DNA from: a virus | Taxonomy: Duplodnaviria; Caudoviricetes | DNA length: 41,989 bases | Reading direction: 5' to 3' (one strand) | IMG/VR virus record: IMGVR_UViG_3300037474_000108 | Coordinates: 1-41,989 of that record | Shown here: positions 1 to 41,989 of the stretch, piece by piece | Position numbering within the stretch: position 1 is the first letter of the stretch | Layout of the letters: each line of letters begins with the position of its first letter | The notes under the pieces: model-generated | Database searches by the model: none | The model's input: only the letters and a program-made list of their open reading frames with translations | Told to the model about the DNA's origin: nothing | Program-made: the position numbers and the translations under genes

Positions 1-87
1 AGCGTCTCCAAGCCTGTACGGCTTTCTGTCCAACTCGACCCCTTATGTCCGAATCACTCTCCGTAACGTAGTCACGCAGCGTGACCG

Positions 88-118
88 TTGCACAGAGCTA
101 CTAGGTTCCTGCTAGGCT
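88..118 (+). promoter_or_regulatory. Repeat-type promoter for the packaging/structural operon (probably leaderless)
   Basis: TTGCAC(88-93)-19 nt-TAGGCT(113-118); spacer holds GCTACTAGGTTCCTGC, a degenerate copy of the phage repeat; ATG 7 nt after the -10. Confidence 0.65.
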
Positions 119-125
119 GGATCAC

Positions 126-611
126 ATGCCCGTAACCGGAGTCGCTCAGAAGGTCGACCGTTCGCAGGTGCGGCACCGTAACCCGACGGTCGCCGATTGG
201 ATCGACGTCGACAACATCCCCTTCGAGGGCGCACCGCCGCTGCGCGATCGGCAGACCGGCGGCGTCTCTGTGATGGACGTCGGCGCCGCAAACTCGGAGG
301 ACTGGCCGCAGGCCACGCTCCTGTGGTGGCGGTCGCTGTCGCGCATGCCGCACTGCAAGCTGTGGGGCGAGTCCGAGTGGTCGTTCGCGATGGACACGGC
401 CGAGATCCACGCGCGCACGATGGAAGGCTGGCGCGGTTACACCGGGCCGAGCCTGACACAGCGGGAAAAGCAGATGGGCGTGACGGCCGACTTCCGCCGC
501 GGGCTGCGCATCCGTTACGTCGAGCCGAAGGACAAGGCGACCGTCGCCGAGGCTGAGGCTGCCGGCGAGGGCGCCGACGTCATCCAAATGAGCGGATACC
601 GTGACCTATGA
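126..611 (+). CDS. Terminase small subunit
   Basis: First gene, upstream of terL; WW-x-SL-x-MPH-x-LW-x-SEW and REKQMGVT-x-R-x-LRIRY pattern typical of actinophage TerS. Confidence 0.8.
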   Translation: MPVTGVAQKVDRSQVRHRNPTVADWIDVDNIPFEGAPPLRDRQTGGVSVMDVGAANSEDWPQATLLWWRSLSRMPHCKLWGESEWSFAMDTAEIHARTMEGWRGYTGPSLTQREKQMGVTADFRRGLRIRYVEPKDKATVAEAEAAGEGADVIQMSGYRDL

Positions 612-1033
612 GCTTCCTCAAGGTGCAGAACCTCCCCGGTCCCGGCGGCGAAGGTCGCGTGTTCCTGGCGTGGCCGATGGATGTGGTCGAGGCATTCTGC
701 ACGTCCGCCGACAGCGCCGAGCTGCCCAGTGAGCAGCGGGTGATCGTGGCCGGCACGGGCCGCTGCGCCGCGCACGTCAACGCCCCGGACCCCTGCCTGT
801 TCGCCGAGCGCATGCCGCCCGAATGCCCGCATCCGGTGGTGACGCGTCCCGACGGCGAGGGCCTCGTGCGCTGCCTCACCTGCGGCGCCGACAGCGTGCC
901 CGTGCCCGACAACCTCCGCCGGCTCACCTCTACGGGCGCCGCCGCGCCGCAGGGCCCCGACGAGTCCTTCGAGGCGATCATCGGCGACCCGGACGCCGAC
1001 CACTCGTCGCTGCTAACTCCCGAGGGGTCGTGA
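608..1033 (+). CDS. Hypothetical protein, Cys-containing
   Basis: ATGA overlap with terS; CLTC motif. Confidence 0.6.
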   Translation: MSFLKVQNLPGPGGEGRVFLAWPMDVVEAFCTSADSAELPSEQRVIVAGTGRCAAHVNAPDPCLFAERMPPECPHPVVTRPDGEGLVRCLTCGADSVPVPDNLRRLTSTGAAAPQGPDESFEAIIGDPDADHSSLLTPEGS

Positions 1034-1239
1034 TGCGCGGTCGCTTCCCGGTCCTTCCCGACGACGATCGACGCTTCGCGGCCGCGTCACACGACGCGTC
1101 GCCCGTCGACCAGACGCTGCAGGCGCGACAGCTACCGAAGGTGCCCGGTTGGGTCGAGGACCCTGACAAGTGGGCCACCCTCGACCGCGCCACCCGGCGG
1201 CAGCTCGAGCGGCACCACCGGAAGGTGAGCGGCCGATGA
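1033..1239 (+). CDS. Hypothetical protein (68 aa)
   Basis: TGATG coupling upstream and ATGA coupling to terL. Confidence 0.6.
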   Translation: MRGRFPVLPDDDRRFAAASHDASPVDQTLQARQLPKVPGWVEDPDKWATLDRATRRQLERHHRKVSGR

Positions 1240-3044
1240 CCTCGGCGACCCTCGATCGCCCGGGGGTCGCCGACCTCATGCTTCCGGGGTACCGCATCGA
1301 CCCCTGGTACGGCACCTCGGCATGGGTGACGCTCCCGTGGCCGCTCGATCCCGCCGAGAAGGCCCGCCTGATCGCGAACAGCCTCGGCCCGGGGGTCATC
1401 GACTGGGCGGAGGGGCGCCGGCCCGACATCGGCCCGGGACTCATCGACTACCAGACGGGCGCCCCGTGGCGGTACACCGACGGGCAGAAGCGCTTCCTCA
1501 TCCTTTGGTACGCCTACGACCGTAACGGCCGGTTCATCTACCGCCGCGGGGCGAAGCGCGGAGCGAAGGGCACGGGCAAAGACCCGTTCGGCGCCTCGGT
1601 CTGCGACGCCGAGCTCGTCGGCCCGACGCAGCTCATGTGGGACGACGAGCGCGGCGAGTGGTACGGCGAAGTGCACGCGATGCCGCTCGTGCAAATTGCA
1701 GCCAACAGCGAGGCGCAGGCCAAAGACGTGCTCGTCATCGCGAACGCGATGTTCAGCCGTGACGCCCGCGCGCACTACGGCCTCGACGTCGGCAAGACGC
1801 AGACCTACATCAAAGACACCGGCGGCCGGATGGAAGTGCTGACCGCCTCGGAAATGACCGCCGAGGGCGACCCGGCGACGTTCATCTTCCTGAACGAGAC
1901 GCACCACATGACCGAGAGCAACGGCGGGCACCGCACGGCGAAGGTCGCTCGCCGGAACGTCGGCAAGTCGCCGAAGGTCATTCAGGCCCGCACCCTCGAC
2001 GGCACGAACGCGCACGCGCAAGGCGCCGACTCGATCGCCGAGCGCACCTTCGATGCGTGGCAGAAGCAGGTCGTCGCGCACGCCGAGAACCCGCTCGTGC
2101 CGATCGACATCCTCTACGACTCGATCGAGGCCCCGCCCGACACGAACATTTTCGACCCCGTGAGCCTGCGTGCCGGCCTGCGTGCCGCGTACGCCGATGC
2201 GCACTGGGCGGACCTCGAGCGCCTGTTCGGCGAGGTGCTCGATCCTGAGCTTCCGCCGGCAGACGCCATCCGCTACTACCTGAACGGGCTCGGCGCCGCC
2301 GAGGACGCATGGGTGGATCCGCGCAAGCTCGACGCCCTCGCTCGGCCGATGGTCAAGGTCGCCGAGAAGGAGCAGATCGCGATGTTCCTTGACTGCTCGA
2401 AGAGCGGGGACGCGACCGGCCTCGTCGGCTGCCGGCTGCGTGACGGGCACGTGTTCAAGCTCGGCGTGTGGCGACCGCCGCCCGGGAAGGCGAGCGAGGG
2501 CTGGCTCGTACCCCGCGAGCAGGTCGACGAGGTCGTGCGCCACGCCTTCGGCTACTACAGCGTCGTGTGGTTCGGCGTCGACCCCAGCCCCGCGAAGGAC
2601 GACGAGACCGAGGCGCTCTATTGGATGCCGCTCATCGACACGTGGCACCGCGACTTCCACCGCCGACTCAAGGTCTGGGCGACCCCGGGCGCCCGCATCG
2701 GTAACAGCGTGCTCTTCGATATGCGGATCAAGACCGTCGGCGGACAGGAGCGTAACCGCCAGTTCACGCAGGCGGCGATGCAGACCGTCGAGGACATCGA
2801 GCAGCTCGGCGCCGCAGCGTTCACGTGGGACGGCGACGGGGTCATGATGAGCCACTTCCACAACGCCAAGCGGCGGCCGAACCCGTGGGGCGTCAGCCTC
2901 GGCAAGGTCACCCGCGACTCGAAAAAGCACGTCGACCTCGCCGTCTGCGCGGTCGGCGCGCGGATGGGCCGTAGGATCGTGCTCAACAGTGGCAAGGTCA
3001 GGATTCGCCGCGAGGGCGCGCGCAGCGGGAAGGCGGTCTTTTAG
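1236..3044 (+). CDS. Terminase large subunit
   Basis: Walker A-like RGAKGTGKDP, Walker B-like FIFLNETHH, nuclease FLDCSKSGD and KHVDLAV; ATG 1236 overlaps the previous stop. Confidence 0.95.
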   Translation: MTSATLDRPGVADLMLPGYRIDPWYGTSAWVTLPWPLDPAEKARLIANSLGPGVIDWAEGRRPDIGPGLIDYQTGAPWRYTDGQKRFLILWYAYDRNGRFIYRRGAKRGAKGTGKDPFGASVCDAELVGPTQLMWDDERGEWYGEVHAMPLVQIAANSEAQAKDVLVIANAMFSRDARAHYGLDVGKTQTYIKDTGGRMEVLTASEMTAEGDPATFIFLNETHHMTESNGGHRTAKVARRNVGKSPKVIQARTLDGTNAHAQGADSIAERTFDAWQKQVVAHAENPLVPIDILYDSIEAPPDTNIFDPVSLRAGLRAAYADAHWADLERLFGEVLDPELPPADAIRYYLNGLGAAEDAWVDPRKLDALARPMVKVAEKEQIAMFLDCSKSGDATGLVGCRLRDGHVFKLGVWRPPPGKASEGWLVPREQVDEVVRHAFGYYSVVWFGVDPSPAKDDETEALYWMPLIDTWHRDFHRRLKVWATPGARIGNSVLFDMRIKTVGGQERNRQFTQAAMQTVEDIEQLGAAAFTWDGDGVMMSHFHNAKRRPNPWGVSLGKVTRDSKKHVDLAVCAVGARMGRRIVLNSGKVRIRREGARSGKAVF

Positions 3045-4570
3045 TGCTGACCGAAGACGAGGCCATCGCCGCCGCGAGCAGCTTGCGGGGCAGCCTCGAA
3101 ACGGAGCGAAACGATTTCGACGTGCTGCGCCGCTACGCGACCGGTCAGCAGGCGTTGCCGCTCGTCGTGCCCCGTGAGGCGCCCGCCGAGGTGCGTGAGC
3201 TCGCCCGGACCGCGCGGATCAACCTCATCGCCATCGTGATCAATTCGCTCGTGCAGTCGCTGTACGTCGACAACATCCGGGTCGCGGACAGCGGGCCGGC
3301 ACGCAAGCCGGCAGACCCGACGGCGCCGCCGGATCCGAACCTCGACGACCCCGACAAGGCGATCGAACCCATCTGGCAGGCGTGGCAGCGTAACCGCTTC
3401 GATCGCGCCCAGGGCGGTCTCTACCGTGCGGTCTTCCAATACGGGCACGGTTACACGGTCGTCACCCCCGGCGAGCCGACGCCGGTCATGCGGGCGGTCT
3501 CGCCGCGGCGCATGACTGCGCTCTACGACGACGACGCGCCTGATTTCCCCGTCATGGCGCTCGAATGGCGCAAGGGGCGGGGCAACTTCTACCGGCTGTA
3601 CGCCGAGGACGATGCCGGCGACGTCGGCATCTACACGCTCGGGTATGACCCGGAAAAGAAGCGTTTCGCGCTGTTGCAGATCGCGTCGCTCGACCTCACG
3701 TACGTCCCGGTCATCCGGCACATTCCGAACGAAGACCTCGACACCGATGACGAGCCGGTAGCCGTCCGCGCGACGGGCTCGGCGCAGAACACGACCGTAT
3801 CGGTGCTGACGGCGGGCGAGGTCGCCCCGCTGATGACCTTGCAGGATCAGACCGACATCACGAGCTTCGCGCTCAAGTCGGCCGAGTGGTACTCAGCCTT
3901 CCGGCAGCGGTACATCAAAGGATGGACCCCCGAGGACCGCGCAGCGAAGATGCGGTCGGCCGCTTCGCAACTCTGGACCTTCGAGGATCATCCCGACGAC
4001 ATCGCCCTCGGCGAGTTCTCGCAGACCGACCTCTCGGGCTTCCTGGCCTCGCGCGAGTCGGTGCTCAAGTACGCCGCCACCCTCTCCGAGACGCCCGTAC
4101 ACGAGCTGATCGGCGAGCTCGTCAACCTCTCCGCCGAGGCTCTTGCGGCGGCGGAGGCGGGCCGCGACCGGAAGATCGAGCTCGCCAAGACCTCGCTCGG
4201 CGAGTCCATCGAGCAGCAATCGCAGGTCGTCGGCGACCTCATGGGGGTCGACGTTCCCGACGACATCGAGACCGTGTGGCGCGACACCTCGGCCCGCGCC
4301 TTCGGCGCCGTAGTCGACGGGCTCGGCAAGATCGCGCAGATGCTCAACGTGCCGGCCGAGATGCTGTGGGACCGGATCCCGGGCACGACGCGGCAGGACG
4401 TCGAGCGGTGGAAGGCCCGCGCCGCCGAGGGCGACTCGCTCGGGCAGTTGACGAGCCTGCTCAACGCGCAGGCGGGTGGCGCCGCCGGCAACCCGCCGAC
4501 GACGACCAACCCGGACGGCACCACGACCCGCCCGGGTGGACTCATCCTGCCGCCCGGCGCGAGGGCGTAA
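3044..4570 (+). CDS. Portal protein (SPP1 gp6-like)
   Basis: 508 aa after terL; YSAFRQRY, GEFSQTDL, NLSAEAL and IETVWRD motifs. Confidence 0.93.
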   Translation: MLTEDEAIAAASSLRGSLETERNDFDVLRRYATGQQALPLVVPREAPAEVRELARTARINLIAIVINSLVQSLYVDNIRVADSGPARKPADPTAPPDPNLDDPDKAIEPIWQAWQRNRFDRAQGGLYRAVFQYGHGYTVVTPGEPTPVMRAVSPRRMTALYDDDAPDFPVMALEWRKGRGNFYRLYAEDDAGDVGIYTLGYDPEKKRFALLQIASLDLTYVPVIRHIPNEDLDTDDEPVAVRATGSAQNTTVSVLTAGEVAPLMTLQDQTDITSFALKSAEWYSAFRQRYIKGWTPEDRAAKMRSAASQLWTFEDHPDDIALGEFSQTDLSGFLASRESVLKYAATLSETPVHELIGELVNLSAEALAAAEAGRDRKIELAKTSLGESIEQQSQVVGDLMGVDVPDDIETVWRDTSARAFGAVVDGLGKIAQMLNVPAEMLWDRIPGTTRQDVERWKARAAEGDSLGQLTSLLNAQAGGAAGNPPTTTNPDGTTTRPGGLILPPGARA

Positions 4571-5403
4571 TGGCGCTGACGGCGGCCGGCACGGTACTCA
4601 CCCGGGCCAATCAGGCGGCGCAGCTCGCGCAGCGGGCGCAGTCCCTGCAAGGTCTGCTGAAGCTGTGGTCGATCGTCGATGTGACCGACCTCGCAGGCAC
4701 GATCGACACCTTCGCGCAGGCTGCCGCCCTGCTTGCCGGCGAGGGTTTCGACAAGTCGGCCGCCGCGGCGGCGAACTACTACGGCCTCTTCCGCCGCGTC
4801 GAGGGCGCCGGGACGATAGTCGCCGTGCCGACCGCGCCGCGCCTGCCCGCCGACTACGTCACGGGGCAACTGCGCGGCGCCGCACTCAAGGGCATCATCG
4901 ACGCCCGCAAGGCGGGCATGGCGGAGGGCGACGCGAAATCGCAGGGCCTCGTGCGCGTGGCGGGCGCGCTTGCGAAGATCGTGCTCACGGGCGGATGGAT
5001 GACCATCACGGGCGCCGTCCGGACCGATCAGAAGGCGCTCGGGTGGTCGCGGGCGACGAGCGGCGACCCGTGCACGTTCTGCCGGCTGCTCGCCTCGCGC
5101 GGTCCCGTGTATAAGTCGGAGAAATCGGCCGATTTCCAAGCGCATGATCACGACGCCTGCATGCCCGAGCCGGTCTACGCGGGCGATCCGGTCAACCTCG
5201 GTGTCGCCGCACAGTCCGCCACTTACCTCGACGAGTACAAGACTGCGCAGGCATGGGCACGTAGCTCTGGCACAATGTCGGCAGGTACGAGCAATAATGC
5301 ACTCAACAACTACCGGCGATGGCTCGACAACGGTCGGCCGGAACCGGGGCAAACTACGGCGCCGAGCGCCGGTAACGACGGAGGCAATCCGGGTGACAAC
5401 TGA
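4570..5403 (+). CDS. MuF-like minor head protein / capsid maturation protein
   Basis: TAATG coupling to portal; WSR-x-DPCTFCRLLASRGPVY and AHDHDAC motifs. Confidence 0.8.
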   Translation: MALTAAGTVLTRANQAAQLAQRAQSLQGLLKLWSIVDVTDLAGTIDTFAQAAALLAGEGFDKSAAAAANYYGLFRRVEGAGTIVAVPTAPRLPADYVTGQLRGAALKGIIDARKAGMAEGDAKSQGLVRVAGALAKIVLTGGWMTITGAVRTDQKALGWSRATSGDPCTFCRLLASRGPVYKSEKSADFQAHDHDACMPEPVYAGDPVNLGVAAQSATYLDEYKTAQAWARSSGTMSAGTSNNALNNYRRWLDNGRPEPGQTTAPSAGNDGGNPGDN

Positions 5404-5998
5404 AGACGACGACAGCAAGACCGAGCCCACATTCACGCGGGCGCAGATGGCGAAGATGGTCGCTGCGCAGGTGCGGGAAAAGCTCGCGGCGGCGCTGTCG
5501 GAATACGGCGATCTCGACGAGCTCAAGCGCAAGGCGGCCGAGGCCGACAAGAGCAAGTCGCAGCTCGACCGGATCGAGGAGCAGCTCAAGGCGTCCGAGG
5601 CGCGGGCGGCGAAGGCGGAGCGCGACGGTCTCATCCGTGAGGTCGCCGACGAGCTCGGCATCCCGCTGCGGCTCGCCAAGCGCCTCGAAGGCGGCACGAG
5701 GGCCGAGCTGCTCGCGGACGGCCGGGACACGATGGAAGAGCTCGGCATCAAGCCGAACAAGGGCAAGGCCGGCACGACCAGGGACGCGAACGAGGACACG
5801 AAGGGGGACGGCACCGACAGCGACGACGGCACCGAGGACGAGCCGCAGCAGCAGGACGAGGCGACCAGCCGGCAGACCGCCGCCGCGACCCGTACCGCAC
5901 GCCCCCGCGAGAACCTGCGCGGCGGCGCCCCCCGGACCGATACGAAGCCCGAGGAAACCGACCCGATGAAGCTCGTCGAGAACATCCCTCGGCGATAA
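5393..5998 (+). CDS. Capsid scaffolding protein
   Basis: GGAGG RBS then GTG; TFTRAQM..YGDLDELK-x-KA coiled coil; directly before the capsid gene. Confidence 0.85.
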   Translation: MTTEDDDSKTEPTFTRAQMAKMVAAQVREKLAAALSEYGDLDELKRKAAEADKSKSQLDRIEEQLKASEARAAKAERDGLIREVADELGIPLRLAKRLEGGTRAELLADGRDTMEELGIKPNKGKAGTTRDANEDTKGDGTDSDDGTEDEPQQQDEATSRQTAAATRTARPRENLRGGAPRTDTKPEETDPMKLVENIPRR

Positions 5999-6049
5999 CG
6001 ACAAGGCGGTACGGCCGAACCGACCGCTAGAGAACAGGAGTAACCCGAC

Positions 6050-7030
6050 GTGGCTAACACGTTTCTCAAGCCTTCGGTGATCGCCAACACGGCGATCGGG
6101 CTGCTGTACCGCGAGCTCGTCGTCGCCCGCACCCTCTGGACCGACGCGGTCAACCCGGGCGAGTTCACGGGCGCGCTCAACGACACGGTCAACATGCGCA
6201 TCCCCGCCCGGCGCACCGCCCGCAAGCGCACCCTGCGCGCCGGCACACCGATCACGAACGACGTCTCGGTCGAGTTCTCGATCCCGGTCACGCTGGACAC
6301 CGACGTCTACAACGGTGCCCCGATCACCGACGAGGAGCTCACCCTCGACATCCGCGACTTCGCGTTGCAGGTGCTCAACCCGCAGATCCGCGCGGTCGCC
6401 GAGGGCCTCGAGGACGAGGCGATCAACGAGATCGAGAACGCGACCTACCGGTCCGACATGATCGTCAACCCGGATTGGACCGAGTTCAAGGTCGGCGGGC
6501 GTACCGACTGGTACCTCGTCGCGGCCCGCGCTGCGAAGCTGCTCGACAAGAAGCACGTGCCGGCCGCCGACCGCACCCTGCTCGTCGGCGCCGACGTCAA
6601 GGAGCAGATCATCACCGACGACCGCTTCAGCCGTTTCGACGGCATCGGCCAGTCGGCGACCGACGCCCTGCGCGAGCGGACCATCGGCCGGATCGCCGAG
6701 TTCAACGTCGTCCCCTCGACCGACATCGACGACGGCGCGGCCTACGCGTACCACCGCACCGCCTTCGTGCTCGCCACCCGGGCGCCGGCCGTGCCCCGCG
6801 GCGCGAATGCCGTCAGCGTCCGGACCATCGGGCAGGCGGGCGGCGCCATGGGCTACTGGGACGGCGTCTCGGTCCGGTGGCTGTCCGACTACGACTACAC
6901 GAACACGACCGACCGGTCCCTCGTCAACGCGTGGGTCGGCACCGCGACCGTCCTCGACCCGGACAGCCCGAGCAACCCGGCGAGCACGAAGTCGCTTCAG
7001 CGCGCGGTGCAGATCATCGACGGTTCGTGA
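6050..7030 (+). CDS. Major capsid protein (HK97 fold, P22-coat-like)
   Basis: AGGAG RBS; MANTFLKP..DTVNMRIP..ITDEELTLDI..AYHRTAFVLATRAP. Confidence 0.92.
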   Translation: MANTFLKPSVIANTAIGLLYRELVVARTLWTDAVNPGEFTGALNDTVNMRIPARRTARKRTLRAGTPITNDVSVEFSIPVTLDTDVYNGAPITDEELTLDIRDFALQVLNPQIRAVAEGLEDEAINEIENATYRSDMIVNPDWTEFKVGGRTDWYLVAARAAKLLDKKHVPAADRTLLVGADVKEQIITDDRFSRFDGIGQSATDALRERTIGRIAEFNVVPSTDIDDGAAYAYHRTAFVLATRAPAVPRGANAVSVRTIGQAGGAMGYWDGVSVRWLSDYDYTNTTDRSLVNAWVGTATVLDPDSPSNPASTKSLQRAVQIIDGS

Positions 7031-7212
7031 CCTCTCCGCACGACGGCGCGGCAGCGTCCCGCGAGCTCATCCGTGAGCTTCGGGACGCTGCTGAGCAGCG
7101 CCTGCTAGCCGATATCCCTCGCACGTTCGTCCCGGACGCGGCGGGCGGCGACCCGATCCCATGGTGCGACAACCAGAGAGAGGCCCCGGACGATGGCGGG
7201 CTTTACGAGTAG
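7027..7212 (+). CDS. Hypothetical protein (61 aa)
   Basis: GTGA overlap with the capsid stop; fills the gap. Confidence 0.5.
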   Translation: MTSPHDGAAASRELIRELRDAAEQRLLADIPRTFVPDAAGGDPIPWCDNQREAPDDGGLYE

Positions 7213-7546
7213 CGGTCTCAACGACGCGGTCAACGGCATCGCCGCCGCCGCGACCTACATCTCGGCGCACACCGCCGACCCGTCGACCGGCGGCGGCAGC
7301 GAGGTCACCGGCGGCAGCTACGCGCGGCAGCAGACGACGTGGGGCGCCGCGAGCGCGGGCGCGCGGATCGGCTCGCAGGTCGGCATCCCGGTCCCGGCCG
7401 CCACGACCGTCACGCACTGGGGACTGTGGACGGCGGCGTCCGGCGGCACGTTCAAGGGCGGCTTCGCCCTTGCCGGCGGCAGCGAGTCGTTCACGAACGC
7501 GGGCACCCTGAACCACACCCCGACGCTCAGCGTTGCCGCGGGCTGA
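7193..7546 (+). CDS. Small virion structural protein
   Basis: YISAHTADP..EVTGGSYARQ..VTHWGLWTAASGG pattern of small beta-rich virion proteins. Confidence 0.7.
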   Translation: MAGFTSSGLNDAVNGIAAAATYISAHTADPSTGGGSEVTGGSYARQQTTWGAASAGARIGSQVGIPVPAATTVTHWGLWTAASGGTFKGGFALAGGSESFTNAGTLNHTPTLSVAAG

Positions 7547-7554
7547 GCGTCGGC

Positions 7555-8442
7555 ATGTCGACGCTCTTCGGTGGTGTCGCGCCCGCAGGCGCGCAGTTCA
7601 CCGACGGCTCGCCCGGTATCACCGTCTGTACGACGTTCACCTTCCACGAGGCGGGCGTCGGCGTGGCCGGTCAGGTCACCGAGGTGTGGTGGTACTGCGG
7701 CGCGAACACGGGCGGCACGTGGACGGCGCTCGGGTGGGAGGTCACCCACAACGACGTGGGCGGAGCGGGCGCGGGAACGTTGGTAGCCAATCAAGCGTTC
7801 GTCGGAACCCCGACGCCGAACGCGTGGAATAAGATCACCCTTTCGTCGCCCGTCGACATCCCCGCCGACTACAACCGACGCTGGCGCTTCGGCATCCACA
7901 ATCCGAATAACTACTGGGCAAATAACAACTTTTACGAAACGCACGACGAGACGAGCGCGCCGATCACGGCGTATCGCGACGACGACACCACTAGCACCCT
8001 CGGGAAGCTGTCGCAGGGGACGTTTGCGCTCGGCGCCACTCTCACGACCTATCCGGCACAGACCGGACTCAAGGCCAACTACGGCATTGACGTCACGTTC
8101 TTCGCGGGCGGCGCGCCGCCGGAGGACCACACGAGCACGGGCACCGCGCTGGCGACCGCGACCGCCTCGGCGACCGACTCGACCGTACGCGTCTCGTCGG
8201 GAACGGCCGCTGCAGGCGCGACGGCTAGCGCCGCCGTCAGTCCCCTGCGGCCGACGACCGGGACCGCCCGCGCCACTGCGACCGCCGCCGCATCCGTCAC
8301 GGCGGCGCACACCTCGGCCGGCACGGCACTCGCGGTTGCCACCGCAAGCAACTACACGGCAGGCGGCACCCGGGGCCCTCGCGTCGTGAGCCGTAGCAGC
8401 AACCGCCCCCGTATCGTTACCCGCGCACAGCTCGCGACCTAG
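7555..8442 (+). CDS. DUF4082-like beta-sandwich plus Thr/Ala/Ser-rich repeat stalk; probable virion appendage
   Basis: GQVTEVWWY..WNKITLSSPVDI..TYP..NYGIDVTF resembles DUF4082; C-terminal 20-aa GTA repeats. Confidence 0.7.
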   Translation: MSTLFGGVAPAGAQFTDGSPGITVCTTFTFHEAGVGVAGQVTEVWWYCGANTGGTWTALGWEVTHNDVGGAGAGTLVANQAFVGTPTPNAWNKITLSSPVDIPADYNRRWRFGIHNPNNYWANNNFYETHDETSAPITAYRDDDTTSTLGKLSQGTFALGATLTTYPAQTGLKANYGIDVTFFAGGAPPEDHTSTGTALATATASATDSTVRVSSGTAAAGATASAAVSPLRPTTGTARATATAAASVTAAHTSAGTALAVATASNYTAGGTRGPRVVSRSSNRPRIVTRAQLAT

Positions 8443-8452
8443 GGGAGGCACC

Positions 8453-9175
8453 GTGCAGCGTTTCGACCTCGGCGACCCGGTGCCGCTTCAGTACGTCGCG
8501 ACCAATCCGGACACGGGCGCGCCGATCGGCGTCACGGGCGCGCTGCTGCTCACGAAGCCCGACGCGACGACCTACAACGGCGTCCCCCAGTCCGGCGGCA
8601 CGGGCATCGTGAACGTCGAGATCCCCGCGACCGAGGTGACGCAGCTCGGCCGCTACAAGTACACGTGGACGATCACGGGCGGGCTCGACGACAGCGATAC
8701 CGGCTACTTCTACATCGCCGCCGCCGAGGACGAGGCACCGCCGCTCGCTTCGTTCGGCATGCTCGCCCGCAAGCTCGGCGCCCTGCCCGAGGATTTCGAC
8801 GAGACCGAGCGCGCCCGCGGCGAGTACCTGCTCGACGAGGCGAGCGAGCTGATCCGCGACCTCACCAGCAAGACGTGGCTCACGCCGGCGAACGCGCTCG
8901 ACAGCGTGCCGCGGCCGGTCGCTCGGGTGTGCGTCGCCGCCGCCGCCCGCGCCTTCGAGAACCCGCACGGCCTGACGCAGCGGTCGATCGGCGACAGCTC
9001 GAAGAGCTACGACCGCAGTCAGCGCGAGGGCGGCGAGATCGTCTACCTCACCGAGACCGAGCAGCGCACCGTGCTCAAGGCGGCGGGCATCTCGACGTTC
9101 GTCGCGGTCACCCTGACGAGCCCGTACAGCTCGGATATCGCGCTCAACGTGTGGGACGAGGTGACGGCGGAGTGA
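8453..9175 (+). CDS. Head-to-tail adaptor with an extra N-terminal beta-rich domain
   Basis: C-half RGEYLLDEASELIR..AARAFENPHGLTQRSIGD..YLTETE is typical of adaptors; N-terminal ~90 aa is extra. Confidence 0.8.
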   Translation: MQRFDLGDPVPLQYVATNPDTGAPIGVTGALLLTKPDATTYNGVPQSGGTGIVNVEIPATEVTQLGRYKYTWTITGGLDDSDTGYFYIAAAEDEAPPLASFGMLARKLGALPEDFDETERARGEYLLDEASELIRDLTSKTWLTPANALDSVPRPVARVCVAAAARAFENPHGLTQRSIGDSSKSYDRSQREGGEIVYLTETEQRTVLKAAGISTFVAVTLTSPYSSDIALNVWDEVTAE

Positions 9176-9528
9176 TCGGTGGCGAGATCGGGCTGCACGA
9201 GCTGACCCGCCGGTTTAAGGTCATGCGCCCGACGACCACGAGCGACGACGTCGGCGGCAGCTCGGTCACCGAGCAGCAGGTCGGCGGCATCATCCGGGCG
9301 AAGGTGAGCCAGCCGGCAGGCGTCGAGCAGCTCGAAGCGATGCAGGCCGGCACGTCCTTCGCGGTCATCGTGCACCTGCGGCCGAACACTGACGTCCGCC
9401 GTGGCGATCACCTCGTAGCGCTCGATGACGGCGACGACCTGCGGGTCAAGTCGACCGTGATGCCGAGCGAGGCGGTCTACCTGCGGGCGGACTGTGAGCA
9501 GATCCAGAGCGAAGGGGGCACGCCGTGA
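9172..9528 (+). CDS. Head-to-tail stopper (SPP1 gp16-like)
   Basis: GTGA coupling; RP-x-DDVGG..DVRRGD motifs; synteny. Confidence 0.8.
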   Translation: MIGGEIGLHELTRRFKVMRPTTTSDDVGGSSVTEQQVGGIIRAKVSQPAGVEQLEAMQAGTSFAVIVHLRPNTDVRRGDHLVALDDGDDLRVKSTVMPSEAVYLRADCEQIQSEGGTP

Positions 9529-10229
9529 AAAGTGAAACCGATTCATCCCTCGATGTCCGGGACTGCGCGACGTCTGAGGCGCCGACGTGGACGATTCTCG
9601 TGCCGACCCTAGGTCAGCGCGAGCACCTGTTCGCGAGGCTTATGGGCGTGCTGCTGCCGCAGCTCGACGAGCACGAGGGGCGCGTGCGCGTGCTGGCGTG
9701 GCGCAACAACGGGCAGCCGTCGATCAGCGAGATACGCGACGCGCTGCTCGCGGCGGCCGGCACCGACTACGTCTCGTTCGTCGATGACGATGACCTCGTC
9801 CCTGAGTACTACGTCGCCGAGATCGTCAGGGCCCTCGACGAGCGTCCCGATCACGTTGGATTCAAGATCAAATACACCACCAATGACGAGCACGGGGAGA
9901 TAGTCGACCATTCGCTCAGGTGGGGCAAATGGGGACGCACCCTTGACGGGCAGCTCCACCGTGACGTCACACACATCGACCCCGTGAAGACCGACCTCGC
10001 GGTGCGCGGTCGCTTCTATGCCCGCCGCGGGCGAGCCGAAGATCGCGTGTGGGTCAAGCAGGTACGGCAGCACCTCGCGACCGAGGTCTACATCGACAAG
10101 ATCATGTACTTCTACCTCTACCGCGACGACACGACCGCGTGGCGCGAGCCCGACAAGATCCGCCCTGTCGCGGGCCGTCCGCATGTCGATAGCCCGTACT
10201 TCGCGTGGCACCCGGGAAGTGACACATGA
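9525..10229 (+). CDS. GT-A fold (family 2-like) glycosyltransferase
   Basis: WTILVPTL-x-R first strand; DYVSFVDDDD DxD motif; AEDRVW; YFYLYR. Confidence 0.88.
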   Translation: MKSETDSSLDVRDCATSEAPTWTILVPTLGQREHLFARLMGVLLPQLDEHEGRVRVLAWRNNGQPSISEIRDALLAAAGTDYVSFVDDDDLVPEYYVAEIVRALDERPDHVGFKIKYTTNDEHGEIVDHSLRWGKWGRTLDGQLHRDVTHIDPVKTDLAVRGRFYARRGRAEDRVWVKQVRQHLATEVYIDKIMYFYLYRDDTTAWREPDKIRPVAGRPHVDSPYFAWHPGSDT

Positions 10230-10960
10230 TCATCGTCGTCCCGACCCGGTCGCGCCCGCAGAACGTGCTGCCGATGGTCGCCGCCTTCGCCGAGACCGAG
10301 GCCTTCGCCGACGGCGTCGAGCTGTACTTCGTCGCCGACCGCGACGATCCCGCCTTCGAGGCGTACGCCGTGGCGGCACACGACGCGTCGCGCGTCGCCG
10401 GTGACGCGCGACGCGTCATCCTGCTCGACGCCTCGCAGCACGAGCAGCTCGTGCCGAAGCTCAACAAGGCGGCGCACTACCTGTGCATCACGCGGCACCC
10501 GAAGCACATCGGCTTCATGGGCGACGACCATCGCCCGCGTACGCCCGGGTGGGCCCGTATCTACCGTGCCGCCCTCGACGAGCTCGGCACGGGCATCGTG
10601 TCCTGCCCGGACGGCTACCGCCCGGACGACCTGCCGACGCAGTGGACGATGACCGCCGACATCGTCGAGGCCCTCGGCGGCCGGATGGTGCCGGCCCCGG
10701 TCGAGCACCTCTACTGCGATGACGCGATCCGCGACCTCGGCAAGGCGGCCGACTGCTACCGCTACCTCGCCGGCTGCCTCATCGAGCACGTGCACCCGGT
10801 CGCCGGCAAGACCGAGACCGACGAGCAGTACGACCGCGTGAACAGCAGGAACCAGTACCGGAGGGACCGGCCGAGTTACCGTACGTGGAAACGCGACGGC
10901 GGGCTCGCTTGGGACGCTCAGACCGTCGTCAACCTCCGTACGCAGAAAGGCACGCCATGA
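10226..10960 (+). CDS. Second GT-A fold glycosyltransferase
   Basis: IIVVPTRSRP, FVADRDDP, FMGDDHRPRTPGW, HLYCDD, IEHVHP. Confidence 0.85.
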   Translation: MIIVVPTRSRPQNVLPMVAAFAETEAFADGVELYFVADRDDPAFEAYAVAAHDASRVAGDARRVILLDASQHEQLVPKLNKAAHYLCITRHPKHIGFMGDDHRPRTPGWARIYRAALDELGTGIVSCPDGYRPDDLPTQWTMTADIVEALGGRMVPAPVEHLYCDDAIRDLGKAADCYRYLAGCLIEHVHPVAGKTETDEQYDRVNSRNQYRRDRPSYRTWKRDGGLAWDAQTVVNLRTQKGTP

Positions 10961-11454
10961 CCACAGAGATCGTCGTAGCGACCCGCAGCGGGCTCGCTGA
11001 GGGCCCCGACGGCGCGAAGTACCGCCTCGCCCGCGGCCGGACCCTCGCCGACGCCCGCCACCCGCTCGCCGCCGCGCACCCTGAACTGTTCGCGCCGTAC
11101 ACGATCGACCTGCCGTACGAGGGCGACGAGGCGTCGAGCGCGGCCGGGGCCGACGGATACAAGGGCCCCGACGCGCAGGTTCTCGAAGACGCGCGAGCCA
11201 GCCTCGAAGAGGCGCAGGGAACCGCCGAGCTCTACCGTGCGCAGCTCGCCGCCATCGCCGACGGGCTGCACGAGCGCGGCCTCGTGCCGGCCGACCTCGA
11301 CACCGAGCGCGAGGGCTGGCTCGCCGAGCTCGTGTTCGCGGTCATCGACCGGCAGCAGGCCGGCGCCGAGCCTCAGGTCGAGGCGCCGACCGTCGAGCCC
11401 GGACCGCTCCCGCGCCCGCGCAAGCGCGCGGCGCGCCCCCGGACGGCCGAGTAG
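10957..11454 (+). CDS. Hypothetical protein in the morphogenesis operon
   Basis: AAAGG RBS and ATGA coupling; central coiled coil; basic C-terminus. Confidence 0.65.
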   Translation: MTTEIVVATRSGLAEGPDGAKYRLARGRTLADARHPLAAAHPELFAPYTIDLPYEGDEASSAAGADGYKGPDAQVLEDARASLEEAQGTAELYRAQLAAIADGLHERGLVPADLDTEREGWLAELVFAVIDRQQAGAEPQVEAPTVEPGPLPRPRKRAARPRTAE

Positions 11455-11456
11455 CG

Positions 11457-11831
11457 ATGGCGATCGTCCGCAGGAAGACCGTCACGGTCAAGGGCCTGCC
11501 GAAGCTGCTCGTCAAGCTCGGCCGCCTCGGCGACGTGGTCGACGCCGCGAGCCGCCGCGCGGTCAAGGCCGAGACGTACGACGTGCGCGACGACATGAAG
11601 CGCGGGGCCCCGTTCAAGACGGGCGCCCTGCGCGAGTCGATTCAGGCCGAGTACGACGACAGGGCGATCCGAGGCCGCGCGGTCGCGACCGCGCGGTACG
11701 CCGGCTTCGTCGAGAACGGCACCGACGACACGCGCGCGCAGCCGTTCGCGCAGCCCGCCGCCGAGGTGTCGCGCCGCCGCTTCCCGAAGCGCACGAAGGC
11801 CGAGGTCATTGCGGGGTTGAAGGCGCTATGA
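11457..11831 (+). CDS. HK97 gp10-like tail completion protein
   Basis: APFKTGALRESI..YAGFVENGT..AQPF. Confidence 0.9.
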   Translation: MAIVRRKTVTVKGLPKLLVKLGRLGDVVDAASRRAVKAETYDVRDDMKRGAPFKTGALRESIQAEYDDRAIRGRAVATARYAGFVENGTDDTRAQPFAQPAAEVSRRRFPKRTKAEVIAGLKAL

Positions 11832-12292
11832 GCATCACGATGCACAGTCCGATCACCGCGATTCAGAAGGTCATCGTCGCGACGCTCCGCGGCGATGCCA
11901 CCCTCGCGGCCCTGCTGGCGCCCATCAAGGGCGTCACGCCGAACACGCCGGCTGTTGTCGACCAACCGCCGGAGGGGCAGCTCAAGCCCTACATCCGCGT
12001 CGGCGATCAGCTCTCGATCCCCGATCACGACCACACCTCGGGCGGTCGGGAGGTCACGTGCACCTTGCACGTGTGGACGAAGGAGCGCAGCAGCAAGCCA
12101 GGGCAGACGATCGCCGACCGGGTGACCGAGCTGCTCGACCATCAGGTTGCCTCGTTCTCGGCCCCGCTCGAGGCCCTCGGGCACCGATGCGTGACCATCC
12201 GGCAGGAATTCGATCAGGCGCTCGAAGACCCTGACCCCGAGATCAGGCATCATGTACTCAGGTTCCGCATTCAGACACAGCAGCTCACGTAG
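11828..12292 (+). CDS. Tail terminator (DUF3168-like)
   Basis: IQKVIVATL..DQPP..PYIRVG..LHVW..HHVLRFRI; precedes the major tail gene. Confidence 0.85.
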   Translation: MSITMHSPITAIQKVIVATLRGDATLAALLAPIKGVTPNTPAVVDQPPEGQLKPYIRVGDQLSIPDHDHTSGGREVTCTLHVWTKERSSKPGQTIADRVTELLDHQVASFSAPLEALGHRCVTIRQEFDQALEDPDPEIRHHVLRFRIQTQQLT

Positions 12293-12306
12293 AGGAGGCG
12301 CCGCCG

Positions 12307-12747
12307 ATGAGCGGTCGCGACGGGTTCGGCACGCATTTTCGGCGCGCCACTACGATCACTCCGGGCACCACCTTCGAGACGATCGCCAACGTCACGAACA
12401 TCAAGGGCCCGGACCGCAAGCGGGAGACCATCGACGTCACGGCGCACGACTCGCCGAACGGTTGGATGGAGTTCATCGGCGGGCTCAAGGATGGCGGCGA
12501 GATTCAGCTCGACATCAATTACGACCCCGAGCAGACGACGCACGACCTCGACGACGACTTCGACGACGCCGCGCCGCGCAACTATCGCATCGTCCTGTTC
12601 CCGGGAACCGCCGACGAGTGGACGTGGACCATCAAGGGGATCATGACCAACCTCGGTGACGAGTTCCCGTACGACGACAAGATGGGTCGTAGCATGACCA
12701 TCAAGGTCACGGGCAAGCCTTCGCTCGACCAGTCGAGCGGCAGCTAG
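12307..12747 (+). CDS. Major tail (tube) protein
   Basis: GAGGAGG RBS; ETIDVTAHDS..EFIGGLKDGGE..KVTGKP (lambda-like tube). Confidence 0.92.
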   Translation: MSGRDGFGTHFRRATTITPGTTFETIANVTNIKGPDRKRETIDVTAHDSPNGWMEFIGGLKDGGEIQLDINYDPEQTTHDLDDDFDDAAPRNYRIVLFPGTADEWTWTIKGIMTNLGDEFPYDDKMGRSMTIKVTGKPSLDQSSGS

Positions 12748-12770
12748 GCACAAAGGGAGAGAAAAGCACG

Positions 12771-13202
12771 ATGACAGAACCCAACATGACCGCGACGGAC
12801 ACGCCCGAGGAATTCCTCGGGCGTGACGCGATCATCGACGCCGACGACCGCAGTTACGAGTCGGTCGACGTCCCCGAGTGGGGCGGAAAGGTGCGCGTGC
12901 GCGGCCTGACCGGTGCACAGCGGGACGCCTACGAGGAATCGCTCGTCATCACGAACGGAAACAGCCGGAAGGTCAACCTCGCGAACGCCCGCGCCAAGAT
13001 GTGCGTTCTCGCGATCGTCGACCGCGAGGGCCGGCAGGTGTTCTCGGCCGACGACGTGCGGGCCCTCGGCCGCAAGAGCGCGGCGCCGATCGAGCGCGTC
13101 TTCGACGTCGCCCGCCGGCTGAGCGGCATGTCCGACGAGGACGTCGAGAAGCTGACGGAAAATTTCGGCAGCGACCCGAGCGACGGCGGTACTTCCGACT
13201 AG
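12771..13202 (+). CDS. Tail assembly chaperone (G)
   Basis: VDVPEWGGKVRVRGLTG-x-RD; lies between tube and TMP. Confidence 0.9.
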   Translation: MTEPNMTATDTPEEFLGRDAIIDADDRSYESVDVPEWGGKVRVRGLTGAQRDAYEESLVITNGNSRKVNLANARAKMCVLAIVDREGRQVFSADDVRALGRKSAAPIERVFDVARRLSGMSDEDVEKLTENFGSDPSDGGTSD

Positions 13203-13504
13203 CCCTCGCGCTCGGGTGCACGGTCGACGAGCTGCTCGCCCGGATCACCTCGCGCGAGCTGACCGAATGGGAAGCGTATGAGGCCGTAAACGGTCCGATC
13301 GGCGGCGAGCGGCTCGACCAACTGTTCGCGATGCTCGCCTCGGTCATCGCGAACGTGAACCGCAGCAAGAAACAGCGGCCCTACACGGCCGAGCAGTTCC
13401 TGCCGAAGTGGCAGGCGAAACGCGAGACGGAGAATGGCGAGCTCGACCCCGAGCAGTTGCTTCGCACGGTCAAGCGCCTGCACAAGGCGATGGGAGGTGG
13501 CTAG
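13160..13504 (+). CDS. Tail assembly chaperone GT extension via -1 programmed frameshift
   Basis: In-frame slippery heptamer A AAT TTC at 13160-13166; the -1 frame reads FRLALALGCTVDELLARITSRELTEWEAY and stops at 13504. Confidence 0.85.
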   Translation, partial: KFRQRPERRRYFRLALALGCTVDELLARITSRELTEWEAYEAVNGPIGGERLDQLFAMLASVIANVNRSKKQRPYTAEQFLPKWQAKRETENGELDPEQLLRTVKRLHKAMGGG

Positions 13505-15616
13505 GTGTCGACTCTCGCTGATCTGCTGATCGAGATCGGTATCGACGTGGACGACGTCCGCAAGGGCGCCAAGACCGTCGGTAACGACCTCTCGAAGGCG
13601 TTCACGAAGGTCGACGGCGTCGCCGGCAAGGCGATCCGCACCCTCGCCGGAATGTCCGCCGTCGTGCCCCTGGCGGGGGGCGCGGCGGCGGGCGTCATCA
13701 GCCTCGGCGCCGCACTCACGGCAGGGGCGGCGGCCGTCGGCGTGTTCGGGGCGGTCACCAAGACCGCGATGACCGACGTCACCGAGGCGGCTACCAAGCA
13801 GCAGGATCTGACCGACAAGATCGCGCTCTACAAGACCGAGGCGCGCCTCGCCGCGAAGGCGGGGCAGGACAATTCGAAGTACCTCAAGAAGCAGGCCGAG
13901 GCGACTCTCGAATTGCAGGCACGGCTGAAGAACCTTCCGCCCGCAACCCGCTCGGCGACCGAGGCTTTCATTCAGCTCAAGTCGGACTGGCAGGATTTCG
14001 TCGAGACGAACAAGCCTGCCGTTTTCGGCATCATGACGCGCGGATACAAGCTCATCGGCTCGACCGTACTGAAGCTCCAACCGCTCTTCGATATCGGCGA
14101 GCGAGCGGTCTCGCGCTTCCTCGGCGCCCTCGAGAACGCTGCCGACGGCGGGTTCATCGACCGCCTGATTGCGCGTGCCGGCCCAGCGATGAACTCGCTC
14201 ACCAATATCGTGCTCAACCTCGGCAAGACCTTCGCCAACATCTTCGGCCGCTTCGGCGCCGAGCAGGGGCAGAGCATCCTGACGTGGCTCGACAACGTCA
14301 CGGCGAAGTGGCTCGTCTGGTCGAATGCGACCGGGCAGAACTCGGGCCTCACGAAGATCGTCGACTACATGCAGAGTGAGGGCCCGAAGCTCGTCACGAC
14401 GCTCGGCGACATCGCGGTTGCCGCCGTCCACATCGCGACCGCGGTCGCGCCCCTGGCGCCCGTCACGACGGCGGTCGCCTCGGCCCTCGCGCAGCTCGTC
14501 GCCGCCGTTCCGCCGAGCTGGATCACTGCGTTCGTCGCGGGCTTCCTTGCGGTCAACGCTGCGATGAAGGTCTACACCGCGTACACGATCGCCGCGCAGG
14601 TCGCGACGAAGGCGGCGGCGGTCGCGCAGGTCGCATGGAAGATCGCCCTCGGCGCCTCGAATTTCGTGCTCGCCTCGGCGCAGGTCGCCGTATACCTCGC
14701 GAAGGTCATCGCCGTCCGCGCCGCGACCGGCCTCGCGGTCGCGGCGCAGGCCCTGTGGAACGCTGCCCTCGTCGCCGGCAACTTCGCCGCGGCGACCGCG
14801 CAGCTCGCCGGTTTCCTCATCAAGCAGGGCGCGATAGCCGTCGCGACGAAGGCGTGGGCCGCCGCTCAGTGGCTGCTGAACATCGCGATGGATGCGAACC
14901 CGATCGGCCTGATCGTTCTCGGCGTCGCTGCCCTGATCGCGGTCATCGTGCTGCTGTGGAACCACAGCGAGGCATTCCGCAAGTTCTGGATCGCCGCGTG
15001 GAACATGATCAAGACTGCGGCGGTCGCTGCGTGGAATTGGATCAAGAATGCTGCGGTCGTCGTCTTCAACTTCCTCGTCGCCGCCGTCAAGAAGTACATC
15101 TCGATCTACGTCGGCGCGTGGAAGCTCGTGGCGAGCGCGGCGATAGCCGCCTGGAATTGGATCAAGACGAAGGCGTCGCAGTTCTTCAATTGGATCCTGT
15201 CCATCCCGAGCAAGATCAACTCGCGCTTGGCGTCGATGTGGAACGGGCTCAAGTCGGGTTTCCGCTCGGCGATCAACTGGGTGATCGGGAAATGGAACTC
15301 GCTGCACTTCTCGATCCCCTCGTTCACCGTGCTCGGCCACACCTTCGGCGGCGGCACGATCGGTGTGCCCGCGATCCCGCAACTCGCCAAGGGCGGCATC
15401 GTCTCGCCTCGCTCGGGCGGCACGATGGTCAACGTCGCCGAGGCGGGCGAGCCCGAGGTCGTCGCGCCGCTGTCGCAGCTTCCCGACCTTGCCGGCCGCG
15501 ACGAGCGGCCGATCGTCGTGCAGATCGTGCCGGGCGGCGAGCAGGAGTTCCGGCGCTGGATCCGTAAGAGCTTCCGCGTGAAGAACGGCGGCAGCGGACA
15601 GGTGGTGCTCGCGTGA
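13505..15616 (+). CDS. Tape measure protein
   Basis: 703 aa, Ala-rich; AAQWLLNIAMDANPIG; ~11-aa Trp periodicity; LAKGGIV..EAGEPEVVAPL. Confidence 0.93.
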   Translation: MSTLADLLIEIGIDVDDVRKGAKTVGNDLSKAFTKVDGVAGKAIRTLAGMSAVVPLAGGAAAGVISLGAALTAGAAAVGVFGAVTKTAMTDVTEAATKQQDLTDKIALYKTEARLAAKAGQDNSKYLKKQAEATLELQARLKNLPPATRSATEAFIQLKSDWQDFVETNKPAVFGIMTRGYKLIGSTVLKLQPLFDIGERAVSRFLGALENAADGGFIDRLIARAGPAMNSLTNIVLNLGKTFANIFGRFGAEQGQSILTWLDNVTAKWLVWSNATGQNSGLTKIVDYMQSEGPKLVTTLGDIAVAAVHIATAVAPLAPVTTAVASALAQLVAAVPPSWITAFVAGFLAVNAAMKVYTAYTIAAQVATKAAAVAQVAWKIALGASNFVLASAQVAVYLAKVIAVRAATGLAVAAQALWNAALVAGNFAAATAQLAGFLIKQGAIAVATKAWAAAQWLLNIAMDANPIGLIVLGVAALIAVIVLLWNHSEAFRKFWIAAWNMIKTAAVAAWNWIKNAAVVVFNFLVAAVKKYISIYVGAWKLVASAAIAAWNWIKTKASQFFNWILSIPSKINSRLASMWNGLKSGFRSAINWVIGKWNSLHFSIPSFTVLGHTFGGGTIGVPAIPQLAKGGIVSPRSGGTMVNVAEAGEPEVVAPLSQLPDLAGRDERPIVVQIVPGGEQEFRRWIRKSFRVKNGGSGQVVLA

Positions 15617-18600
15617 CCTCGGCGATCACGGGCCTCGTCAAGCCTCGCATCGAGATCGCGCCGGGCGGCGACCCTGCCGGCGACCCCTCGCTGTGGCTGT
15701 GGCAGGACGCGGGCAAGCGCCGCGCAAAGGCCGACATCGCGATCACCGCGGGGCGCGACGACGAGGCGAGCGAGGTCGAGGCGGGCTCGCTCAGCACGAC
15801 GATGGACAACCGCGACGGTCGCCTCTCGCCGCGCAACATCCTCGGCAAGTGGTACGGCAGCCTCGGCCGCGGCACGCCGCTGCGCACGGTCCTCGACCGC
15901 GTCAGCGACACGTTCACCCGCACCGTGGCGAGCGGGTGGGGCACGAGCCCGGAGGGGTTCGCGTGGACGGTGAGCGGCGGCACGGCGGCGGTGAACGGCT
16001 CGGCGGCGACGATGGTCCTCGCGACCAACAACGCCACCCGCAACGTCCTGACCGACGCGGGCTCGCCCGACGTCGAAATCGTCTGGTCGACCACGCTGCC
16101 CGTAATGCCGACGGGCGCCGCCTTCGTCTCGGCCGCTCTGCTGCGGCACACCGACGCGAGCAACTACATCCGTGCGCACGTCGAGCTGCAAGCCGCCGGC
16201 ACGGTCGCCGTCAAGGTCCAGCGGGTCTACCTCGGCGCCCAGTCCGATCTGCTCGCGCTCACCGCGACCAGCGTGACCTACTCGGCCGGCACGAAGGTAT
16301 GGGGCAAGGCGCGGGCCGACGGTCCGTACATCATGGTCAAGACGTGGACGGGCGCCCTGACCGACGAGCCGGCCACGTGGCAGGGCGTCACGACCGACGA
16401 CTCGGTCGAGGGCGCGGGCGCCGGGTGGTTTGGCTGGCGGATCAACACGAACGCCGGCACCTACACCGCCAACATCGACGACTTCACGCTTACCAACTTG
16501 CTGTGGTCCGGCAACGTGCCCGAGTGGTCGCCGAGGTGGCCCGAGAAGAGTGGCACCGACTCGACCGTTCCGGTCGCCGCCGCGGGCATCCTGCGGCGGC
16601 TCTCGCAGGGCGCGAGCCCGGTCAAGAGCCCGCTCTACAACCAGCTCTCCTCGATGCCCTCGCGCGGCGTCACGACCTTCGGCTACTACCCGCTCGAGGA
16701 GTCGGCGGGCGCGACCCGCCCCTCCGAGGCGAGCGGCGGCACGCCGGCGAGCGTCTATGACGTGAGCTTCGCCGGCGACGACACGCTCGCCGGCTCGGCG
16801 CCGACCGCCGTGCTCAACACCGCGGCGAGCTCGATCATCAATGTCCCGATCCGCAGCGTCACGAGCGGGTCGTCGACCGGGTTCGCCTGCTTGTGGTTCT
16901 TCCGGATGGACTCGCTCCCCTCGGTCGACACCGAGATGGTCGAGATCAAGGCGGCCGGGACGATGTCCCGCTTCGAGGTGCACGTCGATGCGACCAACGT
17001 CTCGTGGAAGGCCTACGACAACACGAATGCGCTGCTCACCTCGGGCGGCCCGGCGATCTACGTGGTCGACCCGACCAAATGGGTCGCGATGCAGATGGAG
17101 ACCAACGTCTCGGGCGGGACCGTCACGGTTTCGCTCATCTGGCATCAAGTCGGCAGCAGCACGTTCTACGCCCTGAACAACACCTACTCGGGCACCTCGC
17201 AGCGGCCGACGTACTTCTCGATGCTCAGCGGCACCGACAACTGGTCGGCCGCTCATCTGTGGTTCGGCAGCAACGCACTCCCCTTCGTCGACTCGACATT
17301 CATGCTCGTCGCGGACGGCTACCGCGGCGAGGAGGCCGGCACGCGCTTCGCGCGCTTGTGCACCGAGAACAACGTCCCCGCGTACGTGCTCAGCGGCAGC
17401 ACCGAGCCGATGGGCCGGCAACCCATCACGAAGCTCGTCGACCTGCTGCGCGAGTGCGAGGCGGCCGATCAGGCGCTGCTGTGCGAGCGCGGTAACGCGC
17501 TCATGTTCGTCCCGCGCGTGCGCCGGTACAACCCGTCGACCACCCTCGCCCTCGACTGGTCCCTCGGGCACCTCGACGACGCGCCCGAACCGACCGACGA
17601 CGACCAGCGGCTACGGAACCTCATCACGGTCGCGCGGTCGAGCGGCTCGTCGGTCACCCTCTCCGATCAGTCGTCGATCGACGCGACGGGCACGTACGAC
17701 GATAGCGTGACCCTGAACATCGCCTACGACGATCGGCTCACCGACTTCGCCTCGTGGCTGCTCAGCCTCGGCACGGCGGACTATCTACGCTGGCCGAGAA
17801 TCAAGATCAATCTGATTGCGCATCCCGAGCTCATCCCGCAGTGGCTCGCCTGCCGGATCGGCTCGCGGGTGACCGTCGCCAATCCGCCGGCAGCACAGCT
17901 TGCCGGCGAAGTGATCGACGTGCTGATCGAGGGTTTCACCGAGACGATCAACAACTACGAGTGGACGGTTGAGCTCGCCTGCTCGCCCGCTCAGCCATGG
18001 CTCATCGGCACGTACGACGACCCGAGCCATCGGCTCGACGCCGACTCCTACCTCGAACTCGCGATGACCGAGACCGACACGCTCGCGAGCGTGATCGCCG
18101 TGACCCGCGACGGTTTCTGGTCGAGCACGGGCGTCCCGTACGACGTGAAGATCTCGGGGCAGATCAACACGGTCGTCGGCATGAGCCTGCCCGACAGCGT
18201 CGCCACGGGCGACGGCACCTTCGAGAACGGTCTCGGTGGGTGGGTCGCCTCGGGCGGCTCGATCGCGCTCGACACCACCCGGGCCCACACGGGCAGCAAG
18301 TCGGCGAAGCTCACGGTCTCGGGAAGCCCGACGTCGTCGCTCATCCGCGAGCAGGGGCACACGGTCGCGTCGGCACCCGGGCGGACGTATACCGCGTCGA
18401 TGTGGGTCTACTGCTCGGTCAGCCGGAGCGTGACCGCGGTGATCGACTTCTACAACGGCGCGACGTACCTTTCGTCGGCCTTCAACGCGGTCAGCGTCAC
18501 GGCGAACACGTGGACGCTCATCTCGGTCACGAGCGGGGCGGCACCCGCCTCGACGACCCGGATCGAATACGGGCCGACCATGGGCAGCTCGCCCGCCAAC

Positions 18601-18759
18601 GGAACCACGCTCAACGTCGATGATGTCGACATCGTGCGCACCGACTTCCTCAACTGGCGGCAGCTCGCGACGCTCAGCCGCGGTACCGATGGCTTCACGA
18701 AGGCGTTGCCGGCCGACGCCTCGTTCCGGATCGCCTCGCCCGCGCGGTACGCGCTGTGA
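15613..18759 (+). CDS. Large minor tail protein (hub-like and LamG-like regions, C-terminal CBM-like domain)
   Basis: 1048 aa after TMP; MDNRDGRLSP, YYPLEE, PTDDDQRLRN; GTFENG..AHTGSKS..YTASMWV..VDDV. Confidence 0.85.
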   Translation: MTSAITGLVKPRIEIAPGGDPAGDPSLWLWQDAGKRRAKADIAITAGRDDEASEVEAGSLSTTMDNRDGRLSPRNILGKWYGSLGRGTPLRTVLDRVSDTFTRTVASGWGTSPEGFAWTVSGGTAAVNGSAATMVLATNNATRNVLTDAGSPDVEIVWSTTLPVMPTGAAFVSAALLRHTDASNYIRAHVELQAAGTVAVKVQRVYLGAQSDLLALTATSVTYSAGTKVWGKARADGPYIMVKTWTGALTDEPATWQGVTTDDSVEGAGAGWFGWRINTNAGTYTANIDDFTLTNLLWSGNVPEWSPRWPEKSGTDSTVPVAAAGILRRLSQGASPVKSPLYNQLSSMPSRGVTTFGYYPLEESAGATRPSEASGGTPASVYDVSFAGDDTLAGSAPTAVLNTAASSIINVPIRSVTSGSSTGFACLWFFRMDSLPSVDTEMVEIKAAGTMSRFEVHVDATNVSWKAYDNTNALLTSGGPAIYVVDPTKWVAMQMETNVSGGTVTVSLIWHQVGSSTFYALNNTYSGTSQRPTYFSMLSGTDNWSAAHLWFGSNALPFVDSTFMLVADGYRGEEAGTRFARLCTENNVPAYVLSGSTEPMGRQPITKLVDLLRECEAADQALLCERGNALMFVPRVRRYNPSTTLALDWSLGHLDDAPEPTDDDQRLRNLITVARSSGSSVTLSDQSSIDATGTYDDSVTLNIAYDDRLTDFASWLLSLGTADYLRWPRIKINLIAHPELIPQWLACRIGSRVTVANPPAAQLAGEVIDVLIEGFTETINNYEWTVELACSPAQPWLIGTYDDPSHRLDADSYLELAMTETDTLASVIAVTRDGFWSSTGVPYDVKISGQINTVVGMSLPDSVATGDGTFENGLGGWVASGGSIALDTTRAHTGSKSAKLTVSGSPTSSLIREQGHTVASAPGRTYTASMWVYCSVSRSVTAVIDFYNGATYLSSAFNAVSVTANTWTLISVTSGAAPASTTRIEYGPTMGSSPANGTTLNVDDVDIVRTDFLNWRQLATLSRGTDGFTKALPADASFRIASPARYAL

Positions 18760-18776
18760 CCAGGAAGGATTGACGC

Positions 18777-19229
18777 ATGACCGTCTTTGCGGGCGACGAG
18801 ATCTTCGCCGCCGACGTCAATGAGCTGATCGACCGGCAGAATACGGTGATCTTCACGGGCGACTCGTCCACGTGGAGCGGCACCGAGGCTTCGGCGATGA
18901 GCATCACTATCTCGGCGATCAGCGGCGCCAAGTACAAGATCGTTTTCGAGGGCCGGGTATCGACCGACATCGCGGCCGACGCCGCCTTCATCCGTGTCCG
19001 CGAGGACAGCCTGAGCGGCAACCAGCTCAACTACACGAACGTCTACCTGCCGACCACAACGGGAAACGGATGGCAGGCCCGCGCTTACGCCGAGTGGACG
19101 GCGACGAGCACGGGAAACAAGACCTTCGTGATCACCGGGCAGCGCTCGATCGGCACGGGCGTCGCGCACCGTATCCGGGCCGCCGGCAACGGTCCCGCCT
19201 ATCTCTACGTTGATCGAATCGCCAACTAG
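18777..19229 (+). CDS. Minor tail protein
   Basis: FAGDEIFAADVN N-terminus; beta-rich; AGGAAGGA RBS. Confidence 0.7.
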   Translation: MTVFAGDEIFAADVNELIDRQNTVIFTGDSSTWSGTEASAMSITISAISGAKYKIVFEGRVSTDIAADAAFIRVREDSLSGNQLNYTNVYLPTTTGNGWQARAYAEWTATSTGNKTFVITGQRSIGTGVAHRIRAAGNGPAYLYVDRIAN

Positions 19230-19258
19230 CTAGCAGCTTGACGGGTACTCTCGGAGGT

Positions 19259-20113
19259 ATGACCGAGGTTCTCTCGCTACCCGTGTCGACCTCCCTGCTC
19301 GCCGAGGTCAACGCCGTCGGCGACCCGCACCGCAACAAGGCGCAGGACGGCACCATCGGCGACCGCGCGCACATGGATCGCGTCTCGGATCACAACCTCG
19401 ACGAGATCGGCAAAACGGGCTCGTCGAGCGACCCGGACAACATCCCCGAGGTTCACGCCCGCGACGTCGACTCGCGCGGCCCGTGGCTCATCGAGGGCGG
19501 CGCCGAGCGGATCGTGCAGCTCATCGTCGCCAACGTCCGCGCGGCGGGGCACGCCAAGCGGCGCGTGAAGTACGTCATCTACCGTCGCCGCATCTGGGTG
19601 TGGCGGCAGATCTCGGGCGTCTGGCAGTTCGTGCAGCAGGCGTACGACGGCGCCGACCCGCATGACCTGCACTTCCACGTCAGCTTCGAATACGGGTCAG
19701 GTGCCGGCCCGACCAATCCCGAGAACAACACCGCGCCGTGGGGCATCCTCGCGGCCTACGAGGAGGAGAGCATGCCGACCGCACAGGAGATCGCCGCGGC
19801 AGTCTGGGCGTACGAGTTCACCCGCCCCGACGGTCCGACGAAGAGCGGCGCCACGAAGACCAGCGCGGGCGCGTACCAGGCCTACAGCGACGTGCAGGCG
19901 AACGCCGCCGCCGCGAAGGTCATCGCCACCCTGACGCCGATGCTCGCCGCGAGCAAGGTCGACACGAAGGCGCTCGCGGCCGAGCTCGTCGCGCCGCTCA
20001 CGGCGAGCGTGCTCGCTGCGCTGCCGCAGGAGCAGGGCGACCCGATCACCTCCGACGAGCTTCAGTCGGCGATCGTCGCCGCGCTCCGCGAACTTGCCGC
20101 ACCGCAGCAGTAA
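19259..20113 (+). CDS. Endolysin, probable Zn peptidase (M15-like)
   Basis: GGAGG RBS; DGTIGDRAH..SDHN..VHARDVD..HDLHFHVS; position after the tail genes. Confidence 0.75.
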   Translation: MTEVLSLPVSTSLLAEVNAVGDPHRNKAQDGTIGDRAHMDRVSDHNLDEIGKTGSSSDPDNIPEVHARDVDSRGPWLIEGGAERIVQLIVANVRAAGHAKRRVKYVIYRRRIWVWRQISGVWQFVQQAYDGADPHDLHFHVSFEYGSGAGPTNPENNTAPWGILAAYEEESMPTAQEIAAAVWAYEFTRPDGPTKSGATKTSAGAYQAYSDVQANAAAAKVIATLTPMLAASKVDTKALAAELVAPLTASVLAALPQEQGDPITSDELQSAIVAALRELAAPQQ

Positions 20114-20222
20114 GGCCCGTACCCCCTGCCGTCTCGATACGTGAACCTTTATGTTTTCCTTACGGGCCGCCGTCACGCACCGTGCACGGCGGCCCGTTCG
20201 TACACGAGAGAGGCAGGGCACG

Positions 20223-20441
20223 ATGCCGCAGTGGGCCCGACTGTTCGTGCTGCTCGTGGGCATGCTGGCATGGCTGGCAATGGTCGGCGTGTCCCTGTGG
20301 CTCAAGCAGATACCTAGCGCAGTGCTCATCGGCTTTCCGGCGGCCCTGTGGCTCGCACTTTCGGGCGGCGATACGATCGCCCGGAAGCGGGCAAGTACCC
20401 GTCGACCCTCGAAGGCCGACAAGGAAGGCGACCGCGCATGA
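20223..20441 (+). CDS. Membrane protein with 2 TM segments, holin-like
   Basis: Two hydrophobic stretches and a basic tail; follows the lysin. Confidence 0.65.
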   Translation: MPQWARLFVLLVGMLAWLAMVGVSLWLKQIPSAVLIGFPAALWLALSGGDTIARKRASTRRPSKADKEGDRA

Positions 20442-20587
20442 GCGCACTCGACCCGCAGTACGTTGCCGACGCCCTCGCTTGGGCGGTCGTGTGGTCGGGC
20501 CTCGGCCTCACCGGGCGGCAACTGCTCGCGCAGCACGAGGCCCGTCGTCGCGCCGCCGGCAGCCCGCACCGCGAGCGTAAGTCGTGA
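20438..20587 (+). CDS. Small membrane protein (49 aa)
   Basis: ATGA coupling; ALAWAVVWSGLGL hydrophobic stretch. Confidence 0.55.
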   Translation: MSALDPQYVADALAWAVVWSGLGLTGRQLLAQHEARRRAAGSPHRERKS

Positions 20588-20934
20588 CGCTCCCCGAGGA
20601 CCCGCCCCGCTGGCTGGCATGGGCCGGCACGCCGACCATGCGCGCCGCGACGACGTTCATCTCGCTGGTCGCGCTGCTCGTCTCGGCGGTCCTGTTCTAC
20701 CAGCTACAGAGCTTCACGCAGTGCCTCGCCGACCAGCAGCGGGCCGACGCCCGCCGGACGACCGTCATCGCGCAGGCGACCGACGCCGAGCGGCGCGCCG
20801 ACGCGGCCCTCGTTGCCGGTCCTCAGCCCGGGGGCCCGGACGGGCAGACGCTCCGTCGGCAGGACGTCGCCGCTCGGCAGTACACCGACGCGGTACGCGC
20901 CGCTAACCCGCCGCTTCCCCTCGATCCCTGCTGA
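20584..20934 (+). CDS. Single-TM lysis-cassette protein with a helical extracytoplasmic part
   Basis: GTGA coupling; FISLVALLVSAVLF TM; ends PPLPLDPC. Confidence 0.6.
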   Translation: MTLPEDPPRWLAWAGTPTMRAATTFISLVALLVSAVLFYQLQSFTQCLADQQRADARRTTVIAQATDAERRADAALVAGPQPGGPDGQTLRRQDVAARQYTDAVRAANPPLPLDPC

Positions 20935-21646
20935 CGACGTACGCCCGCCACGCCTGCCCGACGATGCCTGATCCCGGGAAGAGGTCGTCGAGCGTGTCGC
21001 GCGGTTCGGCGCCGATGAGGTCGAACATCCAGCGGCAGAACGCCGCGGGCTTCGTTCCGATGACCCGTCCGGGCAGGGTCAGCATCGGCGACACTCCGTG
21101 TTGCAAGACGTCGACCCGTCGCGCCGCGCCGGTGCCGGCCGACGCGTCGCGCGGCGATCGTGACGCGACGGGAACGTAGATCACGGGTTCCCACGCGTTG
21201 AGCGCGTAGACGACGTTCTCGCGCGGGCGCGGGTGGCGCACCCATGCCGCGACGCGTACCGGCAGGTCCTGCGCGACGGCTAGCGCGAGCACCCGCGGCA
21301 GCGCGCGGGCCGACGTCGACAGCGCCCACCCGTCATACGTCGACAACCTCGCGAGCAGTGCCCCGTGATCGACCTCGCCCGCATAGTCCGGGTGGTCGCG
21401 GTAGTACGAGGCGAGGCCCGGGTACGGCGGGTCGGCGTACGCGAGCCGTCGCGTCTGCAGCGCCCGGTCGACCCGCGACACGTCGCCCAGGACCTGCCGC
21501 GACGCGTCGCGCGCCGCGGCCGCCGAGCTGTCGCGTACGGCCGAGGTGAGTCGGTGCCGCGCCTGACGGCAACGCTTCGAGCACGTCAGGGCATCGCGTC
21601 GCGCACGGGCCGGAATCGGGCCCTTGCACCATGCGCACTCGCGCAT
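20903..21646 (-). CDS. Amino (N6A/N4C) DNA methyltransferase-like protein with N-terminal Zn finger
   Basis: YADPPY catalytic motif before DLFPGSG SAM motif (beta order); CAWC..CSKRC; GGGAGG RBS. Confidence 0.8.
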   Translation of the reverse strand: MRECAWCKGPIPARARRDALTCSKRCRQARHRLTSAVRDSSAAAARDASRQVLGDVSRVDRALQTRRLAYADPPYPGLASYYRDHPDYAGEVDHGALLARLSTYDGWALSTSARALPRVLALAVAQDLPVRVAAWVRHPRPRENVVYALNAWEPVIYVPVASRSPRDASAGTGAARRVDVLQHGVSPMLTLPGRVIGTKPAAFCRWMFDLIGAEPRDTLDDLFPGSGIVGQAWRAYVVSRDRGEAAG

Positions 21647-21687
21647 CAAACCTCCCCGGTTCCTAGCAGGCGGGTTACCATCCGCCC

Positions 21688-22059
21688 ATGAGACTCGTTC
21701 GTGAACCCGCCCTGATCATCGGCATCGTCGGCTCGGTGCTGACGTCCGCCGCCGCTCTCAACATCCAATGGCTGCCGCCGGCAGCGGCGGCCGGCATCGT
21801 CGCCTTCCTGACCGCGGTCGTCATCGCCGTCCGCACGCGGCCCGTGGCGCCCGCCCTGTACGTCGCCGCCGGGTCGGCCCTGGTCGCCGTCATGGCGCAG
21901 TACAACCTGCACCTTTCCGACGCGTGGGTCGGCTTCCTGACCTCGCTCGTGCTCGGCGGGTTCGCCCTGTTCGGCATCCGGCCGCAGGTGTCGCCGTCGA
22001 CCACCTCGGGCCGAGTGATCCCGGGCGAGGTGGTCACGGCGGCGACCGTCGCGCGCTAG
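21688..22059 (+). CDS. Holin-like protein (3-4 TM)
   Basis: REPAL..R-x-QVSP pattern of actinophage holins; TACCAT -10 6 nt upstream of the ATG. Confidence 0.75.
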   Translation: MRLVREPALIIGIVGSVLTSAAALNIQWLPPAAAAGIVAFLTAVVIAVRTRPVAPALYVAAGSALVAVMAQYNLHLSDAWVGFLTSLVLGGFALFGIRPQVSPSTTSGRVIPGEVVTAATVAR

Positions 22060-23546
22060 TCGAGCGGTGCCGTCAAGAGCCGCCACGCTGCGGCGCAAGC
22101 CAGCGGCACGACACCGTTACCGGCACCCTTGAGCGCTTCCGGCCGGGACAGTTCACCCGTGAGCAGTCCCGGCCGCAGGCCCATCATCCATTCGGGCAGC
22201 GCGGGCGAGAGGCGCGGCGCGCCCTTCGCCCCCGGCTCGGTCGGCGCGGGCGCCGGTACGCCCGTGATCGCCTCCCACAGGGCGACCGCCTCGGCGTACT
22301 TCCCCCACACCTCGGGCCGCACGCCGACATCGCTGAGCGTCCACCCGGGATTCCCGACAGTTCCGGGCGTCCTGTTCGCGGTCGCGTTCCGCGAGTTCCG
22401 GGCGTCCGCTGCCGTCGGCGTGGGCAGCATCGTGGCGACCCCGGGCAGCAGTGGCTCACCACGATTGTTCGTGTGGTTACCGTTCGCGTTGCTCGTCGTC
22501 GGCGTCGGCAGCAGGCGCGAGACGCTGCCGAGGGTATCCATCCGCTTCGCCCCCGAGGGCCTCTCGCCGCCGATCTCGGGCTCGCTGTGCCCGCCCTGCG
22601 CATCACTCACCATCGGCGTCGGCAGCAGGGTCACGAGCGTCCGCAGGTCGTCGCCGCCCTCGCGTTTCGCGGTGCGCCCCGGGCCGGACAGCCCGTCACG
22701 CGCCATCGGCGACGGCAGCAGCGAGGCAACGACGTCGTCGAGGTTGCTCGTCCGGCCGTTGTCGGCGACCCGCCGCAGGGCTGCCTCGGGCGAGAGCATG
22801 CCGCCCCGCGTGGACATCGAGGCGTCCGGCGTCGGCAGCAGGTTGACGACTGCGCCGAGCGGCGCGCCTTCCCCGTTCGGCTTGCCCTTGCGTTCCCAGT
22901 ACCCGCGGTCGCCCTCGTTACGAAGCTCAGCGTCGCGGGCGAGCGGCGTCGGCAACAGGAAGCGACCGCCCGAGCGGGGCGCGCCGCAGATCGCCTTGCC
23001 GCCGTCGACACGCCGCGCGGCGGGTACCGGACCGCTGCCGGTCCATCGCACGGCGACCGCGTAGTAGCGGTGCCGATGGTGCGGCGCGCCGACCGCGCAG
23101 GCCCCGAGTACGCACCATCGCACCTCGTACCCGTCGGCCTGCAAGTCCTCGTGCCGCTCGCGCAGCGTGAAGCCCTTGTCGTGCGAGACGATGTTCGCGA
23201 CGTTCTCGAAGAACAGTACGTCGGGCATGACCTGCCGGTAGGCGTGACGAACCCACGGCCACAGGAAGCGCGGATCCTTCCGTCCCTCCTGCCGCCCCGC
23301 GATGCTGATCGTCTGGCACGGGTCGCCGCTCGACATGAGGGCGACGTGCGGCGCGAGCTGCCACGGGGCGAGCTTGATGTCGCCGACGTTCGGCACGCCG
23401 TCGTGCTCGCGCTTGAGCACGCGGCTCATGGCGGGCTCGACCTCGGCGAGCCAGAGCGGCCGAAGCTGCACCCCAGCGAGGGCGAGGCCGAGCCCGATGC
23501 CGTCGTACCCCGTGCACAGCGATCCGTAACTGATCTCTCCGGTCAT
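22056..23546 (-). CDS. C5-cytosine DNA methyltransferase with six tandem LPTP modules
   Basis: Motif I SLCTGYDG, IV GDPCQ, VI FFENV, VIII HHRHRYY, IX EWMMGL, X GNGVVP; AGGGGAG RBS. Confidence 0.92.
   Translation of the reverse strand: MTGEISYGSLCTGYDGIGLGLALAGVQLRPLWLAEVEPAMSRVLKREHDGVPNVGDIKLAPWQLAPHVALMSSGDPCQTISIAGRQEGRKDPRFLWPWVRHAYRQVMPDVLFFENVANIVSHDKGFTLRERHEDLQADGYEVRWCVLGACAVGAPHHRHRYYAVAVRWTGSGPVPAARRVDGGKAICGAPRSGGRFLLPTPLARDAELRNEGDRGYWERKGKPNGEGAPLGAVVNLLPTPDASMSTRGGMLSPEAALRRVADNGRTSNLDDVVASLLPSPMARDGLSGPGRTAKREGGDDLRTLVTLLPTPMVSDAQGGHSEPEIGGERPSGAKRMDTLGSVSRLLPTPTTSNANGNHTNNRGEPLLPGVATMLPTPTAADARNSRNATANRTPGTVGNPGWTLSDVGVRPEVWGKYAEAVALWEAITGVPAPAPTEPGAKGAPRLSPALPEWMMGLRPGLLTGELSRPEALKGAGNGVVPLACAAAWRLLTAPLD
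22416..22958 (-). repeat. Six near-identical 15-bp repeats (consensus CTGCTGCCGACGCCG, LLPTP)
   Basis: Copies at 22944-58, 22827-41, 22707-21, 22614-28, 22500-14 and 22416-30. Confidence 0.9.
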
Positions 23547-23556
23547 CTCTCCCCTG

Positions 23557-23766
23557 TCAGTACACGATGAAGCGGGCGTGCCCGCGCTCGGTCTCGGTGC
23601 CCTCGGCGAGGCGGTCAGTGCGCAGGCGAACGATGCGGCCGGTCTCGTCCTCGCGGACGACCGTGTAGAAGCGTCCCGAGGAAACCACCGTGGCCTGCGT
23701 CTCGATGCCCTGACGCGTCCAGATGAGATCGCCAACCATGCCCCGCCGCAGTTCGTTCTTCGTCAT
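23557..23766 (-). CDS. Small hypothetical protein, probably leaderless
   Basis: ATG 7 nt after the TAGGTT -10 of the repeat promoter. Confidence 0.65.
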   Translation of the reverse strand: MTKNELRRGMVGDLIWTRQGIETQATVVSSGRFYTVVREDETGRIVRLRTDRLAEGTETERGHARFIVY

Positions 23767-23773
23767 GCCCATA

Positions 23774-23802
23774 AACCTAGCAGGTACCTAGCAGGTTTGC
23801 AA
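23774..23802 (-). promoter_or_regulatory. Repeat-type promoter
   Basis: TTGCAA-acctgctaggtacctgc(17)-TAGGTT on the minus strand. Confidence 0.8.
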
Positions 23803-23809
23803 CAGGGGA

Positions 23810-23833
23810 AAGGCCCCGGTTTCCCGGGGCCTT
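23810..23833 (-). terminator. Intrinsic terminator-like hairpin
   Basis: AAGGCCCCGG-GAAA-CCGGGGCCTT just after the stop at 23837. Confidence 0.75.
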
Positions 23834-23836
23834 CCG

Positions 23837-24376
23837 TCATCGCTGCTGGAAAGGATTCCACGGCGCTTCGGGTGCCGCCGTCGGCGTGAGCGGCGTGCTC
23901 GCGGGCGTCGCCCCCACCTCGGCCGGCACGGGCTCGGGCGGCGTAACCGGCGCTGCCGGCGTGACGGGCTCGGGCTCGACGGGCGCCTGCGGAGCCTCGA
24001 CCGGAACGCCCGCGGCGACCGCATCCTTCAGTTCGCGCTGCGGGTCGGCCTCGGCCGCCTCGCGCACCTTCTCGGCCTCGATCTCGGCCCTCGTGCGCCG
24101 CTTGCGCGTCTTCGGCGCGGCAGCGGGAGCGTCGACCGGCTGTGCGTTCCCTGCGGCGGGGGCCTGCTCGACGCTGGCGTTCACGTCGGGCTCGACCCGC
24201 TGCGGGCTTCCCGCGAGGGCGATCTCCTCAAGCACGACCTCGACCTCGCCCGGGGCGAAGCGCAGCAGGGCCTCGGCGCGGTGGTGCGTCGCCTCGAAGA
24301 GCGTCTCGTCGGCGACGAAGTTGCCCTCGTCGTCGTAGTTCACCGCCGCCACGGTCACGCGGTACACGGTTCGCAT
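23837..24376 (-). CDS. Hypothetical protein with Pro/Ala-rich tail and KRRTRAEIEA motif
   Basis: GGGAGAG RBS; ends PWNPFQQR. Confidence 0.7.
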   Translation of the reverse strand: MRTVYRVTVAAVNYDDEGNFVADETLFEATHHRAEALLRFAPGEVEVVLEEIALAGSPQRVEPDVNASVEQAPAAGNAQPVDAPAAAPKTRKRRTRAEIEAEKVREAAEADPQRELKDAVAAGVPVEAPQAPVEPEPVTPAAPVTPPEPVPAEVGATPASTPLTPTAAPEAPWNPFQQR

Positions 24377-24378
24377 CG

Positions 24379-24831
24379 TCAATCTCTCCCATCGGAAATG
24401 ATGATCATTGCCCCGGTAGGCCCGCCGGGCGCGGGACGTTCCTTGCCGAGCTCGCGCACTTTCTTGACCTGAGCATCATCCGCGAAGACGCGGGCACCGC
24501 CACTCTTCGCGCCGCCGAGGGGGTCGAGCGTCGCCCTCAGCAGCTTGTCGACGTCCGGCGGCCCGAGAGGCTCGTTGGTGCCTTCGGCGCGGCACTGCTC
24601 GTCGGTCACGTAGAACGTGCACTGCTCGATCACAACTGGCGTGCCGGCCGGGAAGAGCGGGAGCGCGGCGGGCTCGATGCCTGCGCGCTTATACGCCTCG
24701 TACGCGCCGCGCTTGACCGCCTGCCGCCACGCCGGCAGGTAGGCCGACTGTTCGAGAAGCTGCCCCGCGCCGCCGAGGTCTTTCGATCCCTGCGGCGCGG
24801 GGCGGCCGAATACGTAGACGATCAGTCTCAC
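24379..24831 (-). CDS. rusA: RusA-like Holliday junction resolvase
   Basis: GRPAPQGSK, PDVDKLLRATLD, FADDAQV. Confidence 0.88.
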   Translation of the reverse strand: MRLIVYVFGRPAPQGSKDLGGAGQLLEQSAYLPAWRQAVKRGAYEAYKRAGIEPAALPLFPAGTPVVIEQCTFYVTDEQCRAEGTNEPLGPPDVDKLLRATLDPLGGAKSGGARVFADDAQVKKVRELGKERPAPGGPTGAMIIISDGRD

Positions 24832-25721
24832 GGAGCCAGCGGGTGCGGGAACTGCCCCGCGCTCACGAGCTGCAAGTACTGGTTGGCGAGGTTCAGCTCG
24901 TCGTCGGTCGGCGTCGTGATGAACCACGGGTCGTTCTGCTGCGGTCCGGTCTTGACGAGGCGGCCGACGACCGCGCCGGGGGCGCCGTTCGGTCCGCCGC
25001 GCTCGCGTCCGGGCAGGTACGGCGAGCACTGTCCGATGAGCTGCGACTGGTTGAGCCACATGCCCTTGCGCACGTACGGCAGCGGCGAGTAGTCGGTGTG
25101 CGGCGTCGGCGGCAGGCCGTGCGGGTTACCGCCCCAGCCGATCGCGGTCATGTCGCCGACCCGCCCGCCGTCGAGCACGACGACCGTCGCGGTCATCCGG
25201 TCCTGCTCGAGGTTGCCCGACTGCCGGTCGGCGTCGGTCACGAACTTCGCGTTCTTCGGGACGCGCTGCAACATCATCGGGAAGATGACGACGAGACGCC
25301 CGTACATGTCGGCGAGCTTCGCGCCTTTACCGCCACCCGAGACCGGCGGCGGCGGAGCCGACGCGGTACCGAGGGCGGGCGGAGCCTGCTGCTGCTGGTA
25401 GGTGTTGGCGACGTGCTGCTCGTGCGTCACGCCCTGCGGCGGCACGTACGACGGCGTCGGAGCGTGAGGCTGCCCGTACAGCCCCGGTCCGGTCTGCTGT
25501 GGCGCGTACGCCTGCGGCGCGGGTGCCGCCTGCTGCTGCGCGAACGGGTTGCCCGCGGCGGGCGCCTGCTGCTGCGGCGCGTACGCCTGCGGGGCCTGCT
25601 GCGGGGCGGCGGGTGCCGCCTGCTGCGCGAACGGGTTGTTCGGCGCCTGCTGCTGCGCGGGCGCCGCCGGCTGGGCGGTCTGGGCCGGCACGTTGTTCGC
25701 GAACGGGTTCGGGTGACTCAT
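24828..25721 (-). CDS. Probable ssDNA-binding protein with Q/A/P-rich NPF-repeat N-terminus
   Basis: Between exonuclease and RusA; beta-rich C-domain GRLVVIFP..ATVVVLDG..VVGRL..PW. Confidence 0.55.
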   Translation of the reverse strand: MSHPNPFANNVPAQTAQPAAPAQQQAPNNPFAQQAAPAAPQQAPQAYAPQQQAPAAGNPFAQQQAAPAPQAYAPQQTGPGLYGQPHAPTPSYVPPQGVTHEQHVANTYQQQQAPPALGTASAPPPPVSGGGKGAKLADMYGRLVVIFPMMLQRVPKNAKFVTDADRQSGNLEQDRMTATVVVLDGGRVGDMTAIGWGGNPHGLPPTPHTDYSPLPYVRKGMWLNQSQLIGQCSPYLPGRERGGPNGAPGAVVGRLVKTGPQQNDPWFITTPTDDELNLANQYLQLVSAGQFPHPLAP

Positions 25722-25767
25722 GCTGCCTGCTTTCGTTTCCGTGACGTGGGCACTGTTGCCCTGGTCG

Positions 25768-25871
25768 GGGGGCGGGCGGGATTCGAACCCGCGATCTCTG
25801 CCGGTAACGCGAGGTGTCGTGACCTTCCGTGCGTTCAACCGTCGGCGCATACGCCAGCATGCTGCCGCCCC
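25768..25871 (-). ncRNA. tRNA-like RNA with expanded, non-canonical anticodon arm
   Basis: Acceptor GGGGCGG/CCGCCCC; D arm GCAT-GCTGGCGT-ATGC; variable AGATC; T arm GCGGG-TTCGAAT-CCCGC; ~31 nt longer than a standard tRNA. Confidence 0.7.
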
Positions 25872-25928
25872 TTGTCGCCCCCGGGCCACGGTCTCTGTTG
25901 GCTCGAAACCCGAGGGCGAGTACATGGA

Positions 25929-25950
25929 ACCCTAGCAGCTACCTGCTAGG
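25929..25950 (-). promoter_or_regulatory. Repeat-type promoter/operator with inverted halves, upstream of the tRNA-like RNA
   Basis: CCTAGCAG-ctac-CTGCTAGG at 25931-25950; -10 TAGGGT at 25929-25934; -35 weak. Confidence 0.6.
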
Positions 25951-27310
25951 CAGGCACCCCCTGCGCCCATCCGCAGGCGCACTTGCCCGAGGTGTGCATC
26001 GCCCGCTGCGGACATTCGATCTGCCGACGGCGGGCGTCGGCCGCCTCGGCGACGCGACCGCCCCACGTCCGCCCGATCGTGTTGACGTAGATGTCCCACG
26101 TCTTCGCGAGGTCGTCGAGCGTGCCGGCCGACCACACGGCGTCGATCGCCTGCCGATCGACGTCGTCGAGCGTGCCGCCCGCGGCGGGCTTCCACTCGAC
26201 GTTGCCGTCGGGCCGCCGAGTGGCGACCTGCGCGGCGCCCGCGTAGTTGGCGGCTACCGCCTGCTCGGTGAGCATCTGCGCGGGCGCGGGCCGCTTGATG
26301 TTCGGCATCGGGACGAACCACGCCCCCGGCTCGCCGAGCTTCGCCTTCGCGGCGGTCTCCCGCTTCGCCTGCTGGTACGCCGCCTTCGCGCCTTCCCACC
26401 CCTCGACGAGGTTGACGAAGTACGGTTCGGCCGCGCCGTCGGCGACGTGGACGACGACGCCGACGTCCTGCCGGACGCAGGGGGTCGGGACGTACTCCCC
26501 GGCGGGCATCTCGACCTCGTCGCCCGAGACCGAGAAACGCACCTTGACCGTGCCGCCGGTCGGCCGCCACATCCGCCGCGCCCGAGAGTAGATCGCGAGC
26601 TGCGGCGCGATGTGCAACCCGTTGAGCCACGGCTGCGACTCGCTCTTCACGTCGGCGATCACGGGCAGCTCGCCGAGACCGTCGGGCAGGAAATGCGGAT
26701 CGCGCGGGTCATGCCCCCCGTGACCGTGCTGGCACTGTCCCGGCCCGAGCAGGGCGGCAAGGCCCGGAATCTCGGTCACCCGGTCGAAGGTCCCGGCGAC
26801 CGGGCCGAGCTCGTCGCAGACGACCGTCCGCTCGATCTCGACCGTGCTCCACCCGTTCTCGCGGACGAGGAAGTCGTACGCCCGCAGGATGCTCGCGGCG
26901 GTCGCCGGCAGGCCCCGCGTGACGCTGTCGATGTCCTCGCCACGGTCGAGCCGCTCGGTGAGGTCGTGCAGCGCCGTGCCGGCCCGCGCGCCGTCCCGCT
27001 GTTTGGCGGCGGTCATCGCGTCCTTCACGATGCCGCCGAGCTTCTTTTTCGCCTCGGTCGACCAGCCCGTCACCGGGTCCGGGCGCCCCATCGCCTTGAC
27101 CGCGAGCACGAGGTCGTCACGGATGGCCAGCCCCTCGGCGACCTGCCGCAGCTTCCACTGATCGAGGTTGTACGTGTCGGTCTCGATGTACTTGAGCAGC
27201 TTGCTCACGCGGCGGTATTCGTTGCCCTCGTGGTCGCGGTACCAGCCCCAGCGACCGCCGGTCGGCATCGACCCCGGCGCGGGCGCCGCTGCGGTTATGG
27301 CTTGTGTCAT
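25946..27310 (-). CDS. PD-(D/E)XK (Cas4/RecE-like) exonuclease
   Basis: GTALHDLTE, VAGTFDRV, IADVKS, QLAIY; AGGGGAG RBS. Confidence 0.85.
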   Translation of the reverse strand: MTQAITAAAPAPGSMPTGGRWGWYRDHEGNEYRRVSKLLKYIETDTYNLDQWKLRQVAEGLAIRDDLVLAVKAMGRPDPVTGWSTEAKKKLGGIVKDAMTAAKQRDGARAGTALHDLTERLDRGEDIDSVTRGLPATAASILRAYDFLVRENGWSTVEIERTVVCDELGPVAGTFDRVTEIPGLAALLGPGQCQHGHGGHDPRDPHFLPDGLGELPVIADVKSESQPWLNGLHIAPQLAIYSRARRMWRPTGGTVKVRFSVSGDEVEMPAGEYVPTPCVRQDVGVVVHVADGAAEPYFVNLVEGWEGAKAAYQQAKRETAAKAKLGEPGAWFVPMPNIKRPAPAQMLTEQAVAANYAGAAQVATRRPDGNVEWKPAAGGTLDDVDRQAIDAVWSAGTLDDLAKTWDIYVNTIGRTWGGRVAEAADARRRQIECPQRAMHTSGKCACGWAQGVPA

Positions 27311-27323
27311 CTCTCCCCTGTTC

Positions 27324-27584
27324 CTATTCCTCGACCTCGAAGCCTGCCGCGCGGAACGCGGCGGCGAGTCCGGCCTTCGTATTGGAGCCGCAATCACAGC
27401 AGCGGTCGGCTTCCTGGTCCTCGAACGCGACCACCGTCTCGGGTGTGATCCGCACGCGGGTCGCGGTCTCGATAGCATCCTCGACGGCGGGCATCCCGGT
27501 CGTGGTGTCGATGCTCGCGAGACCGTCGTGGTACGCCTCACGGGCGCGCTGCCGACGCTCGGCGAGCGGGTCGTCGGCGCTCAT
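27324..27584 (-). CDS. Hypothetical protein
   Basis: ATGA coupling; ends AAAFRAAGFEVEE. Confidence 0.6.
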   Translation of the reverse strand: MSADDPLAERRQRAREAYHDGLASIDTTTGMPAVEDAIETATRVRITPETVVAFEDQEADRCCDCGSNTKAGLAAAFRAAGFEVEE

Positions 27585-27676
27585 ACGAACACCGGAGCCA
27601 TGACGAACGCGATGGCACCGACCACGATGACGATGGTGCCGAGCAGCACCTCGGACTGTTCGAGCCACTCCCTCAT
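27581..27676 (-). CDS. 31-aa membrane peptide
   Basis: MREWLEQSEVLLGTIVIVVGAIAFVMAPVFV; coupled at both ends. Confidence 0.55.
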   Translation of the reverse strand: MREWLEQSEVLLGTIVIVVGAIAFVMAPVFV

Positions 27677-27933
27677 TCCGCGTACCTCTCTCCCACGAGC
27701 TCGGGGGCGAACCCCGCAGAGAGCAACGCCTCGACGGCGGTCGCCTCGGCGGACACGTCCGCTCGGTGAACGATAGTCACGGGCGTACCGGCAGGCGGCC
27801 ACCCTTGCACGCGGTGCCCCGGTCGCACGAGCACGACCCGCAAGGCGGGGGAGTGGTCGATCTCGGCCACGCCCCACACCTCGCCGTCGTGCCCGAGAAC
27901 GTGGTCGCCCGCGTGCACCTGCTCGTAGTCCAT
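27673..27933 (-). CDS. Hypothetical protein
   Basis: Tightly packed in the leftward operon. Confidence 0.65.
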   Translation of the reverse strand: MDYEQVHAGDHVLGHDGEVWGVAEIDHSPALRVVLVRPGHRVQGWPPAGTPVTIVHRADVSAEATAVEALLSAGFAPELVGERYAE

Positions 27934-27936
27934 CGA

Positions 27937-28782
27937 CTAACTCAGCAGCGCGATGTACTGGTTCGCCTGCTCGATGGCGGCGGTGATCTGCTGCGCGGCG
28001 AGCTCGACCCGGATCCGGGCGACCTCGATCGCGTTGAAGATGTTGTCGCCCTGCGTGCCCATGATCGTGCTGACGCCCAGGGCGGTCTGCTCGGCCATCT
28101 GCTCGGCGGGTGCGGGCTTGCCGCTCCCCGTGCCGACGGCGGCGATGACGAGCGCCTGCGCGGCGGTCGCCTCGATCTCGGCCATGGTCGCGAGGCCGAC
28201 CGAGCCGTTGAGCGCGTGGCCGCACCCCGCGAGCTTCGTGAGGGTCTCGTTCATCTTGTCGCGGGCGAGGATCGTCAAGGCCCTCGCGGTCGCGTGCGCG
28301 TCTTCCATTTCGGCTCTCCCTAGGCGATGGCCTGCGATGTTTCCCTTGTCAACGGTCTGTGCGGGCTCTTCCCCCGGCCCGGGTTCCGGGGCGTCGGCCG
28401 GACGACCCGGGAAGTAGAGAGGGTTCCCGGGCGTCGGGTCGATCGCCTCGCGGCCCTCGGGCGCGATCAGCGGCGCCTCGTCGGCGTCGCCGTTCTCGGC
28501 CCGCAGGCGCTCGATGCGCCGCTTCTCGGCGGCGCGCCACTCCTCGACGCGCTGCGTGTAGATCTGCATCCCGCGCTGCATGCGCTTGACGTCCGGCTCA
28601 AGCGGGTTGCTCGTCCCGATGTAGAAGTTCGTGAGCGAGCCGGGGCACTTGAACCGCTGGAATATCTCCGGGACGTCCGCCCCGCGAAGGTTGTGATACG
28701 GGACCTGCGTCACGTTGAAATGCACGTTCCACCACGCGTTGCAGGGCGGGAACGGGCAGTCGATGCGATGCGTCGAGGTCAC
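27937..28782 (-). CDS. Hypothetical protein: Cys-containing N-domain plus helical C-domain (possible internal start 28308)
   Basis: GTGA coupling to the upstream micro-ORF; in-frame GGGAGAG-5 nt-ATG at 28308. Confidence 0.6.
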   Translation of the reverse strand: MTSTHRIDCPFPPCNAWWNVHFNVTQVPYHNLRGADVPEIFQRFKCPGSLTNFYIGTSNPLEPDVKRMQRGMQIYTQRVEEWRAAEKRRIERLRAENGDADEAPLIAPEGREAIDPTPGNPLYFPGRPADAPEPGPGEEPAQTVDKGNIAGHRLGRAEMEDAHATARALTILARDKMNETLTKLAGCGHALNGSVGLATMAEIEATAAQALVIAAVGTGSGKPAPAEQMAEQTALGVSTIMGTQGDNIFNAIEVARIRVELAAQQITAAIEQANQYIALLS

Positions 28783-28901
28783 GCGACCGCAACCGTCATC
28801 GCGCCGCGCCAGTGCCGGCCCTCGTACGCGAGACGCGCCTGCCGGCGAGCGAGCTGCAAGCGGAGGGCGAGCACGCCGACCGCGACGTAGATCCGGATCA
28901 T
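28779..28901 (-). CDS. 40-aa peptide, first gene of the leftward operon
   Basis: MIRIYVAVGVLALRLQLARRQARLAYEGRHWRGAMTVAVA; purine-rich RBS; its TGA overlaps the next GTG. Confidence 0.55.
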   Translation of the reverse strand: MIRIYVAVGVLALRLQLARRQARLAYEGRHWRGAMTVAVA

Positions 28902-28937
28902 GTCCCTGCCTTTCGTCGTCATTCGCTGACACCGAGA

Positions 28938-28967
28938 ACGCTAGCAGGTACCTAGCAGCTTTCGCAA
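28938..28967 (-). promoter_or_regulatory. Leftward repeat-type promoter of the divergent pair
   Basis: TTGCGA-aagctgctaggtacctgc(18)-TAGCGT. Confidence 0.75.
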
Positions 28968-28969
28968 CC

Positions 28970-28999
28970 TCGACGACCTGCTAGGTTTCCTGCTAGCCT
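28970..28999 (+). promoter_or_regulatory. Rightward repeat-type promoter of the divergent pair (leaderless)
   Basis: TCGACG-acctgctaggtttcctgc(18)-TAGCCT; ATG 7 nt later at 29007. Confidence 0.7.
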
Positions 29000-29006
29000 C
29001 GTGACC

Positions 29007-29309
29007 ATGACTAACGCGACCGACGTCGTTGCGCCGCCGAGGACCCCGGCCGCGCGCGGTGCCTACACCGAGCAGCTTCACGTGCTCGTCGACATGCCGA
29101 CCCGGGAATTCGTTCTCGGCGTCGCATCCGAGACCGCCCGCGAGGCGGGCTATAAATTCCTACGCCAGGGCGAGACCGTGCGCGACCTGCTCGCCGAGGC
29201 CATCGCCGCGCGGTACGAGGCCGACCCCGACGCGTACGCGCGAGCAGTACTGCGTGGCCGGGAGATTCTCGCCGTGCCGGTCGATGGCGCAGCTCCTCGT
29301 CCCGCGTAA
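29007..29309 (+). CDS. Putative ribbon-helix-helix DNA-binding regulator
   Basis: Alternating strand YTEQLHVLVD, a helix, then QGETVRDLLAEAI; sits at the divergent promoter. Confidence 0.55.
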   Translation: MTNATDVVAPPRTPAARGAYTEQLHVLVDMPTREFVLGVASETAREAGYKFLRQGETVRDLLAEAIAARYEADPDAYARAVLRGREILAVPVDGAAPRPA

Positions 29310-29422
29310 GGTCAAAATCCACTCTGCAACACGAACGGCACGGGCCGCCCGCGAGGGTGACGCCGTGCCGTTCGCTTCCTCGCTGGCCAGCGAGGGACAG
29401 GTCGTACTTCTTTGGGAGAGAA

Positions 29423-31873
29423 ATGACAGACCCTGAAAGGCAGGATAGCGGTCTCGGACCTTTCGGACGAGCTGCTCGGCTGTACCGGTCTGCCGGATGG
29501 CCCGGGACGCTGCCGGTCGGCCGAGGCCCCGGGCAGAAGTCACCACCCCCGGGCGGGTGGACCGGACACGGGGCGCCGTACCCGTCGGACGCCGACGTCG
29601 GCGTGTGGGAGACGGGCCCCGAGGCGTACTACAACCTCGGCCTACGGATGCCCGAGGGCGTCATCGGCCTCGACATCGACGCGGGTTACGCCGGCAAGAC
29701 CGGCGACGCCACGCTTGCCGAGCTCGAAGCGCGTCTCGGCCCGCTGCCGGCGACGTGGGTATCGAGCGCGCGGCCCGCGCCGTCGGGCATCCGGTTCTTC
29801 CGCGTGCCGGCCGAGCTCGACGGCATGCCGGTCAACTGGCCGGGCGAGGCGGGAAAGTACATCGAGCTCATTCAACCCGGACACCGGTACGCGGTCGTCT
29901 GGCCGAGCACGAACCCCGACGCGGGCGGCGCGCCGTACGAGTGGCGGTACGAGCTCGGCCCGCATCAAGCGGTGATGACCACCGGTGCCCTGCCGTCGCC
30001 GCAGGCCCTCGCCGAGCTGCCCGAGGCATGGGTGCGCGGGCTCATGCTGCCGTACGAGCGTACGGAGAAGAGCGACCTCGCGCTCGGCCAGATGGCTGAA
30101 TGGTGGGACGCGCTGCGGCGCGGTGCGCCTTGCCCACTTATCCACAGCGTGTGGACGAAGGCTGTGCACGACCTCGAACACGAGGGCGGGGCGCGGCACG
30201 AGACCGCCCGCGACGCGGTCTCGTCGGTCGTGCGCGCGGGCGGCGAGGGGCACCGTGGCGCGCCCGAGGCGGTTCAGGCGATCCGGGCAGCCTTCGAGCG
30301 GGCGGTCGGCGCCGAGCGGGCGAACGGCGGCGAATGGGACCGCTTGCTGTCCGGTGCCGTGAAGATCGCCGCGAGTGACAACCCGATGCCGCGGGCGATG
30401 TGCTCGCACGACATCCCCGAGGCGACCGGCCTGTCAGGCGAGGCCCTCGCGGGTTTTACGTCGCCCGGGGCGATCTCCCCCATGGCGCCCCCCGCCATGA
30501 TCACCCCGGGCGCGCTGACACTACCTGACGAGTTCTGGACGGCGCGTGAGTCCCTGTCCCGTGTGCGGCAGGCGGCACACTCCCGCGTGCGCTCGGCCGA
30601 CGTCGTGTTCTACGGGACGCTCGTACGGCTCGCCGCCATGGCACCGCACACGCTGCGCGCGGACACCGGCATCGGCACGCCGGCAAGCCTGAACCTGTTC
30701 ACGGCGGTCGTCGGGCCTTCGGGCAGCGGCAAGTCGTCGGGCCTGTCCGTCGCCCGCGACATCATCAAGTCCGACAGCTCGCTCGAGGAGGCCCCGCTCG
30801 GCAGCGGCGAGGGCGTGGCCGAGGCGTACATGGGCGAGGCGCTCGAAGGCACGGGCGTCATGGCGAAGGACGGCAGCGAGAAGCAGGTCAAGGTGCGCAA
30901 GCAGGTGCGGCACAACGTGCTGTTTCACAGCGACGAGGGCGCCAGCCTGAACAAGCTCATCGAGCGCGCCGGCAGCACGGTCGGCGAGACGCTGCGCTCG
31001 GCATGGTCCGGCGAGACGATCGGGCAGAAGAACGGGCGCGCCGAGACCACGCGGACCGTGCCGGCCCGCTCCTACTCGTGCGGGCTCGTCATCGGCTACC
31101 AGCCCTCGACCGTGCTGCCGCTGCTCGCCGACCACGAGGCGGGCACCCCGCAGCGGTTCCTGTTCTGCTGGTCCGAGGACGACACGATCCCCACGCGGTC
31201 GGCGAAGGTCATGTGGCCCGGCGAGATGCCGAACCCGTTTCCGGCGAGCGTGCCGACGAGCTCGCCCGCGGCTGCCGGCGGCTTCGTCGTCGGGCCGGCA
31301 CGCGGGTACGAGACGATCGTCTTCGCCGAGCCGATCCTCGACGAGCTGTACGACATCGAGCACGCGAAGAACACCGGCGCGCTGCCGGATGATCACCCGC
31401 TGCGTGACCCGTTCCGCTCGCAGCACCCCGTACTCAAGGTCAAGGTGTCCTCGGTGCTCGCGCTGCTCGAAGGGCGCCGCAACGTGACGCCGGACGACTG
31501 GCAGCTCGCGCAGATCGTCCTCGACACCTCCGATCGGGTACGGCTGCACTTGCAGGCCATCGCGCAGGAGGCGGCGGGAAAAGCGCGGGCCGCCTTCCTG
31601 GCGGCCGAGGCTGAGGCGGAGCACTTCCGGGCGCACGCCCGCTCGGCGGTCGCCGAGGCGCTCGATCTGACCGCCGAGCGGCGCGTCGCGGTACGGCTTG
31701 CGCAGAAGGTGCACGACAGCGGGCCGATGACGCTCGGCGGTCTGCGCAAGACGCTCGCGGGGCGCGACAAGCATCTGACCGAGTCCGCGATCGACATCGC
31801 CATGAGCGCCGGATGGATCGTGCCGGCCGAGGGCGACCGCCTGTTCGGCCCTGGCTCGGCGAGGCCCGTATGA
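29423..31873 (+). CDS. Bifunctional primase-polymerase fused to a P-loop helicase-like domain
   Basis: NLGLRMP..VIGLDID, GIRFFRVP, IELIQ-x-HRYAVVWPS; Walker A GPSGSGKS; HSDEG; GTPQRFL; GGGAGAG RBS. Confidence 0.88.
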   Translation: MTDPERQDSGLGPFGRAARLYRSAGWPGTLPVGRGPGQKSPPPGGWTGHGAPYPSDADVGVWETGPEAYYNLGLRMPEGVIGLDIDAGYAGKTGDATLAELEARLGPLPATWVSSARPAPSGIRFFRVPAELDGMPVNWPGEAGKYIELIQPGHRYAVVWPSTNPDAGGAPYEWRYELGPHQAVMTTGALPSPQALAELPEAWVRGLMLPYERTEKSDLALGQMAEWWDALRRGAPCPLIHSVWTKAVHDLEHEGGARHETARDAVSSVVRAGGEGHRGAPEAVQAIRAAFERAVGAERANGGEWDRLLSGAVKIAASDNPMPRAMCSHDIPEATGLSGEALAGFTSPGAISPMAPPAMITPGALTLPDEFWTARESLSRVRQAAHSRVRSADVVFYGTLVRLAAMAPHTLRADTGIGTPASLNLFTAVVGPSGSGKSSGLSVARDIIKSDSSLEEAPLGSGEGVAEAYMGEALEGTGVMAKDGSEKQVKVRKQVRHNVLFHSDEGASLNKLIERAGSTVGETLRSAWSGETIGQKNGRAETTRTVPARSYSCGLVIGYQPSTVLPLLADHEAGTPQRFLFCWSEDDTIPTRSAKVMWPGEMPNPFPASVPTSSPAAAGGFVVGPARGYETIVFAEPILDELYDIEHAKNTGALPDDHPLRDPFRSQHPVLKVKVSSVLALLEGRRNVTPDDWQLAQIVLDTSDRVRLHLQAIAQEAAGKARAAFLAAEAEAEHFRAHARSAVAEALDLTAERRVAVRLAQKVHDSGPMTLGGLRKTLAGRDKHLTESAIDIAMSAGWIVPAEGDRLFGPGSARPV

Positions 31874-31874
31874 C

Positions 31875-32076
31875 GGGGACGCGGGGACGGAACGGGGACG
31901 GGGACAGAAGGGGGACATGTCCCCGCCGGGGTCTCTCTCTCGCGCGTTACGTGAGTCAATAATTTTCCTTCCTTCCTTATATATCCGCTGCTCAGACGCC
32001 AAATACTCTCCGTGCAAGATCCGTCACTTTTCAATTTCACCGAGGACGGACGGGGACATGTCCCCGAAATGTCCCC
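31875..32076. other. Putative replication origin
   Basis: GGGGAC iterons; GGGGACATGTCCCC palindromes at 31911-24 and 32052-65 flanking an AT-rich core; directly after Prim-Pol. Confidence 0.7.
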
Positions 32077-32101
32077 GCTCACCAAGATCGGAAAGGCACC
32101 C

Positions 32102-32473
32102 ATGATGATCGTCAACTGCACCCCGCACGCCATCGACGTCTACCCGTCCGACGTCCCGGGCATCGTCGACCCGCAGCGGCACACGCCGCTGTTCACCTTC
32201 GAGCCGAGCGGCGTCGTCGCCCGCCTCGCCGAGCAGGTTCTCGACGACCTGCGGCTCGCGCCCCGCGTCGGCGCCGAGGCGGTCAAGATCACGCGGGTGG
32301 AGTACGGCCACGCGATGGACCTGCCCGACGTGAAGCCGAAGACGTGGTACCTCGTCAGCCTGCCGGTTGCGCTCGCGCTGCCCGGCCGCCGCGACCTGCT
32401 CGTCAGCTACCGGCAGGTGCGCAACGCGGCCGGCACGGTCGTCGGCTGCCGCGGCCTCGCGCGGCCGGAGTAG
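32102..32473 (+). CDS. N-x-TPH family small protein, possible Crn4-like ring nuclease
   Basis: IVNCTPH..PSG-x-AR..LP..YLVS..R-x-DLL..VRN-x-G-x-VVGCRGL; AAAGG RBS. Confidence 0.55.
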   Translation: MMIVNCTPHAIDVYPSDVPGIVDPQRHTPLFTFEPSGVVARLAEQVLDDLRLAPRVGAEAVKITRVEYGHAMDLPDVKPKTWYLVSLPVALALPGRRDLLVSYRQVRNAAGTVVGCRGLARPE

Positions 32474-32482
32474 GTTCGCGTC

Positions 32483-32761
32483 ATGGGAGAGACCGTCAGG
32501 CACACGCACAAGATCGACGACGCGCAGTTCGCCGCCTTCATCGAGGCGATCAGCGCGCCACTCGCCCCGCCGGCAGACACCGTGCCGGCGAGAACCCCGT
32601 ACGACCTCGGGCTTGAGCCGTGGACGTTCCACGACCCGAGCCAGAAAGTCGACGTGATGGCCTACATCGACGACCGCAACCAAGTACGCCACGTCCCGAC
32701 CACCCGCACCTCCGAGGTGCCGAAGGCGTGGCGGCGTGTATGGATCGAGCCGAGAGGGTAA
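32483..32761 (+). CDS. Hypothetical protein
   Basis: Operon position and coding-like composition. Confidence 0.6.
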   Translation: MGETVRHTHKIDDAQFAAFIEAISAPLAPPADTVPARTPYDLGLEPWTFHDPSQKVDVMAYIDDRNQVRHVPTTRTSEVPKAWRRVWIEPRG

Positions 32762-32770
32762 CCACAGGTC

Positions 32771-32983
32771 ATGACCACTGCTAACGACCAGCAGGACAAC
32801 GAGTACGGACAGCCGTCCGTCGTCGCCGAGACCCTGCACGGCGACAAGGCCCGCGCGGAAGAGCACCCGCAGCCCGACGCGGTCGCGATGGAGACGCCGA
32901 CGCTCGTCGCGCGGCCCGGTCGCGACACCGACGCCGCCGACCCCGACACCGAGACGGGCGCCGGCCGCACCTCCCAGCGGTAA
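32771..32983 (+). CDS. Acidic hypothetical protein
   Basis: Operon position before a terminator. Confidence 0.55.
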   Translation: MTTANDQQDNEYGQPSVVAETLHGDKARAEEHPQPDAVAMETPTLVARPGRDTDAADPDTETGAGRTSQR

Positions 32984-33023
32984 CCTCCCCCTCTCTGATC
33001 ACCTCCCCCCCCCTCGGGAAATT

Positions 33024-33050
33024 GAGGCCCCGGTCGCAAACCGGGGCCTC
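33024..33050 (+). terminator. Intrinsic terminator-like hairpin
   Basis: GAGGCCCCGGT-cgcaa-ACCGGGGCCTC. Confidence 0.75.
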
Positions 33051-33057
33051 TCTCGTG

Positions 33058-33087
33058 TTGCAAAACCTGCTAGGTACCTGCTAGGCT
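33058..33087 (+). promoter_or_regulatory. Repeat-type promoter
   Basis: TTGCAA-aacctgctaggtacctgc(18)-TAGGCT. Confidence 0.8.
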
Positions 33088-33121
33088 CGTACCTACAAAG
33101 GCAAGCGACAAGGGAGACGAC

Positions 33122-34171
33122 ATGAGCCGCAAGATCACCTTTCCGGTAGTCAGCACCGCTGGCGGCGTGACCATCCGCCGCAACTCCGAGACGGGCGTCG
33201 AGATCCACTCGGTCAAGCTGGACCGGGGCGGTTATGAGCACAGCGTTTACGTCCCCCGGCTGAGCAATGACGGCATGCGCTTCGAGGATTGGTTCGGCGA
33301 GCTGAGCAACGCCCGCGCCCGCGCCTTTGACGAGGCCGAGATGATGCGCGAGGTCATCGCCGAGGCCTACGACGCCGCCGCCAAGGCCGAGGAGCAGGGC
33401 AACGCCGACATCGAGCGTGCCATGGTCGCCACCGTCCTCGGTCGCGGTTTCACGGTCGAGGGTGACACCTACACCCACCCCAGCGGCGTCGTGATCGCCC
33501 CCGCCTACGCCGAGTTCGGCGAGTACGAGGTGCGCATCGAAGGCCACCCGCACGCGACCGTCACCTATGACACGTTCGCCGAGGCGGCCGACGAGGCGCT
33601 CGGGGTGGCGTACAGCCTCGGCAGCGCGATCCCCGCCGCCGCCGAGGCCGAGCCGCTGACCGAGCGCGCCCGCAAGCAGTTCCCCAGTGTCGCCGCCATG
33701 CTTGACGCCGAGACCGTCGCGCACAACGAGACGCAGGCCCCCGCCACGGTCGCGACGATCGTCGGCCGCATCCCGGTCGCCTCCCGCACGGGCCTCGTCG
33801 CGAAGATGATCCGCAGCGCCGATACCGCTTGCACCCCCTTTGACGCGGTCAAGTTCGCGCAGGCCGCGCTCGATCTGTACGAGGCCGAGGGCACCGTTCC
33901 CGCCGACGCGGTCGCTCCCACGGCGACCGAGTTCGCCCCCGTGACCGAGCACCTCTGCCTCAACGTGCGCTTCCGCGACGACTTCTCGGAGGAGCTGCGC
34001 GGCATGGTCTTCGAGGTGGACACCCTCAGCCGCCGCGCCGCCGAGGGCGGCTACCGCTTCGTCGGCATCCGGGTCAAGCTGAATGGTCGCTGGCGCTACC
34101 GGCTGGCGAAGCTCGACGACCTGCGCACCGTTGACGGTCGCCGCGTCACCGCCGACCCCACCCTCGACTGA
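33122..34171 (+). CDS. Hypothetical protein (349 aa), probable early gene
   Basis: AAGGGAG RBS; first gene after the repeat promoter. Confidence 0.8.
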   Translation: MSRKITFPVVSTAGGVTIRRNSETGVEIHSVKLDRGGYEHSVYVPRLSNDGMRFEDWFGELSNARARAFDEAEMMREVIAEAYDAAAKAEEQGNADIERAMVATVLGRGFTVEGDTYTHPSGVVIAPAYAEFGEYEVRIEGHPHATVTYDTFAEAADEALGVAYSLGSAIPAAAEAEPLTERARKQFPSVAAMLDAETVAHNETQAPATVATIVGRIPVASRTGLVAKMIRSADTACTPFDAVKFAQAALDLYEAEGTVPADAVAPTATEFAPVTEHLCLNVRFRDDFSEELRGMVFEVDTLSRRAAEGGYRFVGIRVKLNGRWRYRLAKLDDLRTVDGRRVTADPTLD

Positions 34172-34183
34172 CCGACCAACGAC

Positions 34184-34205
34184 GCGGGGCCCGATAGGGC
34201 CCCGC
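34184..34205 (+). terminator. GC hairpin (terminator or stabiliser)
   Basis: GCGGGGCCC-gata-GGGCCCCGC. Confidence 0.5.
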
Positions 34206-34227
34206 CCTTCATCGCCCGGGAGAGACG

Positions 34228-34875
34228 ATGGCAACCGAAGCGACCACCATCCGCCGCACCGACGCCGTGCTCGACGCCGTCGAGACCGCTTGGCGGACGA
34301 CGTCCTACCTCGACGGCAAGCTGTACGACCGGGGCTTCACGTGGGGCCCGAAGGACACCCGCACCACGCTGCACGCCCTGCACGGGGCCGGTCAGGTCAA
34401 GCGGCAGCGGGCGGGCAGCGGCTACCGCTGGCGCAAGGCCGAGTCCGAGGGCCTCGCCGGGTCGCCCGTGCACGCCGCCGACATGACCCCGTTGCCCGTG
34501 GCCGCGTCCGACGCCCTGCTCGGCCTGTCCGTTCAGATCACCCGCCTCGCCGAACAGCTCGCGCAACCGGCGGTCCGCCCCTACGACCCCGAGGCGGTCG
34601 TCATCGGCACCGACGCGGCCCTCGGCACGCTCGTGACCGCGAACCACGACCTCGTCGCCCGCATCGTGAAGCGCGCCGTCTACCAGGCCGGCAAGGCGCT
34701 GCTCGACGTGCTCGACGGCTGGATCGAGGGCGCGGTCAGCAACAACGAGGCGATGGGCCGCCGCGACGCCGCCGACCCTGAGCTCTTCCACGCCGCCGAC
34801 ATCCGCACGATGGTCAATGACGCGATGCGCCTCATGGGCGCGCCTGAGCACCGTATCCCGCAGGGCGGCGAGTGA
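34228..34875 (+). CDS. Hypothetical protein, possible N-terminal winged helix
   Basis: GGGAGAG RBS; TRTTLHALHGAGQVKR..GYRWRK. Confidence 0.7.
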   Translation: MATEATTIRRTDAVLDAVETAWRTTSYLDGKLYDRGFTWGPKDTRTTLHALHGAGQVKRQRAGSGYRWRKAESEGLAGSPVHAADMTPLPVAASDALLGLSVQITRLAEQLAQPAVRPYDPEAVVIGTDAALGTLVTANHDLVARIVKRAVYQAGKALLDVLDGWIEGAVSNNEAMGRRDAADPELFHAADIRTMVNDAMRLMGAPEHRIPQGGE

Positions 34876-35309
34876 TGGCGCGCCCCGAACTCGGCACCCT
34901 CGCCAAGGGCGACATCGTCATCGTTCGCGACCGCCGTCGCGGCTCGGGCGCCGACCGCACCGCACGCGAGTTCCGGGTCGTCACGCTCGGCCCGAAGTGG
35001 GTCGGCCTGATCGACGTCGGCAACAGGTGGGCCGGCACGCCCGACGAGCGCCTGTATATCCGCCGCTTCCTGCTCGCCGACCAGCGCGAGGGCGCACCGG
35101 GCACGCGCGTCGGATACGGCACGTACTTCGCCACCCGCGAGCAGCACGCGTACGACGTCCGGATTGCCGAGGCCGAGGCCTACGTCCGCGACGTCGCGGG
35201 CCTCGACGTCCGCCGCGGCGACGTCCCCTTCGCGGGTGACGACGGCATCCTCAAGCTCGCGCACCTACTCAGCCTGATGGAGTCGTCGTGGCGACCGCCG
35301 CCCGCCTGA
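34875..35309 (+). CDS. Hypothetical protein
   Basis: TGATG coupling. Confidence 0.7.
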   Translation: MARPELGTLAKGDIVIVRDRRRGSGADRTAREFRVVTLGPKWVGLIDVGNRWAGTPDERLYIRRFLLADQREGAPGTRVGYGTYFATREQHAYDVRIAEAEAYVRDVAGLDVRRGDVPFAGDDGILKLAHLLSLMESSWRPPPA

Positions 35310-35461
35310 TGTGCGGCACCTGCTACCGCCCCGCCACGGGGACCGTCTACCGGCGGCCCTTGTGGCGGCGGGTGGTGGGCCTGCCGCCGAACGCCTACCT
35401 CGCCTGCAATGACTGCGTCCGGGGCTACGCCCGGCCGCACCGTATCCGAAGGGCCGGATGA
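35309..35461 (+). CDS. 50-aa Zn-ribbon microprotein
   Basis: MCGTC..ACNDC; TGATG and ATGA coupling; absent from the ORF track. Confidence 0.6.
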   Translation: MCGTCYRPATGTVYRRPLWRRVVGLPPNAYLACNDCVRGYARPHRIRRAG

Positions 35462-35883
35462 CCGTGCACCGCAAACTCTTCCTCATCGCGATGGTCGTCG
35501 GCACCCTGTTCGCGGGTGCTGCCGGCGGCTACCTCTCGGGCCGGTCGGATGCCCCTGCCGCGACGTTCAGCTCGCCGGCAGACGCGTCGCCCCCGGCCGC
35601 GACCGACGTCTTCCCGGGCGCAACGCTGAACTACGTCGTCAGCGGCGTCTTCCACGTGCCGGCCGAGGTGCCTGCGGGGCGGTACCTCGTCACCCCGACG
35701 GGCAGCCCGTTCGGGTGCACGTGGAAGACGCTCACGAAGAACGACGACGCCCCCAAGCACGTGCTCAAGGCGGGCACGCCGAACCGGGGGTCGTCCGACG
35801 AGGTCATCATCGACTCGTCGGTTCGTTACCTCGTCCTGCTCGGCGACTGCACGGTCACCGGCGAGGTCGTTCGTGCCGGGTGA
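35458..35883 (+). CDS. Membrane-anchored/exported protein
   Basis: N-terminal TM; VPAGRY..CTW..C beta domain. Confidence 0.7.
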   Translation: MTVHRKLFLIAMVVGTLFAGAAGGYLSGRSDAPAATFSSPADASPPAATDVFPGATLNYVVSGVFHVPAEVPAGRYLVTPTGSPFGCTWKTLTKNDDAPKHVLKAGTPNRGSSDEVIIDSSVRYLVLLGDCTVTGEVVRAG

Positions 35884-36178
35884 CCCGTTCAAGGTGTTCC
35901 GCGAGGGCGAGGCGTACCGCCGCGAGGCGATCAAGACCGTCTGGCCGGAGCTCTACAGCGCACTCATGCCGCCTGAGGGATCGCGCAAGCCCGTCGGCTG
36001 CCCGCTCGTCGGTCACGGGACCGGCGACGACCGGCAGTTCGTCCCGGTCGTCGGCCGCCTGCACCTGAACGGCACGCCTGCCTGCGAGCTGCACCTGCGG
36101 TCGTCCGACCGCCCTGGCGGCTACCCGCTCGAGCTGGTCAGGGATACCGCCAAGTGGAGACAGGAGAACCCATCGTGA
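35873..36178 (+). CDS. Hypothetical Cys/His protein
   Basis: Overlap-coupled; GCP..H..ACELH. Confidence 0.6.
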   Translation: MPGDPFKVFREGEAYRREAIKTVWPELYSALMPPEGSRKPVGCPLVGHGTGDDRQFVPVVGRLHLNGTPACELHLRSSDRPGGYPLELVRDTAKWRQENPS

Positions 36179-36354
36179 TCCGCATCCCGCCGCGCCGCGA
36201 GACCGTCGCCCTGTGGTCGGCTGCGGCCCGCGGCGCTCACCGCAACGGCGACCACGAGGCCGAGCTGCGCTACCGCAACGTCGCGCGGATGATGCGGTGC
36301 CGGCCGCCGATCGTGCGCCCCGAGCGCTGCATCGATGGGAGCAAGCGACCGTGA
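36175..36354 (+). CDS. Hypothetical protein
   Basis: AGGAG RBS; GTGA coupling at both ends. Confidence 0.5.
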   Translation: MIRIPPRRETVALWSAAARGAHRNGDHEAELRYRNVARMMRCRPPIVRPERCIDGSKRP

Positions 36355-37946
36355 AGCTGCGCCCGTATCAGCTCGACCTCGTCAACGGCGCGATGAAGCT
36401 GTGGCAGGGCGGCGCCCGCCGGATCGCCATGGTCATGGCGACCGGCGGCGGCAAGACGCCGACCGCGATGACCATCGCCGAGATGAGCCTCTCTGCCGGC
36501 TGGCCCGTTCTGTGGCTCGCGCACCGCACCGAGCTCATCGACCAGGCGATCGACAAGGCGCAGCAGGTCGCCCCGGGGCGGCGCATCGGCCGCTTGCAGG
36601 GCGCCGCCAAGCAGTACCGCGCCGAGATCGTCGTCGGCAGCGTCCAGACGGCGAGCACGAAGGCGACGCTGCCGCTGCTGAAGACGCGGCGATGGGGCCT
36701 GATCATCATCGACGAGACGCACCACGCGACCGCCGACACGTACATGAGGGTTCTTCGCGAACTCGACGCCTTCGACCCGTCCGGCCCGCTCGTGCTCGGC
36801 GTGACCGCCACCCTTGACCGTGCCGACGGGCGCGCCCTCGGCGAGGTCTTCGAGGAGATCGTCGACCCGCGCATCGGGCTGATCGATCTCATCCGGCACC
36901 CCGAGGGCCCGTACCTCGTGCCGCCCCGCGGCGTGCGCGTGAAGATCGCCGAGCTCGACCTGACCCGCGTGCGGCGCGTCGCGGGCGACTTCAACTCGGG
37001 TGCCCTCGGCGCGGCGATGAGTGACGCCCTCGCGCCCAAGAAGATCATCGAGGCGTGGCGCGAGCACGCCGACGGCGTGCCGACCGTCGGGTTCTTCCCG
37101 ACGGTCGCGTTCTCGATCGAGCAGGCCGAGGCGTTCCGGGCCGAGGGCGTCGCCGCGGTGCACCTCGACGGGACGACCCCTGCCGGCGACCGCGCGGCGG
37201 CCCTCGACGACTTCCGTGCGGGCCGCATCACCGTGCTCTGCAACGTCGGGTTGTTCACCGAGGGCACCGATCTGCCGAGCATCGGGTGCGTCATCCTCGG
37301 GCGGCCGACGTCGAGCAGCACGCTCTACCAGCAGATGGTGGGCCGCGGTCTGCGCTTGCACCCCGGCAAGCGTTTCTGCTGGATTCTCGACGTCACGGGC
37401 GTGACGGGCCGGCACAAGCTCGCCACCCTGGCCAGCCTCGGCGGCGCCCCGGGCGAGGAGGAGATTCCCGACGACCTGCTCATGTACGAGGAGGACGAAG
37501 CCGAGCTGTCGCCCGTCGACCAGGACGCTGCAGACGCGACGGATCAGCCGGCAGAGCCCGAAGAGGTCACGTACGCCGACGGCATGCTCGAGCACGAGCT
37601 CGTCGACCTGTTCGGCGAGGCGCATTCGACGTGGCTGCGCACACCGGGCGGGACGTGGTTCGTGCCCGTACCCAGCGGCTTCATCTACCTCGCGCCCGCG
37701 ATGAGCGGTGCCGGCGACCGCTATGACCTCCGCTGGCACGCGGGTGACCGTAGCGGGCTCATACAGGCCGACATGCAGATCGAGTACGCGATGGCGGCGG
37801 GGGACGAGTACATCGCGCAGCGGCCGATGTGGCAGGCCGACCGCGATGCCGCGTGGCGGTCGCGCAGGCACTCCCGCGGCGGGACGCTCGGCGAACGCCA
37901 CGATGCGCAGGCGGTCGTGCGAGCGGCGGCCCTACTCGATGCGTGA
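36351..37946 (+). CDS. SF2 DEAD/DEAH-like helicase
   Basis: LRPYQ, ATGGGKT, IDETHH, GVTAT, LFTEGTD, QMVGRGLR. Confidence 0.93.
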   Translation: MKLRPYQLDLVNGAMKLWQGGARRIAMVMATGGGKTPTAMTIAEMSLSAGWPVLWLAHRTELIDQAIDKAQQVAPGRRIGRLQGAAKQYRAEIVVGSVQTASTKATLPLLKTRRWGLIIIDETHHATADTYMRVLRELDAFDPSGPLVLGVTATLDRADGRALGEVFEEIVDPRIGLIDLIRHPEGPYLVPPRGVRVKIAELDLTRVRRVAGDFNSGALGAAMSDALAPKKIIEAWREHADGVPTVGFFPTVAFSIEQAEAFRAEGVAAVHLDGTTPAGDRAAALDDFRAGRITVLCNVGLFTEGTDLPSIGCVILGRPTSSSTLYQQMVGRGLRLHPGKRFCWILDVTGVTGRHKLATLASLGGAPGEEEIPDDLLMYEEDEAELSPVDQDAADATDQPAEPEEVTYADGMLEHELVDLFGEAHSTWLRTPGGTWFVPVPSGFIYLAPAMSGAGDRYDLRWHAGDRSGLIQADMQIEYAMAAGDEYIAQRPMWQADRDAAWRSRRHSRGGTLGERHDAQAVVRAAALLDA

Positions 37947-38142
37947 CCATCGTCCCTGCGGCGCCTGCCGCGCCTACGTCCCGCCGCGAGGATGCCGACA
38001 CTGGCGTCCGGGCACCTCGGCCACCCTGCGCGGCGACCGCCCGCGCGACCGGCACTGGCAGGACGTGGACGAGCAGGCCCGCCGCAACGCTGCCGAGGCG
38101 GTCGCCGAGTTCCGGCGCCTTATGAGACTGGGGGTCACGTGA
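37939..38142 (+). CDS. Small Cys/His protein
   Basis: PCGAC..GCRHW; overlap-coupled. Confidence 0.5.
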   Translation: MRDHRPCGACRAYVPPRGCRHWRPGTSATLRGDRPRDRHWQDVDEQARRNAAEAVAEFRRLMRLGVT

Positions 38143-38333
38143 ACGCTGTCATCGACCCGATGCACGAGGTCGCGATGTGCGGTCGCTGCGGGCTGGTCTA
38201 CCTGAGCGTGGCACACGCCGACGAGTGCTGCGTCGTGCCGGGCGATCCGCCCGCGTACCGCACGGTCATCGCCGGCAGCCTCGTCCTGCTCGCGATGATC
38301 TATCTGTTCGTCCTGCTGCCCTGGCTTTCCTGA
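38139..38333 (+). CDS. Small Zn-binding membrane protein
   Basis: CGRC..ECC plus C-terminal TM. Confidence 0.55.
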   Translation: MNAVIDPMHEVAMCGRCGLVYLSVAHADECCVVPGDPPAYRTVIAGSLVLLAMIYLFVLLPWLS

Positions 38334-38375
38334 GGGCGGCGGGCTGCACTGTCCGCAGAACGCAGAGGAGAGGGA

Positions 38376-39485
38376 ATGTCCAGATTCAAGAAGGGGATCG
38401 CGCTCGCGGTCTCCCTGCTCGCGGTCGCGCTCGGCGTCGCGAGTCCCGCGCAGGCGAAGGTGCCGGACTGGGACGCGGCGCCCGCAGCGACCTTCGTGCA
38501 GACGCCGCCCGGGAAGATCACCTTCGACCCGGTGCAGGTCGCCCGCGTCGAGCAGGCGACGCGGGCCGGCACGCGGCCGAGCCCGTTCGGTAAGGACGGC
38601 AAGCGGCTCGTGCCGCCGTCGCCATTCCTCGGCGCCGGCTGGTACCACGCGGGCGCTCAGATGGTGCTCGGCGGTACCGACTTCGCCCGCGGCATGTCCG
38701 TCACGGCGTCGGTGCACACCCAGTACGCCGACCCCGGCGCGTCGATGACGACCGGCTACAGCCACTCGATCTTCGAGATGGCGGTCACCGAGTCGAGTAC
38801 AGCGAAGAACAGCGTCGAGTACGGCTGGGCGAACGAGAAGAGCGCCTTCGGCGACAACAAGCCGCGCCTGTTCGCCGCGTCGTGGCGGGGCGGTACATGG
38901 AACGGCTGCTACGACGGGCACGACCCGTCGTGCTTGTGGATCGACAACACGTCGGCGACCCCGAACCTCGGTGACGACCTGTCGGCGGTCGCCGGCACGG
39001 CCTACCCGAACAACTCGATCAAGCTTCAGATGTTCTGGTCGGCGACCAACTGCGGTCCGGCGGCGTCCGGGTGGTTCCTGGTCTACAGCACCGGCGCGGG
39101 CACCCCGACCACGATCGGATGCTTCACGCCGAACGCGGTCAACTCGATGTCCAACATCAAGATCATGCAGCCCTTCGGCGAGTACTACTACAACGGTACG
39201 AACTACGCCGGCACGAGCAACGACAAGCCGCTCGGCGACATGGGCAACGGGCAGTACCCCGCGAGTTCGATCAGCTCGACCGGACCGGCGTGGATGGCCA
39301 GCCTCGGCCTGATCAACCCGAGCCCGAGCACGCTGACCGCGTTCTTCACGCGCACGACGCCCGAGGACGCGGCAGCGTACGACATCACTGCGGTCGGCAC
39401 CTCGGGCCGCAACTTCACGTACGGCGGCGGCGGCTACAAGCTGTCCGGCGGCGTGATGGTCACGCCCGGAAATGTCGGCCCGTAG
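38376..39485 (+). CDS. Secreted neprosin-like (glutamic peptidase G3) protein
   Basis: Sec signal ending AQA; HSIFEMAV, NSVEYGW, PRLF, GCY, GWFL, FGEY, DMGNGQYP. Confidence 0.75.
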   Translation: MSRFKKGIALAVSLLAVALGVASPAQAKVPDWDAAPAATFVQTPPGKITFDPVQVARVEQATRAGTRPSPFGKDGKRLVPPSPFLGAGWYHAGAQMVLGGTDFARGMSVTASVHTQYADPGASMTTGYSHSIFEMAVTESSTAKNSVEYGWANEKSAFGDNKPRLFAASWRGGTWNGCYDGHDPSCLWIDNTSATPNLGDDLSAVAGTAYPNNSIKLQMFWSATNCGPAASGWFLVYSTGAGTPTTIGCFTPNAVNSMSNIKIMQPFGEYYYNGTNYAGTSNDKPLGDMGNGQYPASSISSTGPAWMASLGLINPSPSTLTAFFTRTTPEDAAAYDITAVGTSGRNFTYGGGGYKLSGGVMVTPGNVGP

Positions 39486-39488
39486 GCC

Positions 39489-39518
39489 TTGCGAAACCTG
39501 CTAGGTACCTGCTAGGGT
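39489..39518 (+). promoter_or_regulatory. Repeat-type promoter
   Basis: TTGCGA-aacctgctaggtacctgc(18)-TAGGGT. Confidence 0.8.
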
Positions 39519-39525
39519 TATCACA

Positions 39526-39608
39526 TCGCAAGGGGCGGTGCGGGGATTGGTCCCGATGAAGGGCTGGAAAGCACAGCGAACTGACGGACGGCTCCGCCCC
39601 CCTTGCGA
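39526..39608 (+). ncRNA. Structured leader / small RNA
   Basis: Closing stem TCGCAAGG-GGCGG / CCGCC-cc-CCTTGCGA beginning at the predicted TSS; two internal hairpins. Confidence 0.5.
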
Positions 39609-39635
39609 CCTGACGGACACGACGAAAGGCACTTT

Positions 39636-39845
39636 ATGGACCCGCTGATGATGGACATCGACGTTACGGCCGATGGGGAGTACGCGCAGCACGGCGAGCT
39701 GAAGATCGTCATGACTACGGAGCAGGCTGACAAGCTCGCCGAGGTGCTCAAGCACATCTCGGTCGCGGGCGACTTCCCCGAGGCCCGCGTGATGATCGAC
39801 ATGCTCGTTTACGCCATCGACCACCGCGACGACCATCAGTCCTGA
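39636..39845 (+). CDS. Hypothetical protein
   Basis: GAAAGG RBS; ATG 39636. Confidence 0.65.
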   Translation: MDPLMMDIDVTADGEYAQHGELKIVMTTEQADKLAEVLKHISVAGDFPEARVMIDMLVYAIDHRDDHQS

Positions 39846-39859
39846 CAACCCAGCACGCA

Positions 39860-39892
39860 GGCCCCGTACCCGCTTCCCTTGGGTACGGGGCC
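39860..39892 (+). other. 12-bp GC hairpin
   Basis: GGCCCCGTACCC-9 nt-GGGTACGGGGCC. Confidence 0.6.
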
Positions 39893-39908
39893 GGAAAGGT
39901 ATCTGCCC

Positions 39909-39998
39909 ATGGATCGCACGCCTCACCCCGTACGGGGCCTGCTGTGGCTCGCCCTCGTCGTTGTTGCTGCGGTGCTGCTCGTCTGGCCTCACCTATGA
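39909..39998 (+). CDS. 29-aa membrane peptide
   Basis: GGAAAGG RBS; MDRTPHPVRGLLWLALVVVAAVLLVWPHL; ATGA coupling to the next gene. Confidence 0.6.
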   Translation: MDRTPHPVRGLLWLALVVVAAVLLVWPHL

Positions 39999-40204
39999 GC
40001 GCCCCGCGTATCGGTCCCGAAGACGTGCCCGATGTACGCAGGGAGAGCCGAGCCCCGACACCGTTCGTCGTGATCGGCATCGCGCTGCTCGTCGGCTGCC
40101 TGCTCACGATCGCGGACGAGCACATCAAGAGCCTGCACGGGGTCATCCCGTTCGGGTTCTTCATCGCGCTCATCGTGCTCGACAAGTGGGCGCACCGCAG
40201 GTGA
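39995..40204 (+). CDS. Small 2-TM protein
   Basis: Two hydrophobic stretches. Confidence 0.6.
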   Translation: MSAPRIGPEDVPDVRRESRAPTPFVVIGIALLVGCLLTIADEHIKSLHGVIPFGFFIALIVLDKWAHRR

Positions 40205-40767
40205 GCCGTTGCGCGAGCTGCGGGTACGACAAGCCCACGCACGACCTCGGCACCCTGCGATGTCACCCCGCTACGGCCGATAAGAACGGCAGGCGAGGGA
40301 CGTTCAAGGTGCCGCCGCCCGTTGACCGCACCCTGTGGCGTGAGCGGATGGCGCTCGACGCCGCCGCCGCCCGTGAGGCGATCGAGGCGGCACGACGCCC
40401 GTACGTTCCCGAGGTCGTGCCGCCGCCGCTCGTACCGGCTAGACCACCCTATGGCCCGGCCGAGTTCGCGACCAGCAACCGTGGCATGAGCGCCGCCAAA
40501 CTCGGCCGCAAGGCGACCGCCCTCGGGTGGCTCGCCGAACCCGTGTACTGGCGCGAGCACGACGGCAAGGAAGGCTGCGCGGTGCGCCTCGCCCGCGGTG
40601 AGCTGCGCGCGGTCGCTCTGTGGTCGCGGCCTGCGGGCGCCGCAGGCACGCTCACCGGGTGGCAGACCGAATACGCCTACGCGTGGCGTACCGACGCTAC
40701 GGATCGATTCCCCAGCAAGATGCCCATCACCACTCTCGAAAGGCTCATCGATGACACCGACCAATGA
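40201..40767 (+). CDS. Hypothetical protein with N-terminal CxxC
   Basis: GTGA coupling; SRCASCG..H..C. Confidence 0.6.
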   Translation: MSRCASCGYDKPTHDLGTLRCHPATADKNGRRGTFKVPPPVDRTLWRERMALDAAAAREAIEAARRPYVPEVVPPPLVPARPPYGPAEFATSNRGMSAAKLGRKATALGWLAEPVYWREHDGKEGCAVRLARGELRAVALWSRPAGAAGTLTGWQTEYAYAWRTDATDRFPSKMPITTLERLIDDTDQ

Positions 40768-41386
40768 CACGCCGACCGCCGCCGAGGCGCTCAGCCGCGC
40801 CTTCGCCATCGTCAAGGAACCCTGCTCGGCCGCCGAGACGCAGCGCGCCGAGGTGCTGCTCGGCATCGCCCGCGAGCTGCGCGAGGAGGCGCAGTACCGC
40901 AGCATCGCGGGACGCCGCCTCGCTCTCTCCGGGTGGTCGAAAGAGGCCCTCGCGAAGCTTCCCGGCGCGCCCGCCGTCGAAGCTCCGCCGGCAGACCCCG
41001 AAGCGACCGCTGTGACGATCGCCGTTGACCCGTCGATCGCGAAGCTCGCGCACGAGCGTCCGACCATGGTTCACGAATGGGCGAAGGGCATCGTCGCGAA
41101 CGCCCTCGCAACCGGCGCGCCGCTGGACTACGGGCAGCGCATGCAGGACGACCCCGGAATCACGCAGCGCATCCGTACGCCGTGGCAGGTCGGCGACAAG
41201 GCCGAGTGCAAGCATTGCCACACTCCGATCCAGCTCGACGAAGCCGAGACGACCGGCCTCAAGGCCGACAACGTCAAGGTCTGGCGGCACAAGTACACGG
41301 GGCAGGCGGTCTGCGCCGACGCCCACATGGGCCCTACGGAGGGCGGTTTTCAGGGGCACACCTTCGCCGAGCCGAGCATCGAGTGA
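40751..41386 (+). CDS. Hypothetical protein with C-terminal Zn-binding motif
   Basis: GAAAGG RBS; CKHC..WRH..C..H-x-AEP. Confidence 0.65.
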   Translation: MTPTNDTPTAAEALSRAFAIVKEPCSAAETQRAEVLLGIARELREEAQYRSIAGRRLALSGWSKEALAKLPGAPAVEAPPADPEATAVTIAVDPSIAKLAHERPTMVHEWAKGIVANALATGAPLDYGQRMQDDPGITQRIRTPWQVGDKAECKHCHTPIQLDEAETTGLKADNVKVWRHKYTGQAVCADAHMGPTEGGFQGHTFAEPSIE

Positions 41387-41478
41387 AACGCCTTGCCGGC
41401 CTGCTCGCGGCGATGCTGCCGGCGATGCTTCTCATCGCGTTCATCGACTACACGGCGTGGTGCGCATGGTGGATCTGA
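41383..41478 (+). CDS. 31-aa membrane peptide
   Basis: GTGA coupling; MKRLAGLLAAMLPAMLLIAFIDYTAWCAWWI. Confidence 0.5.
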   Translation: MKRLAGLLAAMLPAMLLIAFIDYTAWCAWWI

Positions 41479-41565
41479 GGTACCGTCCGAACCGTTAGAA
41501 GCCAAAGCAGCGACCGCCAGTGCTGCCCATGGCTGTATGCCCGATGGTGGCGACGCACATGAGCA

Positions 41566-41599
41566 GGGCCCCTCGCTTGCCCCCGTTAGCGAGGGGCCC
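41566..41599 (+). terminator. 12-bp hairpin ending the right-arm transcript
   Basis: GGGCCCCTCGCT-10 nt-AGCGAGGGGCCC. Confidence 0.6.
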
Positions 41600-41618
41600 G
41601 TCGCGTTACGCTCCCCCT

Positions 41619-41936
41619 ATGGCAGAGTCCCGCCCTCGCGGTACCAGGGAGTGGCGTACCGTTCCGCTGCCCCCTGATTGGGACAGGGTCATCAGGCCAC
41701 GCATCCTGGCAAGGGATAGGGCCTGCACACTACGCACGCATTGTTGGGGCGCACGCAGTACTGAGGTCGATCACATCGGGGATGCAAGCGATCACAGCGA
41801 TGCGAACCTTCGAGGTGTGTGCACTAGGTGTCACGCACATCGCACTGGTCAGCAAGGTGCAGAGGCGATGCACGCTCGTCGTCACTCAAGGCTACGTACG
41901 CCACCCGAGCGACCATCACTGAGTGCAATGTACTAA
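41619..41936 (+). CDS. HNH endonuclease (cos-packaging cofactor type)
   Basis: LPPDW..R-x-RILARD..EVDHI..NLRGVCTRCH; genome-terminal; TACGCT -10 6 nt upstream of the ATG. Confidence 0.88.
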   Translation: MAESRPRGTREWRTVPLPPDWDRVIRPRILARDRACTLRTHCWGARSTEVDHIGDASDHSDANLRGVCTRCHAHRTGQQGAEAMHARRHSRLRTPPERPSLSAMY

Positions 41937-41989
41937 CTAATTGTGATGATGGCAGGTGGGGGGTACCCCTCCCCCAGGGGTGCCCTGCG

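Follow-up and report, generated by a model that had tools for sequence, protein, structure and literature searches.

Phage RNAs that are shaped like tRNAs and unable to decode have reportedly been on record since the species 1 and species 2 RNAs of phage T4, for which we know of no function. These two RNAs (rnaC and rnaD; NC_000866) are described as small stable phage RNAs that arise from a tRNA-cluster transcript (PMC2330249). The predicted fold of species 1 places a T arm and long hairpins within an acceptor-like closure. YrlA, which is found in actinobacteria and mycobacteriophages, has D and T arms like those of a tRNA, a 15:48 pair that covaries and no anticodon arm (PMC4201824), and the TLD-only RNA of Mycobacterium phage DS6A and the TLD of tmRNA are likewise tRNA-like without an anticodon stem-loop (PMC4131195, PMC11915505). 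Plant mitochondrial t-elements are tRNA-like structures at the 5' ends of mRNAs and have been proposed to serve as RNase P/Z signals (PMC1920247), and the allo-tRNAs and irregular polycistrons recovered from soil include irregular cloverleaves that are unused in translation (PMC5389517). An engineered counterpart, the tRNA scaffold, keeps the acceptor, D and T arms of a tRNA and carries a foreign hairpin in place of the anticodon stem-loop (PMC3753655).

We analyzed a window of 41,989 nt from a soil phage, the whole stretch of the virus record IMGVR_UViG_3300037474_000108 (completeness 98%), which encodes siphovirus head and tail proteins and a leftward block containing an exonuclease, a PHROG 870 protein, a RusA-like resolvase and a methyltransferase. 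As its portal and exonuclease match those of actinobacterial phages at ~30% identity, the host is probably an actinomycete, and we regard the phage as an uncultured, probably actinobacterial siphovirus. The window also encodes a Neprosin-domain protein (PF03080, E 1e-11; 38376-39485, plus strand), two glycosyltransferase-like genes within the head-tail connector module (9525-10960, plus strand) and a phage ProQ C-terminal-like domain (PF24203, barely above the cut-off; 34872-35309, plus strand) that may be a candidate RNA-binding partner.

An RNA cassette between the exonuclease and PHROG 870 genes contains a 104-nt tRNA-shaped unit, the predicted fold of which is a tRNA top half enclosing a non-canonical arm, as in the T4 species 1 and 2 type. 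The T4 RNAs lie among real tRNAs, whereas the window cassette has no canonical tRNA and precedes a protein gene. Unlike YrlA, which is described as permuted (T before D), with a closed acceptor loop, a 5'/3' stem that binds Ro60 and a location beside the Ro60 gene (PMC4201824), the window unit has the normal tRNA order. Allo-tRNAs and tRNA-Sec have 8/4, 9/3 or 13-bp branches with long variable arms and anticodons, while the window unit has a 7/5 branch with neither. The t-elements are organellar, and a conserved displayed arm is not described in the portion of the source that we cite (PMC1920247). The engineered scaffold is artificial, whereas the phage units are natural and carry several recurring arm types.

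The gene that follows the cassette had been called SSB-like in a first-pass annotation of this DNA. Its start codon lies at 25721. The likeness to SSB is weak: the protein belongs to PHROG 870, a family of unknown function, and its closest structural neighbours, OB folds that include PRD1 P12 and T4 gp32, score Z 3.9-4.4, short of what the tool counts as reliable. Foldseek returned no match at E 0.001, a PDB sequence search returned none, and matches to the protein were absent from cultured phages and from GTDB genomes.

To collect related loci, we searched IMG/VR and JGI metagenomes with the two proteins that flank the cassette; the same search of GTDB genomes gave zero related loci. The 28 cassettes share one order, in which the exonuclease gene is followed by an optional small gene, the palindromic repeat, a leader hairpin, the RNA units, a ribosome-binding site and the PHROG 870 gene. 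They range from 111 to 640 nt in length, and their RNA part holds zero to two parser-detected tRNA-like units with other structured RNA. The near-palindromic 18-bp repeat gives 10 strand-matches at 6 places in the whole genome, against 0.02 expected (positions 98-116, 23776-23795, 25931-25950, 28940-28958, 33066-33085 and 39497-39516 of the window), and is kept ahead of the cassette in related phages. With its right half read as an extended -10 box, the repeat reads as a combined operator and promoter. The TAGRNT of this box is present in 27 of the 28 cassettes and visible in the 28th too, its final T being a position that was not selected for; a sigma-70 scan gave no promoter site.

The leader hairpin is the most constant part of the cassette. 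It shows two-sided changes at 11 of 13 consensus pairs across 17 loci, is present at three loci without a tRNA-like unit (L003, L011 and L017), has no Rfam counterpart and may be an independent RNA. Closer to the coding region, the small hairpin would lie at the very 5' end of the mRNA after processing. Both hairpins had been predicted in the first pass, one as an 11-bp stem and the other as GGGCA/TGCCC, and both were found. At other loci we observed a second conserved structured RNA of ~200 nt, with a covarying hairpin, 3' of the last tRNA-like unit (minus strand; L005:1930-2130, L010:3270-3480, L038:1000-1200 and L081), which had no Rfam match at gathering score.

Table 1. Positions in the window of the parts of the RNA cassette and of the genes on either side
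Feature	Position	Strand	Remarks
Upstream exonuclease gene, bounds the RNA cassette	25946..27541	minus	homology to actinobacterial phages
Near-palindromic repeat (operator/promoter, as read from sequence)	25931..25950	minus	one of six genomic sites
Predicted extended -10 box TG-C-TAGGGT	25929..25937	minus	right half of the repeat
Leader hairpin, 11-13 bp; arms 25919-25909 / 25885-25875	25875..25919	minus	z -3.23
tRNA-shaped unit, 104 nt; discriminator C25768, without encoded CCA	25768..25871	minus	
Acceptor stem, 5' strand; pairs with 25775-25769	25865..25871	minus	7/7 pairs
D arm, predicted 6 bp with UGGC loop	25847..25862	minus	pair probability 0.88
Bulged 47-nt arm in the anticodon-arm position	25800..25846	minus	covarying in six other units
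Conserved tip GUYACGAC	25816..25823	minus	centred in 7/7 long-arm units
T arm, 5 bp with UUCGAAU loop	25776..25792	minus	
3' trailer CGA: C74 and G75	25765..25767	minus	C74 as in all parsed actinomycete tRNA genes
Small hairpin before the ribosome-binding region	25748..25761	minus	GGGC/GCCC here, GCGC/GCGC in homologues
Gene after the cassette (PHROG 870), weakly SSB-like with a predicted OB-like fold	24828..25721	minus	start codon 25721

The minimum-energy fold of positions 25871-25768 is a cloverleaf. The 7-bp acceptor stem and the T arm claimed in the first-pass annotation are present with every acceptor pair formed. The letters assigned there to the D arm, the variable loop and the bulged arm of ~47 nt are also in place, but each reading needed revision: the D arm is more probably 6 bp closed by UGGC (probability 0.88 for all six pairs) than 4 bp with an 8-nt loop, the linker between the long arm and the T stem is 7 nt (AGAGATC) rather than the 5 nt AGATC, and the arm region alone is no stabler than its shuffles (z +0.54). 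Folding z-scores against shuffles were -0.81 for the 104-nt unit, -0.71 for 241 nt and -3.23 for the leader hairpin; the folding energy of the window unit alone is not above chance, and only the leader hairpin stands out. The unit rises above chance because of its homologues, as a T-arm/acceptor unit was found in 23 of the 28 homologous cassettes and in none of 200 rounds of shuffled cassettes. The five cassettes without a parser unit are L001, L003, L011, L017 and L025; since both ARAGORN and Rfam call a unit in L001, four of 28 keep the promoter and the SSB-like gene without one. T-loop variants caused the strict parser to miss the units of L001, L027 and L005.

We aligned 18 parsed units, a set that leaves out three scoring <26 (the first unit of L020, L031 and a 128-nt parse of L073) and one spurious parse in a terminase gene, and that counts the near-duplicates L009/L044; these are also in the set of 28, as are L007/L026. 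In the elbow, 282 of 288 stem cells pair, a pairing partly selected by the parser, and two-sided changes occur at 12 of 16 pairs. The 15:48 tertiary pair, which was not selected for, is A-U in seven units and G-C in nine. U8, A14, A21 and the 15:48 pair are kept in 16 of the 18 units, and, as judged from this alignment, selection acts on the elbow. Two units depart from this pattern: the window copy, which has C8, G14, U21 and C15/C48 and so lacks all four features, and L073, the only other C8 unit. As the D stem is extended in both, we favor a second structural solution over decay.

The ends of the units resemble those of host tRNA genes in some respects and differ in others. C74 follows the discriminator as in all 67 parsed actinomycete tRNA genes, C74-G75 follows 22 of 28 phage units compared to 12 of 67 host tRNA genes, and a CCA is encoded by none of the phage units compared to 15 of 67 host genes. 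The discriminator itself may be A, U, C or G. The acceptor and T stems of the window unit are identical to those of a CAU-anticodon tRNA (Ile2 or elongator Met) from the actinomycete Jidongwangia; among the 35 tRNAs parsed there, no other has this acceptor. A blastn search of 50,697 cultured phage records with the element and three related units or cassettes gave T-arm matches to ordinary tRNAs or nothing, and no unit was found in the 36 kb of Thermobifida phage P1312 that was searched (best E 0.65).

The window unit was compared with described RNA families. ARAGORN and Rfam had been named in the first pass as checks; ARAGORN finds nothing in the window and Rfam nothing at gathering score, while many relatives pass the Rfam tRNA score through the elbow. 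A canonical tRNA (RF00005) shares with the unit a 7-bp acceptor and a 5-bp T stem with a TΨC loop, but this assignment was rejected given the 47-nt arm, the missing U8, A14, A21 and 15:48 pair, and the lack of a gathering score or ARAGORN call. A Y-RNA-like scaffold had also been suggested, a proposal that did not hold up: the arms are in normal rather than permuted order, YrlA (presumably RF02565) gives no Rfam hit, and no TROVE/Ro60 gene was found in 25 phage records, 11 of them near-complete, a search of phage records that leaves a host-encoded Ro60 possible. Assignment to tmRNA or a TLD-only RNA was rejected as G3·U70 occurs in none of the 18 units, the D stem is paired, and neither ARAGORN nor Rfam makes a tmRNA call. 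The only Rfam match in the window was to tRNA-Sec (RF01852) at E 6.2 (15.1 bits, cut-off 47). Although the window D arm is predicted to have the 6-bp stem and 4-nt loop described for tRNA-Sec (PMC7609411), the 7/5 branch, the 7-nt linker and the absence of an anticodon loop led us to reject this assignment as well.

A canonical anticodon arm (5-bp stem, 7-nt loop, U33, purine 37) was found in none of the 18 units, while the same parsing of unrelated phage tRNA clusters found one in 9 of 15. The anticodon slot is instead occupied by recurring arm types, namely short arms with a CACUYG loop, a 6-7-bp stem with a GU-GCRA-AC tip, tetraloop stubs, branched slots of 65 nt and the long arm seen in the window; arm length ranges from absent (a 58-nt unit, L327) to 76 nt. 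Seven long-arm units are known: the window, L005, L015, L038 and L049, the last four found by gene order, and L325 (found by its tip motif) and L326 (found by a tRNA search of its record), both of which belong to phages outside the window's group. Apart from one variable pyrimidine, the tip GUYACGAC is the same in all seven, at a distance of 43-48 nt from the 5' end and 45-48 nt from the 3' end. Among 120 other long-slot viral units listed it occurs once, in a unit that is itself one of the seven.

Long-arm units show two-sided changes at 18 of 30 pairs, including 9 of 12 arm-stem pairs; none of 500 shuffles scored as high, and slid controls gave 4-8 pairs. Because it comes from seven related sequences, we regard this covariation as suggestive and not as a significance test, and the two tip pairs never vary and carry no covariation information. 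The window copy is the most divergent of the seven and fits the consensus arm register worst. With these arm-stem changes and no random decay, the first-pass proposal of a non-decoding tRNA mimic stands. The tip can be drawn in all seven units as two pairs closing a YACG tetraloop, or in six of seven as a 7-nt loop that has U33 and presents a Val triplet (UAC or CAC). We prefer the tetraloop since the GNRA arm type varies between GCAA and GCGA, keeping its loop while the would-be anticodon changes.

Pattern searches recovered few further examples of the long arm. A first tip pattern gave seven matches, two of which are members, and a tighter one applied to IMG/VR gave three, consisting of one known member and two chance matches. 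With the long-arm pattern in GTDB genomes, eight of the 120 matches listed had a paired T arm and none had a long-arm cloverleaf by eye. A model of the seven units matched T4 rnaC only at E 0.14 and did not match rnaD, and homology is not shown. The window unit would work like the T4 species 1 and 2 RNAs, whether or not they are homologous. As a separate observation, viral contigs of IMG/VR often carry tRNA bodies with a long arm slot (an estimated ~2,300 stretches); the 120 matches listed (L204-L323) contain 99 distinct units with paired acceptor and T stems, some of which are ordinary tRNAs with long variable arms.

Comparison of close relatives shows how the units change. Between the window and L007 the flanks are identical at 55/60 and 46/50 positions and the unit at 52/104, and between L001 and L027 the flanks are identical at 60/60 and 49/50 positions and the unit at 53/74, with different arms. 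These alignments show whole units exchanged between near-identical flanks, and in the cassettes compared the unit is an accessory, dispensable part. These arm types are also seen in phages outside the group; a GNRA-tip unit in another phage group lies between a RecE/YqaJ-type exonuclease and the next gene, and two other phage records contain arrays of 6-7 different units.

Our leading reading of the window unit, to which we give a rough probability of 0.45, is a gene for a non-decoding tRNA-shaped RNA that is excised by host tRNA-maturing enzymes and acts in trans as a stable, tip-displaying decoy. A decoy was among the first-pass suggestions, as was the processing signal considered below. Transcription would start at ~25922 from the extended -10 box, and the unit would be cut from the early transcript of the SSB-like gene by RNase P cleavage before G25871 and 3' trimming after C25768, with subsequent CCA addition giving an RNA of 104-107 nt. 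Precedents exist for this route, as M. smegmatis YrlA is reported to be cut by RNase P and to gain CCA (PMC4201824), and engineered tRNA bodies with a replaced anticodon arm are reported to be processed and stable in E. coli (PMC3753655). The tRNA body would give stability and the variable arm specificity, and the RNA would bind a host factor that reads tRNAs, with a defence toxin or sensor directed at tRNAs as the most likely partner. Toxins of this sort that attack the acceptor end have been described, one of them anti-phage (PMC9712102, PMC7450476).

We place a decoy against tRNA-directed defence first because an accessory, hypervariable and promoter-proximal element with a conserved displayed tip fits an arms race. 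Counting against it, other structured RNAs lie between units in the longer cassettes, and, as the arm ranges from absent to 76 nt, the elbow alone is the common part, as expected in a processing tag. The divergence of the window copy, with its weak arm region, poor fit to the arm register and missing U8, A14, A21 and 15:48 pair, also counts against it. No cognate protein for a decoy was found in the phage. Assembled contigs from two RNA runs, which hold a small share of the region, do not cover 25728-25947, and this is not evidence of absence; matches in RNA runs X5 and X8 and in DNA runs X2 and X3 were short and scattered, and none of the pieces spans the unit. A broader claim, which we hold as doubtful, is that the cassette is an RNA-only counter-defence locus of soil actinophages, made of promoter-proximal natural tRNA scaffolds with exchangeable display arms (the GUYACGAC long arm, GU-GNRA-AC, CACUYG and branched types). 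Unrelated phages might exchange them much as they do anti-CRISPR genes, and each would neutralise a different host toxin or sensor that is directed at tRNAs.

The alternative that survives best, possible though somewhat unlikely in our estimate, is that the unit is a processing tag in cis, with a body that directs only RNase P cleavage and 3' trimming and an arm that is filler. It would release the leader hairpin and the RNAs beside it and define where the SSB-like mRNA begins, as plant mitochondrial t-elements are described to do (PMC1920247). This fits the acceptor and T arm being the sole parts common to all units, the alternation of units with other structured RNAs, and the location of the unit, the 3' end of which lies 46 nt before the start codon with the conserved small hairpin next. 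Filler, however, would not preserve an invariant tip and covarying stems in phages that are unrelated, a generic cut site is not expected to be swapped wholesale or arrayed in differing versions, and 4/28 cassettes manage with no unit at all.

It is unlikely that the RNA instead acts in trans on ordinary host machinery, titrating a synthetase, a modifying enzyme, a RelA-type sensor or a ribosomal site and thus retuning host translation or the stringent response. The exact match of the acceptor and T stem to the host CAU tRNA would suit such a target, as would the Val-triplet reading of the tip in 6/7 units, and inhibition of tmRNA has been reported for a tmRNA fragment of the DS6A kind (PMC4131195). 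Varied discriminators and the lack of G3·U70 nevertheless mean that no single charging identity is kept, and core targets would not drive rapid swapping.

We consider it improbable that the family is functional while the window copy drifts under relaxed selection. The weak arm, the loss of U8, A14, A21 and 15:48, and an Rfam tRNA score below threshold where relatives pass are what drift would produce, yet the two-sided changes in the D arm lengthen its stem to 6 bp, the D stem of L073 is extended too, and nothing is lost from the acceptor, T arm, G18G19, tip or C74. Three further readings are largely refuted and scarcely credible: an intron-bearing ordinary tRNA, a relic of an integration site, and the 5' portion of a longer protein. 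ARAGORN calls anticodons at related loci and an open frame (24828-25925) runs through the unit into the SSB-like gene. However, none of the seven long-arm units gains a canonical arm by loop deletion, a search of the window and its ten relatives for a tyrosine integrase found none (0/11 records), and only 7 of 26 cassettes have the frame open, while L007, the nearest relative, has it closed.

The literature that we searched, which included few subscription papers, yielded no description of this tRNA-mimic family. A set of 10,006 viral RNA candidates from IMG/VR includes some that are tRNA-like (PMC10690425). We conclude that the family is real and apparently undescribed, although those candidates could contain parts of it; the kind, a non-decoding phage tRNA-shaped RNA, is already known but unexplained. 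The present family offers a comparative handle that the T4 species 1 and 2 RNAs lacked, with a fixed slot, units present or absent, recurring arm types and covarying stems that carry an invariant tip. Should the units prove to be decoys, they would represent counter-defence by RNA against immunity that targets tRNAs, and the tRNA scaffold employed in RNA production would have a natural version. At 11 of the 28 related loci ARAGORN reports a tRNA gene, in most cases with a Lys, Glu, Arg, Cys or Pro anticodon, and such labels on non-decoding units would mislead studies of codon usage by phage tRNAs.

A cultured phage with a unit in the equivalent gap makes the question open to experiment. Actinoplanes phage phiAsp2, a cultured relative of the GNRA-tip group, has an unannotated 340-nt gap between its RecE-like exonuclease and pas50 (39084-39424; L335:2085-2425) that contains a degenerate unit, with a T-arm/acceptor and no normal D arm. 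A conserved motif after the tRNA-like unit of phiAsp2 (39254-39329; L335:2255-2330), L079 and L082 can be drawn as an H-type pseudoknot and is a possible ribozyme or nuclease block. Outside the cassette, a phage of the window's group has a unit with two hairpins in the arm slot (L324:984-1078; G005 12483-12577). Arrays of 4-7 units with different arms are present in G018 (31018-33207), G019 (10234-12573) and G020 (15359-18015), where no parsed unit has a canonical anticodon arm and one unit of 58 nt is armless.
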